The notes under the pieces are model-generated. The model saw only the letters and a program-made list of their open reading frames with translations. It did no database searches and was not told where the DNA came from. From an uncultured Planctomycetota bacterium (GTDB lineage: Bacteria; Planctomycetota; Planctomycetia; Isosphaerales; Isosphaeraceae), in NCBI GenBank assembly GCA_963845755.1, contig CAWJTV010000041.1:718418-782417 (forward strand): DNA of 64,000 nt. Reading direction: 5' to 3'. The position numbers were made by a program, and so were the translations under genes. Positions 1 through 64,000 of this stretch are shown here, one piece after another. Every line of letters begins with the position of its first letter. The stretch's first letter is position 1.

Positions 1-839
1 ACGATGCCTTCCGGGGTACCGCCGAATTTCGCGTCGATCGGGGGCTGGTCAACGGACTGGAATTGACCGAACTCCGTGCGCCGGCCGATTGGTCGTTCAC
101 CACCCAGGGATCCCGGCGAGGAACCCTCCGGATTCAGAAGGCGGCCGGGAAGCTCGCCGGGGGCCGTGTCGGCGGCGACGCCCAGATCGCGCTGGGCGAC
201 CGGCGTGACTTCCGCGCCAAGCTGTTCGTCGACGACGTCGACCTCCGCGTGATGAGCCGGGACGAGGTGGCGAACCGGTCGGTCCCGGGGCGGATCTCCG
301 GGTTCGCGACCGTTTACGGGACCGACCCGCTCCAGCCGGCCAGCTACCGCGGTGAGCTGGATTTCGACCTGGTCCAGGCCTCGCTGGTCGACATCCCGCT
401 CCTGGACGAGCTGGACCGCTCGCTCGGCTCGGCCCAGGGCGGGGTGTTCGACGAAGGGGACCTGCATGGCCTCATCGCCGACCAGCGGCTCCGCATCGAT
501 CGCCTGACCCTCATCGGCCCCTTGGCCCAGGTCCACGCCACCGGCTGGCTCGATTTCGACGGCCGGCTCAACCTGGAGGTCGTCGTCAATACCAACCGAG
601 GGATCCCCGCGGCCGGCCAGGCGTTCCTCGCGCAGGCCCCCAACGTCGCCGAGACCGTCGAGCGCCGGGCGGCGGCGATTGACCAGGTCGCTGATTTCCT
701 CTCCTCGCGATTGTTGATGTTCCGGATCACGGGGACCCTCCGCGATCCCGTCGCCAGCGTTGACCGCTCGATCAACGCCCGCGCCGCCATCGGTTTTTTC
801 CTCAGGGCCATGAGACTGTCGATGCAGTCGCGGAGATGA
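1..839 (+). CDS. AsmA-like C-terminal region protein (5' truncated by window)
   Basis: Open frame ending in a beta-rich segment and 'FRITGTLRDP', typical of AsmA-like C-termini; the start lies outside the window. Confidence 0.55.
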   Translation, partial: DAFRGTAEFRVDRGLVNGLELTELRAPADWSFTTQGSRRGTLRIQKAAGKLAGGRVGGDAQIALGDRRDFRAKLFVDDVDLRVMSRDEVANRSVPGRISGFATVYGTDPLQPASYRGELDFDLVQASLVDIPLLDELDRSLGSAQGGVFDEGDLHGLIADQRLRIDRLTLIGPLAQVHATGWLDFDGRLNLEVVVNTNRGIPAAGQAFLAQAPNVAETVERRAAAIDQVADFLSSRLLMFRITGTLRDPVASVDRSINARAAIGFFLRAMRLSMQSRR

Positions 840-942
840 GCAGGTCGCGCCGAAAGATTTTTCGAAAAGAATCAGGTCCGTGGACGTCACTCGCTGCATA
901 GTAGTGAGGACTGCATCGAAGATCACGGCGGGGCGCACGACC

Positions 943-2591
943 ATGGGAAAGGGACAATCCGGCGGCTCATTGCGGCAATTGCGAGCCCTGTTCGCGGCCG
1001 GCACGGCGACGGGGCTGTCCGACAGCGAGCTCCTCGAGCGGTACAGGGCCAAACGGGCCGAGTCGGCCGAGGCCGCGGCAGGGGCGGAAATCGCCTTCGC
1101 GGCCCTGATGGATCGCCACGGAGCGATGGTCTGGGGGGTCTGCCGGCGCGTGCTCGGCGATACGCACGAGGCGGAGGACGCCTTCCAGGCTACCTTCCTC
1201 GTCCTCGTGCGTAAGGCCGGATCGGTGCGGGTGGATGGGTCCCTCGGCCGATGGCTCTATGGGGTCGCCCACCGCGTCGCGCTTCGGGCGCGGTCCGAAT
1301 CTCGGCGCCGAGGGTCCGGGATCGGCCGCGTTCCGCCCACGTCGTCCGATGATCCCGCAGGCGACGCGGAACTCGGAGAGCTCCGCAACGTCGTCGGTGA
1401 GGAACTGGACCGGCTACCGGCGAAGTACCGATGCCCGGTCGAGCTCTGCCACCTCCAGGGGATGACTTATGACCAGGCGGCCCGGCAGCTCGACTGGCCG
1501 GTGGCGACCGTCAAGAGCCGACTGACCAAGGGCCGGCTCAGGTTACGGGCGAGGCTGGCACATCGCGGCCTCGCGCCCGGTACTGTCGTTGCCGGAATGG
1601 CTTCGGTACTCACCCGAGAAGCCCGGGCGGCCGTTCCCCAGCAACTCGTTCGATCCACGGCTCGTGTGGCAACGGCGTGCGCCCCCGGCGCGTTAACGGC
1701 GGCGGTCTTTGATCTTACCGAAGGAGTCCTGAAGATGATGATGTGGGAGAAGCTCAGGCTGGTCGCGGTCGGCACCCTCGTCGCCGTCGGCCTGACGGCC
1801 CAGGCCCTGTCGCAGCAGGCGCCGAAGGATGAGATTCGCGCAGCGCGGCCGCCCCAGGTCGTGGTGCAACCCGCCGAGAAACCGAACGACAAGCCGGCGG
1901 GCGATCGCCGATGGGTACGGAGCCTGTCGAGCGGAGCCCTCATCGAGATTGTCGGGGTTTCCTCCTTTCCCTCCGGACCCGATACCTGGTGGCGTCCCGA
2001 CGGGACGCCGTTACCGAAAGCGCCCTGTGACCCGGTCGAGCCGAGGATCTCGGGGGAGAACGCCGTCCGTGTTTTGGTTGTGGTGCGCGAGGCGCGCATT
2101 CCCGAGGGCGCCGACCATCAGTGGTCGATCACCGAGGCTCGGGGCGCAGCCTGGGGGCCCGCTCTGCGAGACGGCAAACCTTTACCCGATCTGACCGAGA
2201 TGACGGCCCTGCTCCCGACCGATGCAAGCACGTGCACGGTCCATTTCAAAGTCGCGGCCGGTCCCTGGAAGACGATCCAGAAATGGGGGAAGGGGGCGGG
2301 CGTATCGGCGGAATCGACGCGAGTTTCATCTTCGGTGACACAATCGCAACCAAGAAGGGGACGACCTTATCGGTCACTCATGACATCCTGGAAAAATCCT
2401 TGCGGCTCGTCGCGATCGACAGCCAGGGCGAGGAAGTCCCGGGGAAGACCCGGTCGGCCACCTCGGTGAAGGACTTCAGGCAGATCGTCGTCGAGTTCGA
2501 CCAGACCCCCGAGCAGATCAAGGAATTCCGGATCCAGACCCGGACCTATGAAGAGGTTGAGATTCCACGGATCGCTCTCAAACGCAAATAA
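943..2591 (+). CDS. ECF RNA polymerase sigma factor with long C-terminal extension (frameshift near 2290-2300)
   Basis: Region 2 'HEAEDAFQATFLVL...WLYGVA', region 4 'LPAKYRCPVELCHLQGMTYDQAARQL..TVKSRL', then a hydrophobic segment; continues in ORF 2121..2591 after a G-rich run. Confidence 0.85.
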
Positions 2592-2959
2592 ACCGCCCGG
2601 AAGCGAGGAATGCCATCTCGAGCACCTCACGGTTGCATTGCACACGGGAGGTAGGGTGCTTTGTGAGCACGGATCCCCACGTCAGGCCCGCGTTGGTACT
2701 CCCGGCGCGGCCCGGCCGCAACGGATCAAGACCGATTCACCAAGAAATCCGGATGAGCCAATCCCTTCACGACACAGGCGCAGAGATCACCCGGACGCTC
2801 CATGTTATCGCCGAGCGGTCAGGTGTCCGGCCCGACGAGATCGCAAGCGATTCAGCAGGCATCGCATCGCCCTCTCGAACGGATGCGACGAAGCCGTTAT
2901 GATTGAGAGGCGTGGAAGGTGGGACGAACCGACGTCGGAACCTTGAGAGCGCGCGATCG

Positions 2960-4327
2960 ATGCCGATTCAGTTTCAATGTGCCTGCGGCAAGAAGTTGCA
3001 AGCCGATGACGCGCTCGCGGGCCGGATGACGCGATGTCCGCAATGCCAGGCCGTTCTCAAGATCCCCAGGCCGGAAGTCGATCGGGAGTCCGCCGCGGAC
3101 GTGATTCCGCCGGCGCCGGCTCCCGAGCCGGGAGCCGGCGTGGGTCCCCCGGCGTTGTACGATCCCGAGCCGCCGGCCCGGCAGCCGATCTCACTCACGA
3201 TGACGGCCGTCCCGCCGATCGATGATCCCACGTCGAACACGGCAGCTTCCGGGCCGGCTCTGCCGGCCTCGGGATCGTTCCGCGAGTATGCGTACCTGCT
3301 TCTTGGGCTGGCGCTGATCCCGCTATTCTTTTCGCTGCTCGGCGAGGACGACTCCCAGACGACGATCGTGCAACGCATTGATGCGACGCTCAAAGAGGCG
3401 ACGCCGGAACAGCGCCAGCGCGTCCAGCCGATCCTCACGAAGGAGGACGGTGTGAGCCTGGACGATCTGCTCCGGGCGATGCCCGAGGGGAAGCTCCTGG
3501 GCGCCCACCTGCCCCGCGACTCGGCGATGCACTGGATGTATGCCGCGGTCACCGCCGCCGGCTTCCTGATCCTGACCCTCGCGTTCTTCTCCGTCGAGCG
3601 GGCCAACCCGCTCCACCTGCTGGGCATCGGCCTGTTCACGGGCACCGTGGGCATCGTCTTCCTGATCCTGGTCCAATTCTGCTCGCAGTTCCGCGTCGGC
3701 CGGATCTATGGCCGAGGCTGGGTGGCCCTGATCATGCTGATCCTGATGTTCATCGGATGGTCGTACCACTCGGCGCTCGATCCGAAAAGCAATCTGGTCT
3801 GGAGCGCGATCGGGTTCACCTTCGGGGTCGGCCTTTGCGAGGAGCTGACCAAGGCGATTCCGCTGTTCTTCTACCTCCAGCGCGACGCGGCCATGGGCTG
3901 GCGCGGGGCGTGCCTCTGGGGACTGGCTTCCGGCGTCGGCTTCGGGGTCTCCGAGGGGATCATGTACTCGGGCGACCACTACAACGGGATCAGCGGCGGC
4001 GAGATCTACATCGTCCGATTCGTCTCGTGCGTGGCCCTGCATGCGATGTGGGCCGCATCGGTCGGGATCGCGATCGCGCGGCACATCGATGAGTATGAGA
4101 GCGTGTCCGACAAGGGCCAGTTCGCCCTGTTCATGCTGCGCATGCTGGCGGTGCCGATGGTGCTCCACGGACTGTATGACACGCTGCTCAAGAAGGACAT
4201 GAACGTGTGGGCCCTGGTTGTCGCGGTCATCTCGTTCGGCTGGCTGGCGATGCAGATCGAGATGGCTCGGGCCACGCAGCCGGGTGCGGGAGTCGTCGGA
4301 AAACGGAAGCGGCGGCTGGCCTATTGA
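2960..4327 (+). CDS. PrsW-family intramembrane metalloprotease with N-terminal zinc ribbon
   Basis: CxC...CPxC N-terminus; 'GLCEELTK', 'GVGFGVSEG', 'LHAMW' and 'LHGLYD' PrsW motifs; multiple TM segments. Confidence 0.85.
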   Translation: MPIQFQCACGKKLQADDALAGRMTRCPQCQAVLKIPRPEVDRESAADVIPPAPAPEPGAGVGPPALYDPEPPARQPISLTMTAVPPIDDPTSNTAASGPALPASGSFREYAYLLLGLALIPLFFSLLGEDDSQTTIVQRIDATLKEATPEQRQRVQPILTKEDGVSLDDLLRAMPEGKLLGAHLPRDSAMHWMYAAVTAAGFLILTLAFFSVERANPLHLLGIGLFTGTVGIVFLILVQFCSQFRVGRIYGRGWVALIMLILMFIGWSYHSALDPKSNLVWSAIGFTFGVGLCEELTKAIPLFFYLQRDAAMGWRGACLWGLASGVGFGVSEGIMYSGDHYNGISGGEIYIVRFVSCVALHAMWAASVGIAIARHIDEYESVSDKGQFALFMLRMLAVPMVLHGLYDTLLKKDMNVWALVVAVISFGWLAMQIEMARATQPGAGVVGKRKRRLAY

Positions 4328-4387
4328 GGTCGAGGAATCCATCCCGCACGGCTCGTCGAGATTCTCTTCCAGGGAGCCATCCAGGTC

Positions 4388-5066
4388 ATGTCACTCGATA
4401 TCCTCATCATCTACGGGTCAGTCCGCCGCGATCGCCAGGGGATCCGCGGCGCGGTTCATCCTCGAGACCTGCCGGGCGCGGGGCCATCACGCGACGCTGG
4501 TCGACCCCGTCGAGGAGCGTCTTCCGCTCCTGGACCGGATGTACAAGGAATACGCGGCCGGTGCGGCTCCCGAGGCACTCGAGCGCCTGGCAGGCCGGAT
4601 CAAGGCCGCCGACGCCTTCATCATCGTCTCGGGCGAGTACAACCACAGCATCCCGCCGGCGCTCTCGAACCTCCTCGACCACTTCCTGGAAGAGTACTTC
4701 TGGCGGCCCTCCGCGATCGTCTGCTATTCGGCCGGCGCATTCGGCGGCGTGAGGGCGGCGATGCAGTTGCGGGCGATGCTCTGCGAGCTGGGGACCCCGA
4801 GCATTCCCTCCTTGCTCCCGGTCCCGCGCGTGCAAGACGCCTTCGACGACGAGGGCCGTCCTCTCGACGAATCCTACCCTAAGCGCGCCGGCCGGTTCCT
4901 GGACGAGCTGGAATGGTATGCCAATGCCCTGAAGGCCGCGCGCAGGCCGGCGTGCCGTATTGAGAGGATTTACGAGGTGGCTCCGCCGCGGCGTGTCGCC
5001 GGACGCCGGCTCGCAGGGGGACGGATTCCGTCGCCGACTCGGCCTCGGCACCCGCGATCGCTTTGA
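4388..5066 (+). CDS. NADPH-dependent FMN reductase (frameshift near 4450; 3' end uncertain)
   Basis: 'ILIIYGSVRRDRQG' followed in another frame by 'ADAFIIVSGEYNHSIPPALSNLLD...YSAGAFGGVRA'. Confidence 0.85.
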
Positions 5067-5288
5067 CGCAGGGGGTGCCGACCGACCAGGATGATCCAAC
5101 CGCCCGCTCGCGGCGGCTCCGGCGGCACGATAGAATCGACGTTCGGCATGAGGGGAGCGCGTGGATGACCTGGCCTCGCCGGTCTGTCCAGTCCCGCCTC
5201 GGGAAGAATCCATGGCGTCTGGTCTCTTGTCGCCACCAACCGACTCCGGTGCGGATCGGAACCTCGATTCGAATCGAAAGGGAATACC

Positions 5289-7027
5289 GTGTTGCAGACG
5301 AGACGGAAACCCATTCGACGAAGGGACTCGGCCCTGGTCGTCCTCGTGGTCCTGGTCCTGAACCTGACCGCCTGGCTCGCCGCTCCCGCGTTCGGGTCCG
5401 ACCCCTGGGTCGTCTACAAGGGCTCGGACGGGCCGGGCAAGGGGAAGCAGGTCGTCCTGGTCAGCGGCGACGAGGAGTATCGCTCCGAGGAGGCCCTGCC
5501 GCAACTGGCCAAGATCCTCGCCACGCGACACGGATTCACGTGCACGGTGCTCTTCGCCATCGGCAAGGACGGAACGATCGACCCGAACCAGGGCGACAAC
5601 ATCCCCGGCCTCGAGGCACTTCGCTCGGCCGACCTGATGATTATTGCCACAAGGTTCCGCGACCTGCCCGACGACCAGATGAAGGACATGGTCGCCTACA
5701 TCGAATCGGGCCGCCCGATCATCGGCATGCGGACCGCGACCCACGCCTTCAACCTCAAGAGCAAGACCTATGCGGATTACTCGTGGAACAGCAAGGCGTG
5801 GGTCGGCGGGTTTGGCCGTCAGGTGCTGGGTGAGACGTGGGTGAATCATCACGGGCACCACGGCAAGGAGAGCACGCGCGGGATGATCGCGCCCGGAGCG
5901 AAGGATCATCCAATCCTCCGCGGGATCCAGGACGGCGACATCTGGGGGCCGACCGACGTCTATGAAGCCCATCCGCCCGCCGACTGCAAGCCGCTGGTCC
6001 TCGGCCAGGTGCTCAAGGGGATGAAGCCGGCCGACGAGCCGGTCGCGGGCAAGAAGAACGATCCGATGATGCCCGTCGCCTGGGTGAAGACCTACACGGG
6101 TAAGTCCGGGAAATCCGCGCACATCTTCACCACCACCATGGGGGCCGCGACCGACCTCGAGAGCGAGGGCACGCGCCGGCTGCTGGTCAACGCCATCTAC
6201 TGGGCCGTCGGGCTCGAGGACAAGATCCCCGCGCGGACCGACGTGACTCTCGTCGGCGAGTATCACCCCCTGCCCTTCGGCTTCAACGGGGCCAAGAAGG
6301 GTGTCAAGCCCGAGCATCACCTCGTTCCGAGTGCCGCCCCGCAGGCGGCCGACAGTTCCAGCGCGACGTCCGACCTGGTGTTGCCGAAAGCTTTCCTGAA
6401 CGGGACCGGGCCGGGCTGGAAGGCGCTCGGTCAGGACGACTTCGCGCGGGTCAACTGCGACCCCGAGACCTGGACGTGGAGGGACGGCGTGATCCACTGC
6501 ACGGGACACCCGGTCGGCGTGCTCCGCACCAGCAAGCCGGTGACCAACTTCGAGCTGGTCGCCGAGTGGAAACACCTCGAATCGGGCGGGAATTCGGGGA
6601 TCTTCGTGTGGGCTCCGGAGAAGGCGCATCGAGGGCATCAAGCCGAACTCGTTGCCGCGCGGCGGTATCGAGGTGCAGATCCTCGACCACGGCTACAAGG
6701 ACCGCTACGAGAAACGCTCCGGCAAGAAGGCGACCTGGTTCACGACCAACGGCGATGTCTTCGCAGTGGGAACGTCGAAGATGGCCCCGTTCCCGCCCGT
6801 GTCACCCGACGGCAGCCGCAGCTTCCCCCGGAAGAACCTGAGCAAGGGCATCGGCGAGTGGAACCACTATTATGTACGCGGCATCAACGGCGAGGTCCGG
6901 CTCTGGGTCAACGGCGAGGAAGTCTCGGGCGGCAGCGGCTGCGAGCCGCGCACGGGGTATCTCTGCCTCGAGTCCGAGGGCGCCGCCGGTCGAGTTCCGG
7001 AACATCCGGATCCGCGAGCTGCCGTAG
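5289..7027 (+). CDS. Secreted ThuA-like + DUF1080 (3-keto-disaccharide hydrolase-like) fusion, frameshifted
   Basis: Signal peptide; '[14 protein letters not shown]' ThuA-like domain; '[16 protein letters not shown]', 'EVQILD', 'GEWNHY' and 'GYLCLESEG' DUF1080 motifs across frames. Confidence 0.75.
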
Positions 7028-7035
7028 GCCATCAC

Positions 7036-7125
7036 GATTCCCGATTCCGGATTCGAGATTCCGGTATCCGGATCCCGGATCCGGATCCCAGAACGGTGAT
7101 AATCCGGAATCTCGAATCCGGAATC
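7036..7125. repeat. Intergenic heptamer tandem repeat (GATTCCG-like) with inverted partner
   Basis: gattccc-gattccg-gattcga-gattccg-gtatccg-gatcccg... followed by tccggaatctcgaatccggaatc. Confidence 0.75.
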
Positions 7126-7143
7126 CGCCCGAGGAGCGATCTG

Positions 7144-8209
7144 ATGTCGATGCCTTCCGATGACCTGGGTCGAACGCCGGTGGGTCTGGATCCCGTCCCT
7201 GGGCGGCCGGACGCCGCCAGGCAGTTGCCGCCATTGCCCGATCACGACCTGGCGCTGAACCTGGTGCGGACCACGGAAGCGGCCGCGCTGGGCGCGGCGC
7301 GATGGGTGGGCCGGGGTGACAAGAACGCGGCCGACCAGGGGGCCGTCAACGCCATGCGGTTGTTCTTCAACGCCGTGCCCATGGACGGCGTGGTCGTCAT
7401 CGGCGAGGGAGAGAAGGACGAGGCGCCGAATGCTCTTCAACGGCGAGCGGATCGGCACGGGCAGCCCGCCGGAGGTGGACGTCGCCGTCGACCCGATCGA
7501 CGGCACGCGCCTGGTGGCCCAGGGCCAGGCGAATGCCCTGTCGGTCGTCGCCGTCTCGGAGCGCGGCTCGATGTTCGATCCCGGTCCGTGCGTGTACATG
7601 GAGAAGATCGTCACCGGCCGCGAGGCCGCGACGGCGATCGACATCACGGCCCCGATCGAGACGAACATCAAGAACGTGGCCAAGGCCAAGCGGATGTCGG
7701 TCAGCGACGTGACCATGATGATCCTCGACCGGCCCCGACACGAGGAGGTTGTGGACCGCGTTCGGAAGATGGGGGCGCGCGTCTATCTCCTGACCGACGG
7801 CGACGTCGCCGGTGCCATCACGGCCGCCCGCCGCGGCACGGGCGTGGATCTGCTCTACGGGATCGGCGGCACGCCCGAGGGGGTCGTCGCCGCCGCCGCG
7901 GTCAAGTGCCTCGGCGGAGTCATCCAGGGCCGGCTCTATCCCCGCGACGACGACGAGCGCACAGGCCGCCATCGCGGCCGGCTACGACCTCGACCGCGTC
8001 CTGACCGAGGACGACCTGGTCAAGGGAGACGACATCTTCTTCGCCTGCACGGGGATCACCGACGGGGCCCTGGTCCAGGGTGTCCGGTTCTTCACCGATG
8101 GGGCCACCACCGAGTCGATCGTGATGCGCGGCAGCACGGGGACCATCCGCGTCATCCGCGGCGAGCACCGCGTCGGAAAGCTCAAGCAGATCTATGGCGA
8201 GGAGCCGTG
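7144..8209 (+). CDS. glpX: Class II fructose-1,6-bisphosphatase (two frameshifts)
   Basis: '[25 protein letters not shown]', '[11 protein letters not shown]', '[10 protein letters not shown]', 'LTDGDVAG', 'GIGGTPEGV', 'FACTGITDG'. Confidence 0.92.
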
Positions 8210-8256
8210 AGCCGCACCTCCTCGACAGCCGGACGTCCCTAGACAAGACTGATGAC

Positions 8257-8430
8257 ATGAAAACGCCCCGCAGACCGCCGTTGCAAAGATTCCTGCACTT
8301 CAGCCTGCGCTCGCTCCTCGTCATGATCCTCGCGGCCGGCCTTGGCGTGGGATGGCCTGTCCGTGGCGCACGGATTCAAATCTTCCTCCGCAGGATCTCT
8401 GCGTCTTCGGCGCATCTGAGAGATCCTTGA
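8257..8430 (+). pseudogene. Truncated N-terminus of a planctomycete 'FSLRSLL' membrane-anchored protein
   Basis: MKTPRRPPLQRFLHFSLRSLLVMILAAGLGVGW...ARIQ, then the frame degenerates into a repeat. Confidence 0.4.
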
Positions 8431-8490
8431 TTCCGAATTCCCGAATCCCGATTCCGAATTCCCGAATCCTTCTTCATCCGGAATCTTGAA
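8429..8490. repeat. Heptamer tandem repeat (GA[T/A]TCC[G/C])
   Basis: gattccgaattcccgaatcccgattccgaattcccgaatcc; same family as 7036-7125. Confidence 0.7.
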
Positions 8491-8528
8491 TATTGAACCT
8501 CGGCTGGGTCGCGGCGTCGCTTCTGGCC

Positions 8529-9806
8529 TCACCAGATCGTCATGGAATCCAGGAAGAGTTGCTTCAGCTCCGCTTCACTCGCGGGCCGGGGTGAGAGCTT
8601 GGTCACGCGGTGTTGCACGATCGTGCCGGCGACCAGAGCATCGGCATCCTCGGCGCGTACCCCACGGCCTTCAGCCCATTGGGCATACCGGTTTGCCGCA
8701 TGATGGCGATGATCGCGCCGGCCAGGATCTCGCCCGCGTCTTCCGGGCGCACTCCGGCAACGTCCGCCCCCAATAGCCGGGCGGCCTCCAGGTGCCGATC
8801 GGGATCGGCCTGCGCGGTGAAGCGGAAGACCGCGGGGGAATTCAGGATCACCGACATCCCATGCGGAATCAGCGGCCGACGGGTGCGGTACCCTGCCGGG
8901 ATAAAGTCCCGGACCATCCCCGAGACCGGGTAGGACATGCCGTGGGGCAGGTGCACGCCCGCGTTGCCGAATCCGATGCCCGCGAAGGTCGCCGCCAGGA
9001 GCATCGCGCCGCGTGCCTCGTCATCCGACGGATCCGTCGTCGTCCGGACCAGATACGCGCGCGACCATCTCGATCGCCCGCCTGGCCCAGATGTCGCTGA
9101 TCGGGTTGGACCCCTGATATGCCGGCCGATGGGCGGGGCTCTCCGGGGCGGGCCGCTGGGAAAACGGCAAGGCGGTCAGAGATTCGACGGCATGGCTCAG
9201 GACGTCCAGTCCCGCGCACGCGGCGACCTGCGGGGGCACGCCGCGGGTATTGTTCGGATCGACCACTCCCAGCACCGGCCGCAGGGCACGGTGAGCGATG
9301 CCCGTCTTGGCGTGCAGCGGGGTATAATCGAAGATGGCCACGCCGGTCGTCTCGCTTCCCGTCCCCCCCGTGGTGGGGACCGCGATGAGCGGTTTCAGTG
9401 CCCCCGGGACGGGCCTCCCCTTCCCCACCGGGGGATTGACATAGTCCAGCAGCTCCGCAGGATGGGTCGCGTACAGGTCGGCGGCCTTGGCCGTATCGAT
9501 GCTGGAGCCGCCGCCGACGGCCACATAGCCGTCGAAACCGCCTTCGACCGCGAAGGCGATCGCTTCCTGAAACGAGCGGTCAGTGGGCTCGACCTCAACC
9601 CGATCGAACAGTACCGCATCGATCCCCGCCTCCCGCAGCGCATCGAGCACCAGCGAGACGGGCTCGGTTCCGGCCAGGTTCGGGTCGGTCACGACCATGA
9701 CCCGCCGCGCCCCCCACCGACCCACGTCGTGCCCGATCTCGCGGGTAACGCCGGGGCCGTATTTGATGCTGGAGGTGTCCATCGTAAAGGCGGATTCCCT
9801 GCGCAT
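8529..9806 (-). CDS. Hydroxyacid-oxoacid transhydrogenase (iron-containing alcohol dehydrogenase family), frameshifted
   Basis: 'VAVGGGSSIDTAKA', 'VPTTGGTGSETTG', 'RPAYQGSNPISD', 'GFGNAGVHLPHGMSYPVSG', 'IPHGMSV'. Confidence 0.9.
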
Positions 9807-10280
9807 CGGCGAGACCTCCAATGAGTGGGCTCCGTTCGGGGCGTGGAAGGCCCGACGGGCACATCTCCTCGGCTTCGAAACCCGTTGCGAATCGACCCAG
9901 GATCACCATACCCCGAACGACGGTCCGATGCCATGGGCGTCCTACCACCGGAGCGACCGCTCGTCAATCGCCTCCCGGATTGCCGCCTGAAGAAGTCTTC
10001 GTCGGTTGAAGCCGACATATCTCGAGCTAAACACCAGCGACTCGCGCTGCGCGCAGCCGTCGGCATCGTGCCGGACCTTCCGTTCGGGGATCCGACGCGG
10101 ATGCGAGTTTCCCGGCGAATCCGGTGAGCCTCACCTCGATGAATCGAAACTCGACCCACCCTACGACTACGCCCGTCCGGCGACCTTGCCGTAGACCCTT
10201 CGAGTCGCTTCGTAGCACGGGTTGTATTCGACTTCCAGCGCACCCGCTGTCTGCAAAGGTGGAGTCGCGCTGATCTCCGA

Positions 10281-11780
10281 TCAACGTGGCGTCGGGACCG
10301 CTTCGATATGGCCCTGCGAGGTCGGAGTCGCGGGCGAGCTCAGGCCATCCATCAGGAGCATCCCACCGATCTCGACCTCCGCCTTTCGGAGTTCCAGCAG
10401 CGATTCGATGTAATCCTCGCTGAGATCGAAATACATGCGCCGGGCCTCCAGCACGCGGGGCCACTCCGTCCGACGCTGGTGGTAGCTGGCCACGCGCATC
10501 TCGTAGGCCCGTCTCGCCATGGGAAGGCTCTCGGCGCGGAAGTCTCCGACCGACTGCGCGGCGTTTTGATAGCGAGTAAAGACCTCGGCCAGCCGCTGGC
10601 GCAGTAATAGCCGGATCCGTTCATACTCGGCATGATCGCGCGACAGGTCGGACATCGCCTCGCGGATCGTCCCTTGGTTCCGGTTGAAGAGGGGCAGCGT
10701 GAAGCCGATCTGCACGCCCGCGGTCTGGACGCCGAACTCGTAGTTGTAACCGGTCACGCCTTGCACGAGGATATTCGGGATAGGCTCGACCCGTTCGCGT
10801 CGCACCATGATCTGATCGCGACGGATCTCCGACAGGGCCGCCTGGATCTCGGGGCTGCGGTGGAGCAGATCGGCCAGAGTCCCGTCGAAATCGAGCGGGC
10901 CGATCTCGGCCTCCAGCGGCCGAGGATCCAGCGCCGTCGGCCTCAACTCCGGCGCGCCGGCCACGGAGACCAGTTCTTCCCAGTCGCCCCGGTAGCGGTT
11001 CTCCGCATTGCGCACGGCCACGCCCTCGCGACGCTCGCGGACCCGCGCCTCGAGGAGATCCGGCTGGTTAGCCTGGCCGGCGTTCACCATTTCCCGCGTG
11101 GTCCGGACCAGGTCCTCGTCCAGTCGGAACATCTCGCGGTGGATCCCGATGATCCGCTGTGCGGCGAGGACTTCGAAGAACTGGATGCGGACGTTGTTGA
11201 GGACGCGCATCTCCTGCCCGATGGCCTGCCACCGCGCCGCATTGGCCTCCTCGGCAAACTTGGCGCGGCTGAGGCGGAGCTTGCCCGCGGTCACGATCTG
11301 CCACTGGATGAACGGGCCGATATTGTCGCCCGGCGAGGGTTTCCCCTTGACGGCGAATCCGTTGGCGGTGGGCCGGCTCTCCGTGAACGATCCGATCTGA
11401 TCCTGCGTGTATCCGATGACCGGATTCGGATAGAGGCCCGCCTGCAACGACCGGTTCATCGTGGCTTCGAACTGGGCCATGGCCTGCTTCAAGGTCGGAT
11501 TCCGCTGCATCGCGATCTGCTCGAAATCGGCCAGGCTCATCGCCGGCACGACCGCCGCGGGAGCGGGTGTGGAAGCGGAGGCTGCGGGGTGAGCATTCAT
11601 CGCCGGCGATCGCGAGGGCATCGGCGAGCCCGGCATGGGTTGGCTCATCATGCCGGCCGGCATCCCCGATCGAGCCGCTTCAGCGTGCCCACCCATCTCC
11701 TGCCCGCGGGCCGTGGTCGACATGATGGCTGGTATCAGCCATGGCCAGAGGATTCGAAGGCAACATCTCAACCTGAGCAT
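10281..11780 (-). CDS. TolC-family outer-membrane protein with Met-rich N-terminal linker
   Basis: Signal peptide, Met/Pro-rich segment, 'QAGLYPNP', 'TAGKLRL', 'LPLFNRNQG'. Confidence 0.85.
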   Translation of the reverse strand: MLRLRCCLRILWPWLIPAIMSTTARGQEMGGHAEAARSGMPAGMMSQPMPGSPMPSRSPAMNAHPAASASTPAPAAVVPAMSLADFEQIAMQRNPTLKQAMAQFEATMNRSLQAGLYPNPVIGYTQDQIGSFTESRPTANGFAVKGKPSPGDNIGPFIQWQIVTAGKLRLSRAKFAEEANAARWQAIGQEMRVLNNVRIQFFEVLAAQRIIGIHREMFRLDEDLVRTTREMVNAGQANQPDLLEARVRERREGVAVRNAENRYRGDWEELVSVAGAPELRPTALDPRPLEAEIGPLDFDGTLADLLHRSPEIQAALSEIRRDQIMVRRERVEPIPNILVQGVTGYNYEFGVQTAGVQIGFTLPLFNRNQGTIREAMSDLSRDHAEYERIRLLLRQRLAEVFTRYQNAAQSVGDFRAESLPMARRAYEMRVASYHQRRTEWPRVLEARRMYFDLSEDYIESLLELRKAEVEIGGMLLMDGLSSPATPTSQGHIEAVPTPR

Positions 11781-11919
11781 GGTCGGCTCCTGGACCGGCT
11801 CGCTTCCTCCACGCCGGCAGACCTCCGATGTTATCGACCGCGCGGCAATCTCCCCTTTTTCCTTTTTTGCGGGAATTGCCCGGCCTCCGATCTCGACCGA
11901 TTTCGCCGATTTGTCGATT

Positions 11920-13290
11920 TCAATCGCGATCCTTGCCCATCTTCTTCCGGAGAGGAATAGGCCCGAAAATGCTCGACCCCGGCGGCAGAGGCTCGTTGCC
12001 GGACATGACCTTGTCGTAGAGGTTCGGAGGCAGGACGCGGACGACCGTCGTGAGGCCCTTGACGTGCGACCAGTCCCGGCGCATTCCGCGCGACTCGCGT
12101 TTGGCCAGGGGCCCGGTGTCATCCTCGGGGACCGACATGCCCATCTCCATGGACATGCCGCCCTCCATGTTCTGGGGGAAGCCCGGCACGGCCGCGCGGG
12201 GATCGTCCAGCGGCACGCGCATCATCGGGCCCGCCATCGAGATCATGTGGTTCATCGTATGATGGAACATGTGGCAGTGCATGATCCAGTCGCCGGGGTT
12301 GTTCGCGATGAACTCGACGTCGCGCGCCTGGGCCACGCCGATCAGCACGTTATTGCCCGGGATCCAGCCCGATTCCGGGATGCGGCCCCCCTCGGTCCCC
12401 GTGACCCACCAGGTGTGGCCGTGCAGGTGGATCGGGTGATGATTGGCCGTGCTGAAGTTCACCAGCCGGAGCCGGACCCGGTGTCCCAGTTTGACCACGA
12501 TCGGCGTGGTCAGCGGTGCGCAGCGGCCGTTGAATGTCAGGAAGTTGAATTCCATCCCCTGGCTGTTGGGGATCGTGGTATTGGGCAAGATCTGGAATTC
12601 CTGCGTGATCAGGCCGAAGTCCTGGTCGACGACCGGCTCGTAGGTCTCCTTGGGATGAATGATGAACAGGCCGACCATGCCCATCGCTTCCTGCATGGCG
12701 ACATGAGCATGGTAGAAGAACGTGCCGTGCTGGTGGAGTGTGAACTCGTAGACGAATGCCTCGCCGGGTGGGATGAAGTCCTGTACCAGGCCGGGCACGC
12801 CGTCCTGGCTGACGGGGATCTCCAGGCTGTGCCAGTGAATCGAGGTGAACTCGGGAAGCCGGTTCTCGACGATGATCCGCACCCGGTCCCCCTGGTTCAC
12901 CTCAATCATCGGGCCGGGCATCGTGCCGTTGAAGCCCCAGACGTCCACCTCGAGGTGCGGGAGGAACTCTCGCTTCACGGGCATCGCGATGAGATGGAAC
13001 TCCTTGGCGCCGTCGCGGAACGTCCAGGGGAGCTTGGCCAGGTCGGGTACGTCAACCGACACGGGCGGCAGCCCCGGCTTTCGCAGGCCGGGGACGAGCT
13101 TGCCCCGGTCGGTCGGGCTGCCGACCGGCCCGCCCGGGCCGGGGCGTTCCCGAGGATAATCCGTGTGAGGATTCGGCGCCTGAGGCGGTTCGGCGGCACG
13201 CGCCGGACTGTCGGCTCCGACGGCCCTCAAGCCGGCCGCGACTACCGGACCGGTCCCCAGGAACTCACGACGCGTGCTCGGTTGGTCCAC
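11920..13290 (-). CDS. Tat-exported two-domain multicopper oxidase
   Basis: RREFL Tat motif; 'TSIHWH', 'GTFFYHAH', 'HHPIHLHGH', 'WIMHCHMFHH' copper-binding motifs. Confidence 0.9.
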   Translation of the reverse strand: MDQPSTRREFLGTGPVVAAGLRAVGADSPARAAEPPQAPNPHTDYPRERPGPGGPVGSPTDRGKLVPGLRKPGLPPVSVDVPDLAKLPWTFRDGAKEFHLIAMPVKREFLPHLEVDVWGFNGTMPGPMIEVNQGDRVRIIVENRLPEFTSIHWHSLEIPVSQDGVPGLVQDFIPPGEAFVYEFTLHQHGTFFYHAHVAMQEAMGMVGLFIIHPKETYEPVVDQDFGLITQEFQILPNTTIPNSQGMEFNFLTFNGRCAPLTTPIVVKLGHRVRLRLVNFSTANHHPIHLHGHTWWVTGTEGGRIPESGWIPGNNVLIGVAQARDVEFIANNPGDWIMHCHMFHHTMNHMISMAGPMMRVPLDDPRAAVPGFPQNMEGGMSMEMGMSVPEDDTGPLAKRESRGMRRDWSHVKGLTTVVRVLPPNLYDKVMSGNEPLPPGSSIFGPIPLRKKMGKDRD

Positions 13291-13545
13291 GATCGGGCCT
13301 CCAGGATTGACTCGGATGCGTTCGAGATCATTGGCCCCATTCCGGAGACCACGACAATTATTCCACACGAGCATGCCGCGGGCGTGGGATCGTCCATTGG
13401 CCCGAGATGCCCCGTCGCCCATCCGCGGATCTCCGACGGAATCCCCAGTGAACTGACCGGAATGCCTGCCATCACCAAGATTATCCGATATCCCTGGTAT
13501 CGGATTCCTGGTGATCCGCACTGGATGCTTGCTCTCCAACGAACG

Positions 13546-14235
13546 ATGAGGGTCACGATGCTGCTGAAAACCGAGTGGGTCGAGCGGTTTATTGGGGCCT
13601 GCGCTAAGGTGCGATTGGCGCGTCGACGGGCCCTGACCGGCGGGCATTTGATCTACTCGACCATTCCCGAGGGGCGATGCTGGGTGGTGACGACCGGCTA
13701 CGTCAAGCTGATCGAGCCCCGTGCCGACGGCAATCGCTTCGTCCGGCTGATCCTGGGCCGCGGCGGTCTCTTCGGGGATCGGCCGTTCGGGGCGGGCGCG
13801 TTCCGCGGGTTCGCCTCGCCCCAGCACGAACAGGCCGTCGCCCACGGTCCCGCGGTGGTGCTCGAACTGGATCGCGAGGACCTCGAGGCTGCGGCGAACG
13901 CCCAGGCCGAGGTCGCCACCCTGCTGCTCGAATCGGTGACCACCCGCGCGCAGTTTCTCGAGCGCCGGCTGCTCTGGCAATTCACCACACCGATCCGGTC
14001 CCGGCTGGCTGCCGCACTTCGGGACCTGATCTGCTACGAGGGCGGGCGCTGCCGGCACGGCCACACGATCGACGTCCGACTGAGCCACCAGGACCTGGCG
14101 GAACTCGTCGGCGCGGCACGCCCGGTGGTTAGCGCCGAACTGGTCCAGATGCGGCGCGAGGGATTGGTCGAGTACACGCGATGCTACTTCTGCGTGGACG
14201 ACCTTGCCGGTCTGGACCGCGTCGCCGCCGGGTAG
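13546..14235 (+). CDS. Crp/Fnr-family transcriptional regulator
   Basis: cNMP-binding fold 'GYVKL...LILGRGGLFG' and HTH 'LSHQDLAELVGAARPVVSAEL'; start codon uncertain. Confidence 0.85.
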   Translation: MRVTMLLKTEWVERFIGACAKVRLARRRALTGGHLIYSTIPEGRCWVVTTGYVKLIEPRADGNRFVRLILGRGGLFGDRPFGAGAFRGFASPQHEQAVAHGPAVVLELDREDLEAAANAQAEVATLLLESVTTRAQFLERRLLWQFTTPIRSRLAAALRDLICYEGGRCRHGHTIDVRLSHQDLAELVGAARPVVSAELVQMRREGLVEYTRCYFCVDDLAGLDRVAAG

Positions 14236-14369
14236 GGAGCGCCCGCTGGATACGGGGACTGGACGCCGTGGAGGAACTGCCACTCCATTCGGGTTATTGG
14301 TTACAGACGGAGTCAACTGGGCTGACGAGTCGTTCACGCTCGGAAGGGATGGTTTTCCGGGCCACCGCC

Positions 14370-17300
14370 TCATGCATTCGTCGCTCGATTGATGGCGGCC
14401 TCGACCTCGTTCCAGAGGGCGAGCCATTCCTCTCGTTCCTCGACGGACAACCATTTCATCGCGCCCGGGATGCGCAGCCCTGCCAGGTCCGGATCGGCCA
14501 GCCAACGAGTTAACCTGAGCCCGACCACAATGCGGTCCCACTCGCGGCTGCTTTCCATCTTCCTGGACCAGGCGGCAAGATCGCGTTTCAGCCACGCGAG
14601 CGCCTGCATCCGCCAGCGCGCTTGCTCCTCCTGGGTGAGACTGCCCGCATCTTCGCCTTGGCCGCGGCCGGCCAGGGAGGCCGCGCGGGCGGCGTCATAG
14701 CGGGTTCCGGCTACGACATCATTGGCAATTTGAGGGTCTACGGCGAAGGCATCGGCGTAGAGGCGGGACAAGGCGTGAGTACGATTCGTGTACTGGCAGG
14801 CCCCGAGCAGGGCGAGCTGCTCGTCGTGGTCCCGGGGTTGGTACTTCCCGGCCAGGAAGGCCGGCAGGCCCGGCAGAATCATGCGCTCGGCCTCGCGACG
14901 GAGCACGTGCCGGAGCCAGGCGTCCTGGGTTGTCACTGTCTGTGGCCTCCAGTCGTAATACAGGACGGCCCTCGCGAGCGACTTACGAGCTTCCGCGCTC
15001 TGGCCACTCCGATGCAGGGCCATCGCGAGAACGAGTCCGGGGCCTGGACCACCCACCTGGGATGCATCTCCGCGCATGGTGGAGATCGCCCGATCGAAAC
15101 GTCCTTGTCGGTATTCCGCAAGACCCTTGACGAACGGGAATAAGGGTTCCACGCGTGGGTAATCTGAGGGTTGAACACCCACAGCGAGCTCAGCGAGCTC
15201 GGCGGCCTGGCGCAGCTCGCCTTCCGGCGCGGGCCCGAGCAAACATGCCAGAGCGGTCCTCTGCGCGACGATCGGGTCGGTACTCGCGCCGAACTTCGCG
15301 AGCAAGGCCTGCCGGGCGCGGCGGTATTCGTCTTCCTGGCCGAGGAAGAGGCAGAACTCGGCGTACCCGTACCAGACGTCGTGCCGGGACGGCTTGACCT
15401 CGAGAGTCGTCTGCCAGGCGACCCTCGCCTCGTCGCCCCGACCCAGCCGCGTCAGGAGGCTTCGCAGCACGTGTTGCCTTAACGGGTTTTCCGGGGCGAG
15501 GGCGGCGGCCTTTCGTTCCGGGATGAGCGCCTCGAGGAGCTGGCCCTTCTCGGCCAGATAATGGCCGAGCACGGCGTAGAGAATTGAAGCATTGGGGCTG
15601 GAGCCGATGGCCACCTGGAGCCGATCGATAGCTTCGTCTTGGCGGCCCAGGTCCCCGAGGGCCTGGGCGAGGCCCATATAGCTGAAGACGCCCGTCGGCT
15701 CGAGGTTCACGGCCTCCAGGAACGGGCCAATGGCCTCCTTCTTCCGCCCGGCCATCGACAGCGCCTGAGCAAGCTTCTCGTAGCCGAGGGGCATCCGCGG
15801 ACGAATGGACACCGACGCTTGATAGTAGCGGATCGCCTCCTTCACCCGACCCTCTCGCATCAGCACGTCGCCGAGTGTCAGATTGGCCCAGTAATCACCG
15901 GGATGCGCCTGCTGGATTCGATTCAGAAAGGGGAGCCGCTCCTTACTGCCGGGGTTTAATTGCTTGTCGAGCGCCAGGAAGAGCGGCACGGACTGGTCGG
16001 CAACCGGGGTGGTCCTGATCAGCTCGACGAGCGCCTTTTCGTGCGCCCGGACGACGGGATCGCGGGCACGATCGCGCCAGCCCGTCGGATCCCGGTCCGC
16101 CTTCCGCGCGACTGCCAGCACCCAATCCTTGTGGCGCGGGTCTTTGGTAAGAGCGGACCAGTGATCCAGCGCAGCCACCAGCGCGTTGGGGATGTTCGAG
16201 GCCCGAACCCGCGCCGCGACCACGTCCGGGGCGTCATCGACTTGCCCGATCCCGGTCTCGCGAAAAGTCTTCTCATACTGTTCGGAGGTTCGCGCGACCA
16301 GGTGTCCCAGGACCGCGCGGGCCACATCCAGGCGGATCTCCTCCAGCCGGTCCACCAACTCCAGGTCGCGGTCGCCCTGGTCGAGGAGGCGGACCAATTC
16401 GGCCGATCCACGGTTGCCCAACCGGCCCTTGGCCCGCTCCATCGCGGCGCGTGCCTCGGGCCATGAAGACTTCTCCAGAAACCGGGCCATGTCCCGGAGG
16501 TCTTCCCCCGCCTCCCGCTCCTTGGCGATCCGCTCGGTTTCAGCCTTTCGTGCGACCGCCGCCCGATCGGAGATCAGCCACAGTGCGCCGCCGAGCAGGG
16601 CAACCGTGAAGAGCGTGCCGACTGCAACCGACGCCGTAAGCACCGGCCGCCTGCGGACCCGCCGCGCCAGCCATGCCAAGCGGCCATCCGGCCGCGCCGC
16701 GATCGCCTCCCCGCCAAGGAAGCGGCGAAGGTCCGCCGCCAGCGCCGCCGCGCCGGCGTAGCGGAGATGCGGCTCCTTGTGCAGGCATTTGAGGCAGATG
16801 GTTTCCAGGTCACGGGGCACCTTACTGTTGAGCCGCGACGGAAGCACCGGATCCTGCGAGATCACCTGTCGGACGGTCTCCGCCGCCGTCTGCGCCCGGA
16901 ACGGCGGTCGGCCTGTCAGCAGTTCGTAAAGGATCGCACCCAACGCATAAATATCGACGGCGGGTCCGCACGTAAACGGTCTGGCTTCGGCTTGCTCGGG
17001 GGCCATGTAGCTCGGCGTCCCGACCGTCGTACCGGTCAAGGTGAGGCCCGCCTCACCATCCAGCCGTCGGGCCAGCCCGAAGTCGCTGATCTTGGGTGTG
17101 CCGTCGGCGGTGAGGAGGATGTTCGCCGGCTTCAGGTCGCGATGCACGATCCCGCTCTGGTGGGCCGCCTCGACGGCCTGGGCCAAAGTCGCCACCAACG
17201 TGGCAGCCTGGCGCGACGGCTGGGGCGTGCCCGCCAGTTTCTGGGCCAGGTTGCCCCCCTCGACGAACTCCATGGTGAAGTAGGGCTGGCCGTCGTGCTC

Positions 17301-17741
17301 GCCCATGTCGTGGACCTGAACGATATTCGGATGCCGCAATCCGGCCACCGCCTTGGCTTCCCGCAAGAAGCGTGCTCGAGACTCCGGACTGGCGTGCGCA
17401 CCAGTAAGCAGCATCTTGAGGGCGACGGAGCGGTTGAGGCGCACGTGCCGGGCCCTGTAGACGATGCCCATGCCGCCGTGGCCCAGCACCTCCTGAGCTT
17501 CATGACCTGGGATCTGGGGAAGATCGGCTGAGGGCTGCATCGACGATGGGTTGCCGAATGGCGAGTTCGACTCCGACACCGGGAAAAGCGCATCCAGGTG
17601 GGCATCACAGGCGCATTTTCGCTCCCAACGCTCACGGACCTTGGGCAGCAACTCGGGGCAATGGCGGCATACCTCTTCGGGTGTATGCTCCGAGTCCAGG
17701 AGTTGTTCGAGCAGTTGCCCAACGCGCGGGTCGCTGTCCAT
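14370..17741 (-). CDS. Serine/threonine protein kinase with C-terminal TPR repeats
   Basis: 'LGHGGMGIVY', 'VALK', 'HRDLKPAN', 'DFGLA', 'GTPSYMAPE'; TM segment, then TPRs. Confidence 0.95.
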   Translation of the reverse strand: MDSDPRVGQLLEQLLDSEHTPEEVCRHCPELLPKVRERWERKCACDAHLDALFPVSESNSPFGNPSSMQPSADLPQIPGHEAQEVLGHGGMGIVYRARHVRLNRSVALKMLLTGAHASPESRARFLREAKAVAGLRHPNIVQVHDMGEHDGQPYFTMEFVEGGNLAQKLAGTPQPSRQAATLVATLAQAVEAAHQSGIVHRDLKPANILLTADGTPKISDFGLARRLDGEAGLTLTGTTVGTPSYMAPEQAEARPFTCGPAVDIYALGAILYELLTGRPPFRAQTAAETVRQVISQDPVLPSRLNSKVPRDLETICLKCLHKEPHLRYAGAAALAADLRRFLGGEAIAARPDGRLAWLARRVRRRPVLTASVAVGTLFTVALLGGALWLISDRAAVARKAETERIAKEREAGEDLRDMARFLEKSSWPEARAAMERAKGRLGNRGSAELVRLLDQGDRDLELVDRLEEIRLDVARAVLGHLVARTSEQYEKTFRETGIGQVDDAPDVVAARVRASNIPNALVAALDHWSALTKDPRHKDWVLAVARKADRDPTGWRDRARDPVVRAHEKALVELIRTTPVADQSVPLFLALDKQLNPGSKERLPFLNRIQQAHPGDYWANLTLGDVLMREGRVKEAIRYYQASVSIRPRMPLGYEKLAQALSMAGRKKEAIGPFLEAVNLEPTGVFSYMGLAQALGDLGRQDEAIDRLQVAIGSSPNASILYAVLGHYLAEKGQLLEALIPERKAAALAPENPLRQHVLRSLLTRLGRGDEARVAWQTTLEVKPSRHDVWYGYAEFCLFLGQEDEYRRARQALLAKFGASTDPIVAQRTALACLLGPAPEGELRQAAELAELAVGVQPSDYPRVEPLFPFVKGLAEYRQGRFDRAISTMRGDASQVGGPGPGLVLAMALHRSGQSAEARKSLARAVLYYDWRPQTVTTQDAWLRHVLRREAERMILPGLPAFLAGKYQPRDHDEQLALLGACQYTNRTHALSRLYADAFAVDPQIANDVVAGTRYDAARAASLAGRGQGEDAGSLTQEEQARWRMQALAWLKRDLAAWSRKMESSREWDRIVVGLRLTRWLADPDLAGLRIPGAMKWLSVEEREEWLALWNEVEAAINRATNA

Positions 17742-17811
17742 TGGGTGTCTCCAGCCGGTGATGCCGGGATTGGCTATTGAAACTCAACTGACTCGTCGCC
17801 CGTCCACTCAT

Positions 17812-18435
17812 TCATGCCGGAGTCGGTGCCCGCGGTCCCCTTAGCGGCGGCAGATTGTCCAGTTCCTCCGCCAGCAAGAGGCTGGCCCGATTCAGACGCC
17901 GCTGCACTGTCTTGGTCGAGACGTCCAGAACTTCGGCGGCTTCGGTGTGGGTCAACCCCTGCAGGCGCACCAGGCCGAACACTTCGCGCTCATCCTCCGG
18001 CAGATTGTCGATCGCCTCCAACATTCGCCGTCCGTCCGGCGTGATCCCGGAATCGCTGCTGGCCGGGGCAGGCACAAATCCTTCGCGCAATTCCACCACG
18101 GCAGGCTGTTCATCTAAGCGGCGGGCCAGGTCATTGAGCTGCCAGCGCATATGTTGGTTGGCCATCGCAAAGAACTGGCGCACAGTTTGGGGACGAATCG
18201 CACGCATGGCTTTGAGCAACCCCTCCACCACGCCGCCGAGCATTTCCGCGGTCTCCAGATTCACCGGCGGCCCGCTCAATCGTGGGTAACTGCGGTGCAG
18301 CATGTTGGCGCATAGCCTCTCCAGCCGGTGAACGGCCCGGTCCAACAACTCCCGGACAATCGGCTCGGCCGGCGCATCCCCGGCCAGGGCGTTCAGATAG
18401 CGCTGCACGGCAGCGGTGGTGGGTTCTTCATTCAC
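17812..18435 (-). CDS. ECF sigma factor paired with the downstream kinase
   Basis: 'RQFFAMANQHMRWQLNDLAR' and 'LPEDEREVFGLVRLQGLTHTEAAEVLDVSTKTVQRR'. Confidence 0.9.
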   Translation of the reverse strand: MNEEPTTAAVQRYLNALAGDAPAEPIVRELLDRAVHRLERLCANMLHRSYPRLSGPPVNLETAEMLGGVVEGLLKAMRAIRPQTVRQFFAMANQHMRWQLNDLARRLDEQPAVVELREGFVPAPASSDSGITPDGRRMLEAIDNLPEDEREVFGLVRLQGLTHTEAAEVLDVSTKTVQRRLNRASLLLAEELDNLPPLRGPRAPTPA

Positions 18436-18719
18436 GATGATCAACCCTCTTCGAGGTGCCATCCGAAACCGATTTTATCGGGTCCCGTGTCCACCTGCCA
18501 CTCTCAGTAGGTTGGCCGGGGATATGACCGCAATCGCCCTGGTGCGGAACGCCGAGGGTTGTCTGCGACAGGCTGCATTGGTGTGGAGAGGGGTCTTTAG
18601 GGCTTGTCATCCGGATGACAGATCGGCGTCCCGAAGCCGGTTAGCATCTCAACCCGGTGATCAGTCGCAAGTGGACAAAGGAACGACATCACTTTCCCCG
18701 AAATCGAGGAGATCGCACC

Positions 18720-19319
18720 ATGCGCGGATCATACCGGATGAACGAGACCGCGGTTGTCGCGGTCCTGGTCGGAATCGCCGGACTGTCTTTCGTACTGGCC
18801 GGGTCGGACCCGCCGCCCAGCGGCTCGACGGCAGGGGTCGAGTTTACCCCAGAGGGCAAGCTCAAGCAGCCCGTCGGCTATCGCAAATGGGTGTACGTCG
18901 GCACTCCGCTGACCCCCAACGAGCTCAACGACGGTGGGGCTCCATTCCCCGAGTTCCACGCCGTCTATATGGACCCCGAGAGCTTCGCCTACTACGAGAA
19001 GACCGGCGAGTTCCGCGACGGCACCATACTGGTCAAGGAACTCATCAGCGTCGGCCCCAAGGAGGCGACCAGCGGCAAGGGCTACTTCATGGGCGAATTC
19101 CGCGGCCTGGAAACGTCGATCAAGGATTCGAAGCGCTTCAAGGACGAGCCCGGCTCGTGGGCCTACTTCAGCTTCGGCCACAAATACCCGCTCAAGGCGG
19201 AGGTGGCGAAAAACGACGCCGGCTCGTGCAACGCGTGCCACCAAACCAGTGCCGTGAAAGACTACGTCTTCAGCCAGTACTACCCCGTCTTGCGTGCCGC
19301 AGCCCCTCGTACAAAGTAG
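18720..19319 (+). CDS. Cytochrome P460 family protein
   Basis: Signal peptide; 'YRKWVYVG..TPNELN', 'EFRDGTILVKE', 'GYFMGE..GLE', C-terminal CNACH heme motif. Confidence 0.9.
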   Translation: MRGSYRMNETAVVAVLVGIAGLSFVLAGSDPPPSGSTAGVEFTPEGKLKQPVGYRKWVYVGTPLTPNELNDGGAPFPEFHAVYMDPESFAYYEKTGEFRDGTILVKELISVGPKEATSGKGYFMGEFRGLETSIKDSKRFKDEPGSWAYFSFGHKYPLKAEVAKNDAGSCNACHQTSAVKDYVFSQYYPVLRAAAPRTK

Positions 19320-19368
19320 GCTAGACCGGTTGGCACCCCCCTTTCCCTGAACCAAGGTGGCACCCCTC

Positions 19369-19979
19369 ATGAATACCAAGGTCCCCCGCTTGCTGGCCGC
19401 CGGCTGCATGACCGCGGCGGCACTCCTCGCAGCCACGATCGTGCCAGGCGCGGCGCAACCCGCCCAGAAGCCTGGCGCGCAGCCGAAAACTTCTCGCCCT
19501 ACGTCACGAAGGACGGCGGCATTTCAAGGCCGACCGATTACCGCGAAACCTTCCTGCATCTGGGCACCTTCGCCGTGGCCTCGAAGCCGAGCCAGCCCAT
19601 TGATGAGATGCACAACGTCTATTCGCGGCCGGAGGACGTCCGGGCGTATCGCCGGGATGGCAAGTTCCCCGACGGCGCGGTGCTGGTCAAAGAAATCACC
19701 AAGATTGGATCGGAGAAGCTCACCACGGGCCAATCCCACTGGTCCACGGACATCAAGGTCTGGTTCGTGATGATCAAGGACGCGAAGGGTCGATTTCCCG
19801 GCAACGACCTGTGGGGCGACGGCTGGGGCTGGGCCCTCTTCAAGGCGGATGAGCCCGCCCGCAACGTGGCGACCGACTACGACACCGACTGCAAGACGTG
19901 CCACATTCCGGCCAGGAAGGACGATTGGGTGTACGTACGCGGGTATCCGGTACTTGGGAACCGCACCCCGGCCCATTGA
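19369..19979 (+). CDS. Second cytochrome P460 family protein (frameshift near 19490)
   Basis: Signal peptide; 'HNVY', 'GKFPDGAVLVKE', 'GDGWGWALF', CKTCH. Confidence 0.85.
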
Positions 19980-20049
19980 GACGCGGTGTGACCTGGCGAA
20001 TCGAGACAGCACTCTTCCAGCGGTGTTAGCAGTGAGGCACGGTTGTCCC

Positions 20050-20544
20050 ATGGGTGATCGACTGGAATTGATCGGTACGCACGTTTCCCGCTACGGGTTG
20101 GTAATCGTGTTGCTCTGGATCGGCGGGATGAAATTCACGGCCTACGAGGCCGAGGGTATCCGACCACTGGTGGCTAACAGCCCCTTGATGGGTTGGGTCT
20201 ACCACGTCATGAGCGTGAGCGCGTTCTCCTCGTTGCTGGGCGTGGTCGAGATTGTCATCGGGGTGCTGATCGCCCTCCGGCCGGTATGGCCGATGGGTTC
20301 GGCCTTGGGCAGTGGACTCGCAGCGGGGATGTTCCTGACCACGCTGAGCTTCCTGGTCACCACACCCGGTTGGGAAGCAAGTCTGGGCGGCTTCCCGGCC
20401 CTCTCGGCCATGCCGGGGCAGTTCGTCCTCAAGGACGTCGTCCTGTTGGGGGTCGCGCTGCACACTGCGGGCGAGGCCCTGGGGGCAGCCCACCCGCGCC
20501 GTGCCGTCCCGCCGTCATCCAATATGGCGAATGTCTCAGCCTGA
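20050..20544 (+). CDS. DUF417 (YkgB/RclC-like) inner-membrane protein
   Basis: 'RYGLVIVLLWIGGMKFTAYEAEGIRPLVANSPLMGW', 'TTLSFLVTTPG', 'GQFVLKD'. Confidence 0.9.
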   Translation: MGDRLELIGTHVSRYGLVIVLLWIGGMKFTAYEAEGIRPLVANSPLMGWVYHVMSVSAFSSLLGVVEIVIGVLIALRPVWPMGSALGSGLAAGMFLTTLSFLVTTPGWEASLGGFPALSAMPGQFVLKDVVLLGVALHTAGEALGAAHPRRAVPPSSNMANVSA

Positions 20545-20646
20545 TTTCTGCCCCTTCGAGAAGCGGTTTGACAGGCCGGCTCCGAGGACCTTCGCGGCTC
20601 AACGGCCCGCTGCCGAACCACTGTGCGGCTGAGGTCAAGCGCATCG

Positions 20647-20716
20647 TAACCAGAAAAATGCAACTTGACAAGTTAGCAATCCGCCCGTAACCTGCATCAT
20701 GAGTATTTTCCAGTTA
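20647..20716 (+). promoter_or_regulatory. Sigma70-like promoter overlapped by tandem TAACC-N19-AGTTA operators
   Basis: TTGACA 20665-70, 17 bp, TAACCT 20688-93; TAACC at 20647 and 20688, AGTTA at 20671 and 20712. Confidence 0.8.
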
Positions 20717-20821
20717 TCCGAATACCTTCGGGTGGCCGCGTCATCGCGACAAGGGTAGGACTGCCACCGATCAAGGCGTGGGAGACTCAGAGATTCACTG
20801 ACCAAACGGGGAGGAGATACC

Positions 20822-21660
20822 GTGAAACAACCCGAACTCTACGAGCGCTTCCGCGCCCTGCATGAACAGGATGGCGGCGTGGTGATGCCGAATCCATGGG
20901 ACGGCGTCTCCGGGTTGCTGCTGAAACAGGCCGGGTTCATGGCTTTGGGCTCGTCATCCGCCGCGATTGCCTTTGCCCTCGGCCGCCTTGACGGCGTGCA
21001 TGCGGTCAGCCTGGCGGAGGCGCTGGAGAATGCCGCCTTGCTCGGCAGGCTCACCGGGCTTCCGATTAACGCCGATCTCGAAGACGGCTTCGGCCCCGCG
21101 CCGAGGATTGCGCCGCGACCGTCGAAGCGGCGATCGCGGCAGGGATGGCCGGGGTCGGTATCGAAGACACGACGGCCAATCCCGAGAAACCGATCCACGA
21201 CTTCGATCACGCCGTCAAGCGGATTCGTCAGGCGGCGCGCGTGGCGAAGGGGCGTATCTTGCTGACCGGACGCACGGACAACTACCTGTTCGGCAGGTCC
21301 GATCTGGACGACACGATCCGGCGCCTCGTCGCGTTCGCCGAAGTCGGCGCCGATGTAATCTATGCGCCACTCCTGCCGGACATGGACGCGATCCGGGCCG
21401 TGGTGAAGGCCGTCGCGCCCAAGCCCGTCAACGTGCTGATCGGTCCTGGGACCGGCCCGGTGCCGATCGCCGAGCTTCAAGCGGCCGGCGTGCGACGCGT
21501 CAGCCTCGGCGCCGCACTTTACTGCCATGCAATGGCGAGCGTCCGGGACGCCGCCGAAGCGCTGGCCACCGGAAACATCGCCCCCGCGGCGGAGGGCCTC
21601 TGGCCGAGCAAGATCATGGGCTTGTTGCGAGAGGCGACGTCGGAGATCGCGTCGTCGTGA
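20822..21660 (+). CDS. Isocitrate lyase/PEP mutase family protein (frameshift near 21100)
   Basis: 'VMPNPWD', 'LPINADLEDGFG', 'GVGIED', 'LTGRTD', 'GADVIYAP', 'GVRRVSLG'. Confidence 0.9.
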
Positions 21661-21798
21661 ATCACGGCGGGCGTCGAGTCTGGCCGACGACGGTATGGGA
21701 TGATCGAGCCGAGGCGCCCCCACCTTGGCCGCACGTCCCGAGATGGCCTCCATCTGGCGGGCGGCCGACCTTGAGGCCAACTTCGGCGAGGCAAGACA

Positions 21799-22305
21799 AT
21801 GGATTATCTAGAATATCATTATAAAATGATAGAATCGCCCGTCGGGAGACTCAAACTCGTCGCGCACGATAAGAGCCTGGTGGCCATCCTCTGGCGGCAA
21901 GACGATCCGCGCCACATCCGGCCGAGCGCCGAGACGGAGGACCGGATGCATCCCGTGCTCCTCGAGACCGAACGGCAGTTGAACGCGTATTTCGACGGAA
22001 GGCGGAAGACGTTCTCCCTCGTGCTCGATTTCGCGGGGACGGAATTCCAGAAGGCCGTCTGGCGCGCCTTGCTGACGATCCCCTTCGGGGAGACCCGGAG
22101 CTACGGGGATATCGCGAAACAAGTCGGCAATGCCAGGGCGATGCGTGCGGTGGGGACCGCCAACGGGAAGAATCCCCTTGCCATCGTCGTCCCTTGCCAT
22201 CGGGTGGTAGGCGCCTCCGGTAGACCGTGTGGGGCCGGGTTCGGGCTCGATGCCAGATTGTTTTTGCTCACATTTGAATCTGATAACAACAACCATCCCG
22301 CATAG
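21799..22305 (+). CDS. ogt: Methylated-DNA-protein-cysteine methyltransferase (copy 1)
   Basis: 'GTEFQKAVW..IPFGETRSY', 'RAVG.ANGKNP', active-site PCHRV. Confidence 0.9.
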   Translation: MDYLEYHYKMIESPVGRLKLVAHDKSLVAILWRQDDPRHIRPSAETEDRMHPVLLETERQLNAYFDGRRKTFSLVLDFAGTEFQKAVWRALLTIPFGETRSYGDIAKQVGNARAMRAVGTANGKNPLAIVVPCHRVVGASGRPCGAGFGLDARLFLLTFESDNNNHPA

Positions 22306-22452
22306 AGGGAATATTCCCGGCCTTCCTGAAGACGAAACTCATTCTCGAATAAACAATCAAACATTATATATGGTTGAGTTGTGCACATGGTATCGCAGAT
22401 CGCCGAGCGTCTTGAAGCCGTTCGTGGGTGTCCCGAGCGTCCGGAGTAGGAA

Positions 22453-22660
22453 ATCGCGGCCTGAAGGGCCGCCGGAACAGAGCCCGGGGTGAAACCCCGG
22501 GAGAGCGAGCACGGCCGACCCCCAAATCCGGTTTGGGCGGCCTGACGGGCCGGAGGAACCGGCGCCGGCACCCCTACAGGGTGCATCGGGAAGGAGAGAG
22601 ATGACCGATCCTCGGGGTTTCATCCCGGGCTTTGCTCCGGCGGCCCTCCAGGCCGCGGGA
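22453..22660. repeat. About 200-bp foldback REP/MITE-like element
   Basis: cgcggcctgaagggccgccggaacagagcccggggtgaaaccccg pairs with cggggtttcatcccgggctttgctccggcggccctccaggccgcg; internal small hairpins. Confidence 0.75.
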
Positions 22661-22743
22661 AATCACCGCGATCCACCCTCAGGCGGTAGGGGCGACCGCG
22701 TTGCCGGTGCGCGTGCAAACGAACCGTTCAGTGCTCGAGGGAG

Positions 22744-23250
22744 ATGAAAATGAGCTACGTCTACAAATCCATGAAATCCCCCGTTGGTAACCTCAAGCTC
22801 GTTGCGAGCGACAAGGGTCTGGCTGCTATCCTCTGGGAGGCCGACGATCCGCGCCGCGTCCGGTTGAGCGCCGAGACGGAGGATAGGACTCATCCCGTGC
22901 TCCTCGAGACGGAACGCCAGTTGAACGAGTATTTCGACGGAAGACGGAAGACGTTCTCCCTTGAACTCGATTTCGCGGGGACCGAATTCCAGAAAAAGGT
23001 GTGGCACGCCTTGCTGACGATCCCCTTCGGGGAGACCCGAAGCTACCGGGATATCGCGAAACAGGTCGGAAATGCCAGTGCGGTCCGTGCGGTGGGGGCC
23101 GCCAACGGCAAGAATCCCATTGCCATCGTCGCCCCTTGCCATCGGGTGATTGGCTCCACGGGCAAGCTGACAGGATTCGCGGGCGGTCTCGAGGCCAAAG
23201 CGCGTTTACTCGCATTGGAAACCGGACGAGAGGGCAAGGTGCAACAATGA
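22744..23250 (+). CDS. ogt: Methylated-DNA-protein-cysteine methyltransferase (copy 2)
   Basis: PCHRVIG..GKLTGFAGG canonical C-terminus. Confidence 0.95.
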   Translation: MKMSYVYKSMKSPVGNLKLVASDKGLAAILWEADDPRRVRLSAETEDRTHPVLLETERQLNEYFDGRRKTFSLELDFAGTEFQKKVWHALLTIPFGETRSYRDIAKQVGNASAVRAVGAANGKNPIAIVAPCHRVIGSTGKLTGFAGGLEAKARLLALETGREGKVQQ

Positions 23251-23350
23251 AAGCTGGCCAGAGCTTTCTCGAGAAAAGGCCGATGCAGTGCATGGAGATC
23301 CGCGGGGGCAACCAGGCGGTCGAAGAGTCCCTTGAGGCACCGGGGCTTAA

Positions 23351-24259
23351 GAGCGACTCGGAAAAAATGAGTTCACTGGCCCAGGAGCCTCAAACAGATC
23401 AAGGAACATGCTAACTTGAGGAACGCGTCTTGAATCTCGGTGAGCCGATCCAAACGGCGGCGCAGCCGGCCGAAGGAGTGCAGCCACGCGATGGTCCGCT
23501 CTACGTACCAGCGGGACTTGCCCAAACCGCTGCCGTGCTCCGTATTGCGGGCCGCCAGCACCGGCGTGGTCCCCCGGCCGCGCAAACCCTGCCGCACCGG
23601 TTCCGAGTCGTAGCCCCGATCCCCCTGCAAGCGGTCGGGCTTCTGCCGCTTCGGCCCCGGCTTGCCGCCCACCGGCGGCATGTCGTCGAGCGTCGTGAAG
23701 ACCTGGGTGATCTCGGGGACGTTGGCGGCGGTCACCGTCGCCGCCAGCGGCACGCCTTGGGCGTCGGTCATCACGTGGTGCTTGCTGCCGGATTTGCTCC
23801 GGTCCGTCGGATTCGGGCCGGTATCCTCGCCCCCTTCCGGGGCCTTGGCGAAGGAGGCGTCGATCAGCGCCCGCTCCCAGTCGATCGCGTCGCGCCGTTG
23901 AGCTCGGCCAGCAAGACGGCGTGCAACTGGCGCCAGACACCGGCCTGCTGCCACGCCTGCAGGTAGGACCGGCAGGTCTTGCCGCAGCCGCAGCCGAGGT
24001 CGGCGGGCAAGTCGTCCCAGGCGATGCCGGTCTTGAGCACGAACAAGATGCCGGTGAGGATCTTGCGGTAGTCCAGGGGTTTGCGTCCCGGGAAGCGGAA
24101 GCGGCGCGGAGGCGGGGGTGGCAGCAAGGGCTCCAGGCGCTTCCACAGCGCATCGGAGACAAGGGGTTTCATGGTGGTCCTCCTTCGGTTCGGGAGATCA
24201 CTCTCCGAAGGACTCAAGAGCAGACAGCGTGCCAGTGGATTCATTTTTTCCGAGCGCTC
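23351..24259 (-). mobile_element. IS5-family insertion sequence (909 bp) with TAA target duplication
   Basis: About 29-bp imperfect terminal inverted repeats GAGCG(A)CTCGGAAAAAATGA.T.CACTGGC; TAA at 23348-50 and 24260-62. Confidence 0.93.
23373..24172 (-). CDS. IS5-family DDE transposase (frameshift near 23890)
   Basis: 'VSDALWKRLEPLLP', 'GILFVLKTGIAW', 'IDASF', 'GSKHHVMTDAQGVPLA', 'GDRGYD', 'RWYVERTIAWL'. Confidence 0.92.
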
Positions 24260-25063
24260 TAAGGAATGGGTATACAGTCGCCCCTACGGGTCGGCGGCCA
24301 GCGGTGGCGACGTCCATTACGTGTCGCTGTGCGCGAGCGGGACCATCTCCCGTTTGATCCTGGCCGACATCTCCGGTCATGGTGTGGAGGTCGCGGGGGT
24401 CGCTACGGCGCTCCGCACGCTGATGGAGAAGAACATCAACGCCGCGGATCAGACCCAGTTGGTCCAGAACATGAATCGCCAGTTCGCCGAGATCGCCGAG
24501 ATGCAGCGTTTCGCGACGGCCGTCGTCGCGACATATCTGACCGTCGACGAAAGCCTCACTGTCTCGAACGCCGGCCATCCGCGCCCGCTGTGGTGTCGTT
24601 CCCAGGACGGCTCGTGGGGTTTCCTGGGCCCGGCCGTCGGCGATGTCGGCAACCTCCCATGGGGGCTCGACGACCAGACGCCCTACCAGCAATTCTCGGT
24701 GCATCTCGCGCGGGGCGACCTCGTCCTGTTCTATTCCGATGCCATGATCGAGGCCGCTGACCCTGCGGGACGGCAGCTCGGCGAAGAAGGGCTGCTGACA
24801 CTGGCACGGGGCCTCGATGCCGAGAATCCGATCCGGGCCGGCCGAGGCTTGCTCGAGTCCGTCGTGGCCCATCGTGGGGGACGGGAGGCCGATGACGACG
24901 TGACAATCGTCGCCTGGCACCATACCGGAAATGATCCGCGACGTTTCCAATGATGTCCAATTTTGATTCGTGATCGACACAGGGTCGCTCAAGAGGCCGG
25001 CTTGTGCTGGCGGAATGGCCTCCCGGTTGATCGCCGTCGCCATTGTCTGAAAAGGATCCTAAC

Positions 25064-26182
25064 ATGTTCAAACCTCCAATAAAATCGCTTTTCTTGCCTC
25101 TGAAGGTCGGCCCGCTCACGCTGTCGCACCGTGTCGTGATGGCGCCACTCACACGCCTCCGTTCAGACCAGCCGGGGGATATCCCCAATGACCTGATGGT
25201 CGAATACTACCGCCAGAGGGCCTCGCGAGGCGGTCTCATCATCACCGAGGCGACCACGATCTCCATCACAGGCCGTGGATATCTCGGTGCACCTGGGATC
25301 TACTCCGACGCGCAGGTCGCCGCATGGCGGAAGGTCACCGACGCGGTCCACGCGAAGGGCGGCTCGATTTTCCTCCAGTTCTGGCACGTCGGGCGTGTCG
25401 GCCACGTGGACATGAGCGGAGGTGCGCCGCCGGTAGCCCCGTCGGTGGTGCCCTTCGAGGGTGTCGTCTTCACGAAGGATGGCTGGGTCCCGGCCTCGCC
25501 GCACCGGGCGCTTGAAACGGAGGAGATTCCCGAGATCGTCGAGGACTACAGGAAGGCCGCCGAGCGTGCCCGGGCCGCCGGTTTCGACGGCGTCGAGGTC
25601 CATGCCGGGAATGGCTACCTCCTTGACCAATTCCTGCAAGATGGCACCAACAGGAGGACGGATGCTTACGGAGGATCGGTGGAGAATCGTGCCCGATTCT
25701 TGTTCGACGTCTTTGAAGCCGTCGCGTCATGGTGGGGTGCGGATCGAGTCGGCGTCAGAGTCTCGCCGAGCACACAGTTCAACGCGATGTCAGACAGCGA
25801 TCCCGGCACCCTGTACGGCCACGTCGCAGGGCGACTGAACGGATACTCGCCCGCCTACCTCCATATCATCGAGCCGCGCATCAAGGGCATTGAGGCCATC
25901 ACGGAAGGCCTGCCCCCGGTGGCGACCGCCCAGCTTCGGAGGTCGTTCACGGGGAATATCCTGTCAGCCGGAGGCTTCGAGCCGGAGAGCGCCGAGGCGA
26001 TCGTGAGGAGCGGGGATGCCGACATGGTCGCGTTCGGCCGGCATTTCATCGCGAACCCCGACCTGCCGGAACGGATCAGGCTCGGCCTGTCGCTCAACAT
26101 CTATGACCGATCCACCTTCTACGGGGGGGATTCCCGCGGCTACACCGATTATTCGTTTTATCATGATCATGCGATGCTTTGA
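25064..26182 (+). CDS. Alkene reductase, Old Yellow Enzyme (NemA/XenB-like)
   Basis: 'VMAPLTRLR', 'GLIITEAT', 'QFWHVGR', 'GFDGVEVHAGNGYLLDQF', 'FGRHFIANPDL', 'TFY..GYTDY'. Confidence 0.95.
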   Translation: MFKPPIKSLFLPLKVGPLTLSHRVVMAPLTRLRSDQPGDIPNDLMVEYYRQRASRGGLIITEATTISITGRGYLGAPGIYSDAQVAAWRKVTDAVHAKGGSIFLQFWHVGRVGHVDMSGGAPPVAPSVVPFEGVVFTKDGWVPASPHRALETEEIPEIVEDYRKAAERARAAGFDGVEVHAGNGYLLDQFLQDGTNRRTDAYGGSVENRARFLFDVFEAVASWWGADRVGVRVSPSTQFNAMSDSDPGTLYGHVAGRLNGYSPAYLHIIEPRIKGIEAITEGLPPVATAQLRRSFTGNILSAGGFEPESAEAIVRSGDADMVAFGRHFIANPDLPERIRLGLSLNIYDRSTFYGGDSRGYTDYSFYHDHAML

Positions 26183-26203
26183 TCGAGTTGGAGGCATGGC
26201 GAG

Positions 26204-27049
26204 ATGAGCTTTTCGAAGTTCGCGAAAACGGACCATCCGATCCACGAATTGCTATCAGATCGCTGGAGCCCCACCGCTTTCTCGAACCGCCCCGTCCCGG
26301 ACGAAGACCTCCGGTCGCTCTTCGAAGCGGCCCGCTGGACGGCCTCGTCCTATAACGAGCAACCGTGGCGCTACGTCGTGGCGACCCGGGCGGACCACGA
26401 AGGCTTCGAGCGGCTGCTCTCCTGTCTTGTTGACGTGAACGCGGCGTGGGCCAAAGAGGCGCCGGTGCTCGCGCTGGCCTGCACACACCTGACCTTCGAC
26501 CGCAACGGCCAGCCCAACGCGGCCGCCGAGCATGACCTTGGGGCGGCCGGCGCCAGCCTGACGCTGGAGGCGACCGCGCGGGGGCTGCGAGTCCACCAGA
26601 TGATCGGCATCCTGCCCGACCGGGCTCGCGAGTTGTACGGCATCCCGGCCGATGTCAGGCCCTTCACATGCCTGGCCATCGGTTACACGGGAGACCCGGC
26701 CGCGTCGTCAAGAGAGATCCGGGAGCGCGACCTCACACCACGACGGCGGAAGCCGTTGTCCGAGTTCGTGTACGAGGAGCATTGGGGGACGGCGTCCGGC
26801 CTCGTGACGCGAGGCATCGAAACCCGTCGCCCGAACCGCATTCGCCGGCGATCCGTACTCACCGGATTCCGGCGCGATTGCCGTGAGAAGCCCGCTTTTC
26901 CTGAACCACTCTTTGACAATCGTCAAAGCTCGTTAGGTCGATCGGATGTACGACTTGTCGCCGAAAGATCATCGATCGGCGATGGACTTTCTTTTCCAGG
27001 AGATCCACCATGTTACACCGCATCACTCTCGGCACCTTGTTGGTGTTGA
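26204..27049 (+). CDS. Nitroreductase family protein (3' end probably overextended)
   Basis: 'RWSPTAF', 'LFEAARWTASSYNEQPWRY', 'HDLGAA', 'VHQMIG'. Confidence 0.85.
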   Translation: MSFSKFAKTDHPIHELLSDRWSPTAFSNRPVPDEDLRSLFEAARWTASSYNEQPWRYVVATRADHEGFERLLSCLVDVNAAWAKEAPVLALACTHLTFDRNGQPNAAAEHDLGAAGASLTLEATARGLRVHQMIGILPDRARELYGIPADVRPFTCLAIGYTGDPAASSREIRERDLTPRRRKPLSEFVYEEHWGTASGLVTRGIETRRPNRIRRRSVLTGFRRDCREKPAFPEPLFDNRQSSLGRSDVRLVAERSSIGDGLSFPGDPPCYTASLSAPCWC

Positions 27050-27980
27050 CGACGCTGGGACTCCCCTCGAAGCGGAGTGCAGCAGCCGAACCGCGACCGC
27101 AGAACCCTCAGGTCGCATATCGAACGGTGAAGACCGACGGAGTCGACATCTTCTACCGGGAGGCCGGTCCGAAAGACGCTCCGGCCATCCTGCTCCTGCA
27201 TGGGTTCCCGTCTTCATCGCACATGTTCCGCAACCTGATTCCACGGCTAGCGGACAGATTCCATGTCGTCGCACCGGATTTCCCGGGATACGGCAACAGC
27301 TCCGCCCCGCCTGTCCAGAAATTCGAGTACACTTACGCACATTTTACAGACGTGATTGAACACTTCACCGAACAGATCGGACTGAAGTCGTACGCGCTTT
27401 ACCTTCAAGACATCGGTTCCTCGGTCGGGTACCGCCTGGCCAGCAAGCATCCGGAGCGTGTGACGGCGCTCGTGATCCAGAACGGCGAGGCTTATCTCGA
27501 AGGTATCAACAAGGAGTTCTTCAAACCACTCGAAGCCTACTGGAAAGTGGCGCACCGAGGAGAATGAGAAAACGTTGCGCTCATGGCTGCTCACGGTGGA
27601 AGGAACCAAATGGCACTACGTCCACGGTGCCCGCGATGCCGAGGCAATCAGCCCCGATAATTGGACCATCGACCAGGCGTTCGAAGATCGCCCAGGCAAT
27701 AAAGAGATTCAGTTGGCGATCTTGTACGACACCCAGACGAATCTGGGGCTTTACTCGACCTGGCAAGCCTACTTTCGAGAGCACCAACCGCCAACTCTCG
27801 TCGTGTGGGGCAAGAACGACGGCATTTTCACCACCGAAGGGCGCCCACCTGTACAAGCGCGATTTGAAGAATATTGAATTCCATCTCCTCGACACAGGTC
27901 ACTTCGCGTTAGAGGAAGACCTGGACCGGATCTCTTCGCTCATGTGTGATTTTCTCGGCCGAACTGTGACCAGGAGGTAG
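27010..27980 (+). CDS. Alpha/beta hydrolase with signal peptide (two frameshifts)
   Basis: 'IFYREAG', '[13 protein letters not shown]', 'APDFPGYG', 'QDIG', 'VWGKND', 'DTGHFALEE'. Confidence 0.88.
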
Positions 27981-28262
27981 CTCGATCATACCGGTGATCG
28001 TGGCCCTCTGCTTGTCGAGAAGAAGGGCGAGCCGGTCCGAGTCAGAATCTGCCATGATCGGTTGATGGAGGGAGAGATGATGGTTCCCATCGCGCCTCAG
28101 GATCGTTCCCAAAGACGTTTGCAGACTCGCAGGAGCTTGCTGCTGCTCTCTCTGTCGCCGGTCATGGCGACCGTGACGACTGCTTATCGGCAAGTCGTCC
28201 CGATCAAGAAGCAACCCCCCGGTGCGAGGTCCCAAATCTCCCCAATCCCAGGAGCAAGCAAC

Positions 28263-28649
28263 ATGCCGCACTCCAACCAAGACATCGGAATTGCCAAGCA
28301 GATCGGCACCTACAGTGACGCCGTCGAGGTGAAGCCCAACTTGCGATGGTTGATGACTTCCGGAACTCCCGGCCTCTCGGAGTCGGGCCAACTTCCTGCG
28401 GACATCACGGGCCAGGCCGAGCTCGCCTGGAAGCATATCATCCGCATGCTGGAAAAAGCCGACATGACCGTCGCCGACGTGGTCAAGGTCTCCCAGTATC
28501 TGACGCGAGCCGAGGACATTCCGGCCTACGTGAAGGTGCGATCACGTTTCCTCGGCGATGCGCGGCCGGCTTTTGTGCTCCTCGTCGTCTCCCAGCTCAT
28601 CCGACCGGGGATTCTGGTGGAGGTCGAGATCGTCGCCGCCAGGGCGTAG
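28263..28649 (+). CDS. RidA/YjgF family protein
   Basis: 'IGTYSDAVEV', 'TSGTPG', 'ITGQAE', 'LVEVEIVAA'. Confidence 0.9.
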   Translation: MPHSNQDIGIAKQIGTYSDAVEVKPNLRWLMTSGTPGLSESGQLPADITGQAELAWKHIIRMLEKADMTVADVVKVSQYLTRAEDIPAYVKVRSRFLGDARPAFVLLVVSQLIRPGILVEVEIVAARA

Positions 28650-28660
28650 GGGGGGAAAAC

Positions 28661-28726
28661 GTGTCACATCCCGAGGAATTCGACGTGCCGGTGCTCGGCC
28701 GCGGGACGGGCAGGTACGTCGCCTGA
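28661..28726 (+). pseudogene. N-terminal remnant of a pyridine nucleotide-disulfide oxidoreductase
   Basis: VSHPEEFDVPVLGRGTGRYVA* resembles MSSREKYDLVVLGSGRGRFFAW at 31191. Confidence 0.6.
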
Positions 28727-28750
28727 TGGATCCCAAGGAGCAAGAATCCC

Positions 28751-29173
28751 ATGAACATTCAGGCAGAAATCCGCCACGTCTACGAGCGTTGGCACGAGAT
28801 GATCGTGAGCCGCAATCTCGATGGTCTGATGGAGCTCTATGCCGAGGATTCCGTCCTCGAGAGCTCCGCGGTCCTTGTCCTGGAGAAAAACAGCACGGGT
28901 GTCTTGAAGGGGCGCGATCGCATCAAGAAGCATTTCGCCGCCTTCTTCGACATGATGAAGCAGGACGCTGCCGTCGAGCTGTACCGACCCGGCACTTTCT
29001 TCTCCGATGGCAAGACGCTGGTGTGGGAGTATCCGAGCAAGACGCCTCGAGGCGATCAGTTGGACGTCGTCGAATCCATGGATCTCGAGAACGGACGGAT
29101 CGCCTATCACCGCGTCTACTGGGGTTGGATCGGCTTCAAGGCCCTCTGGGCCGCAGCCGACCGGTCGAAGTGA
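28751..29173 (+). CDS. SnoaL/NTF2-like protein
   Basis: 'LYAEDSVLES', 'GRDRIKKHF', 'LVWEYP', 'GRIAYHRVYWGW'. Confidence 0.85.
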   Translation: MNIQAEIRHVYERWHEMIVSRNLDGLMELYAEDSVLESSAVLVLEKNSTGVLKGRDRIKKHFAAFFDMMKQDAAVELYRPGTFFSDGKTLVWEYPSKTPRGDQLDVVESMDLENGRIAYHRVYWGWIGFKALWAAADRSK

Positions 29174-29221
29174 CGTCTGCACCTTTCGCCAATCGACATT
29201 CGCGGATCGAAGATGAGTTTC

Positions 29222-29895
29222 TTACCTCGAATTGCGATTGCGAGATGCCCGGGCGCGGTGCGCCGCGGCCTTTGCGCGGTTTCCGCAGAGGGCCATGCTG
29301 CACCATCGTCTGGCGTGGGCCTTCGTCTTGTCGAGGAAAAGCAGGACGCAGCCCTTGCCCTCGCAGGCACGGACCAGTCGGAAGTCTTCGTTGCAGACCA
29401 GGTCGGCGATCGCCTCCGCGAGCGGCTGCAAGAGCTGCTCGGCGCGGTCCATCGCCGCACTCTTTGCAGGCGAAGCGGGCCTTGGTCGAGGGCCGGTGCC
29501 GCCTCCAGGTCACCACCGCCCTCGACCTGCCAGTAAGAATCGCTTCGCGCGAGCAGGTCATTCAGCGGGCCCAGCTCCGCTGCGGCTCCTGGTCCGAGTT
29601 CGCGCCCGGCATGTCGCGCGACGAACCCTCGCAGCCATTCGCGCAGGGTCCTGGCCCGCTCGGCGAGCTCGTTGAGCGCCTCGCGGGCGCCCGCATGCTC
29701 TCGGAAGCGGCGCGCGTCTGCCCCCTCGATGGCGCCGGCCTCCTCGAGCCAGTCGAGGAGTTCGGTCCCATCGCGCAGCCACTCCGTCCAGACGCCGAGC
29801 GGCGTGGACCGGCTATTGACGAAGTCCAGAGCCAGGTGGTCGCCGGTAAAGAACGCGGGAGGAAGGGTCTTGGGGTCGGGAGGCAAGTTTTCCAT
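29222..29895 (-). CDS. ABATE domain / CGNR zinc-finger putative transcriptional regulator (frameshift near 29445)
   Basis: 'GDHLALDFVNS' N-terminus; 'RACEGKGCVLLFLDKTKAHARRWCSMALCGNRAK'. Confidence 0.9.
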
Positions 29896-29940
29896 CTTCA
29901 GGGGCACCTGAGGGATTGTTTCTCTGATCCAATTCAATAG

Positions 29941-30010
29941 TAACCTCCAAAATCCTGTTGGACAAGTTAATAGACTGGCCATAACCTTCGTTGAAGGCAT
30001 TGTCCGGTTA
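29941..30010 (+). promoter_or_regulatory. Sigma70-like promoter overlapped by tandem TAACC-N19-RGTTA operators, in the divergent region of the CGNR gene
   Basis: TGGACA 29959-64, 17 bp, TAACCT 29982-87; TAACC at 29941 and 29982, AGTTA at 29965, GGTTA at 30006. Confidence 0.8.
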
Positions 30011-30107
30011 TGGGACGAGTGGATGCCCAGGCTCGCTGTCGCGTCCCTGGAACGGCAGTTGGAGCCGGTGCCGAAACAATCTGTCATCAACACGTTCAGG
30101 AATCACC

Positions 30108-30983
30108 ATGAGATTCTCATCACCGATCGAAGGTTTTCGACTCGCCTATGATCGGGTCGGCTCCGGCCCACCCGTTATCCTCTTACACGGTTGGCCCGGC
30201 GATCGGACCGACTATCGGGAACTGGTGCCGCTCCTGGCCGGCTCTGCCGAAGTCGTGGTGCCCGACCTGCGCGGCTTCGGGCACTCCGAAAAGCACCTCG
30301 ACGAGCCGGAGCAGGCCTATTCGGGGGCGGCGCAAGCCCGGAGCATCGCCGGGTTGATCGACGAGTTGGGGCTGGGTCCCGCCGTGATCGCGGGTTACGA
30401 CGTCGGAAGCTTCGTCGCCCAGACCGTCGCCAGGACGCGGCCGGATCTGGTGCGTGCCCTCGTCGTCTCTCCGCCGCTCCCCGGCGCGGGCAGGAGGGTG
30501 CTGTCCCCGGAGGCGGCGCGGGAGTTCTGGTATCCCCCCTTTCACCGCCTCGACCTTGCCGAACAGCTTATCGACGGGAATCCCAAAGCGGTTCGCGCAT
30601 ACTTGCGGCACTTCTGGTCGCACTGGTCGGGGCCGAACTATGAAGTTGACGACGCCGATCTCGATCACCTCGTGGGCGTCTATTCTGCTCCCGGCGCCTT
30701 CACGGCGTCGGTCGGGTGGTATCGCTCGTCATCCAGCCCGGACGTCGCCTATGTCGCCGAGATCGCGCCGGAGCGGGTAGACCGGATCAGCATTCCCACG
30801 ACCGTCCTCTGGCAGGAATTCGACCCGATCTTCCCGAGAGAATGGTCCGATCGCCTGGATGAGTTCTTCGCCGACGTGTCCCTGGAGATGCTCAACGGGG
30901 TCGGTCACTTCACGCCGCTGGAGGCTCCTGACCGGATCGCTTCGGCCATCAAGAAACGACTCGCGGCGCCTGACGACCGGTGA
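30108..30983 (+). CDS. Epoxide hydrolase-like alpha/beta hydrolase
   Basis: 'LLHGWPG', 'VPDLRGFGHS', 'GYDVG', 'GVGHFTPLEAP'. Confidence 0.9.
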   Translation: MRFSSPIEGFRLAYDRVGSGPPVILLHGWPGDRTDYRELVPLLAGSAEVVVPDLRGFGHSEKHLDEPEQAYSGAAQARSIAGLIDELGLGPAVIAGYDVGSFVAQTVARTRPDLVRALVVSPPLPGAGRRVLSPEAAREFWYPPFHRLDLAEQLIDGNPKAVRAYLRHFWSHWSGPNYEVDDADLDHLVGVYSAPGAFTASVGWYRSSSSPDVAYVAEIAPERVDRISIPTTVLWQEFDPIFPREWSDRLDEFFADVSLEMLNGVGHFTPLEAPDRIASAIKKRLAAPDDR

Positions 30984-30984
30984 T

Positions 30985-31180
30985 CTCCCGAAGGAGAAGG
31001 GGGTCACGGGCCAGATGGAGCGCGCCGGCATGACGGTCGCCGACGTGGTTGAGGTTGTCCGATATCTCACGCGTGCCGAAGATATCCAATCCTACGTGAA
31101 GGTGCGGAGCCGTTTCCTGAGCGGGGCACCGCCCGCATCCAGGCTCCTTGTCGTTTCCCAGTTCGTGTGGCCCGAGTTCC
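30985..31180 (+). pseudogene. RidA remnant (internal fragment)
   Basis: 'MTVADVVEVVRYLTRAEDIQSYVKVRSRFLSGAPPA..LVVSQ' closely matches the RidA at 28263. Confidence 0.85.
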
Positions 31181-31190
31181 GGAGGCAAAC

Positions 31191-32606
31191 ATGTCATCTC
31201 GCGAAAAATACGACCTGGTAGTGCTCGGCAGCGGGAGGGGCCGGTTCTTCGCCTGGTCGCTGGCTTCGCAAGGGAAGCGGGCGGCGGTCGTCGAGCGGAA
31301 GTATGTCACGGGATCCTGTCCCAGCATCGCGTGCCTCCCCAGCAAGCACCTGATCCACGGCGCGAAGGTTGCCAGCTATTTCCGCAGGGGCGCCGAGTTC
31401 GGAATCACCCCGGGCGACTGGAAAGTCGAGATGCCCGCCGTACGAGACCACAGGCGGAAGATGATCGATGGGATGGTCGATCTGAATCATCAGAACTATC
31501 GAGAGAGCGGCGCGGAACTCGTCATGGGGCAAGGCTGGTTCGTCGGGCCGAAGACGATCGAGGTGGCGACCACCAACAGCGGGCCGCGCACCCTCCGCGG
31601 CGACGTCGTCGTGATCAGCACGGGCTCCCGTGCTCGGATCGACCCGATCCCGGGCCTCGCCGAGGCGCGGCCGATGACGCACATCGAGCTCCTCGATCTG
31701 GACCGCGTCCCGAACCACCTCCTTGTCCTGGGGGGCGGCTACGTCGGATTGGAGCTGGCCCAGGCGATGCGACGCTTCGGCAGCCGCGTGACGCTCATCG
31801 AGCGGAACGACGACCTGGCCCACCAGGAGGACCGCGACGTCTCGGAGGCCCTGCGGGAGCTCTTCGACGACGAGGGGATCGAGGTCCGCACGGGCATGCG
31901 CGTCGACCGCGTCGAGGGGCGTTCCGGCGAGTCCGTGAGGCTGCACGCGACGCGTGACGGAGCAGGGGTCTTGCTCGAGGGCTCGGACATCCTGGTCGCG
32001 AGCGGACGGACGCCGAACACCGACGGCATCGGCCTGGAAGCTGCCGGGATCGAGCGGGACGACCGGGGTTTCGTCAAGGTCGACGAGCGGCTCCGGACCA
32101 CGGCACCCGGCGTATGGGCGGTGGGCGATTGCGCCGGGAGCCCTCACTTCACGCACATCGCCGACGATGATGTCCGCGTGGTCCGCGACAACCTCGCCGG
32201 CATCGACCGAACGACGACCGGCCGTCTCGTGCCTTTTTGCTTGTTCACCGATCCCGAGCTAGCCCGGGTCGGCCTGAGCGAGTCGGAGGCGGCGAGTCGT
32301 GGGATCGCCTACCGGCTCGCGAAGATCCCCGTGACCATGGTCCTCCGCTCCCGGACCCTCTCCGAGACACGCGGATTCTACAAGGCCCTGGTCGCCGCCG
32401 ACAGCGACCGCATCCTCGGCTTCACGGCGTTCGCCCCCGAGGCCGGCGAGGTCCTGGCGGCCGTCCAGGTCGCGATCGCCGCAAGCCTCCCTTACACGTC
32501 CCTGCGCGACGCGATCCTGACCCATCCGACGATGGCGGAAGGGCTCGCCACGCTCTTCAGCCAGGTGCCGGCCCGCTCCGACGCCACGGCGGTCGCGGCT
32601 TCATAA
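31191..32606 (+). CDS. Pyridine nucleotide-disulfide oxidoreductase (RclA/MerA-like, no MerA C-terminal Cys pair)
   Basis: 'GSCPSIACLPSK' redox disulfide; 'LVLGGGYVGLE', 'GRTPNT', 'WAVGD', 'THPTMAEG'. Confidence 0.9.
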   Translation: MSSREKYDLVVLGSGRGRFFAWSLASQGKRAAVVERKYVTGSCPSIACLPSKHLIHGAKVASYFRRGAEFGITPGDWKVEMPAVRDHRRKMIDGMVDLNHQNYRESGAELVMGQGWFVGPKTIEVATTNSGPRTLRGDVVVISTGSRARIDPIPGLAEARPMTHIELLDLDRVPNHLLVLGGGYVGLELAQAMRRFGSRVTLIERNDDLAHQEDRDVSEALRELFDDEGIEVRTGMRVDRVEGRSGESVRLHATRDGAGVLLEGSDILVASGRTPNTDGIGLEAAGIERDDRGFVKVDERLRTTAPGVWAVGDCAGSPHFTHIADDDVRVVRDNLAGIDRTTTGRLVPFCLFTDPELARVGLSESEAASRGIAYRLAKIPVTMVLRSRTLSETRGFYKALVAADSDRILGFTAFAPEAGEVLAAVQVAIAASLPYTSLRDAILTHPTMAEGLATLFSQVPARSDATAVAAS

Positions 32607-32647
32607 AACCTCAACGCGCCCAGCATTCAGAAGGAGCTCGTTCCACC

Positions 32648-32707
32648 ATGTCCCATCATTTCGATTCTCCCACGGGACGCGAAGATCCACGATCGCTCGT
32701 GAAATGA
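32648..32707 (+). pseudogene. Possible N-terminal remnant of a DUF4331-like protein
   Basis: RBS (aaggag) then MSHHFDSPTGREDPR, resembling the recalled DUF4331 start, followed by an immediate stop. Confidence 0.4.
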
Positions 32708-32832
32708 ACCGAGCCGGCGTCCTGGTCCATCCGAATCCCGAAATCACGCCTCACGTTGATCATGCAGATCAGCCGATACAATCGATACAATCCCTTCAGG
32801 CCGGCCGCGCCTCGATCGATGAGGACGGGGAC

Positions 32833-33716
32833 ATGCGTCTCAGCAGGACCGCCGCGCTCGCCGTCGCCGTCGCGCTGGTCGGCTCGACCGGTTGCACGGC
32901 CGTGCGGCTGGGGCAGCGGACGATGCGCCAGGCGAGCACGCTCCCCGACCTCCAATATCAGCAGGTGCTCGACAACCTGGCCCGGTTCGTGGACGACCCG
33001 GCGGCACTCCCCTGGCACGTGAATTTCCGAGAGGGGACGACGCAGATCACCGACTCGGCCAGCGCGGGGGCGGCCGTCGACCTGGGGCCGCCGTCGAACA
33101 CCCTGCCACAGCTCTTCGGCTCGCGGACCGTCGTCGTGCAGTGGGGCATGACGCCGGTCATCGAGCATACCGCGCTCCGCTTGTTGCGCATGGCCTATCG
33201 ACGCGCCATCGGCCTGTCCGAGATGCCCGGCCCCGAGTTCTTGAGCGAGCTGGCCCACGAGCTGAAGAACCAGTTCCCCTCCAACGCCGATCAGCGCGTT
33301 GAATCAGACCTCTTCTACGAGCTCGAGTCGGCGAAGAGCCGCAACTACGCCGAGTTTGACTCCCACGTCACGACGACCAACGATGACGAGGTCTGTTCCG
33401 TGGGCCCTCAGGCGATACGTCGCGAACTCTCGCCGCTGGCGCGAAACGTTTGTCGGCAGGTCGATAGTATCCAGGGCGAGCTCGCAAGGATCGGTCCGGG
33501 GTGGTTTCACGTCGGGCGTAAGAAGGATGTTCCCCGGGCGCCTGCTACGTTGGCCGCCATGCCGACCGCTACGTCTGGGTCGGCCCCGAGGGGCGCGAGG
33601 CCCTGACCGAATTCACCCTCACCGTCATGCGGATCTCCACCCTGATCAAGGAGACCCAGACGCTGATCAGCCCCGGCTCGGTGAAGTTCTCGCCAGGCGA
33701 TCACGGAGGTGGTTGA
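32833..33716 (+). CDS. Planctomycete hypothetical lipoprotein (frameshift near 33535)
   Basis: Lipobox 'STGC', 'DLQYQQVLDNLARF', 'GWFHVGRKKDVP..ACYVG...YVWV'. Confidence 0.65.
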
Positions 33717-33850
33717 TGACGGATCCCACTCGCCGGTCGCATCCCAACTCAGGACATGACCCCAAGCAACACCCGAGAGTCCGCAGCCTTCGATCCGCGG
33801 GGGCTTCAAAGCCGCCAAGTTGACGGACGGCTGTCTAGATTCCGGGACGG

Positions 33851-33878
33851 TTGACTCACCGTTGTCGCTTTCTATAAT
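33851..33878 (+). promoter_or_regulatory. Sigma70-like promoter
   Basis: TTGACT-N16-TATAAT upstream of the thioredoxin genes. Confidence 0.6.
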
Positions 33879-34058
33879 CGAGCCTGATAGGATTGGAACT
33901 GTCGAGGCTGGTTCTCCTGCCTTGTTGCGGGAGGGAATGTAAGCAACGAAGACTTCCTCTAACTCTTCATCGACTCATGGGGAGTTGATTGGTTGATTGT
34001 TTGGAGGGGTCTTGTGGCCCTTCCGCTGCAATTCGTATCTCAACAGGAGAGAGCATCC

Positions 34059-34667
34059 ATGCGCAAGGTCCTATTCGGTCTGGTGGCGATCAGTGCGATT
34101 GCCATTCCCGCTCTGGCTGGCAAGTACAACAAGGTCGTGAGCGTGGGCGACAAGGCCCCGGCGTTCTCGGGTCTGCCGGCGATTCAGAATGGCGAGCAAG
34201 TCAGTGTCAGCCTGCCGGACCTCAAGGAAGACGTGGTCGTCGTGGTCTTCCTGGCGAATCACTGCCCGGTCGTCAAGGGCTACGAAGACCGCTTGATCGA
34301 GTTCACCAAGGACTACCGGGACAAGGGCGTGCGGGTCGTCGGGATCGCCGTCTCCTCGATGGAGGAAGACAAGATTCCGGGCATCAAGACCTACATGAAG
34401 GACAAGAAGTCCAATTACACCTATGCCTATGACGAGAGCCAGGAGATCGGCCGCGCTTATGGCGCCACCCGGACCCCGCAGTTCTTCGTTCTGGATAAAG
34501 AGCGGAAGATCCGCTACACCGGGGCGATGGACGACTCTCCGGACAACGAGGCGAAGGTCAGCAAGACCTACCTCCGCGACGCGGTCGACTCCGTCCTGAA
34601 GGGCGAAACGCCCGCGGTTGACGAGACGCGTGCGGTCGGCTGTGGCGTGAGCTACAGCAAGAAGTGA
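34059..34667 (+). CDS. Exported thioredoxin/AhpC-TSA family protein
   Basis: 'VFLANHCPVV', 'YGATRTPQFFVLD', 'YTGAMDD', 'GCGV'. Confidence 0.9.
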   Translation: MRKVLFGLVAISAIAIPALAGKYNKVVSVGDKAPAFSGLPAIQNGEQVSVSLPDLKEDVVVVVFLANHCPVVKGYEDRLIEFTKDYRDKGVRVVGIAVSSMEEDKIPGIKTYMKDKKSNYTYAYDESQEIGRAYGATRTPQFFVLDKERKIRYTGAMDDSPDNEAKVSKTYLRDAVDSVLKGETPAVDETRAVGCGVSYSKK

Positions 34668-34788
34668 GTCGTTGCCAACTCGACTTCTGATTCGTGCGAA
34701 TGCTTGCATGGACCGAGAATTCCAGGGTCGCGGTCCGGCTCCCCGCCGGACCGCGACCCGGCGGTTTCACGGTCTCTGGAGAATCCTG

Positions 34789-35343
34789 ATGAGACTGCCG
34801 GCTTATGTGTTCTCCGCGATCCTCCTGGTCACGGGCTCTTTGGCTCTCGGTCTGGGGAAGGCTGCCTGGTCTGACGACAACAAGCCAACCAACGAGGTCA
34901 AGCTCGAGCGCCTGAACTGGAAGCAATTCCAGGAGCGGCTGGCGAGCAACAAGCAGATCAAGTACACGATGGTTGATGCGTGGTCGACAACGTGCGGCCC
35001 GTGCAAGGAGAATTTCCCACACGTCGTGGAGATGCACAAGAAGTACGGCAAGAAGGGGCTCGCCGTGGTCTCGCTCTCGCTCGACAACCCGGCCAACGCG
35101 AAGGCCGTCGCCGAAGCCGAGAAGTTCCTGAAAGAGAAGAAAGCCGTCTTCACCAACGTCCTGCTCGATGAAGAATTCCCCGAAGGGTTCGACAAGCTGG
35201 ACATCGGCGCTATCCCGGCCGTCTTCCTTTTCGGACCGGATGGCAAGGAAGTGAAGCGGTTCACCATGGATGACCCGAACAATCAATTCACTTACGACGA
35301 AGTAGAAAAGGCCGTTGCGGCGTTGCTCGGCGAGAAGTCCTGA
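34789..35343 (+). CDS. TlpA-family disulfide reductase
   Basis: Signal peptide; 'VDAWSTTCGPCKENFP'. Confidence 0.9.
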   Translation: MRLPAYVFSAILLVTGSLALGLGKAAWSDDNKPTNEVKLERLNWKQFQERLASNKQIKYTMVDAWSTTCGPCKENFPHVVEMHKKYGKKGLAVVSLSLDNPANAKAVAEAEKFLKEKKAVFTNVLLDEEFPEGFDKLDIGAIPAVFLFGPDGKEVKRFTMDDPNNQFTYDEVEKAVAALLGEKS

Positions 35344-35385
35344 GTTGATCCCCAATCTCGATTTTGACAGTTGAGTGTGAGAGCC

Positions 35386-35628
35386 ATGAAAGACGGAATC
35401 CATCCAAAGTATCAAGATTCCTTGGTTACCTGCGGCTGCGGGAACTCGTTCACCACGCGGAGCACCAAGCCCAAGATCATGGTTGAAGTCTGCTCCAAGT
35501 GCCATCCTTACTTCACAGGTTCGGTGAAGTTCGTCGATGCGGCCGGGCGAGTGGACAAATTCAACAAGAAGTTCCAGGGGACCTACGGCAAGGCCAAGAA
35601 GGCGGCCGCCGCGGTTGAGAACGCTTAG
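35386..35628 (+). CDS. rpmE: 50S ribosomal protein L31 (zinc-binding type)
   Basis: MKDGIHPKY...CGCG...[10 protein letters not shown]...GRVDKF. Confidence 0.97.
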
Positions 35629-35650
35629 CGAGGATTGGCGAAGCCTCTGA

Positions 35651-35706
35651 GGACGGCCCGCGGCCAGACCTAACTTCATGGGTCTGGCCGCGGGCCGTCC
35701 TTTTTT
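35651..35706 (+). terminator. Rho-independent terminator after rpmE
   Basis: Perfect 20-bp stem ggacggcccgcggccagacc/ggtctggccgcgggccgtcc followed by T6. Confidence 0.9.
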
Positions 35707-35910
35707 CCTCGAATCACTCAGTCCTTGGGTTCTTGACGGGCTGAGAAGCCTCGAGATGGGGACGCGGTGCTCGAAGACGTTCGGTGATCATCGCGATGAC
35801 CTCATCGGGTGCGCTGTAAGCACCTTCCTCGTGAGGACCATCGGTGCTCACAGCGCACCCGATAAAGGACACCGTCTCATACACGCACCAAGGACTCGAG
35901 GACCAAAGAC

Positions 35911-36981
35911 GTGTTCGAGAAGCTTCAGGCCGACTATCAACGATTCCTGGAGATCGAGCGCGCCTTGCTCGATCCCACGGTGACGGCCGACGCCGCCCGG
36001 GTCTCTTCGCTGGCCAAGGAGCGGGGAACGCTGGCGAAGATCGCGCTGCCTTACGGCCGTTACCTCGAACTGAGTCGCCAGATCGCCGAGGCCGAACAGC
36101 TCTTCGCTAACGAGACGGATGCCGAGATGCGGTCCTATGCCGAGGCCGAGCTGGAGAGCCTCCGCGCCCGCCATCAGCAAGAGGGCGAGGACCTTCGCGA
36201 CATGCTCTACGACCGTCGTGCCGGCACGGGACATGCTGCGTTGATCGTCGAGATCCGCGCGGGAACGGGCGGCGACGAGGCGGCCCTGTTCGCCCGCGAC
36301 CTCTTCGAGATGTACCGAAGGTTCGCCGAGCAGATGGGCTGGAAGTTCGAGACCCTGGACCTCGAACCGACGGAGCTGGCCGGCTTTCGCGAGGTCTCGT
36401 TCAGCGTCTCGGGCGAGGGGGCCTTTCGTCATCTCCAGTTCGAGAGCGGGGGGCATCGGGTTCAGCGCGTGCCCCAGACCGAGGCCCAGGGGAGGATTCA
36501 TACCTCCGCCGCGACGGTCGCCGTCCTACCCGAGCCGGAGGAGGTGGATATCGTGATCCGGACCGAGGATCTGCTCATCGACGTCATGCGGTCCGGAGGC
36601 CCGGGAGGTCAGCATCAGAACAAGACGGAGAGCGGCGTGCGGATTACCCACCTCCCGACCGGCGTGGTGGTCAATTGCCGCGACGAACGCAGCCAGTACA
36701 AGAATAAGTCGAAGGCCATGCGCATCCTCCGCAGCCGGCTGTACGAGCAGATGCGGGAGAGTGCCCGTACCGAGCGTGACGAGACGCGACGCGCCTTGAT
36801 CGGATCCGGCGACCGGTCGCAACGGATCCGGACCTATAACTTCCCGCAGAACCGCGTGACCGATCACCGGATCGGCCTGACGCTCTACAATCTCGACCAG
36901 GTGGTGCAAGGCACCCTGCTCCCCTTGACCAAGGCCCTCATCGAACACGACCGTCGCGAACAGCTCGGCGATCTGGCATGA
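35911..36981 (+). CDS. prfA: Peptide chain release factor 1
   Basis: '[14 protein letters not shown]', 'RVPQTE' (PxT), 'GPGGQ', '[16 protein letters not shown]'. Confidence 0.98.
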
Positions 36982-37010
36982 TGAGATCGCGCCTGGATCC
37001 GAAGATCATC

Positions 37011-37069
37011 GGGTGGGTGAAACCCACCGATCACAGACGCCCGAGGTTGGTGGGTTTCACCCACCCTAC
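37011..37069. repeat. REP-like palindrome pair
   Basis: gggtgggtgaaacccacc ... ggtgggtttcacccaccctac (GTAG foot on the minus strand). Confidence 0.8.
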
Positions 37070-37075
37070 ATTGTG

Positions 37076-37990
37076 ATGGATGCCGATCAATCGCCGATTG
37101 CCGAACCGAACCCGGAAGGCCGGTCAGAAGATGCCTGGACCGTCGGGCGGCTCCTGACCTGGACGGCCGACTACCTCAAGCGTCGGGCCTCGGAGAGTCC
37201 GCGGCTCGACGCCGAGGTCATGCTGGCCCATGTGCTGAAGTGGCCGCGGGTCCAGCTCTACACGCAATTCAACGACGAGGTGAACGACGAGCCGCGCGGC
37301 CGGTTTCGCGAGCTGGTCCGCCGCCGTGCCGAGGGATCGCCGGTCGCTTACCTGGTCGGCCGCAAGGAGTTCTACTCGCTGGCTTTCGAGGTGTCCCCGG
37401 CGGTCCTGATCCCGCGTCCGGAGTCCGAGTTTGTCGTGGTCGAGTTCCTCACGGTAACCAAGGGGGTGGAATCGCCCCGCGCCGTGGACATCGGCACTGG
37501 ATCCGGTTGCCTGGCGGTCGCCTCGGCTTTCCGGCACCGCGAGGCGCGGTTCATCGCGATCGACATCAGTGAACAGGCCCTGGCGGTCGCCAGGCGGAAT
37601 GCCGCGCAGCATGGGGTCGCCGACCGGGTCGAATTCCGACTCGGCGATCGCTTCAAGCCGATCGCCGACGAAGGCCCGTTCGACGCGATCGTCTCGAATC
37701 CCCCCTATATCCCCACGGCGCAGATCGACCAACTCGAAGCCGGCGTCCGCGACTATGAGCCGAGGACCGCACTGGACGGCGGACCCACTGGCCTGGAAAT
37801 GGTCGGCCGCTTGATCGAGGAATCCGTCCCCCTCTTGAAGTCCGGCGGCCACCTGATCCTGGAGATCGGCACCGATCAGGAGAAACCCGTACGCTCCTTG
37901 ATCGAGAAACAGGGCCGTCTGCGGCTGGCTCCGACGATCCACGACCATTCCAAGCATCCCCGGGTCATCCGGGCGACTCGGGTGGAATGA
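37076..37990 (+). CDS. prmC: Release factor glutamine methyltransferase
   Basis: 'VLIPRPE', 'DIGTGSG', 'SNPPY', 'ALDGG'; lies downstream of prfA. Confidence 0.97.
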   Translation: MDADQSPIAEPNPEGRSEDAWTVGRLLTWTADYLKRRASESPRLDAEVMLAHVLKWPRVQLYTQFNDEVNDEPRGRFRELVRRRAEGSPVAYLVGRKEFYSLAFEVSPAVLIPRPESEFVVVEFLTVTKGVESPRAVDIGTGSGCLAVASAFRHREARFIAIDISEQALAVARRNAAQHGVADRVEFRLGDRFKPIADEGPFDAIVSNPPYIPTAQIDQLEAGVRDYEPRTALDGGPTGLEMVGRLIEESVPLLKSGGHLILEIGTDQEKPVRSLIEKQGRLRLAPTIHDHSKHPRVIRATRVE

Positions 37991-38115
37991 AGTTGGCCAG
38001 TCCGCGAAGGCAAACTCCATCCGTTCGACCCGCCAGTCCGAGTCCTCGAGATCCCCTCGTAGGGACTTCCACTTCCTACCCCTTGGACTTGAGGAGTCAA
38101 AGACCAAGGAAAGGC

Positions 38116-39015
38116 TCAAACCCTATGCCGCTTGGCCGGGACGCTGCGGAGGGCCTCGGCGAGGTTGCTCATCGACGCCCAGCGCTGATCCTTGCGGCGG
38201 GCGGTCAACTTCCTGAGGATCTGGCAGACCTCATCGGAGAGCTTGGGCTTGACGACGGCCGGATCGAGCGGCTCGGTGTTGATCCGCTGGAGCATCATCG
38301 TGGTGGAGTTGTTCGCGTCGTACGGGAGCCGATCGGTCAGGAGCTCGAACGCCAGGACGCCGAAGGCGAAGATATCGATCCGTTCGTCGATGGGCTCGCG
38401 GCGCAGGAGTTCGGGGGCCATGTACTGCAAGGTCCCGGTCCGATTGCCCGGGCGGCAAAAGGCCGGCGTGTTCGGGACCGACAAGCCGAAATCAATGAGC
38501 TTGACCTGGTGCTCGCGATTGACGAGGAAATTCCGCGGGTTGATATCGTGGTGGATGAACCCCGCGGCATGGACGGCCGCCAACCCCTCGGCCGCCTGGG
38601 CGAGCAACTCCACCTTATCAGCCGTCCGGCCCAAGCGGGCCTCCCGGATGTACTGGAGGCTCACACCGTCGATGTATTCCATCACAAGGTAATGTTCGCC
38701 CTGAGTCGAGTTCCCGTACTCGAAGGTGCGAACGATGTGCGGATGGATGAACTGGCTGGCGATCTCGCCTTCGGGCGGGCGAGCCTGATGGGTCGAGGCC
38801 CGCGCCACCGCCGCCTGGTTCTTCTCGCGCAACTGGGTCTTCAGACAGACTGTCCGACCCGTCTGGTTGTCGATCGCGCGATAGACGCGCGACATGCTGC
38901 CGCGCACCGTCTCGGAGACCAGCGCGAACCGGCGCTGAAGGTTCGTGCGTCCACGATGACCCTTCGCTCCGCTGGACGGTCCCGGACTGAATATTTCTTT
39001 CAGCTTGCTGAGCAT
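38116..39015 (-). CDS. Serine/threonine protein kinase (stand-alone domain)
   Basis: 'GSMSRVY', 'HHDINPRN', 'IDFGL', 'GTLQYMAPE'. Confidence 0.92.
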   Translation of the reverse strand: MLSKLKEIFSPGPSSGAKGHRGRTNLQRRFALVSETVRGSMSRVYRAIDNQTGRTVCLKTQLREKNQAAVARASTHQARPPEGEIASQFIHPHIVRTFEYGNSTQGEHYLVMEYIDGVSLQYIREARLGRTADKVELLAQAAEGLAAVHAAGFIHHDINPRNFLVNREHQVKLIDFGLSVPNTPAFCRPGNRTGTLQYMAPELLRREPIDERIDIFAFGVLAFELLTDRLPYDANNSTTMMLQRINTEPLDPAVVKPKLSDEVCQILRKLTARRKDQRWASMSNLAEALRSVPAKRHRV

Positions 39016-39494
39016 CGAGATGCTCTCCTCGTGCTCATGAATCGATCAGGCATCGACCACACACCCGACGGTCGCGAATGCAATACGACGCCGGGCCACC
39101 ACAGGGAATCCATTCGGAGGCAACTGGGGCACTCCCTTCCCAGTGATCTCGGCAGCCCTGACCCGATCTCAACGGGTCCCCAAGGCATCCATCGCTTCGC
39201 CACTCAACCTCGGGGGCATGGCCGCGGTTTCCGATTCCCCGTACCCGTTCCCGTTGTGAGAGGAAACCAACCTCCCCATATCAATCAGGCAAAGAGGACT
39301 TCGGCCCGAATGCCTGAATCTTACACGAGACCGGTGACTGCGGGAAACGATCCCTCCAATTCATGGGAGTTTGCGTTTCCCATAGTCTACCCGAGATATT
39401 ACGACGCTTGTGAGACCTTGTGACGTGATTTCTCGAAGAAAAAGCATTTCCCATGGATGGATGCCGGCATGCGTGCGTCCGGGAAGCCTGTGGA

Positions 39495-41144
39495 TCAGGG
39501 AAGGTAGCGAGGCGTATTCTGGCCGGGGACCGGGATGAGGCCGGCCGTGCGGGCGAGGATGCGTTCTTCGCCGGATTGATCGTGGAACCGGGCGACCAGC
39601 GAGATGGGGGGGGCGTGATCGGGCCAGTTCTCGTACTCCGAGGTCTGGAGCAGGACGTATCGGCTTTCGGAACCGGGCAGGTAATTCAAGAAGCGAGGAC
39701 TGGGCAACTGGCGAACGCGGCGGCCGATGAAGAAGGCGAGATCCTCAGGCCAGTCATGGAAGGTGTACAGGGACCACTTCCGGGGGATCCACTGGCCGAT
39801 GGCGCGACCCCAGGGGCCTTGACTGTGGCGGTAATTCCACTCGGGGATATAGTAGCCCCAGTGGGCCAGCTTCAAGCCGATCGCCAGGAAGACCAGGGTG
39901 ATCAATCCGCGACGGGGATTCCCGATCCCGAGGGCCGACCAGCCGAGGGCGATGACGACCAGCACCAGCAGGCTCATGGCGATGCCGAGGTTGCGGTAAT
40001 AGGGCATGGTCAGGTTCCAGACGAAGCATCCGCAGATCATCGCGATGAGCCAGAGGGCCAGGACGATCGAGAAGAGGGAGAAAAAGGTGCGGCGGGCGGC
40101 GCGCCCGAGCGTCAGGTCCCAGGCGGATTGGAGGCAGGCCGCGGCGCCGACGAGCAAGCCGGTCAGTGCGAGGATGCGCGCAGCCGGGCCAAGGCCCGGC
40201 ACCAGGGTGCCAGCGATCAGGCTTGGCATCGCCGCCTGGAGCCAGCCGGTGACCCAGGCCCGGCCTTCTGCTGGCCAGGTCTCCCGGACCGCGCGGCTCC
40301 AGGCCAGGAGTGCAAAGGGAATCCAGGGCAGCCCCAGCAGGACGACGCTCGGTGCGAGCGACCAGGCCGGCGATTGGGTCAACGGCAGTGCGAGCGACGC
40401 GGCCCAGAATTCGGCCGAGGTCATGCCGATCGTCATCGCCGACCAGATGATCGCCGTGCCCAGCGGCGGCAGGAGCAGACGGAGGGAGAAGCTTGAGCCG
40501 GGCCTTCCGATCACAATCACCGCCAGCCCGATCGCGACCAGGGGCGGCCATCCTCCGGCCAGGAACGCCAAGGACGCCCACAGCCCGGCTAGTGCGTCCG
40601 ACCTCCGTCTCAGCAGGCGGTCGATCGTTCCCAGCAGGGCCAGCCCGAGGATCATATCGAGGCCCGCGCCGGCCGATCGATCGAAGAGGGCCAGGCTGCC
40701 GAACCAGCACAAGCCGAAAAGGATCGCAGCGCGGTTGCCGAGCGTCCGGGTTGTGCTCCAGGCCAGTATCAACCCGGCAACGATCGCCGCGATGGCAGCC
40801 GGCCAGTGGACCGTGGCGGTGCTGGCACGACCACCCGCGCTGAGCCGGACCAGGCCGAGACTGGGCAGCACTTGCGCCGGCCAGAGGTCCGGCGCCCAGT
40901 AACCGAGGACCTGGCCCATCGGCCCGACCGACTCACGGGCCGCCAGGCCCAACCGTGCCTCCTGCCGGCCCGCGTCCTGGCCGACGGCGCCGACGCCCAC
41001 GAACAGCACCGCCAGCCCCACCAGCACGAGCCCCGTCCACCATCCGGAGGGGAGACTCGACAACGCCGGCGCGGCACTGTCCGCGCGGACCGCCCGTTTC
41101 GTCTGCGGTTGAGAGAGGGTCAACGTGGCCATTTCAGCATCCAT
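39495..41144 (-). CDS. Polytopic membrane protein, ArnT/GT39-like
   Basis: About 12 hydrophobic segments; 'EARLGLAARE' N-terminal loop; 'LPW'. Confidence 0.55.
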   Translation of the reverse strand: MDAEMATLTLSQPQTKRAVRADSAAPALSSLPSGWWTGLVLVGLAVLFVGVGAVGQDAGRQEARLGLAARESVGPMGQVLGYWAPDLWPAQVLPSLGLVRLSAGGRASTATVHWPAAIAAIVAGLILAWSTTRTLGNRAAILFGLCWFGSLALFDRSAGAGLDMILGLALLGTIDRLLRRRSDALAGLWASLAFLAGGWPPLVAIGLAVIVIGRPGSSFSLRLLLPPLGTAIIWSAMTIGMTSAEFWAASLALPLTQSPAWSLAPSVVLLGLPWIPFALLAWSRAVRETWPAEGRAWVTGWLQAAMPSLIAGTLVPGLGPAARILALTGLLVGAAACLQSAWDLTLGRAARRTFFSLFSIVLALWLIAMICGCFVWNLTMPYYRNLGIAMSLLVLVVIALGWSALGIGNPRRGLITLVFLAIGLKLAHWGYYIPEWNYRHSQGPWGRAIGQWIPRKWSLYTFHDWPEDLAFFIGRRVRQLPSPRFLNYLPGSESRYVLLQTSEYENWPDHAPPISLVARFHDQSGEERILARTAGLIPVPGQNTPRYLP

Positions 41145-41213
41145 GCGCCGCCTCCTTGCGGGGCTCCACCAGTGTGCGGTTGCGGTCAACCGCGATCAGC
41201 TCCCGAGATCGGT

Positions 41214-41846
41214 TTACTCGGTCGTGAAGTCAAGGGGTTTCTCCCGCGGGCTCTTGAGGGATTCCTCCGGCGCGCGGTTGCGGTCCACCAACATGTCCGC
41301 CTTGAGCAGCGAGGCCAGCGGCTTGGTCTTCACCATCGCGTAGATGTAACCTGGTACGAGTCCATAATGATAAGTCTGTCGCTCCAGTTCGCTCGCGACA
41401 TCTTCCGGCGTCCATCCGTCGCGTTCGAAGCGATAGATCGCGACGGCCGCCCCTGTCCGGCAGGTCCCCCGGGCGCAGTGGACCAGCGCCGGCCGGCGGG
41501 CCGGGTCGTCCAGGATCTTGAGGATCTCACGGAACTGCCATTCCTCACCGAGACCGTCGCCGGGCATCGGCAGGTTGACGAAGTCCACGCCGAGCCGGCG
41601 GCTCAAGGACCGCTCCGCCTTCATCTCCTCGCCCGGCCATTGGAGGTTGATCACCGTACGGATCCCATAACGCGTCACGGCCTCCCGGAGCTGGTCCCCC
41701 GAGAGCTGGCCACTCCGATAAAGGATGCCTCGCTTGACCTCATCCCAATGGTCCCAGACCAATTGACCGCGGCGGTCCATCGCAATCAGCCAGCCGGCGA
41801 CGATGACGGCGGCCAGCGGAACCAGCCCGGAGAGCACTATTCGCAT
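41214..41846 (-). CDS. Dual-specificity/tyrosine phosphatase family protein
   Basis: 'LYRSGQL', 'GIRTVINL', 'LVHCARGTCRTG' (CX5R). Confidence 0.9.
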   Translation of the reverse strand: MRIVLSGLVPLAAVIVAGWLIAMDRRGQLVWDHWDEVKRGILYRSGQLSGDQLREAVTRYGIRTVINLQWPGEEMKAERSLSRRLGVDFVNLPMPGDGLGEEWQFREILKILDDPARRPALVHCARGTCRTGAAVAIYRFERDGWTPEDVASELERQTYHYGLVPGYIYAMVKTKPLASLLKADMLVDRNRAPEESLKSPREKPLDFTTE

Positions 41847-42103
41847 CGACTAAGGTCCTACGCGGCCACGGGATGCCGATCGATCGGCCCGGTTTGGTGG
41901 AATGACGGGGATTCCGGAGGCGGTGGACGACATGGAGCCTGGCTGTGGACACCCCATCACGGCGGCGAATGGTAGGATAGATCGAGTCCCCGGTCAATCC
42001 GAACCGACTCGGGCCGCCATGATTCGAGGAGTGTCCCCGCGTTGTCGTTGAGGGGTTCGTCCGATAGAATATGCGTGGAATCCCGTCGCCACGGAGTTGC
42101 ACG

Positions 42104-42679
42104 ATGAGCATCCGCACAACCGCCCCGGCCCCCACGCGCCGGGCCACCTTGGACGATTTGATGAACGTCGAGGGGAAAGCTGAATTGATTGGCGGGAGGA
42201 TCGTCCACGACATGCCCACGGGTCACAAACCGAATCGGATCGCCGGCCGGATTTACCGCGGCTTGGACGATCATTCCGAGGCCACAGGTCGCGGTTTTGC
42301 CTACACGGACAGCATGGGATTCGCCGTACCCGAGCTCCCTTCCGGGCGCGAATCCTTCTCACCCGACGCTTCCTTCTATATGGGACCGCCCCCAGACAAT
42401 CCGATGCGGTTCATTGAGGGTCCACCCACTCTTGCCGTCGAAGTCCGGAGCGAGAACGATTACGGCGAGGCGGCCGAGGCGAGGATGGCCGCCAAGCGCG
42501 CCGACTACTTCCTGGCCGGCACAACGGTCGTCTGGGATGTGGACCCCCTCGCCGAATCCGTCCTGAAGTATCAGGCGACTTCGCCCGATCAGCCGATCCG
42601 ATTCAACCGTGGCGATCAGGCCGATGCCGAACCGGCGGTGCCCGGCTGGCGTATTTCCGTAGATCGGGAATCGCCGTAA
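42104..42679 (+). CDS. Uma2-family endonuclease
   Basis: 'ELIGGRIV', 'SPDASF', 'PTLAVEVRS', 'KRADYF.AGT.VVWDVDP'. Confidence 0.9.
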   Translation: MSIRTTAPAPTRRATLDDLMNVEGKAELIGGRIVHDMPTGHKPNRIAGRIYRGLDDHSEATGRGFAYTDSMGFAVPELPSGRESFSPDASFYMGPPPDNPMRFIEGPPTLAVEVRSENDYGEAAEARMAAKRADYFLAGTTVVWDVDPLAESVLKYQATSPDQPIRFNRGDQADAEPAVPGWRISVDRESP

Positions 42680-42797
42680 GTCCTTTGGCGATGGTCGGCG
42701 GTCCGACCGAGGAATAACGACTTACGCAAATAAGCACCTTTGCCATCCTAAAAAAACGATTGTTCTCACCGCTCGTACCTGCACGGAACCATCAATC

Positions 42798-45700
42798 ATG
42801 CGTCGAGCTCATCCTCGCTGGCCGGTCGCGGCGTGCCTGCCGATCGTTGTCTCGCTGTTGGCCGGGCTCTTGCTCGTGCCGGCCGCCTCGTCGTTCGCCG
42901 ATCCACCCCAGCCGAAGAAGAAGGATACGAGCGTTCGAGCGCGGTCGAAGTACGCGGTCCTCACGGCCTCCGTGGAACCCTCGGAGGCGAAACCGGGCGC
43001 GACCGTAACTTACAAAGTGACCGCGAAGCTCGACCCCGGCTACCACATCTACAAGTACGCAGGGAAGGCCCCGCCTGAGAGCTCGGGACCGATCTACACG
43101 ACCTTTGATTTTTTCGATACGACCGGCCTGAAGGTCGATGGGGATTGGGCGGCCTCGAAGGAGCCGATCAAGCACAAGGAGCCGGCCTGGCCCGACATAC
43201 CGTTCGTCGAGTATCACGAAGACGAGGTGACCTGGAGCATCAAGTTGAAGGTCCCCGAGGGGACGGAGCCGGGGAAGAAGGCCCTTCGGTCTCAAGTGGG
43301 CTACATGATCTGCAACGACCAGAGTTGCAGTCCTCCCTGCCGCTGGACCCTGGACGGTGGCGAGTTGACGATCCTCTCCGCCGGTGCCGATGCTCCTCAG
43401 CCCGAGAAAAAGGATTCAAGCGCGAACCTGACGGCCCTCTCCGCCGGTAGGGGTGCTCCCCAGCCTCAGAAGAAGGATTCCAATGCTCGATTCAAACCGA
43501 AGGGCGCGGTGCTCACGACCTCCGTTGAACCTTCCGATGCGAAGCCAGGCGACACCGTAACCCTCAAGGTCACCGCGAAGCTCGATCCTTCGTATCACAT
43601 CTACAAGTACGACAAGATAGCGCGGCCGCCGGGCGGAGGGCCGAGCTTCACGACCTTCGACATCTTCGACACGGCCGGTCTGGAGGTCGCGGGGGATTGG
43701 ACGGCGTCGAGGGAGCCGAGCAAGCTCAAGGACCCGAACTTCCCGGACCTCGCCTTTGTCGAGTATTACCAAGACGAGGTGACCTGGAGCATCCCGTTCA
43801 AAATTCCGGCCGATTCCCCAGCCGGCAAGAAAGCGCTCCGCCTCCAGGCCGGCTACATGGTCTGCAACGAAAAATCTTGCAGTGTGGATGGCCGGTGGAC
43901 GTTGCCCGCAGCCGAGCTGACGATCCTCACGGCCACCGTCGGATCGGGGGCCACATCCGCACCGAAGCCGGTCGCGGCCACACCCGCGCCCATGACGACT
44001 TCGCCCCCGTCGCCTCGGACCGATGCCGCTGATCGCTCCGGCGCTCCTGAATCCAGGACGGTGAGCACACCTCCCGCGGCGCCGGTCGGATCTGCCTCCA
44101 AAGTCGAGAGTGAAATCGCACAGACGGCCGCGAAAGGATTGATTCCCTTCCTGCTCGCCTCGGCGATCGGCGGCCTATTTGCGCTGGTGATGCCTTGCGT
44201 CTGGCCGATGGTGCCGGTCACGGTCAATTTCTTCGTGAAGCAGGGGCACGGGAAATCCGGTCGGGGCAAGACGACGGGCCTGGCCATCACCTACTGCCTC
44301 TCGATCATCGGAATCTTTACGGCGGTCGGTGTCCTGGTCTCGTTCCTCTTCTCCGCTTCAGCATTGCAAAACCTGGCGAATACGTGGTGGCTCAACCTGA
44401 TCGTCGCGGCCCTGTTCGTGCTCTTCGGGCTCAGCCTGCTGGGCTTGTTCGAGATCCGCCTACCGAGCTTCCTCTTGAACGCCTCAGCCCAGGGCGAGAG
44501 TCGCGGCGGCCTGGTCGGCGTCATCTTCATGGCGCTGACCTTGACGATCACATCGTTCACCTGCACTTTCCCGGTCGTCGGCGGCCTGCTGGTGATGGCC
44601 GCCAACGGCGACTTCTTCTATCCGATCGTCGGGCTGGCGACGTTCGCGACCGTGCTGGCGTTTCCATTCTTCCTGCTTGCCCTCTCGCCCAACCTGATCT
44701 CCAGGATGCCGCGCAGTGGCGACTGGATGAACGCCGTCAAGGTCGTCGGCGGCCTGGTCGAGATCGGTGCGGCCCTGAAGTTCATCAATACGGCCGAACT
44801 GGCCTTCGTCACCCCGGAGGACGCCTGGTTCAATGCGCCGGTCGTCCTGACGAGCTGGATCGCCCTTTCGCTGGTCTGCGGCCTCTACCTCCTGGGCGTG
44901 TTCCGGACGGAACACGATCATGACGAGGTGAAAGTCGGCCCAGGGCGTCTCGTCTTCGGCGCAGCGTTTCTGGGATTGGCCCTGTTCCTCTTGCCCGCCC
45001 TTTTTGGACATGTGCCACAGAGCCAGGTCTGGAACCGGCTGGTGGCCGGACTGTTGCCGCCGGATTCCACCAGCTTCTATGCACCGACCCAGGTCGCCGG
45101 CGCAAGCGGCGAGGCGAAGGCCACCTCCAGCGACCCGGCGCAGGCAGAACGCGAACAGAAGAACTTCCACGGCGTCCTCTGGGGAATGAGCCTCGAACAG
45201 GCCCGCGAACAGGCGGCGACCGAGAAAAAGCCGATCCTGATCGACTTCACCGGCGTCAACTGTGCCAACTGCCGGCAGATGGAATCCGGCGTCTTCCGGC
45301 GCCGGGAGATCGTGTCGCTCCTCGGGAAATTCGTGACCGTCCAGCTTTACACGGATTACGTGCCGATTAATTCGATCACCGCCGAGCAACGTGAGGCGCG
45401 CGCCGAGATCAACCAGAATCGTGAGCTGGACCTGGCCAAGGAGTCGACGAATCCTTTCTATGTCATCATGTCACCCAGCGGGGAGGTGATCGACCGGATC
45501 GGCGGTTATAACGAGCCGAAGGTCTTCGCGGATTTCCTCCAGAGGTCGCTCGAAAAGTTCGCCAATCTGGACAAGGTCACGCCCGCCGATTCCCCGGTAC
45601 GCGTCGGTGGGATGGCCGAGGAGACGGGCGCGGGCCTCCCGCCAGCCGGGGAGACAGAAACCTTCGTCGCGGTGAAAGCCACCTCCAAGGACCCGGTCCA

Positions 45701-46194
45701 GGCGGAGCGGGAGGAAAAGCTAGTCAACGGGGCTCTGGGGATTGAGCTATGACCAGGCTCTTGAGCGAGCCGCGGCCGAGAAGAAACCGATCTTGATCGA
45801 CTTCAGCGGTTCGAATTGCGTGTGCTGTTTTCGGATGAAGCGGGACGTGTTCCCGCGTCCGGAAGTCGTGGCGCTCCTCAGGGAGTTCGTGCCCCTCAAG
45901 CTTTACGTCGACATGGTCCCCATTTATTCCATCCCCCACGAAGAGCGTGCCCGGCTCGCCAAGATCAACCAGGATCGCCTGCGGCGGCTGGACCCGGCCG
46001 GGAGGAATCCGTTATATCTCGTGCTCTCCCCTCGCGGCGAAGTCATCGAGACGAGCTCGGGTTATCAAAAGGCCCCCGTCTTCACGCAGTTCCTGCGGAC
46101 GGCCTTGGCGAAGTTCCCCGAGACCGTCAAGGTCGCCGAGGCCAGTGGGTCCGCCAGGCCGGCCTCGGGAGACCTGGGATTGGGTCAGAAGTAA
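42798..46194 (+). CDS. dsbD: DsbD-like protein-disulfide reductase with duplicated N-terminal and thioredoxin domains (frameshift near 45735)
   Basis: Two 'YHIY...YM.C...SC' domains; TM 'MPCVWPMVP' and 'SFTCTFP'; 'IDFTGVNCANCR' and 'IDFSGSNCVCCF'. Confidence 0.85.
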
Positions 46195-46269
46195 ACCGGC
46201 GATGATCGGCGATCGTGCCTTTGGGCTGCGAACGATTCCTCGTCACCACCACCAGCATCGCAAATCCGC

Positions 46270-47292
46270 TCACCGGCTCCCGCGATAGAGCGGCTCCTTC
46301 CCCAGTTGCTGGCGGACGTGTTCGACCTGGAGCGGGTCATTCACCGGGTAGTGGGGCACGACGCCATCGAGGACGCCGAGGACTTCCTGGGCGATCGTGG
46401 TGGCCATGTTCCGGAGGGCTTCTTCGGTCTGTGCCGCGCTATGGGGGGTGAGCAATACATCGCGACGGCCGATCAAGGGGTGGCCGGGTTCGGGCGGCTC
46501 GACGGTGAAGACATCCGCGCCGTAACCCCAGAGTCGGCCGGCGTCGAGGGCCGCGGCGACGGCGGGCTCATCGACCACGGGCCCGCGGCTGGCATTGATG
46601 AGGATTGCGTCGGGACGCATCAGCGCCAGGGTCTCCGGATTGATCATCCTCCGGGTGCTGGAGTCGAGCGGGACGTGCAAGGTCACGTAATCGGAGGTCG
46701 CCAGCAATTCGCGCAGGCCCAACCGCCGACCGGCGCAACGGCGCTCGACCTCTTCGGGCGGATCGACGATGTCGTTATAAAGGACTTTCATGCCGAACCC
46801 CAGGTGAGCGATCTCGCCCACTCGGCGGCCGATCCGACCGAACCCGATGATCCCGATCGTCTTGCCGGCGATCTCGCGCCCCGTCATGCTGGTCCGGGCG
46901 TGATAATTCCCGGCGATCAGCTCCGCGGCCATCGGCGTGAAGTGCTTGGAAACGCCGATCATCAGCGCAAAGACGTGCTCGGCAACGCTCTGCGTATTAG
47001 CACCCGGTGTATAGACGACCTGGATGCCCCGGGCCGTTGCCGCATCGACGTCGATCTGGTCGTAGCCGACTCCATGACGCCCGACGACGAGGAGGTCTTT
47101 TCCTCGTTCCAGCAGCGCAGCATCGATCACGCCGCCCGTGCGGATGATCAACGCATCGGCTCCCTCGACCTCGCGTTGCAACGTGGTCGCATCGAGAGCG
47201 CTGGCCATTCGAAGCGCGCCCGCCTCGCGGAGGAGCTGAAGTCCCGATTCGTGCATGCCGGTCAAGGAAAAGATGTTCGGACGGCGGTTCAT
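46270..47292 (-). CDS. D-isomer-specific 2-hydroxyacid dehydrogenase (SerA-like)
   Basis: 'RHGVGYDQID', 'GIIGFGRIG', 'LINASRG', 'LTPHSA'. Confidence 0.92.
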   Translation of the reverse strand: MNRRPNIFSLTGMHESGLQLLREAGALRMASALDATTLQREVEGADALIIRTGGVIDAALLERGKDLLVVGRHGVGYDQIDVDAATARGIQVVYTPGANTQSVAEHVFALMIGVSKHFTPMAAELIAGNYHARTSMTGREIAGKTIGIIGFGRIGRRVGEIAHLGFGMKVLYNDIVDPPEEVERRCAGRRLGLRELLATSDYVTLHVPLDSSTRRMINPETLALMRPDAILINASRGPVVDEPAVAAALDAGRLWGYGADVFTVEPPEPGHPLIGRRDVLLTPHSAAQTEEALRNMATTIAQEVLGVLDGVVPHYPVNDPLQVEHVRQQLGKEPLYRGSR

Positions 47293-47363
47293 GGAGTTTC
47301 TCGCTGGCGGTGCTGGTCTTGTCGAAGCGATCCGGTCGGGGGATTATACATTCCGTGAAACAC

Positions 47364-47427
47364 GTAGGTCAGGCTTTCCAGCCTGACGGATCAGATACGA
47401 GGAGCCAAACTCGAAAGCCTGACCGAC
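47364..47427. repeat. REP-like palindrome
   Basis: gtaggtcaggctttccagcctgac ... gaaagcctgacc. Confidence 0.6.
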
Positions 47428-47657
47428 ATGGCCGACCGGAACAGCCGAGTCCCTGAGAACGTCCCCGGGCGATTCTACGTCAACGCCACGTGCATCGACT
47501 GCGACCTCTGCCGCGAGACCGCGCCCGGAACTTCCGGCGCAACGATGAGGGCCGGCGCAGCTACGTCGCTTACCAGCCAGGCGGACCGGAGGAGGAATCC
47601 GCCTGCCTGGACGCCCTGGAGGAATGTCCCGTCGAGGCCATCGGCCGCGAGGAATGA
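47428..47657 (+). CDS. Ferredoxin (frameshifted)
   Basis: 'FYVNATCIDCDLCRETAP' ... 'ALEECPVEAIG'. Confidence 0.85.
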
Positions 47658-48095
47658 GCCGCGACTCGGCCCGGTCCTGCGATTATGACGTAACGCCTTA
47701 TGATGCCTGAAGTTCGGGTGTCCAAACGGTGGCACAAGTTGGCACCCATTATCAACAATTCGGCAAGTCTCCCCCTGCCTGGCTCACGGTTCTCGACCCC
47801 CGTGCGAGGGTCGGCCGGCCTGCCCATCCGCTTGATTCTTGGTCCACAACAAGGAACGGACGCTCTCTATAAGACGGGTCCCCCGCAGCGAGCGACGCGG
47901 GAGAGTTCACGCGCACAAAGCCTTATACCTATTAGGATGCCGCAACTTTGAAAATCCGTTAATGCACCTATGGCGAACTTGACACATTTTCTCGGCGCAA
48001 ACCTGGGCAGAACCAGGAGATAAAAATTTCACAAAAATTTTTTCAATGGGAGACTGCGCAGGACGTGGAGGTATCGATTTCGCCGCTTGTGAGGG

Positions 48096-48305
48096 TTATG
48101 CTTGGCGGCCCGCGAACGAATCCGATTGCGAACCCAACTCTTTCGTAGGATCGGCACATTTTTCAATGCCGAGGTACAACTCGAAGGTTGTGTTGCTGGA
48201 AATCGCGCATTCGGCCGGCGCCACGGTAGCCAGGCGTTGCAGCAGCACAGGTGCGCAATGGCGCATCGCGGCGGTGCACGTATTCGTATCGAGCAAGTCG
48301 CGCAT
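48096..48305 (-). pseudogene. Truncated VapC/PIN toxin
   Basis: 'LLDTNTC...AISS.T.FEL..G'; C-terminal half missing. Confidence 0.7.
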
Positions 48306-48366
48306 GCGCCATTCAATCCAGTTTGGGAGCAGGCGGAACCTGACCCTGGGACGGACGTTCGAAACT

Positions 48367-48460
48367 CAGGTCGAATCCAGCGGCGAGGCACGTCGCGGGC
48401 GACCATCGCCGAGGAGGCGGGACGACCCGTGAATACGAGGTGCGCCTCCGTTTCGGGTCC
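48367..48460 (+). repeat. Direct repeat copy A (68-bp core plus GTTTCGGGTCC)
   Basis: caggtcgaatccagcggcgaggcacgtcgYgggcgaccatcgccgaggaggcgggacgacccgtgaat; one mismatch against 49614-49681. Confidence 0.9.
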
Positions 48461-48550
48461 ACGCGTCAGTGGGTTGGAGGCGAAGCCTCGCTGGGTTCCT
48501 GAGCCTCTTGATCTGGACCCATGGGACCGTTTCCGAGTCGAGGCTGGAGT

Positions 48551-49054
48551 TCAATCCGTTCCATAGGGCTCAGGGAGTCCGATGCGGCTGAAGGTGTCTG
48601 CGAAATGCTTGGCAAGATGTTCCCGATACGGGCAAAGAAGCCTGGCGCGACGGTGGCCATGCTCGCAGAGGGCGACGAGAACCTCGGGCTCGACGGTGTG
48701 CAATTGCCTTAAATCCGCGATCATCTCAGGCAAGCCCGAATCGTCGCATTTCGGCAGGAAATACTAGCCGAAGACCCGCCCGCCCCGGATTGGCCCACGG
48801 ATGTCGTTCTGCTTGAGCAATCCTTGGTCAACGAGGGCCTGTGCATCGAGCAAGATTGCGACGTTGATGAACACGGCCTTCTGATTCGCCAGATCACAGG
48901 TTTGGGTGAGGACCAACACGCGGTTTATCGCGACACTGATGACTGGCGGGCGGAGCCCCGCCACATCAAATCCTCCCAGCGATAATGTCGGGCACCTTTC
49001 GATGATATCACCCTGGTCGATCGGTTCGCCAATTCCTGGCAGCCCGTAGATCAT
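48551..49054 (-). pseudogene. Putative toxin ('QGDI...LTQTCDL' family) with in-frame TAG at 48764-66
   Basis: RVFG*YFLP reads on in frame to 'PYREHLAKHFADTFSRIGLP'; start overlaps the stop of the upstream small ORF. Confidence 0.6.
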
Positions 49055-49320
49055 GACTCATCCTCGTCCCTGGGAATCTCCGGGATGTAAGGTTGGCGAG
49101 GCGGACCATACGCGCCCACGACCTGGAATGTCGGTGCGGGTCGAGGCAAGCGGACCCACGGCTCCAACATGCTATCGGACTCGTCGATGGGCGCAGGCTG
49201 CGGTCGCTCGCCTGCCGGTAGCACCCGCAGTTCCACCCAGTGCCCCTTGACCCGACAACTATAGACCTGCCCCGGCTCGAGATCGACCTGTTCCAGGGCT
49301 TCGGCGATCGACAGACTCAT
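49051..49320 (-). CDS. Small hypothetical protein, putative antitoxin partner
   Basis: 89 aa, RBS gaggagg, ATGA overlap with the downstream gene. Confidence 0.6.
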   Translation of the reverse strand: MSLSIAEALEQVDLEPGQVYSCRVKGHWVELRVLPAGERPQPAPIDESDSMLEPWVRLPRPAPTFQVVGAYGPPRQPYIPEIPRDEDES

Positions 49321-49613
49321 CCGGATCCTCCTCTGGCAGCGGTCGCGCTCGTACGAGCCGCCGGAATCGGTCGGGCTCGCAATCTATTCTATCGGGTTCA
49401 ACCGACACCGGCCAGCGGCCCCAAGGCTCCGAGAGCCGCGGGTCTGACCCTGAGCTTTTGCTCGCGACAGGAGGATCGATCGGCTCCTAGCCCGGGTACG
49501 GCGGGCCAGGGATAAGGAGGATCACCCCGACGTGCTCTGCGACCCTGGTCGGGAAGGACGAGGACTGGCATTTCTCGGCGGAGCCGATCTCCGACATCGA
49601 TGCTCTGCGGCAC

Positions 49614-49748
49614 CAGGTCGAATCCAGCGGCGAGGCACGTCGTGGGCGACCATCGCCGAGGAGGCGGGACGACCCGTGAATCCTCGCTCCGTCCCTGTTT
49701 CGGGTCCTCTCCGTTTTGGGTCCTTTGCTGCGTCCCCGTTTCGGGTCC
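49614..49748 (+). repeat. Direct repeat copy B followed by three GTTTYGGGTCC boxes
   Basis: Core at 49614-49681; boxes at about 49697, 49713 and 49738. Confidence 0.88.
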
Positions 49749-49790
49749 AATTTTTGCCCCACTGCCTTCCACGCGATGGTTGTTCAGTTA

Positions 49791-50075
49791 TCATTTTGTG
49801 AAATAATTATTGATTATATAATATAAAAAAAAGAGGACATGCAGAAACACTGCAAGGGCAAGAGCCGCTAGCAAGACCAGGGCAAGTGTCGAGCAGACTG
49901 AGAATAGGTAGTACGCCGGGCGGGACCTCGTAGGGATTCCTGGCCCGTACCATACCCTGAGAGTGATCGCTAAACCCCCCGAAATCAGACCTAACCCGAC
50001 CAAGGCCATTGCCGGGACAAACACTTCCCAATTTCTTTGGGCGTTTGATGCCGCCAAGTCGGTCTTCCGCTCCAA
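49791..50075 (-). CDS. Small two-TM hypothetical protein, lower GC
   Basis: Two hydrophobic helices; AT-rich 3' end. Confidence 0.35.
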   Translation of the reverse strand: MERKTDLAASNAQRNWEVFVPAMALVGLGLISGGLAITLRVWYGPGIPTRSRPAYYLFSVCSTLALVLLAALALAVFLHVLFFLYYIINNYFTK

Positions 50076-50570
50076 TTCTGTAGCGGCTTGCTCCCATACT
50101 GCAGCGTGATCGGGAGGCTCTTCCTTTGTGTTCCGCCGGATGGCGTACGCAGCGTCTCTGAAGCTTCTCTCTGTAACTTTAGAGCTTCTTCGTCACGGCG
50201 TAGCGGCGGGTTTCTTTACTCTCGCTGCGGAGCCGCGGACGGGCCACGACGGCCCGGCCGCCCAGGCCGGCACTTCGGGGGTGGGAGGGAGGCCGGGCCA
50301 GGGACGGGTCGGCGGGCCGTGTCCTCGCGGTCAGACCACGATGTCGGACCGCCTCGTTGTCGCGGTCGCTCCGACATGTCAGACTTGACGGGACCGGCCG
50401 ACAGGGATCAGGCGGCGAGTGCCGGGCCGGGCGGACCTGGCGTCGGCGCGCCCGGTTCGAACCCACGGGAATGCCGTCCAACTGCGTCAGCCGGGGCGGA
50501 CACCTTTGTTGGGCGACCGGCCTCGGCATCGTCTCCCGGAACCCCACTTACGTCGAGAGGCGGATGACCT

Positions 50571-53498
50571 GTGGCGAATTGGCGAAACGTCCGCATCTTT
50601 CTGTCGTCCACGTTTCGCGACATGCACGCGGAGCGCGATCATCTGATCAGGGTGACGTTTCCCGCGCTCCGCGAGAGGCTATTGCCACACCGCGTCGAGC
50701 TGTACGACATCGACCTACGGTGGGGCATCACCGAGGACGAAGCGCGGAATGAGAAAGTGATCCGCCTCTGCCTCGAGCAGGTGGACGAGTGCCGCCCTTT
50801 CTTCCTCGCGTTCCTCGGCCATCGCTACGGCTGGGTGCCGGAGCGGATTCCCGGCGACACGACGGCGAAATATCCGTTCGTGGCGCAATTTCCGGGCGTC
50901 AGTGTGACGGAACTGGAACTCCGCCACGGGGCGATGATCGACCCCCAGGGCAAACGCGCTCGTGTTGCTCCGCGGGGAAGGAGCCCTGGCGTCGATCCCC
51001 GAGGCGACCCGCAACCGCGACTTCCTCGAAGCCGACCCCGCCTTGCAGGCGAAGCTGCGCGGGTTGCGAGAGGAGCTCGAAGCGTGTCCGGTCCCGGTTC
51101 AGCCCTATTCCGCCCTCTGGAATCGCACGCTGTAGGACCGGGTCAATCGCACCCGAGGGAAGCTCGATGGACTCGACGACTTCGGCAAAGCGGTCGAAGC
51201 CTGGCTCTGGGACGCAATCAAGGCGGAGCTGGAACTCCCCGACACGCCCGCCACCCTCGACCCGCTCGACGCCGAGGCCGACCTCCACGAGCGGTTCCTG
51301 GAACTGCGGACGCGCCTCTACGTCGGTCGCGATGCACTCTACGACCGACTGCGCGACTTCGCGCTCGCCGAGGGGGAAACGCCGCTCTTGCTCACCGGCG
51401 AAAGCGGCCTGGGCAAGTCGGCCGCTTCTGGCGCGGTTCGTCCGCGACTTTCGCAGGGAACACCCCGATCGGTTCGTGCTGGCGCACTTCGTCGGCGCCA
51501 GCCCTCGGACGACCTCGCTGCCCACCATGCTGCGCCGACTCACCCAGGAGCTCCAGCGCCGGTACGCATTGACGTTGCCCGCTGCCGAGTCGCCCGACGA
51601 GATCATCCGCACGTTCCAGGTCGCCATCACCAGCCTGCCGGAGTCGGCCCGGGTGGTCCTGGTCTTCGACGCCCTCAACCAGCTCGACGCCGACGACCGG
51701 GCCGAGACACTCATCTGGCTACCCGAGCTCCTGCCGGCGAACGTGCGGGTGCTCGCGAGCGTCGCGACGGGCCCGCAACGAGCCCCCAGGGTGTTATCGG
51801 CGTTCGGAGAACGCAATGTCGTCGTCGTGCCGATGGAGCCGCTCACCCGGGAGGAACGCCGCGACATCGTGAAGGCCGTGCCCAAACTCGTAGCCAAGAC
51901 GCTCGACGACCGACAGATCGACGCCCTGCTGGCCAACCCCGCGACCGAGAACCCCCTCTTCCTGATGATCGCCCTGGAAGAACTGCGCGGTTATGGCTCC
52001 TTCGAGAACCTGAACACGCTGATCGCCCGACTCCCGCGCACGGGCGATACCCTGACGACGCTCTTCGAACAGGTCTTCGAGCGCCTCGAGAAAGAGTTCA
52101 GCGCGAACCTGGTCGCGGAGGTCCTCAGCCTGCTCGCCTGTGCCCGGCGCGGCCTCAGTGGTCCCGAACTCGTGGAACTGACGCGTCACCTGAAGGAGGC
52201 GGCCGACGATCTCTACCCTCTTTTGCGCCAGCTCGAAGCCTACCTGCACCGCCGCGATGGCCGCTACGATTTCTACCACATGAGTATCCGTCGGGCCGTG
52301 GAGCGGCATTATCTGAAGTGGCAAGCCGAGGAGGATCAGCACGACCCGTGGCTCCGCTGGAACCCCAACCGCCAGCCGCCGGCCGGCGATCCCACCGAAC
52401 CGGAAGTTGAGACCCGCGACCGGCTGATCGCCTGGTTTCAGTCCGAACGGCTGACAACGCGGGCGATTGACGAACTCCCCTGGCAACTCGCCCAGCTCCG
52501 AATGTGGCAAGAGCTCTTCGACCTACTCGGCGACCTCTCGTTCTTCGACGCGGCATGGAAAGCGAACGAGGTCGAGGTCCGTACCGCCTGGTCCCTGGTC
52601 AAGAGCGCCGGCCGCCTCGAGCCGATCACCGCGTACCGGAGCGTCCTGGCTGAGCCGGGAACGCACGATGTGTATGCCTTGTGGCGACTGGGGTTGTACC
52701 TGCGAGGTTCAGGGTATGAAGCCGAACTTCTGTCCCTCTGGTCCTCTCTGATCGAAAGGTTTCGCGCATCGAGAGAGGACTCGTCTTTGCATGGCTGCCT
52801 GGGCAACCAGGCGCTGATCCTCCAGGCCACCGGGGACCTCGACGGGGCCATGCGGCTGCACCAGGAACAAGAGGCGATCTGCCGACGTCTCAACGACCCC
52901 GCAGGCTTGCAGGCCAGCCTGGGCAACCAGGCGCTGATCCTCCAGGCCACCGGGGACCTCGACGGGGCCATGCGGCTGCACCAGGAACAAGAGGCGATCT
53001 GCCGACGTCTCAACGACCCCGCAGGCTTGTCACGCAGCCTGTGCGGCCAGGCACTGATCCTCCAGGCCACCGGGGACCTCGACGGGGCCATGCGGCTGCA
53101 CCAGGAAGAAGAGGCGATCTGCCGACGTCTCAACGACCCCGCAGGCTTGTCTCGCAGCCTGGGCAACCGGCGCTGATCCTCCAGGCCACCGGGGACCTCG
53201 ACGGGGCCATGCGGCTGCACCAGGAAGAAGAGGCGATCTGCCGACGACGACCCAGGCTCGACGGACAGGCCTGATCCTCCGGCCACCGGGGACCTGACGG
53301 GGCCATGCGGCTGCCCAGGAAGAAGAGGCGATCTGCCGAGCAAGCGCAGCTGCCGCTGATCCTCCAGGCCACCGGGGACCTCGACGGGGCCATGCGGCTG
53401 CACCAGGAAGAAGAGGCGATCTGCCGACGTCTCAACGACCCTGCAGGGCTGGCCACTTCGCTGGCCAACCAGGCTCACCTGCAAATGAGCCGATTGTG
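50571..53498 (+). CDS. DUF4062-NACHT/AAA-TPR (NLR/STAND-like) protein, disrupted (frameshifts, TAG at 51133)
   Basis: 'RIFLSSTFRDMHAERD..IDLRWG', Walker A 'GESGLGKS', Walker B 'VLVFDALNQL', 'NPLFL', 40-aa TPR repeats. Confidence 0.85.
52799..53470 (+). repeat. 120-bp near-identical tandem repeats (3 intact, about 3 degenerate)
   Basis: Unit encodes LGNQALILQATGDLDGAMRLHQE(Q/E)EAICRRLNDPAGL-xxS. Confidence 0.95.
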
Positions 53499-53918
53499 AA
53501 CGCGATTCCCGACCTGGTGCAATCGCCCCCGCTTAGCCGTACGCCGAGGAAGCTGCACGCCTTGCCTCGAGGCATGGCCTCCGGGCACTCGACCCGGGAA
53601 GTCGAGCCGATTGTGAATGCGATTCGCAATCTGTCGCAATCACCCCCGCCTTGCAGCGGTCACGTTCCCGGTCGCGAAAGATGGCGCTGCACCTCGGGCG
53701 CCTTGGTTACAGAGGCAATCCGTTGCGCAGATTCGACCCCGAGGGGCCGGAACGAATGATCTGGTTGAAGGTCGGCGCATTCGGTTCCGTCTTCACCATG
53801 GTTTCGACGGATTCAGCCGCTTCCTGCAGTGCGCTGCCCGCCGAATGCGGAGTCGCCACACGTGGTGCAGTCCTTGACCAACGTAAGTAGGATAGCAGAA
53901 GTCACAGGAGCGTTCGTT

Positions 53919-54490
53919 ATGGCAGGACCCGCAGTCGAACCCATCGGTTGGGAAAGGGCGCTCATGGCCGCGGAAAAGCTCAAAGAGCGGCTGCGCAGGG
54001 CAACCCGCCGCTCGACGCCGCCGGCGTACCTTACGCGGTCGCCGAGTGGGTCGGCCGGATCGACGAGGACGCCGTCCGCAGTACGCGCGACGTCGGTCTC
54101 CTGGTCCGGCGGGCCGATTTGCCTGCCGCACGAGCCGCGCTCGAAGCGGCCGGCTTCGTCGATCGTCAGCTCCTTGACATCGATACCTTCATCGATGGAC
54201 CGCAAGGCAAACCGAGCGGCGGGATCCCTATCTTTTTCGCCGGCGAAAAGGTTCGGCGGGACGACGAGCACACTTTGCCGGATCTCGACGAATCGGAACG
54301 AGCCGTCGAATTTCAAGTGGCCACCCTCGAAGCCCTGGTGCGGATGAAGTTGATCGCCTGGCGCGACAAGGACCGCACTCATCTTCGCGACATGATCGGC
54401 GTCGGCCTGCTTGACGCGACCTGGCCCGTCCGCTTGCCGGCACCACTCGGTGATCGCTTGCAGCGGTTGCTCGATGACCCGAACGAGTGA
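53919..54490 (+). pseudogene. Nucleotidyltransferase-fold hypothetical protein, degraded
   Basis: 'WERALMAAEKLKERL..A.VPYAV..RSTRDVGLLV..LVRMKL..RDKDRTHLRDM'; frameshift and apparent loss of the GG motif. Confidence 0.55.
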
Positions 54491-54641
54491 TGGGTCGATA
54501 GGTGTCGGTTTTCGTGGTGTCAGGTCGACTGTTCAGGGGGGTTCAATGAAGAAAGCCAATCCGGTTGGCCTCGCCGCGAGGAATCGAACGGTTGGTGGGG
54601 TGCAGACCGTGTTTCTAGTTATTCGGCCGGAAAAAACTAGA

Positions 54642-55436
54642 GCCGAGTAGGGAAGGGGCGCCCGGCGGGCTCGATCGAGCTTCGGGTTTCCCCTTCCCCC
54701 TCTAAAATTCCGTACGGCGGGTTTTCCCCAGTACGGCTTCAAATGGACCGTCAATGGCGACCTTCGGCGAGGTCCCAGGGTTTAAGTGCCGTCCACATCC
54801 GCCCCAGGACTCCGTCTTATACGCCACCGCAGTGGGATCTCCCAGGAATACGTGATCCCCGAAGGGACGACCCGTTCTAGAGCCTTTCGGTTCAATGTGG
54901 CACGACCCCCAGCAACTCCCACACGTCCATCCCGAGGCCCTTGGCTCGCCGTCGGGTTATGTTGTCCCGACAGGTCATCGCTTACTACGGCCTCATCCGA
55001 GCCTCTGAATCCCTCCCCACCACTTATGAATTTGTGGCGAGGGCTGCTGCACCCAAGGAAATCGGCTTCGGGTGGGAATCCAGAGGGTCCCCAATTGACT
55101 CCGCTGGACTGTGCTCGCGTGCCGCCTCCCTTACCCCGGTGGCCCCAGAGAGTGCACATGACTGTTGCTTCCTCTCAGGTGTCAGCCTTCACCTCCAAGT
55201 TACGGGTTCGGCGACCACATTGGTCGTTTCGAGGCTGCAGAGTTCACTCCTACCATAAAAACCATAGGCATGGTTACGGCCCGCGAGCTGGCTAGCCCTC
55301 CTTTCGAGGACGTTTACGTTCGAGCTTTCGCTGGTCGGGTCACCCCGAGCCAACGTCGAGTATCACTACGTGGATAAACAGTCAATTTCCACGACCGGAC
55401 TTTCACCGGCAAGTCCAACGGCATTATGGGCTGCAG
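54642..55436 (-). ncRNA. ORF-less group II intron (795 nt)
   Basis: Domain V-like AAGCCGUACUGGGGAAAACCCGCCGUACGGAAUU (54740-54705); DVI with bulged A 7 nt from the end (CCCU-A-CUCGGC); 5' CUGCAGCCC; DI motifs AGCCUCGAAA and GCCGA...GAAGGC; no RT ORF. Confidence 0.88.
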
Positions 55437-55491
55437 AACTCGGTCTGACCCCGACCTCCTCTGATCGGCGACGACGGGCAGCGATCGCCGG

Positions 55492-56034
55492 TCATCCCCT
55501 TTTCGACCTCTTGACCTTTTGGGTCCCGCGCTCAGGGGGGATCTCGGATCGGAGCAATTGGGGCTCTCGGCCGGAAAGGATGTTCTCGATTGCTTCCTCG
55601 CCGGAATCCCCGAGGAAAACCGTCGTGTCGTCCGAGACACCAAAGACTCGCCCTGTCTCATCCTGGAGGAGCATGCAAGTCCCATACTGATAATGGCCGA
55701 TGGGGCATAGGGGGCGGACATCGAGGAGTCGTTCGACTTGACGCAACCCTCCGCCTCCCATCCCGCGGACCGCATCATCCGCGCAAAACTCCAGAATATC
55801 CAGATTCTTCGATTGATCTTCGTAACGAATCACGCGCCCGCCATAGCGGCGCAGGAAGTCGTGGGTTGCCGGCAATAACGAAACACCCTCATCCTGATAG
55901 GCTGTTTCGTAGACGGGAGTGTTCCGCTCTCGAATGGGAAACCAACCAGCGGCGCGAAGGTCGCTCTCCACCTGCTGGGAATAGGCGAAGGGACCCGTCT
56001 CCTGCTTTATCTTTCGCTTCAATCCACTTGCCAT
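55492..56034 (-). CDS. SUKH-3-like immunity protein
   Basis: 'LRAAGWFP.R', 'FLRRYGG', 'LCPIG', 'LLQDETGRVF'. Confidence 0.75.
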   Translation of the reverse strand: MASGLKRKIKQETGPFAYSQQVESDLRAAGWFPIRERNTPVYETAYQDEGVSLLPATHDFLRRYGGRVIRYEDQSKNLDILEFCADDAVRGMGGGGLRQVERLLDVRPLCPIGHYQYGTCMLLQDETGRVFGVSDDTTVFLGDSGEEAIENILSGREPQLLRSEIPPERGTQKVKRSKRG

Positions 56035-56078
56035 GGTCGAACATCCTCATAGATAAGGTCGATCAGTGTGCCTGGTGA

Positions 56079-56708
56079 TCAGGCGGTCCAAATCCTCCCA
56101 AGCTGGCTCCTCGACACGGTGACTCGACAGTTCGGGCATTGCGGGATGGGCCTCATGTCGCGGACTCTGAAGGTCCAAACATGCAGATCATGCTCCTGAG
56201 CGCCATCCAAGAGCGCCCGATTGAGGGCCTTGAACTCCGAGCAAGTCCGCGGTGATCGGGAGCCTACCAGCGTTCGCATCTGATGAGGCAGCACCAAGGG
56301 CAAACTTTGCTCTCGTGTCATGAGGCCGGTATGTACCATCATCCGAGACATCGAAGCAAAAAACCCACTCACTCCGTAGTATATCCTGTCTCTTCTCGTG
56401 TCGTAAACCACGGCGCCAACGGCTGAAGGACGAACGGCCGGAGGCAAGTGACTGAGACACCCCTCCAGAATGGCACCATAACTCTCGATCGCGTCGAGGA
56501 GATCTCGAGGTGTCCCGGTCAGTTGAATCTGGAGTCCTTGCGGCGAGATTTGCATCCACGGTTCAACACTCGATAAAACGGCAGCATCTTGAGGCAAATA
56601 AATGTTGAAATCCAACCACCTGGAATGACTTGGGGCACGAGTTGAGTATTCCTGCGCAAACAATGAAGATTTCTGCCTTAAGAATTGCAGCCACGGATGA
56701 TATGGCAC
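56079..56708 (-). CDS. YwqJ-like Zn-dependent deaminase toxin
   Basis: 'CSEFKALNRAL' (CxE) and 'PQCPNC' (PCxxC-like); directly upstream of the SUKH gene. Confidence 0.65.
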   Translation of the reverse strand: MPYHPWLQFLRQKSSLFAQEYSTRAPSHSRWLDFNIYLPQDAAVLSSVEPWMQISPQGLQIQLTGTPRDLLDAIESYGAILEGCLSHLPPAVRPSAVGAVVYDTRRDRIYYGVSGFFASMSRMMVHTGLMTREQSLPLVLPHQMRTLVGSRSPRTCSEFKALNRALLDGAQEHDLHVWTFRVRDMRPIPQCPNCRVTVSRSQLGRIWTA

Positions 56709-56778
56709 ATTGGCTCCTTACACTGGCGTTACTACTTGTGAAGCCTTGTGATTCGAGGCGCCTGAACCTGGAGCAGTC

Positions 56779-59700
56779 TTAGGCTCTCGGAATCGGCATC
56801 CGCGGCGGGGCCGTCTCCCACATCAGGTCGACCTCTTCCGGGGTCAGGCCGTAGGCTTCGTTGACCAGGTCGCTGATCCTGCGCTCCAGGCCCAGCGCCT
56901 CTCTCCCCAGGGCTTGGGCGGGGAGGATGGTTCGGGTGTGTTCCTCGCGGAGGTTGCGAAGGGCCGCGAGGCTCAGCGGGTTCTTCTTGCCTCTCGCCTT
57001 GCGGACTTCGGCGACGAAGGACTCGCCATCCAGTTCCAGAGAGGATTGAATCTTCTGACTCGGTTCGCTGATGCTGTGCTCGACCTTTAGCCAATCGAGC
57101 AACTGCGTGGTTGTCCTGTGAGACTCGCACGATCTCGACGAGTCGATTGACAGCCTCTCGACATTCCTCGCGGTCGTGTCGCTCGGTTGGGGAACGGGAT
57201 AGGATTCCATGAACGATGTGAAGTATCGCAACGCCTCGTCTTTCCATGTGGGCCGTCCTCCAAGCGAACCACCAACCGATTGGGGCGTTGAGCACGCGAC
57301 AGTAGCCACTCGTCTTTGGGACGGAAGAAAATATGTCGTGTTGTTCGACGAGATATTCGGCCGGCGTCAGGCAGAAGTTGGCGGTCCAGGTGATGTCCTG
57401 ATAGAGCAATTCGCGGCTTCGTCAATTCATCCCAGTAGGCGCATGCCCGAAGCTCCCACCAGAACGGCCATGATCCTGCCGCTTCCTCGAGGCGTCTTCG
57501 AGCGGCTTCAGGTGAGCGTGAAGGCCCGGGTAGGTCTTCTGAAAAACGGCTTCCGCCTCATCGCCTGAGTTGGCCCAGGGCCAGGGATGATCACCGCTCG
57601 ACTTCAGAGCGATCATCCAGAGACCAGACCCATTCGGGAACCATCGACCGATGTCCTGGCCGCGGAGATAGGGCCGAATGAGGTCTTGCGTGCCTGGTCC
57701 GATCGGAGGATCGAGTTTCCGGGTGGCGCAGTCGATCAGGAAAGCGTCATTGAGGCCGGTCAAGATCCCCATCAAAGGCTTGACGCCAGCGTACTCGGAA
57801 AGAGGAATCCCACGGCTCCGGATCTTGTCGAGAAGTCGCTCACTGATTCTGGCTCGAGCGACCATGCCTCTGCTCTCAGTCGCCCACGCTCAACTCCGAC
57901 TCCTTCCTTCGTGATCTGCACGCTCAGGTCATCGACCCTCAACTGCTCCCTCGGGATCGCGCAGACGCGCGTCGTGTCGGGAACGGTCCCGTCATCGGGC
58001 CGGCGAACCACGATGATCGACGGGAAGACGTCGGCGTCCTTGAAGATCTGCTTGGCGTGGCCGAAGTCGACGACCGACTCGACCCACCCTTTCTCCGCGA
58101 AGAACTTCCGCAGCGGCTCGCCGTAACCGGCCTTCATCCATTTGTTGGTGACGACGTACGACAGCCGGCCGCCGGGTTTGAGCAGGCTCAGGCCCAGCTC
58201 GTAGAAGTAGACGTACAGGTCGGCCATCCCGTGATAGGCCGCGTATCGCGATTGCAGGTACGGCTTGATCGGCGACAGCCATTCCTGCCGGATGTACGGC
58301 GGGTTGCCGATCACGACGTCGAAACCGCCGGGGCCTTGCTCCGGGCTGAAGACCTCGGGGAACTCGGCTTGCCAGTCGAATGCCCTCGGGTCGATCTGTC
58401 TTGTCGGCCACGATGCTGTTGCCGACGCGGAGGGTATGGTCGAGGCTGGTGAGGACCTTGCCCTTGACCGCCGTCTTGATCCAGAGGCTGAGCTTGGCGA
58501 TGTGGACGGCCTCGTCGTTCAGGTCGACGCCGTAGAGGTTCTCCTGGAGGATCTTGCGGTCCAGGTCGAAGAGCTCGGCGAATCCCCGCAGCTCCTGGAC
58601 CCGGTCGTTGGTGTGCTCGTACTCGGTGTGGAGCTGGTCGAAGGCTTCGATCAGGAACGCCCCGCTCCCGCAAGCCGGGTCGAGAATCCGGATCGAGCCG
58701 AGCTCCTGCTGCCAGTCCAGCCAGAACGACAGCAGCGCCTCCCGTTGCGGAGCCTTGAGCGCGTCGAGGTCATACGCCATCGGATCGGCCAGGGCGCTTC
58801 GGGCCGTCCCCTTGGCCTTATCGGCATGGGCGCGGCGGAGATTCTCGAAGCGATCCCGCAGGACGCCTCCCAGGGCTTGCTCGACGATGTAGCGAGTGAT
58901 GTAGTCGGGCGTGTAGAAGGCGCCTTCGCGCTTGCGGCGGCTGACTTTCTCCTTGCTCTCTTCAACCTCAGGGGCCTCGGGTATCTCGACGGGCTTGTCC
59001 AGCTCGGCCTGGAGTTTCTCCAGATCGTCGATCGACTGCTCGAAGATATGACCGAGGATCTCGACGTCGATGAGCTGGGCATCCGTGATGGCCTCGTCCT
59101 CGGCGATCGCCGAAGCCGGCCGGAAGTCGTACTCGGCCAGGTCGCGGAACAGCCCGAACACCTCGTCAGGGATCTTCAGGTTGTCGAGGACCGGGTCGTC
59201 GGCGAACAGGCCGCCGTTGTACTTGCGGATGTCCAGATCGTCGTTGCCGACGTTGATCGCGCGGAACATCCCGCGGAAGTTGTCCCAGAGCGGGCGGGGG
59301 TTGTACGGGTCGCGGTGGGCGTAGGCGCGCTTGATGGTCTCGGTGGGGAGCAGGCCGCGATCCTCGCAGAAGGCGATGAAGAGGATCCGGTCGAGGAGCT
59401 TCTGGGCACATCCCAGGATCAGGCGTGGGTCGATCTCGGAGTTCGCCCGCCGCAACATCGAGAGGGTGCTTCGACGGATGAACGCATACTCGGCGTAGAC
59501 CTCCCGGGTCAGCTCCCGGCCGACTTTCTCCGACTCCTGGAACAGCGTGTCGAGATGGCACGGACCGTGAGATGGGACCATCCGATTGGCGTGGAGCAGG
59601 AAGACGAACTTGCGGAGTTGACGCTCGTCGGCGGCCAGGGTCTCGGTGTCGAACCGCTCGTAGGTTTGCTTATCCGTCCCCTTGTAGTAGAGCCGGGTCT

Positions 59701-60163
59701 GGCGGATGTTCGTGACGATGATCCAGTTGCAGCGGAGGTTGATCGCGTAGTCAAACGCCTGGTCGACCGCCGAGAATTTGCGGCCGGCAAACGGCCGGTC
59801 GAGCGGGTCCTTGGGTCCCTTCCCCTCGACGGCTGCAATGTTGCGATTTCCGGCCGGCCCGAACTCGCCCAGAACAGCGTCGACGAACTTGCCGTCAGCC
59901 TGGACGTGCTTCTCGCGGGAGAACGTGTAACGCTTGGGGTTGTCGACCGCCCGGGTGTATCCCAGCAATTCACAGAAGACATCGTTGAGGAAGTCCCCGA
60001 GGATCTCCTGCTCCTTGTGGGCATCGACCGAGCCGGTGGCGATGATCTCGGCCCATTTTTCCAGCTTCGGACGGCGCTCGAGGACCGATTCGGGCAGGCT
60101 GAAGCCCAGGACGGGCAACCGGATCACGTCGGGTCGGAAAATCGGTTTGGCTTCGACCGGCAC
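56779..60163 (-). CDS. Type IIG restriction-modification enzyme (Eco57I-like nuclease-N6 methyltransferase-TRD fusion), multiple frameshifts
   Basis: 'VDAVL...AVEGKG' nuclease; 'KYNGGLF', 'ILGHIFEQ', 'GAFYTP', 'LDPACGSGAFL', 'IGNPPY'. Confidence 0.9.
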
Positions 60164-60185
60164 GTGCGCTTTCCTCAACCAGGCC

Positions 60186-60370
60186 TGAAGACTCGATCCG
60201 GACGACGCGATACGTCGCTCATCATAGCATGCCGGGGAGATCAGACGACTCGGCGCGGGCCGAAAAGAGGTGCAATACGCCTCAGGCGAGCCCGCAGGCG
60301 CCAGCGCAGCGCGTTCCGGCGGGGACCATCCACTCACTCGCTGGCGCTGCGGGCTCGTGGAGAATTCATG
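60186..60370 (+). repeat. About 185-bp direct repeat copy 1 (contains a REP-like palindrome)
   Basis: Aligns with 62443-62625. Confidence 0.9.
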
Positions 60371-60536
60371 CGTTTCTCCTTTCGCGCAGGCTGGCCATCA
60401 ATCCGAGAACCGCCTGGACCGAGAACACCTGGCTCCGAGGAATTGCAATCCGAACCGTCCTGGTCGTCTTCGTGGCGGGATAGCCTTCCAGCGACAGCCA
60501 GTAGGCGCAGCGGCGCAGGATCAATTCCTCCGGTGA

Positions 60537-60850
60537 TTATCTGATCCCCTGGCCTTCGTTAACCGGCATCACGAGGACCACCAGGATGCGCGGAATGTTA
60601 TCCCCCGTTTCCCGCAAGTCATCGTACGTCTTCTTCTCCAGGTCAAAGAGGACTTCGGATTCGCCCACATGGGCACGCGTGGTGCTTTTCAATTGCAGGT
60701 CCAACGGCCCGCTGATATCGGCAAGTCGCGATCCTCGCCTCCGGATCGCTCGTAAACAGAGATCAATTCCATGATCATCTTCGGGTTCGCTGCAAATCAG
60801 GCCGGCGTGTGCCGCGACGGCCCGGACGTAAGCCCTGCAGATACCCGGTT
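60537..60850 (-). pseudogene. DUF4365 (PD-(D/E)XK nuclease-like) fragment
   Basis: 'AYVRAVAAHAG...DDHGIDL...LQLKST...YDDLR..PRILVV'; truncated at both ends. Confidence 0.75.
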
Positions 60851-60937
60851 TGACCTCGTCCGCTGACTCGACCGGCCAGATCGAAGCCGCACCGCATCTC
60901 GCGCTCCCCTGCGCACGATACAAACAAGGGCGCGGTT

Positions 60938-61387
60938 TCAGACGGTCGAGGGATCCACCACCACAATTCCCGGGCCAAAGGCCGCCATCCGGGTGAAATG
61001 CGATGTGTTGAAAGTCAGCAAGTGGCCCACGCTGTAGATATGACAAACCACAACGAATCGGGCGTCGTGCACCTGCTTGCCGATGACGCCTAGGGCGCCC
61101 ACGAGGGCTTTCCACGCCGGATAGATGTCCGGTGTTTCCGCAAGCAACGGAAATGCCGCCTCGAAATTGGAGGCCTTTGCTTCCGCCTCCGCGGCCGTCA
61201 ACCCCAATCCGTTGACCACCGTTGGCCGAGTGGCCGCGTTCCGGAACTCGACGAGATTCTGCGGGGTGACGTGCAGCACTTCGCCGCGCCGGTGCAATTC
61301 CACCACGGCGCGGAGGGCGACCGGGTGATCCACGTCGGTTGCGTTCGCCAGCCGACCGAGGATACTGGTATCGACCAAATAGGCCAT
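60938..61387 (-). CDS. PIN-domain (VapC-like) toxin
   Basis: 'YLVDTSIL', 'PQNLVEF', 'GKQVHDAR', 'LLTFN'. Confidence 0.9.
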   Translation of the reverse strand: MAYLVDTSILGRLANATDVDHPVALRAVVELHRRGEVLHVTPQNLVEFRNAATRPTVVNGLGLTAAEAEAKASNFEAAFPLLAETPDIYPAWKALVGALGVIGKQVHDARFVVVCHIYSVGHLLTFNTSHFTRMAAFGPGIVVVDPSTV

Positions 61388-62073
61388 TATTCGTACAGCC
61401 CTTCGCTACTCAGAGCCTCGTGTGGTAGAGAGACGCCGCAAGGAGTACCGACCTGAATGATCAACCGCTCCCATTCATCCCGCGGCTCGATGGTCTCGGC
61501 CCGGGTGATGAGCCGATCCCGCTGAGTTTGAAGGGCTAAGACGTCCGGGGCAATTCCTTCGAGTTGGTCGTCGGCGGAAGGTCCGTCGCCCTTCTCATCG
61601 TCCGCCAGCACGTCGGGGAGTAAGCGGTTGGGGTCTTCGCCGAATAGGTGACCAAGGGCCGTCTCCAACCGCTTCTCGAGGGATGGCAGGTTGTCGGTCT
61701 TCATCTCCAAGAACCAACGCCCGTTCTGCGGCATGAGCGCGAAAGCGGCACGCCAACTCAGACGGGCCAAGGTCGCGTTGCGGTCCACGATCTCCTCGCG
61801 AAGACCGACCACAACGCGGGGAGTGCCGGAGTCCTTGACAATCGCAGCCTTCAGCGCGACCTGACCACTGTTGGGCAAACCGGGGGGTGCCTCCCAACTC
61901 AAACTGCCAGCCCTCTCGTCCCACCCAAGGAACGGAAGGCCGAACCGTGCCGCGATCCGGTTGACGGCTTTCGCCACCGGCAGGAGAGAGTGGGTTGCAT
62001 CCTGGCGACCGAGCCGATCCGTCTGGTACCGCCGACGAGTGATCCGCCTGCTCGAACTGGTGCCGCCCGACAT
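61387..62073 (-). CDS. Hypothetical protein with antitoxin-like C-terminus
   Basis: RBS gagggag; TAATG coupling to the PIN gene; ends 'PRDEWERL...GVSLPHEALSSEGLYE'. Confidence 0.55.
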   Translation of the reverse strand: MSGGTSSSRRITRRRYQTDRLGRQDATHSLLPVAKAVNRIAARFGLPFLGWDERAGSLSWEAPPGLPNSGQVALKAAIVKDSGTPRVVVGLREEIVDRNATLARLSWRAAFALMPQNGRWFLEMKTDNLPSLEKRLETALGHLFGEDPNRLLPDVLADDEKGDGPSADDQLEGIAPDVLALQTQRDRLITRAETIEPRDEWERLIIQVGTPCGVSLPHEALSSEGLYE

Positions 62074-62442
62074 AGCTCCCTCCCTCATCAACACAAAAAC
62101 CCATCCGCCGTCTAGCGTATCTAACATGGCTATCATAGCGGTCATTGGCTCAGAGTTTACACCATACTCGAGGGACGGGAAACGGAGATGGCGAACCGCT
62201 GAGCCTGGATCCATTCGTTGGGCTTGAGGCCGACGTCCCCTCGCCCCCATGTCCCCCTCGCCCCGGCCCCCTCGGCCCGTAGGAATGTCCCCCTCGGCCC
62301 GCCGGTACAAAACACAGAAAAATCATTAATCTTCCAGGCCGAATCGAGGACAGGCAGGGCTTTTCCCCCTTGTCCAAGGCGGTTAATTCTCCCCTACAAC
62401 TGTATAGTAGTTAACGAATTTCCGGTCCGCGGAAATCCACGT

Positions 62443-62625
62443 TGAAGACTCGATCCGGACGACGCGATACGTCGCTCATGATAGCATGCCGGGGAGATCA
62501 GACGACCGTGCGCGGGCCGAAAAAAAGTGCAATACGCCCCAGGCGAGCCCGCAGCGCCAGCGAGCGCGTTCCGGCGGGGACTATCCGGTCACTCGATGGT
62601 ACTTCGGGTACGTGGAGAATTCATG
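62443..62625 (+). repeat. About 185-bp direct repeat copy 2, overlapping the 3' end of the Rieske gene
   Basis: Aligns with 60186-60370. Confidence 0.9.
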
Positions 62626-63718
62626 GCGCGCTCGCGTTCCAGGATGATCTGGTCGAACTGGGGTAGGAGGTCCTCGCGGTGGGAGTACGGGCCAGGCCGA
62701 TAGGCCCGGGAGCCCAGGCCGAGCTGCATCTGCTCGCAGACGTGCCAGTCCTGGCGATTGGTCATGTCCCAGAAGGCGACGGCGTCGTCCGGGTTGAAGT
62801 CGGCGGCGGCCATGGCGTCGGGATGGAACAGCCACTCGCAGACGATCTCCGTCCGTCCGGCCGCTCGCGGCCAGAGGGCATGAGTCATGACGTAATCCGG
62901 ATGCGGGCTGAGCAGCAGATTGGGCAGCACGGCGTAGTAATAGACGTATCGGCACTCATCCTCACCAAGCCCGGGCAGGCAGGCGCGGCGAGGTTGGCCG
63001 TCGAGGGAGAGAGTGTGGATCCCCGGCGCAAGCCCATGCGACCGCCCAGGAAACCATTGGCCGCCGGCTCGTTCTCGCCGCTGAGATAATGCGAGAGTTT
63101 CTGGAGCGCCGGGTGGACTCCGGGGCAGTGGACGCATTCCGAGTAGTTGTGGATGATCAACTTCCAGTTGGCCGCGACGTCGTAGATGACCCGTTTGCCC
63201 AGGCGGAGCTGATCCATCCGCCAGGGGCGGAATAGCTCGTCCAGCCCGTGGAGCTGCTCCGCTAGCGTGCCAGGCTGCTCGGCCAGGTTGAGGAAGACAT
63301 GCCCGTCCCAGAGGTCTACCGCGACCCGATGCAGCGGGTAATCGGCCTCGCAAAAGCCGGCGATCCGATCCATCTGCGGGGCGGAGACCAGGCCGCCGTT
63401 CAGGTCATAGGTCCAGGCGTGATAGGGACACTGGATCGTCGAGGCAAAGGTCCCCGCGGGCCGCTCGCACAGACGGGTTCCGCGGTGCCGGCAGACGTTA
63501 TAGTACGCCGCGAGATCTCCGCGCTCGCCTCGGACGAGGATGATGCTCTCACCCGCGATCTCCCGCAAGACGAAGTCGCCTCGGTTGGGGATCTCGTGCG
63601 CCCGCCCGGCGTAGACCCACATCCCGAGGAAGAACCAGTCCCGCTCGGCCCGGAAATAGTCCGGGTCGATGTAGTAACGCGCCGGGAGGCTCATCCTCGC
63701 CGGAATCTTCTCGCTCAT
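62589..63718 (-). CDS. Rieske non-heme iron oxygenase alpha subunit (GbcA/choline monooxygenase-like; frameshift near 63020)
   Basis: 'NVCRHRG', 'CPYHAWTY', 'NWKL...NYSECVHC..VHP', 'FWDMTNRQDW'. Confidence 0.92.
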
Positions 63719-63972
63719 CTCGGCACCTCGAGGCAAACTACAATCATGGTGAGCAACGGCCCGGCGCTCCCCATTGTATCCGCATCCAGTCGTGGTCAGG
63801 AGACGCACTCGCGATCGAAAAAGCCCGGTCTCAGGACAAGCTTGCAATCTCGGTCGCCACCAACCCCAGTCGACCCAGCCGGCTGGCTTGCAGCCGCCAG
63901 GTCCATCTGGTAGCGTAACATGGACGAATGGAACCGCCTTGCGGCTGAAATCGTGGGCGGTTCCTTCCTTGC

Positions 63973-64000
63973 GCCGGGGTAGCTCAGCTGGTTAGAGCGG
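63973..64000 (+). tRNA. 5' part of a tRNA (anticodon outside the window, identity unknown)
   Basis: GCCGGGG-TA-GCTCAGCTGGTTAGAGC: acceptor 5' strand plus D-arm. Confidence 0.85.

Follow-up and report, generated by a model that had tools for sequence, protein, structure and literature searches.

Tandem TAAC boxes over two predicted sigma70-type promoters are candidate sites for an adjoining, putative ABATE/CGNR zinc-finger repressor

Introduction

Divergent modules of the TetR/tetA type carry two operators. Regulons for electrophiles and reactive chlorine include NemR-nemA-gloA, RclR-rclABC and YodB/QsrR/HypR, and at MerR/SoxR promoters a dyad lies around the sigma70 spacer, over-long promoter spacers being the MerR hallmark. 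Here we compare with these systems a locus in a 64,000-nt stretch of DNA (the window), in which two tandem pairs of a 29-bp box lie over sigma70-type promoters, one pair beside the gene for an ABATE/CGNR zinc-finger regulator.

The locus resembles TetR/tetA-type modules in its local one-component regulator, its twin palindromic operators on overlapping divergent promoters and its probable autoregulation, but a zinc finger replaces the helix-turn-helix, the short half-sites lie 25 bp apart centre to centre, and spacings differ among CGNR clades by about one helical turn. The NemR-, RclR- and YodB-type regulons are matched in the cargo (NemA-like, RclA-like, azoreductase, quinone reductase, nitroreductase, glyoxalase-like and AhpD-like) and in a spare cysteine in the regulator, whereas the regulator fold is unrelated, the window enzymes fall under curated cut-offs, and the CGNR cargo is mostly alpha/beta hydrolases and type II haloacid dehalogenases. 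As at MerR/SoxR promoters, dyad elements surround a sigma70 spacer, in many cases one of more than 17 bp; however, the fixed CGNR unit flanks this spacer and is not centred there, and there is no MerR domain.

For the ABATE/CGNR family, the literature searched offers a single structure, but neither a DNA site nor a target nor a signal. In agreement with the original prediction, no well-defined operator for the family was found in it, subscription journals, regulon databases and bioRxiv supplements being outside its scope. The structure is that of Jann_2411 (PDB 3H0N; Bakolitsa et al., PMC2954205), which that report describes as probably dimeric, its zinc finger being basic, and proposes as a dimeric, ligand-gated regulator. 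Jann_2411 has the same ABATE (PF07336) and zf-CGNR (PF11706) domains and four-cysteine treble-clef finger as the window regulator, but not its fifth cysteine; the accessible text of that report names no DNA site, no targets and no signal, and a predicted site, promoter placement and targets are presented here. The accessible portion of PMC9976334 lists a CGNR gene as induced by sulfur starvation and says nothing further, and the accessible supplements of PMC8571283 do not list Burkholderia SFA1 locus tags. Soil bacteria commonly carry ABATE/CGNR genes; two actinomycete genomes have 8 and 12 of them.

Results

Two box pairs in the window

The pattern TAACC-N19-RGTTA occurs in the window at 20647-20675, 20688-20716, 29941-29969 and 29982-30010 and nowhere else; 100 shuffles of the window gave a mean of 0.02 matches and a maximum of 2. 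The features of the two pairs (sites A and B), with matrix scores and with the state of the boxes in a relative (G255), are as follows.

20647..20675, no strand: box A1, TAAC-N21-GTTA, contains the -35; score 30.9, the top of the genome; kept in G255
20665..20670, + strand: predicted -35 TTGACA of promoter A
20688..20716, no strand: box A2, starts with the predicted -10 TAACCT (20688-20693) and spans the likely start site; score 24.2
29941..29969, no strand: box B1, 45 bases ahead of the regulator ATG; score 27.5; kept in G255
29959-29964, + strand: -35 TGGACA inside box B1
29969-29964, - strand: possible -10 TAACTT of the regulator, inside box B1
29982..30010, no strand: box B2, starts with the predicted -10 TAACCT (29982-29987); score 21.8

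The original prediction had described each site as two copies of the motif with an exact 41-bp period, the first over the -35 and the second starting at a TAACCT -10 after a 17-bp spacer, with one site next to the ABATE/CGNR gene. The period and the promoter placement were found at both A and B and the gene next to B, the spacers running from TTGACA (20665) to TAACCT (20688) and from TGGACA (29959) to TAACCT (29982). The two sites are not identical, although that prediction had called them so: outside the 16 core bases 29 of 54 positions are equal, the flanks agree at 13/60 and 10/60, and much of the excess identity outside the core is extended half-site and -35. A simple promoter scan reported neither of the predicted promoters.

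Genes around the boxes

20822..21660, + strand: PEP mutase/isocitrate lyase family, first gene past promoter A; PF13714 in both halves
21799..22305, + strand: Ogt-like O6-alkylguanine transferase 1, diverged C-terminus; PF01035 and PF02870
22744..23250, + strand: Ogt-like O6-alkylguanine transferase 2; Pfam match, ortholog in G255
23247..24953, + strand: SpoIIE/PP2C-like gene, broken by an IS5-like element (about 23351-24262); PF07228, DDE_Tnp_1
25043..26182, + strand: old yellow enzyme, NemA-like; PF00724, PRK10605 at 392.5 bits (cut-off 403)
26204..27049, + strand: nitroreductase-family gene; PF00881, domain at residues 19-161
27010..27980, + strand: frameshifted alpha/beta hydrolase, haloalkane dehalogenase/epoxide hydrolase type; below cut-offs
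28263..28649, + strand: Rid (RidA/YjgF) family gene; PF01042
28751..29173, + strand: SnoaL-like gene, convergent with the regulator; PF12680
29222..29895, - strand: ABATE and CGNR zinc-finger regulator gene; one-base frameshift near 29439
30108..30983, + strand: alpha/beta hydrolase, divergent from the regulator; PF00561
30985..31221, + strand: Rid-family fragment, matching part of the G255 Rid protein at 70% identity; without a Pfam match
31167..32606, + strand: pyridine nucleotide-disulfide oxidoreductase, PRK06370/RclA/MerA-like; under all cut-offs shown

The PEP mutase gene has a one-base frameshift near 21103 and is intact in G255. The start and interruption of the SpoIIE/PP2C-like gene were read off the sequence; its IS5-like element has about 20 copies in the host genome and lies within the 20.8-29.2 kb run, so control of the whole run by promoter A is only putative. 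The haloalkane dehalogenase/epoxide hydrolase type is the most frequent neighbour of the window's regulator clade. In G255 the pyridine nucleotide-disulfide oxidoreductase immediately follows a single box. None of the reductases attains a curated NCBIfam cut-off (NemA, as listed; RclA 338.9/740), RclC scores 97.8/275, and there was no phage match.

The regulator

The regulator is the sole zf-CGNR match of the host genome. It has an N-terminal ABATE domain (PF07336, E 2.6e-17, 64.1 bits against a cut-off of 24.4) and a C-terminal zf-CGNR domain (PF11706, E 1.4e-19, 70.1 bits against 24), and its sequence has four zinc cysteines, an exact CGNR motif and a fifth cysteine. As assembled, the domains lie in split frames; in the G255 ortholog, which is 85-90% identical, they share a single frame, and the frameshift near 29439 is probably an assembly error; in the sequencing runs compared, no read from this strain spans the break. 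Among solved structures Jann_2411 alone is significantly related, both in sequence (E 1.3e-12) and in fold (E 5e-6), at 21% identity; it is the best Foldseek match (3h0n, probability 1.00, E 5e-6) of the model of the G255 ortholog (pLDDT 89.4). A homodimer prediction scored 0.74 and the control 0.66, and is counted neither for nor against a dimer. With motif-first loci included in the count, 128 of 164 in-clade proteins have the fifth cysteine, and the box is still present for 34 of the 36 without it; the fifth cysteine is therefore dispensable for the box/CGNR system.

Boxes in the host genome

The only high-scoring 21-spaced boxes in the 14.3-Mb host genome are the four in the window. A scan for twin TAAC-Nx-GTTA (inner 15-27, gap 8-20) returned inner 21 only, at sites A and B only, whereas the single 8-base pattern TAAC-N21-GTTA is not enriched (10 matches, against 6-15 for most other spacings). 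The matrix scan also gave one 22-spaced match, at C22:84667 (score 27.1). A genome-wide regulon was rejected, there being no 21-spaced boxes scoring at least 17 outside the window in that scan; the predicted regulon in the host genome is promoters A and B only.

Association of boxes with CGNR genes

The original prediction had proposed a genome scan for the motif and had staked itself on enrichment beside CGNR genes, which was found. A zf-CGNR gene is present in 67 of 80 motif-first loci with flanks, and these span at least five phyla. Of the 13 misses, 4 are boxes of high score that have an ABATE match alongside, lie 3.6 or about 40 kb from a CGNR gene, or stand at a contig end. One intact ortholog, BSFA1_60380 of Burkholderia SFA1, has its twin box at L393:3371-3441. 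In the gene-first (protein-only) search an exact box lies upstream of 74 of 78 genes, with at least two boxes in 63, and in 20 of 21 clusters at 70% identity; downstream, a box occurs in 2 of 78, and shuffles gave a mean of 0.2 and a maximum of 2. The tie between boxes and ABATE/CGNR gene thus holds in both directions.

Presence and absence followed the same line. In one alphaproteobacterial order the twin motif occurs in 5 of 121 genomes, exactly those with an in-clade gene (one of them, the centre genome, had been picked out through the motif), and in 0 of the 18 whose CGNR genes all belong to other clades. Among relatives, 6 of 81 genomes have it, all among the 14 that are CGNR-positive, 8 of which do not carry the exact twin. 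It is absent from all sampled genomes without a CGNR match, 67/67 among the relatives and 98/98 in the alphaproteobacterial order. An exact box precedes 27 of 32 in-clade genome genes (about 15% are without one) and 9 of 112 out-of-clade genes. Across taxa, a conserved palindrome lies upstream of the regulator gene. Because the boxes front one CGNR branch in several phyla, they are likely that regulator's binding sites.

Spacing and promoter geometry

The predicted unit is one 29-bp box, RTAACY-N19-RGTTAY, with the half-site RTAACY, which is common to all four arms of the box pairs. A fixed 41-bp period, although exact in both window pairs, was rejected as a general property, since it ranges from 39 to 44 across loci (gap 10-15 bp). 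A central palindrome as the unit was likewise rejected, the central gap varying over 10-15 bp while the 21-bp inner spacing stays fixed. The boxes also differ from a MerR-type operator, a fixed dyad in a 19-20 bp spacer, in this gap and in the 17-bp window spacers.

The 21-bp spacing mainly marks one CGNR clade. In other clades the TAAC half-site is retained, but with a spacing of 10, 11 or 20 bp, so that predicted spacings of 10-11 and 20-21 bp differ by about one helical turn. Spacing tracks the CGNR tree (quick tree and FastTree): it needs 10 changes, where shuffling gave no fewer than 27. No protein column cleanly splits the short- from the long-spacer clades; the differences are weak.

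Judged from sequence, the boxes overlap the target -35 and -10. With at most one mismatch, TGTCAA lies on the target-side -35 arm in 62 of 65 gene-first pairs and on the other arms in 6, 19 and 7 of 65; this restriction to the arm that forms the target -35 points to a near-consensus promoter beneath the boxes. A target-direction -10 TAnnnT was seen in only 40 of 65 pairs (spacers 16-20), and no clear -35 was seen for the regulator's own promoter. The outer arms, beyond any -35 or -10, have TAAC in 97-100%.

Discussion

We think it likely, taking the model whole, that the 29-bp box is the site of one dimer of the adjoining ABATE/CGNR protein and that the dimer represses. Very likely the protein binds with one zinc finger per TAAC half-site, centres 25 bp apart; that it represses instead of activating is quite likely, and the geometry supports the original prediction of a repressor. 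At both A and B two dimers would lie across a sigma70-type promoter, over its -35 and its -10/start site, and would probably also cover the overlapping promoter of the regulator itself; the detoxification cluster (the hydrolase/reductase operons) would stay off until chemical stress. It is an even call whether the repressor responds to a reactive electrophile or oxidant, which would release it via the ABATE pocket or the clade-specific fifth cysteine.

The protein might instead bind the boxes and activate in MerR/SoxR style, re-twisting an over-long spacer, or switch role while bound. We consider this unlikely: the -35 is near-perfect and, in the 36 of 65 pairs with a gap of 13-15, lies 18-20 bp from TAACCT, but the central GTTA-N-TAAC palindrome varies where the 21-bp box is constant, the spacer is the optimal 17 bp at each window promoter, the -10 and start site lie under the second box, and single boxes are common among gene-first loci. 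It is scarcely probable that the motif is promoter sequence only and not an operator, formed by back-to-back overlapping sigma70 promoters or by a promoter for an ECF sigma factor (GTAAC...CGTT). TAACCT/TAACTT and TTGACA do fall within the motif, an ECF sigma gene lies at 17812-18462, and ECF16 promoters start GTAAC in the accessible part of PMC3420878; yet the form given there, GTAAC-N14/16-(Y)CG(W), has N14-16 spacing and a non-palindromic -10, which the boxes do not fit, and the conserved outer arms, the agreement of spacing with the CGNR tree and the absence of the twin from sampled genomes without a CGNR match all argue for an operator.

Co-occurrence may also be compatible with another factor that always travels with the CGNR gene. 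A different regulator tied to hydrolase genes, with the CGNR gene a co-regulated passenger, would account for the alpha/beta hydrolase that is the divergent gene in 113 of 157 loci, and LysR and HxlR genes do occur in a few neighbourhoods. We hold this very improbable, as no other regulator recurs beyond a handful of 166 loci, the box is kept where the divergent gene is a quinone oxidoreductase, azoreductase, PNPOx-like protein, SDR or disulfide oxidoreductase, and a hydrolase homolog on contig C38 (64% identical) has no box. Binding could also be right in general while the window locus decays, with a pseudogene regulator, relic sites and A perhaps a copy of B. Frameshifts in the regulator, PEP mutase and hydrolase, the IS5 insertion, the Rid fragment and the non-core identity of A and B fit such decay, which we nevertheless regard as rather improbable: each break is one base lost from a short G/C run, and G255 has none of them; one-base indels are scattered through copies of the IS element and an additional A behind 23891 appears in two runs, as in noisy assembly; and both sites have separate G255 orthologs with intact cores.

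Extended beyond this locus, repression by the dimer suggests a tentative and rather doubtful generalisation, that ABATE/CGNR proteins are widespread zinc-finger repressors with a common TAAC half-site and specificity by ruler. The dimer would fix half-sites 10-11 or 20-21 bp apart; since it would set their distance, paralogs in one genome would avoid cross-talk by geometry and not by base code. In the window clade, the fifth cysteine beside the finger would be a new thiol-based sensor of alkylating electrophiles, placing hydrolases, reductases and alkylguanine repair under joint control. Spacer classes would be a rule for assigning regulons to paralogs. With a predicted site, promoter position and targets, and with a residue that may act as sensor, the 2010 prediction can be tested directly. 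A compact repressor that reads a long and rare site is also a possible biosensor part.

Further boxes occur near these genes. Flanks totalling 793 kb hold 24 extra 21-spaced boxes, against 0, 3, 0 and 0 at spacings of 19, 20, 22 and 23, and in Neorhizobium four box sites surround one gene.

Occurrence of the twin boxes in the window and the genome

In the window, the pattern TAACC-N19-RGTTA has only four matches, which start at 20647, 20688, 29941 and 29982 (shuffle mean 0.02). The original prediction of two copies with a 41-bp period at each of two sites, 20647-20716 (site A) and 29941-30010 (site B), was thus borne out. At both sites the first box holds a -35-like hexamer and the second begins with TAACCT 17 bp on, as had been described. 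One site had also been placed in the divergent region adjoining the ABATE/CGNR gene, and this is site B, which lies between that regulator and an alpha/beta hydrolase, a Rid fragment and a disulfide oxidoreductase. The plus-strand run behind site A converges on the regulator.

Genes and elements around the two sites
29895-29222, minus strand: regulator, ABATE and zf-CGNR by domain matches; only copy in the genome
After site A, plus strand, in order: PEP-mutase family gene (mutase), two Ogt, SpoIIE-like gene, old yellow enzyme, nitroreductase
Rest of the same run, plus strand: second hydrolase, Rid, SnoaL
23351-24262: IS5-like element splitting the SpoIIE-like gene; the genome has about 20 copies of it

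Compared with G255, a genome of the same family but another genus in which both genes are intact, a single base is missing from a short G/C run in the regulator and likewise in the mutase. Scattered single-base indels were seen in other genomic copies of the IS5-like element, and two sequencing runs carry an extra A behind 23891 that most IS copies have and the window copy lacks. We infer that the frameshifts of the regulator and mutase are probably assembly noise. A GC-rich inverted-repeat element lies between the two ogt genes (22440-22620), and loose contig ends accumulate near 22456, a pattern resembling that of a dispersed repeat. Upstream, a DUF417 gene (RclC-like, below cut-off; 19849-20544) stops about 100 bp before site A; a DUF417 gene also adjoins the module on a Pseudomonas plasmid, and none was found in the G255 stretch examined. 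At 14370-19979 an ECF sigma factor and a Ser/Thr kinase-like gene diverge from two cytochrome P460-family genes, and G255 retains the sigma and P460 gene order.

Across the genome (14.27 Mb, 64% GC) bare TAAC-N21-GTTA showed no excess (10 matches), and the twin TAAC-Nx-GTTA pattern was present only with an inner spacing of 21 and only at these two sites. The regulon is predicted to be local in this genome, since the only 21-spaced matches scoring at least 17 with a matrix built from 65 box pairs of other genomes were the four window boxes (30.9, 27.5, 24.2 and 21.8). A lone 22-spaced box outside the window (G000:C22:84667) scored 27.1 with this matrix and may be a target or chance. With 26 matches in the genome, TAAC-N17-GTTA exceeded the other spacings (about 10 each); three of the 26 belong to a single repeat, and several resemble ECF sigma promoters in ending with CGTTA.

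Association of the box with one clade of CGNR proteins

Genome contigs were scanned for TAAC-N21-GTTA-N12-TAAC-N21-GTTA without protein information, giving at least 121 loci, 80 with flanks. Among the matches listed, 67 of the 80 flanked loci carried a zf-CGNR gene (51 Pseudomonadota, 4 Actinomycetota, 4 Planctomycetota, 3 Acidobacteriota, 1 Nitrospirota and 4 without phylum assignment). Nine of the 13 listed loci that lacked one were low-scoring (eight) or intermediate (one) and are chance matches or repeats. The four high-scoring misses comprised one with an ABATE match alongside, one at a contig edge, and two whose CGNR genes lie 3.6 kb and about 40 kb off. A quick tree placed all of its motif-first proteins in a single clade, which holds 84 of the 128 rows and has a support of 96.

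For the reverse approach, the query was an alignment of 24 clade proteins, many from motif-first loci, and metagenome relatives were ranked by protein similarity alone. Among the best 80 of 593 relatives, 78 CGNR frames had at least 150 nt upstream; 74 of these had an exact box there, 63 had two or more, and 2 had a box downstream. Shuffled upstream regions with a box averaged 0.2 (maximum 2). Median pairwise identity in this set was 60%, and after clustering at 70% identity, 20 of the 21 groups had the box. The enrichment beside CGNR genes that had been proposed as a check is therefore seen from both directions.

The genome counts are tallies, not a test, because kin are not independent. In one alphaproteobacterial order the twin motif was found in 5 of 121 genomes, the very ones that carry an in-clade gene (among them the centre genome, itself found by motif), and in 0 of 18 with only other CGNR clades and 0 of 98 without a CGNR match. 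Among 81 relatives it was present in 6, all within the 14 CGNR-positive genomes, the other 8 of which lacked an exact twin.

The box is a real, conserved feature of a single clade within this uncharacterised family of regulators and, judged from sequence, very probably the cognate operator of the in-clade regulator. No operator for the ABATE/CGNR family was found in the literature searched, which was that outside subscription journals. The paper on 3H0N, the only solved relative, proposes a dimeric, ligand-gated regulator, and its available text names no DNA site (PMC2954205).

Spacer classes in the wider family

We surveyed 144 genes from genome samples, with the motif-first loci and two unpublished genomes set aside. 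Upstream TAAC-Nx-GTTA peaked at spacings 10 (9), 11 (6), 20 (30) and 21 (36), forming two groups (10/11 and 20/21) about one helical turn apart. Minor upstream counts at 1, 2 and 12 (6, 10 and 5) were taken as internal to the half-site; downstream counts were at most 2. Spacing 21 occurred in 27 of 32 in-clade genes and spacing 20 in 29 of 112 others, and many actinobacterial paralogs had no TAAC-Nx-GTTA class. On a tree of 74 single-class genes, spacer class changed 10 times, compared with a shuffled minimum of 27. A 19-row actinobacterial clade (L135, L142, L143, L145, L354, L356, L358, L360-L367, L369, L371, L374 and L375) had no TAAC box at 10, 11, 19, 20 or 21 bp and probably reads another sequence. 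Beside one Sodalis gene (L391:4682-4930) a 20-spaced pair accompanies a 21-spaced box, so some CGNR proteins may tolerate both.

Box and promoter anatomy

The inner spacing was always 21 in the 65 pairs while the gap between boxes was 10, 11, 12, 13, 14 or 15 bp in 2, 5, 22, 22, 11 and 3 of them, which argues that the single 29-bp box is the unit. RTAACY is common to all four arms, along with a weaker T and A-rich tail, and the box centre is richer in A/T (64%) than the gap and flank (43-45%). Of the four arms, the inner one closest to the regulator reads TGTCAA within one mismatch in 62 of 65 pairs (52 exact; 6, 19 and 7 in the other three arms), which is TTGACA directed toward the divergent gene. 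In 40 of the 65 pairs this hexamer is followed by a TAnnnT -10, always where the second box begins. These positions put the -35 under one box and the -10 and start site under the other. Such a near-consensus promoter buried beneath predicted operators points to repression, the likely mode of action of the regulator. The same inner arm supplies TAACTT, a possible -10 for the regulator, which would fit autoregulation, though the consensus itself dictates part of this match.

Boxes distant from the regulator gene

In G255 the order of the genes is retained, and its mutase is preceded by a twin box with a gap of 13 and intact cores; identity there is 69%, versus 89% in the gene. At its counterpart of site B only the proximal box is kept, ahead of the oxidoreductase. 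Extra boxes in flanks numbered 24 at spacing 21 versus 0, 3, 0 and 0 at neighbouring spacings, and Neorhizobium has four box sites within 5 kb. Because of the G255 distal twin, the extra flank boxes and the Neorhizobium sites, the 9-kb distance between sites A and B appears ordinary for the 21-bp clade.

Neighbouring genes and a fifth cysteine

At 113 of 157 loci the divergent gene encodes an alpha/beta hydrolase. The 3.5-kb neighbourhoods of 166 in-clade genes contained hydrolases, with clusters present in 116 and 62 loci, as well as type II haloacid dehalogenase (18), disulfide oxidoreductase (11), and AhpD-like and azoreductase genes (5 each); among the enzymes tested, only the haloacid dehalogenase reached a curated cut-off. 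Going by the general functions of these enzymes and of the window's Ogt, old yellow enzyme, nitroreductase and Rid, the cargo suggests reactive-electrophile defence.

A cysteine ten residues ahead of the first zinc ligand was present in 128 of 164 in-clade proteins versus 4 of 60 others. The window's protein belongs to the one subclade (19 of 19 rows) to which this fifth cysteine is restricted, and boxes were found also beside proteins without the residue; it is at most a candidate sensor. A twin box (L388:5873-5945) lies beside the CGNR gene of the haloacid degrader Paraburkholderia caribensis MBA4, and at the locus of a close relative of MBA4 a type II haloacid dehalogenase adjoins the CGNR gene.

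What the first reader, a model, noticed from the sequence alone, without database searches (positions are those of the whole stretch)
54597..55452. ORF-less group II intron with non-canonical C...GC termini, inserted into the arm of a REP-like hairpin
Seen: a 795-nt minus-strand element (55436 to 54642) with DV- and DVI-like structures, a bulged A at -7 and no RT ORF. Excising it exactly restores a palindrome: GGGGTGCAGACCGTGTTTCTAGTT-n14-AACTAGA|AACTCGGTCTGACCCC. A candidate EBS1, AACUUGG (55201-55195, in the GCCGA...GAAGGC loop), pairs with the last 7 nt of the 5' exon, CCGAGUU (one G-U). This supports the boundaries independently. With these boundaries the intron begins CUGCAG and ends GC. 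Established: canonical ends are GUGYG and AY, and the first and penultimate bases interact. Here both differ (C1 and penultimate G), and DV has a CC bulge and a GGAAU 3' strand. Inference: a non-autonomous retroelement lineage with co-varied termini that homes into abundant repeat hairpins using an RT supplied in trans.
Basis: partly seen in the sequence, partly recalled or inferred. Interest (0 to 1): 0.85.

Follow-up and report, generated by a model that had tools for sequence, protein, structure and literature searches.

The report
Gene-less mobile intron with unusual ends
This is an intact, 795-base self-splicing-type mobile intron that carries no protein gene, starts and ends with unusual letters, and belongs to a large, apparently overlooked lineage of such gene-less introns found in many bacterial phyla.

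Summary
Window 55436-54642 (minus strand) is a complete ORF-less group II intron. Its ends, CUGCAG...GC, recur in 27 of 33 full-length copies, which sit in unrelated flanks in related genomes; all 33 end ...UACUCGGC. Three independent covariations fix the boundaries. The 7-nt EBS1 pairs with the last 7 exon bases (24 of 27 distinct combinations have 6 or more pairs; mismatched control 7.9%). A J2/3 base pairs with the last intron base (17 of 18). A candidate EBS3 pairs with exon +1 (22 of 24). An alignment across phyla folds into six domains (161 pairs, 86 with compensatory changes).

The element belongs to a broad lineage with a distinctive domain V: pentaloop, conserved AA in the 3' strand, missed by Rfam RF00029. 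It occurs in Acidobacteriota, Proteobacteria, Planctomycetota, Chloroflexota and others, and no member examined holds an RT gene.

In 41 elements G1 goes with penultimate A (22 of 23). Penultimate G occurs only with U1 or C1, so the termini co-vary loosely, not strictly.

The target is a real but low-copy repeat (about a dozen empty sites), not an abundant one. The RT source is not identified. [quoted passage not shown] Verdict: a new variant of a known kind, of moderate to high interest.

The parts
54642..55436 (-). Complete ORF-less group II intron, 795 nt, beginning CUGCAG and ending GC
   Evidence: 33 full-length copies share these ends in unrelated flanks. Six-domain consensus fold.
55437..55443 (-). 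IBS1, the last 7 nt of the 5' exon (CCGAGUU)
   Evidence: Pairs 7 of 7 with EBS1. Covaries across 27 distinct exon/EBS1 combinations.
55195..55201 (-). EBS1 (AACUUGG) in the terminal loop of a DI hairpin
   Evidence: (hairpin at columns 251-278 of A1).
55269..55412 (-). 5' part of domain I, matched by Rfam group-II-D1D4-4
   Evidence: 69.8 bits, E 2.9e-14, full model length.
55131..55131 (-). Candidate EBS3 (intron position 306), pairing with the first base of the 3' exon
   Evidence: A with exon T in 16 sites and U with exon A in 6, of 24 sites. An inference from covariation only.
54998..54998 (-). Gamma nucleotide in J2/3 (intron position 439), pairing with the last intron base
   Evidence: G-C 12, A-U 4, U-A 1, one mismatch, in 18 sequences.
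54703..54741 (-). Domain V: AGC triad strand, 4-bp upper helix, GAAAA pentaloop, CC bulge, and a 3' strand with an extra conserved AA
   Evidence: With the AA bulged out 98.9% of cells pair; in the canonical register 74.4% do.
54645..54702 (-). Domain VI, with the unpaired branch-type A at 54648, seven bases from the 3' end
   Evidence: columns 789-902 with unpaired column 899. Seven of its helix pairs show compensatory changes.
54597..54641 (-). 3' exon: the rest of the palindromic target (5' arm tail, loop, 3' arm)
55437..55452 (-). 5' exon part of the target repeat (GGGGTCAGACC plus IBS1)
   Evidence: the same motif precedes most copies and also occurs at empty sites.
55492..56034 (-). Upstream co-oriented gene (SUKH-3 immunity protein). 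The target hairpin starts 39 nt after its stop codon.
   Evidence: PF14433, E 1.7e-14. Context only.

Best explanation
The element is an intact member of a widespread group II intron lineage in which no RT gene was found.

Shown:
- It has the six-domain architecture.
- It has a 7-bp EBS1/IBS1 guide that changes together with the target.
- A gamma-gamma' pair fixes the 3' end.
- It has a branch-type bulged A at -7.
- Near-identical copies sit at different sites in a sister genome, so the family has moved recently by RNA-guided insertion.

Inferred:
- The intron is transcribed with the 3' end of the SUKH-3 gene.
- It splices through a lariat despite C1 and a penultimate G.
- It reverse-splices into the motif GGGGTCAGACC-N5|UC of a low-copy palindromic repeat.
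- It is copied into DNA by a reverse transcriptase encoded elsewhere, since it has none.

The odd termini reflect a lineage in which position 1 is free to be G, U, C or A. Penultimate G appears only once G1 is lost.
For: Boundaries and family: 33 full-length copies with the same ends. The DV model gives strong matches (best E 1e-10 or lower) in 17 of 121 genomes of the family, with up to 28 copies in one genome.

Guide pairing: 24 of 27 distinct exon/EBS1 combinations have 6 or more of 7 pairs; mismatched partners reach that in 7.9%.

Gamma-gamma': 17 of 18 Watson-Crick pairs, of three pair types.

Structure: 161 predicted pairs, 86 with compensatory changes.

Recent movement: the same-genus genome has 4 copies 98-100% identical at different sites. 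One filled site there has a homologous empty site in this genome.

RNA: contigs of 4 of 4 soil or peat metatranscriptomes (3 studies) cover the intron body only. One contig (1 run of 4, depth 19.9) joins the branch A directly to base 1 of a CCGCAG-type copy, as an RT reading across a lariat branch would.

RT availability: 42 RVT_1 matches in this genome.
Against: - No RT-bearing intron with this DV type was found in this genome. The CM search gave 1 match, the window itself, but only 150 of about 4,500 first-look candidates were scored. A regex found only an RT-less fragment on C12 and another ORF-less intron on C13.
- No RT gene was found in any member of the lineage that I examined, so a cognate enzyme may not exist.
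- This genome holds unoccupied sites with a perfect IBS1 (C34:678387, C21:81366, C42:25700) but only one full copy, so activity here may be low.
- The lariat-like contig is a single contig. It could instead reflect a DNA-level nested copy or a truncated circle.
- DV carries an unusual AA beside the catalytic triad. Splicing has not been tested.
Confidence: 0.65

Rival explanations
1. RNA-only element, HYER-like. The lineage has no cognate protein anywhere. It spreads or acts by protein-free reverse splicing or hydrolytic cleavage of single-stranded or hairpin DNA, and host repair or any available polymerase completes integration.
For: - I found no RT gene in any member examined. In 52 of 75 DV-bearing stretches a 5' end lies 617-877 nt upstream. 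Five of the rest have a 5' end or Rfam DI hit within about 1 kb.
- No cognate RT-bearing intron was found in this genome.
- DIV is a conserved, covarying structure rather than an ORF remnant.
- Targets are palindromes that can extrude as hairpins.
- ORF-less multi-copy IIC introns (HYERs) that cleave DNA are reported. I saw this only through citing papers (PMC11754743 and PMC12990946 passages).
Against:
- Genomes that hold the family are rich in RT genes. One of them has RT-bearing introns with a similar pentaloop and CC-bulge DV.
- A bulged A, a lariat-like junction and the full second-step contacts (gamma-gamma', EBS3) point to ordinary splicing.
Confidence: 0.2
2. Immobile relic. This particular copy no longer splices or moves; it is merely a well-preserved recent insertion.
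For: - There is one full copy, one 3'-truncated copy (C36) and a 25-nt fragment (C1) in this genome.
- Perfect unoccupied targets persist.
- The orthologous copy in the sister genome already differs at one EBS1 base.
Against: - The copy carries every column that is invariant across the 18 sequences from several phyla.
- It pairs 7 of 7 with its own exon.
- It is 99.9% identical to its sister-genome orthologue, and other copies there are 98-100% identical.
Confidence: 0.1
3. Not an intron. It is a structured non-coding RNA or a DNA transposon (MITE) whose inverted ends are the hairpin arms.
For: - Hairpin-arm-like sequence flanks both sides.
- RF00029 does not match.
Against: - The flanks differ between copies, while similarity stops exactly at CUGCAG and GC.
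- The exon bases covary with an internal loop.
- The last base covaries with J2/3.
- Empty sites show no duplication.
Confidence: 0.02

Closest known systems
ORF-less TeI3 introns of Thermosynechococcus elongatus, mobilised by 'driver' TeI4 IEPs (Mohr et al. 2010, PMC2882425; passages read)
   Same: [quoted passage not shown] Families have diverged to new targets, and twintron or nested arrangements occur.
   Different: TeI3 introns derive from one ORF deletion, keep visible ORF remnants, and live beside closely related RT-bearing siblings. Here no ORF remnant is seen and no sibling was found in the genome. The RT-less state is shared across phyla.
HYERs: ORF-less multi-copy group IIC introns (Liu et al. 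2024, Science; not held, seen only through passages of PMC11754743 and PMC12990946)
   Same: Group II ribozymes without an IEP that occur in several copies per genome and recognise targets with a short guide (6-7 nt).
   Different: HYERs are described as class IIC. Group II introns without an IEP ORF are given as 0.4-0.6 kb (PMC11754743) and HYER1 as 637 nt (PMC12990946). This element is 795 nt, has a full 7-nt EBS1 and an IIE/IIF-like pentaloop DV, and sits inside rather than after a hairpin. I could not compare sequences.
Group IIE and IIF introns (Nagy et al. 2013, PMC3753933; passages read)
   Same: 5-nt DV loop instead of a tetraloop, compact IIB-like ribozyme, EBS1-dominated exon recognition.
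   Different: Those introns encode IEPs. The paper's passages that I read do not mention an extra AA in the DV 3' strand or non-G first bases. The alpha' placement was not checked here.
RmInt1 of Sinorhizobium meliloti (PMC4238363 and PMC4075523; passages read)
   Same: A natural non-consensus 3' end (CC instead of AY), homing into repeated DNA, and tandem insertions seen in experiments.
   Different: RmInt1 keeps G1 and encodes its own RT. Its tandem insertions were explained by G1 pairing with EBS3. In the arrays found here the candidate EBS3 (U) would face C1.
Class C and attC-targeting group II introns (recalled; also named in earlier scan notes)
   Same: Target recognition linked to DNA hairpins or terminator-like motifs.
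   Different: Those insert after the stem and use a 3-4 nt EBS1. This one inserts within the 5' arm or loop and uses 7 nt.

Membership tests
Group II intron (general) | Six helical domains around a central wheel | tested here: met
   DI columns 7-374, DII 375-473, DIII 478-538, DIV 540-750, DV 755-781, DVI 789-902. 161 pairs, 86 with compensatory changes, in 18 sequences.
Group II intron (general) | DV hairpin with AGC triad, 2-nt bulge and terminal loop | tested here: met
   The triad strand AAGCC, a 2-nt bulge and a covarying upper helix are present. The deviations are a pentaloop and a conserved AA in the 3' strand.
Group II intron (general) | Bulged A in DVI 7-8 nt from the 3' end | tested here: met
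   unpaired column 899 (window 54648), at -7. In the wider lineage the lower 3-bp helix is GAG/CUC in some members and GGG/CCC in others.
Group II intron (general) | EBS1-IBS1 pairing with the 5' exon | tested here: met
   24 of 27 combinations have 6 or more of 7 pairs; control 7.9%.
Group II intron (general) | Gamma-gamma' pair between J2/3 and the last intron base | tested here: met
   17 of 18, with three pair types.
Group II intron (general) | 5' GUGYG and 3' AY consensus termini | tested here: not met
   CUGCA...GC. Most of the wider lineage has GUGCA/GCGCA...AC. A consensus, not an absolute requirement: RmInt1 ends CC (PMC4238363).
Group II intron (general) | Match to the Rfam models | tested here: inconclusive
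   RF02003 (DI) is met at 69.8 bits. RF00029 (DV/DVI) gives no match at E<=10, and matches none of 7 further DVs of this type at E<=0.01.
Group II intron (general) | Self-splicing or lariat formation | not testable with these tools
   The only hint is one metatranscriptome contig joining branch A to base 1.
Class IIC / HYER | Truncated EBS1, no EBS2, insertion just after a terminator stem, ribozyme of about 0.4-0.6 kb | tested here: not met
   The EBS1 is 7 nt, the element is 795 nt, and the insertion lies inside the stem or loop. No EBS2 was found, which is the one shared trait.
Class IIE/IIF | 5-nt DV loop | tested here: met
   GAAAA in nearly all members. The feature is as stated in PMC3753933.
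Class IIE/IIF | Alpha' at the tip of a DId3 stem-loop; IEP of lineage E or F | not tested
   The alpha-alpha' pairing was not mapped. There is no IEP to classify.
ORF-deletion derivative with a sibling driver (TeI3 type) | ORF remnants in DIV and a closely related RT-bearing intron in the same genome | tested here: not met
   No Pfam match in the intron ORFs. DIV is conserved and covaries. blastn of the element against the genome finds only its own copies. The CM and regex searches find no RT-bearing sibling.

The most novel reading that the evidence does not exclude
A phylum-spanning lineage of group II introns has lived without any cognate protein for a long time. It proliferates as an RNA-only mobile ribozyme: protein-free reverse splicing into hairpin or single-stranded DNA, completed by host enzymes or by whichever RT is at hand. 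Its reshaped catalytic hairpin (an AA bulge beside the AGC triad) and its freedom at position 1 and the penultimate position would be adaptations to that lifestyle. The flush head-to-tail arrays would be its footprint.
Probability: 0.15. Interest if true: 0.85.

Novelty: new variant of a known kind. Interest (0 to 1): 0.6.

Why it matters
[quoted passage not shown] This lineage fits that exception in three ways:
- Its DV escapes Rfam RF00029, the model used by at least one large census (PMC8919778, passage).
- It occurs in many phyla.
- No member that I examined holds an RT gene.

The lineage also offers a natural mutational series at the intron termini. Position 1 is G, U, C or A; the penultimate base is A or G; the last base covaries with gamma. 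This bears on the first/penultimate contact needed for the second splicing step. It also gives compact ribozymes with a 7-nt programmable guide that could be tried as tools, as HYERs have been.

Tried and rejected
Structure and pairing ideas that failed
- RF00029 on the window (E<=10) and on seven further loci found no DV of this type.
- EBS2: the loop after the EBS1 hairpin (GGCUGACACC) complements GUCAG in the window, but it varies without tracking the exon in other copies. Rejected.
- Delta-delta' (the base 5' of EBS1 against exon +1): no covariation. Rejected in favour of intron position 306.
- DV in the canonical register (G.A and A.A opposite the triad): 74.4% of cells paired, against 98.9% with the AA bulged. 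The bases never vary, so neither model is proven.

Search for a cognate RT-bearing intron
- blastn of the element against its genome found only its own copies.
- The CM R1 found 1 match in the own genome, with 150 of about 4,500 candidates scored.
- The pentaloop DV on C12 is an intron fragment next to a non-RT ORF.
- In L137 the RT belongs to an adjacent canonical intron.
- Weak R1 matches in other genomes are RT-bearing introns with a pentaloop and CC-bulge DV but a canonical 3' strand. In the two copies I looked at from one such genome (L208, L209) the RT frame is interrupted, and L208 shows only DV-level similarity to this element.

Reads
- No run held more than 21% of the sampled words.
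- No exon-exon joint for this locus was seen.
- The flanks were uncovered, as expected if the organism is absent from those runs.
- The lariat-like junction is a single contig.

Other
- The partial tandem duplications ('stutter') of the 5' flank were considered as a footprint of cDNA template switching. Rejected, because the same stutter occurs at empty sites.
- A likeness of GGGGTCAGAC to Tn3-family inverted repeats is recalled from memory only and was not tested.
- Tandem arrays through EBS3 pairing with intron base 1 (the RmInt1 explanation) do not fit the candidate EBS3: U would face C.
- Simon et al. 2008 (PMC2525955) is not held, and the HYER paper itself was not available. Either may describe members of this lineage.
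- Five literature searches turned up no description of this DV type or of NUGCAG 5' ends.

Full report
**What is there**

On the minus strand the window reads ...GGGGTCAGACCGAGTT | CTGCAG ... CCCTACTCGGC | TCTAGTTTTTTCC... The bars fall at 55437/55436 and 54642/54641.

- Rfam's group-II-D1D4-4 model matches 55412-55269(-) over its full length: 69.8 bits, E 2.9e-14.
- The DV/DVI model RF00029 finds nothing at E<=10 in the 6 kb searched.
- The four longest ORFs inside the element hit no Pfam family at E<=10.
- The element lies 39 nt downstream of a co-oriented SUKH-3 immunity gene and faces a convergent AbiEii-like ORF.

**Boundaries**

The own genome is 14.27 Mb in 49 contigs. Besides the window copy it holds:
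- a 3'-truncated copy, 87% identical, at C36:191067-191682;
- a 25-nt 5' fragment at C1.

A DNA search of 121 genomes of the same family found matches in 32 genomes (14 of 53 genera), many of them full length at 85-100% identity. I fetched 32 full-length copies. Together with the window copy:
- 27 of 33 begin CTGCAG, 2 begin CCGCAG and 1 begins CTGGAG;
- 2 have small indels at the 5' end and 1 is cut by a contig end;
- all 33 end TACTCGGC.

The flanks differ from copy to copy. Other group II introns of this genome start with the usual GTGCG 26 nt before the same Rfam model start, where this family has CTGCAG 24 nt before it. The register is therefore homologous.

**Three independent pairings fix the ends**

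1. EBS1/IBS1. The loop at 55201-55195 changes together with the last seven exon bases, for example AAAUAGG with CCUAUUU, UAUCAGU with ACUGAUA and AACGACU with AGUCGUU.
   - Over 27 distinct exon/EBS1 combinations, including members from other phyla, the mean is 6.37 of 7 pairs, and 24 of 27 have 6 or more.
   - Exons paired with other copies' EBS1 give a mean of 3.32, and 7.9% reach 6.
   - Before this count I dropped L062 (cut by a contig end), L059 and L065 (5' indels), the inner units of tandem arrays, and duplicate combinations.
2. Gamma-gamma'. Alignment column 474 (window 54998, in J2/3) forms G-C in 12, A-U in 4 and U-A in 1 with the last intron base, with one mismatch (L087), in 18 sequences.
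3. Candidate EBS3. Intron position 306 (window 55131) is complementary to exon base +1 in 22 of 24 sites. This assignment rests on covariation only.

**Structure**

I aligned 18 sequences: 7 of the main clade, 3 distant relatives from the same family, and 8 from named MAG records titled Verrucomicrobia, Deltaproteobacteria, Chthoniobacterales, Thermotogae, Chloroflexota and Alcaligenaceae.

- The consensus fold has six domains, with 161 pairs, 86 of them with compensatory changes.
- DVI has an unpaired A seven bases from the end.
- DV has a 4-bp covarying upper helix, a GAAAA pentaloop and a 2-nt bulge. Its 3' strand reads GGAAUUUU where canonical introns of this genome read GGUUC.
- If the AA is bulged out, the AGC triad pairs in the usual way and 98.9% of cells pair. 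In the canonical register 74.4% pair.
- These bases are invariant, partly because the set was selected by them, so this is a structural inference.
- A 5-nt DV loop is stated to be a hallmark of group IIE/IIF introns (PMC3753933, passages).

**A wide lineage without RT genes**

I scanned one genome per species for AAGCCGTAC-N13-17-GTACGGAAT. The 80 loci with flanks gave 75 unique DV-bearing stretches:

- 52 have a recognisable 5' end 617-877 nt upstream of DV.
- 11 are cut by a contig or locus end.
- 3 are chance matches.
- 5 more have a 5'-end motif or an Rfam DI match within about 1 kb.
- 4 stay unresolved.

I saw no RT ORF between DI and DV in any of them. ORFs were listed only for the 9 unexplained stretches, and the one RT found belongs to an adjacent canonical intron.

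The covariance model of this DV gives strong matches (best E 1e-10 or lower) in 17 of 121 genomes of the family, with 28 copies in one genome and 9 matches in the same-genus genome.

**Termini across the lineage**

In 41 elements with both ends called:

| First base ... last two bases | Count |
|---|---|
| G1...AC | 22 |
| U1...GU | 5 |
| C1...GC | 5 |
| U1...AC | 3 |
| A1...AC | 2 |
| U1...AU | 1 |
| U1...GC | 1 |
| U1...GA | 1 |
| G1...CC (probable miscall, L156) | 1 |

A tree built with the termini masked suggests at least three independent A-to-G changes at the penultimate position, all in non-G1 backgrounds (midpoint root, no support values examined). The first and penultimate bases are reported to interact in the second splicing step, and RmInt1 is a known natural exception at the 3' end (PMC4238363 and PMC3669008, passages). 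The data fit a loosened, not a strictly compensated, contact.

**Target**

- Most copies are preceded by GGGGTCAGACC-like sequence and followed by UC-N-GGUUUUUU.
- In the window the joined exons form a long hairpin (z about -7) with the insertion point in the 5' arm.
- A strict pattern for the uninterrupted site finds 11 sites in this genome and 0 in the reversed genome.
- GGGGTCAGACC occurs 29 times, against 18.6 expected from base composition.
- A filled site in the sister genome has a homologous empty site here: C27:326443, with the downstream flank 84% identical. There is no target duplication.
- Partial tandem duplications of the 5' flank occur at both filled and empty sites, so they belong to the repeat, not to the intron.

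**Mobility and expression**

- The sister genome's extra copies are 98-100% identical and lie at different sites, which argues for recent movement.
- Contigs from four soil or peat metatranscriptomes (3 studies) that are at least 85% alike cover the intron body, with summed word depths in the tens to thousands. In all four runs they drop to zero in the flanking bins 54532-54613 and 55475-55650. DNA carry-over cannot be excluded.
- One 299-nt contig (one run, depth 19.9) reads, in intron sense, through DV and DVI up to the branch A and then straight into C-C-G-C-A-G... That is what a read across a 2'-5' branch of a CCGCAG-type copy would give. A nested DNA insertion or a truncated circle are alternatives.

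**Who copies it?**

- The genome has 42 RVT_1 matches.
- I found no RT-bearing intron with this DV type there. blastn finds no related ribozyme other than the family's own copies.
- One related genome with 28 copies also has RT-bearing introns with a pentaloop and CC-bulge DV, but in the two copies I looked at the RT frame is interrupted, and in the one I compared (L208) the ribozyme is alike only in DV.
- RT supply in trans is therefore the conventional inference (Mohr et al. 2010, PMC2882425, passages) and is not shown here.
- An RNA-only or HYER-like lifestyle stays open.

**Comparison and novelty**

ORF-less, multi-copy, repeat-targeting group II introns are a known kind (TeI3; HYERs). This scan has reported several on other DNA, but none with this sequence. 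Four things appear undescribed in what I could read:
- the DV type;
- the NUGCAG start with a variable first base;
- the absence of an RT gene from every member examined, across phyla;
- the failure of the standard DV model to see the lineage.

I could not read Simon et al. 2008 or the HYER paper, which may bear on this.

Noticed in passing
L072 (G011:C77:78900-84800), L073 (G011:C81:52000-55600), L128: Flush head-to-tail arrays of 6, 3 and 2 units of this intron (...CUCGGC|CUGCAG...). Eleven units differ at only 6 of 798 columns. The 3'-most unit of each of the two longer arrays carries the variant of a single-copy locus, while the 5' units carry another variant. This suggests repeated insertion at the same 5' exon junction rather than one event.
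   Followed up: partly
L112:2768-4526; L089, L098, L143: Alphaproteobacterial MAG records hold members of the wider lineage as a flush tandem pair (L112). In L089, L098 and L143 one copy is inserted into the 5' strand of another copy's domain VI, about 11 nt after DV.
   Followed up: no
G000:C27:326330-326470, C42:26440-26520, C1:3600-3760; L055, L057, L060 flanks: The target repeat is often preceded by two to four partial, variably truncated tandem copies of its own first 15-25 bases ('stutter'). This is seen at both empty and filled sites. The nature of the repeat is unknown.
   Followed up: partly
G000:C34:678387, C21:81366, C42:25700: Unoccupied target-like sites whose last seven bases match the window intron's EBS1 perfectly.
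   Followed up: no
L017 (G000:C13:208950-209700): A second, unrelated ORF-less group II intron in the same genome. It has a canonical GUGCG start, a pentaloop DV, and an RF00029 match at 37.5 bits.
   Followed up: no
L137:3400-6730: In an acidobacterial MAG record, an ORF-less element with this DV type lies directly downstream of the 3' end of a canonical RT-bearing group II intron.
   Followed up: no
L080, L081: Internal 5'-truncated copies (starting at intron positions 250 and 341) with intact 3' ends. This is as expected from incomplete cDNA synthesis, but later disruption is equally possible.
   Followed up: partly
window 55492-56708: A SUKH-3 immunity gene (55492-56034, minus strand) follows a 209-aa ORF with no Pfam match (56079-56708). 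This may be a toxin-immunity cassette.
   Followed up: no
L208, L209 (G011): RT-bearing introns with a pentaloop and CC-bulge DV. In both copies viewed the RT reading frame is interrupted by roughly 1.6-1.9 kb of other sequence. Earlier notes on this scan's own genome describe recombinase elements that target intron RT genes.
   Followed up: no
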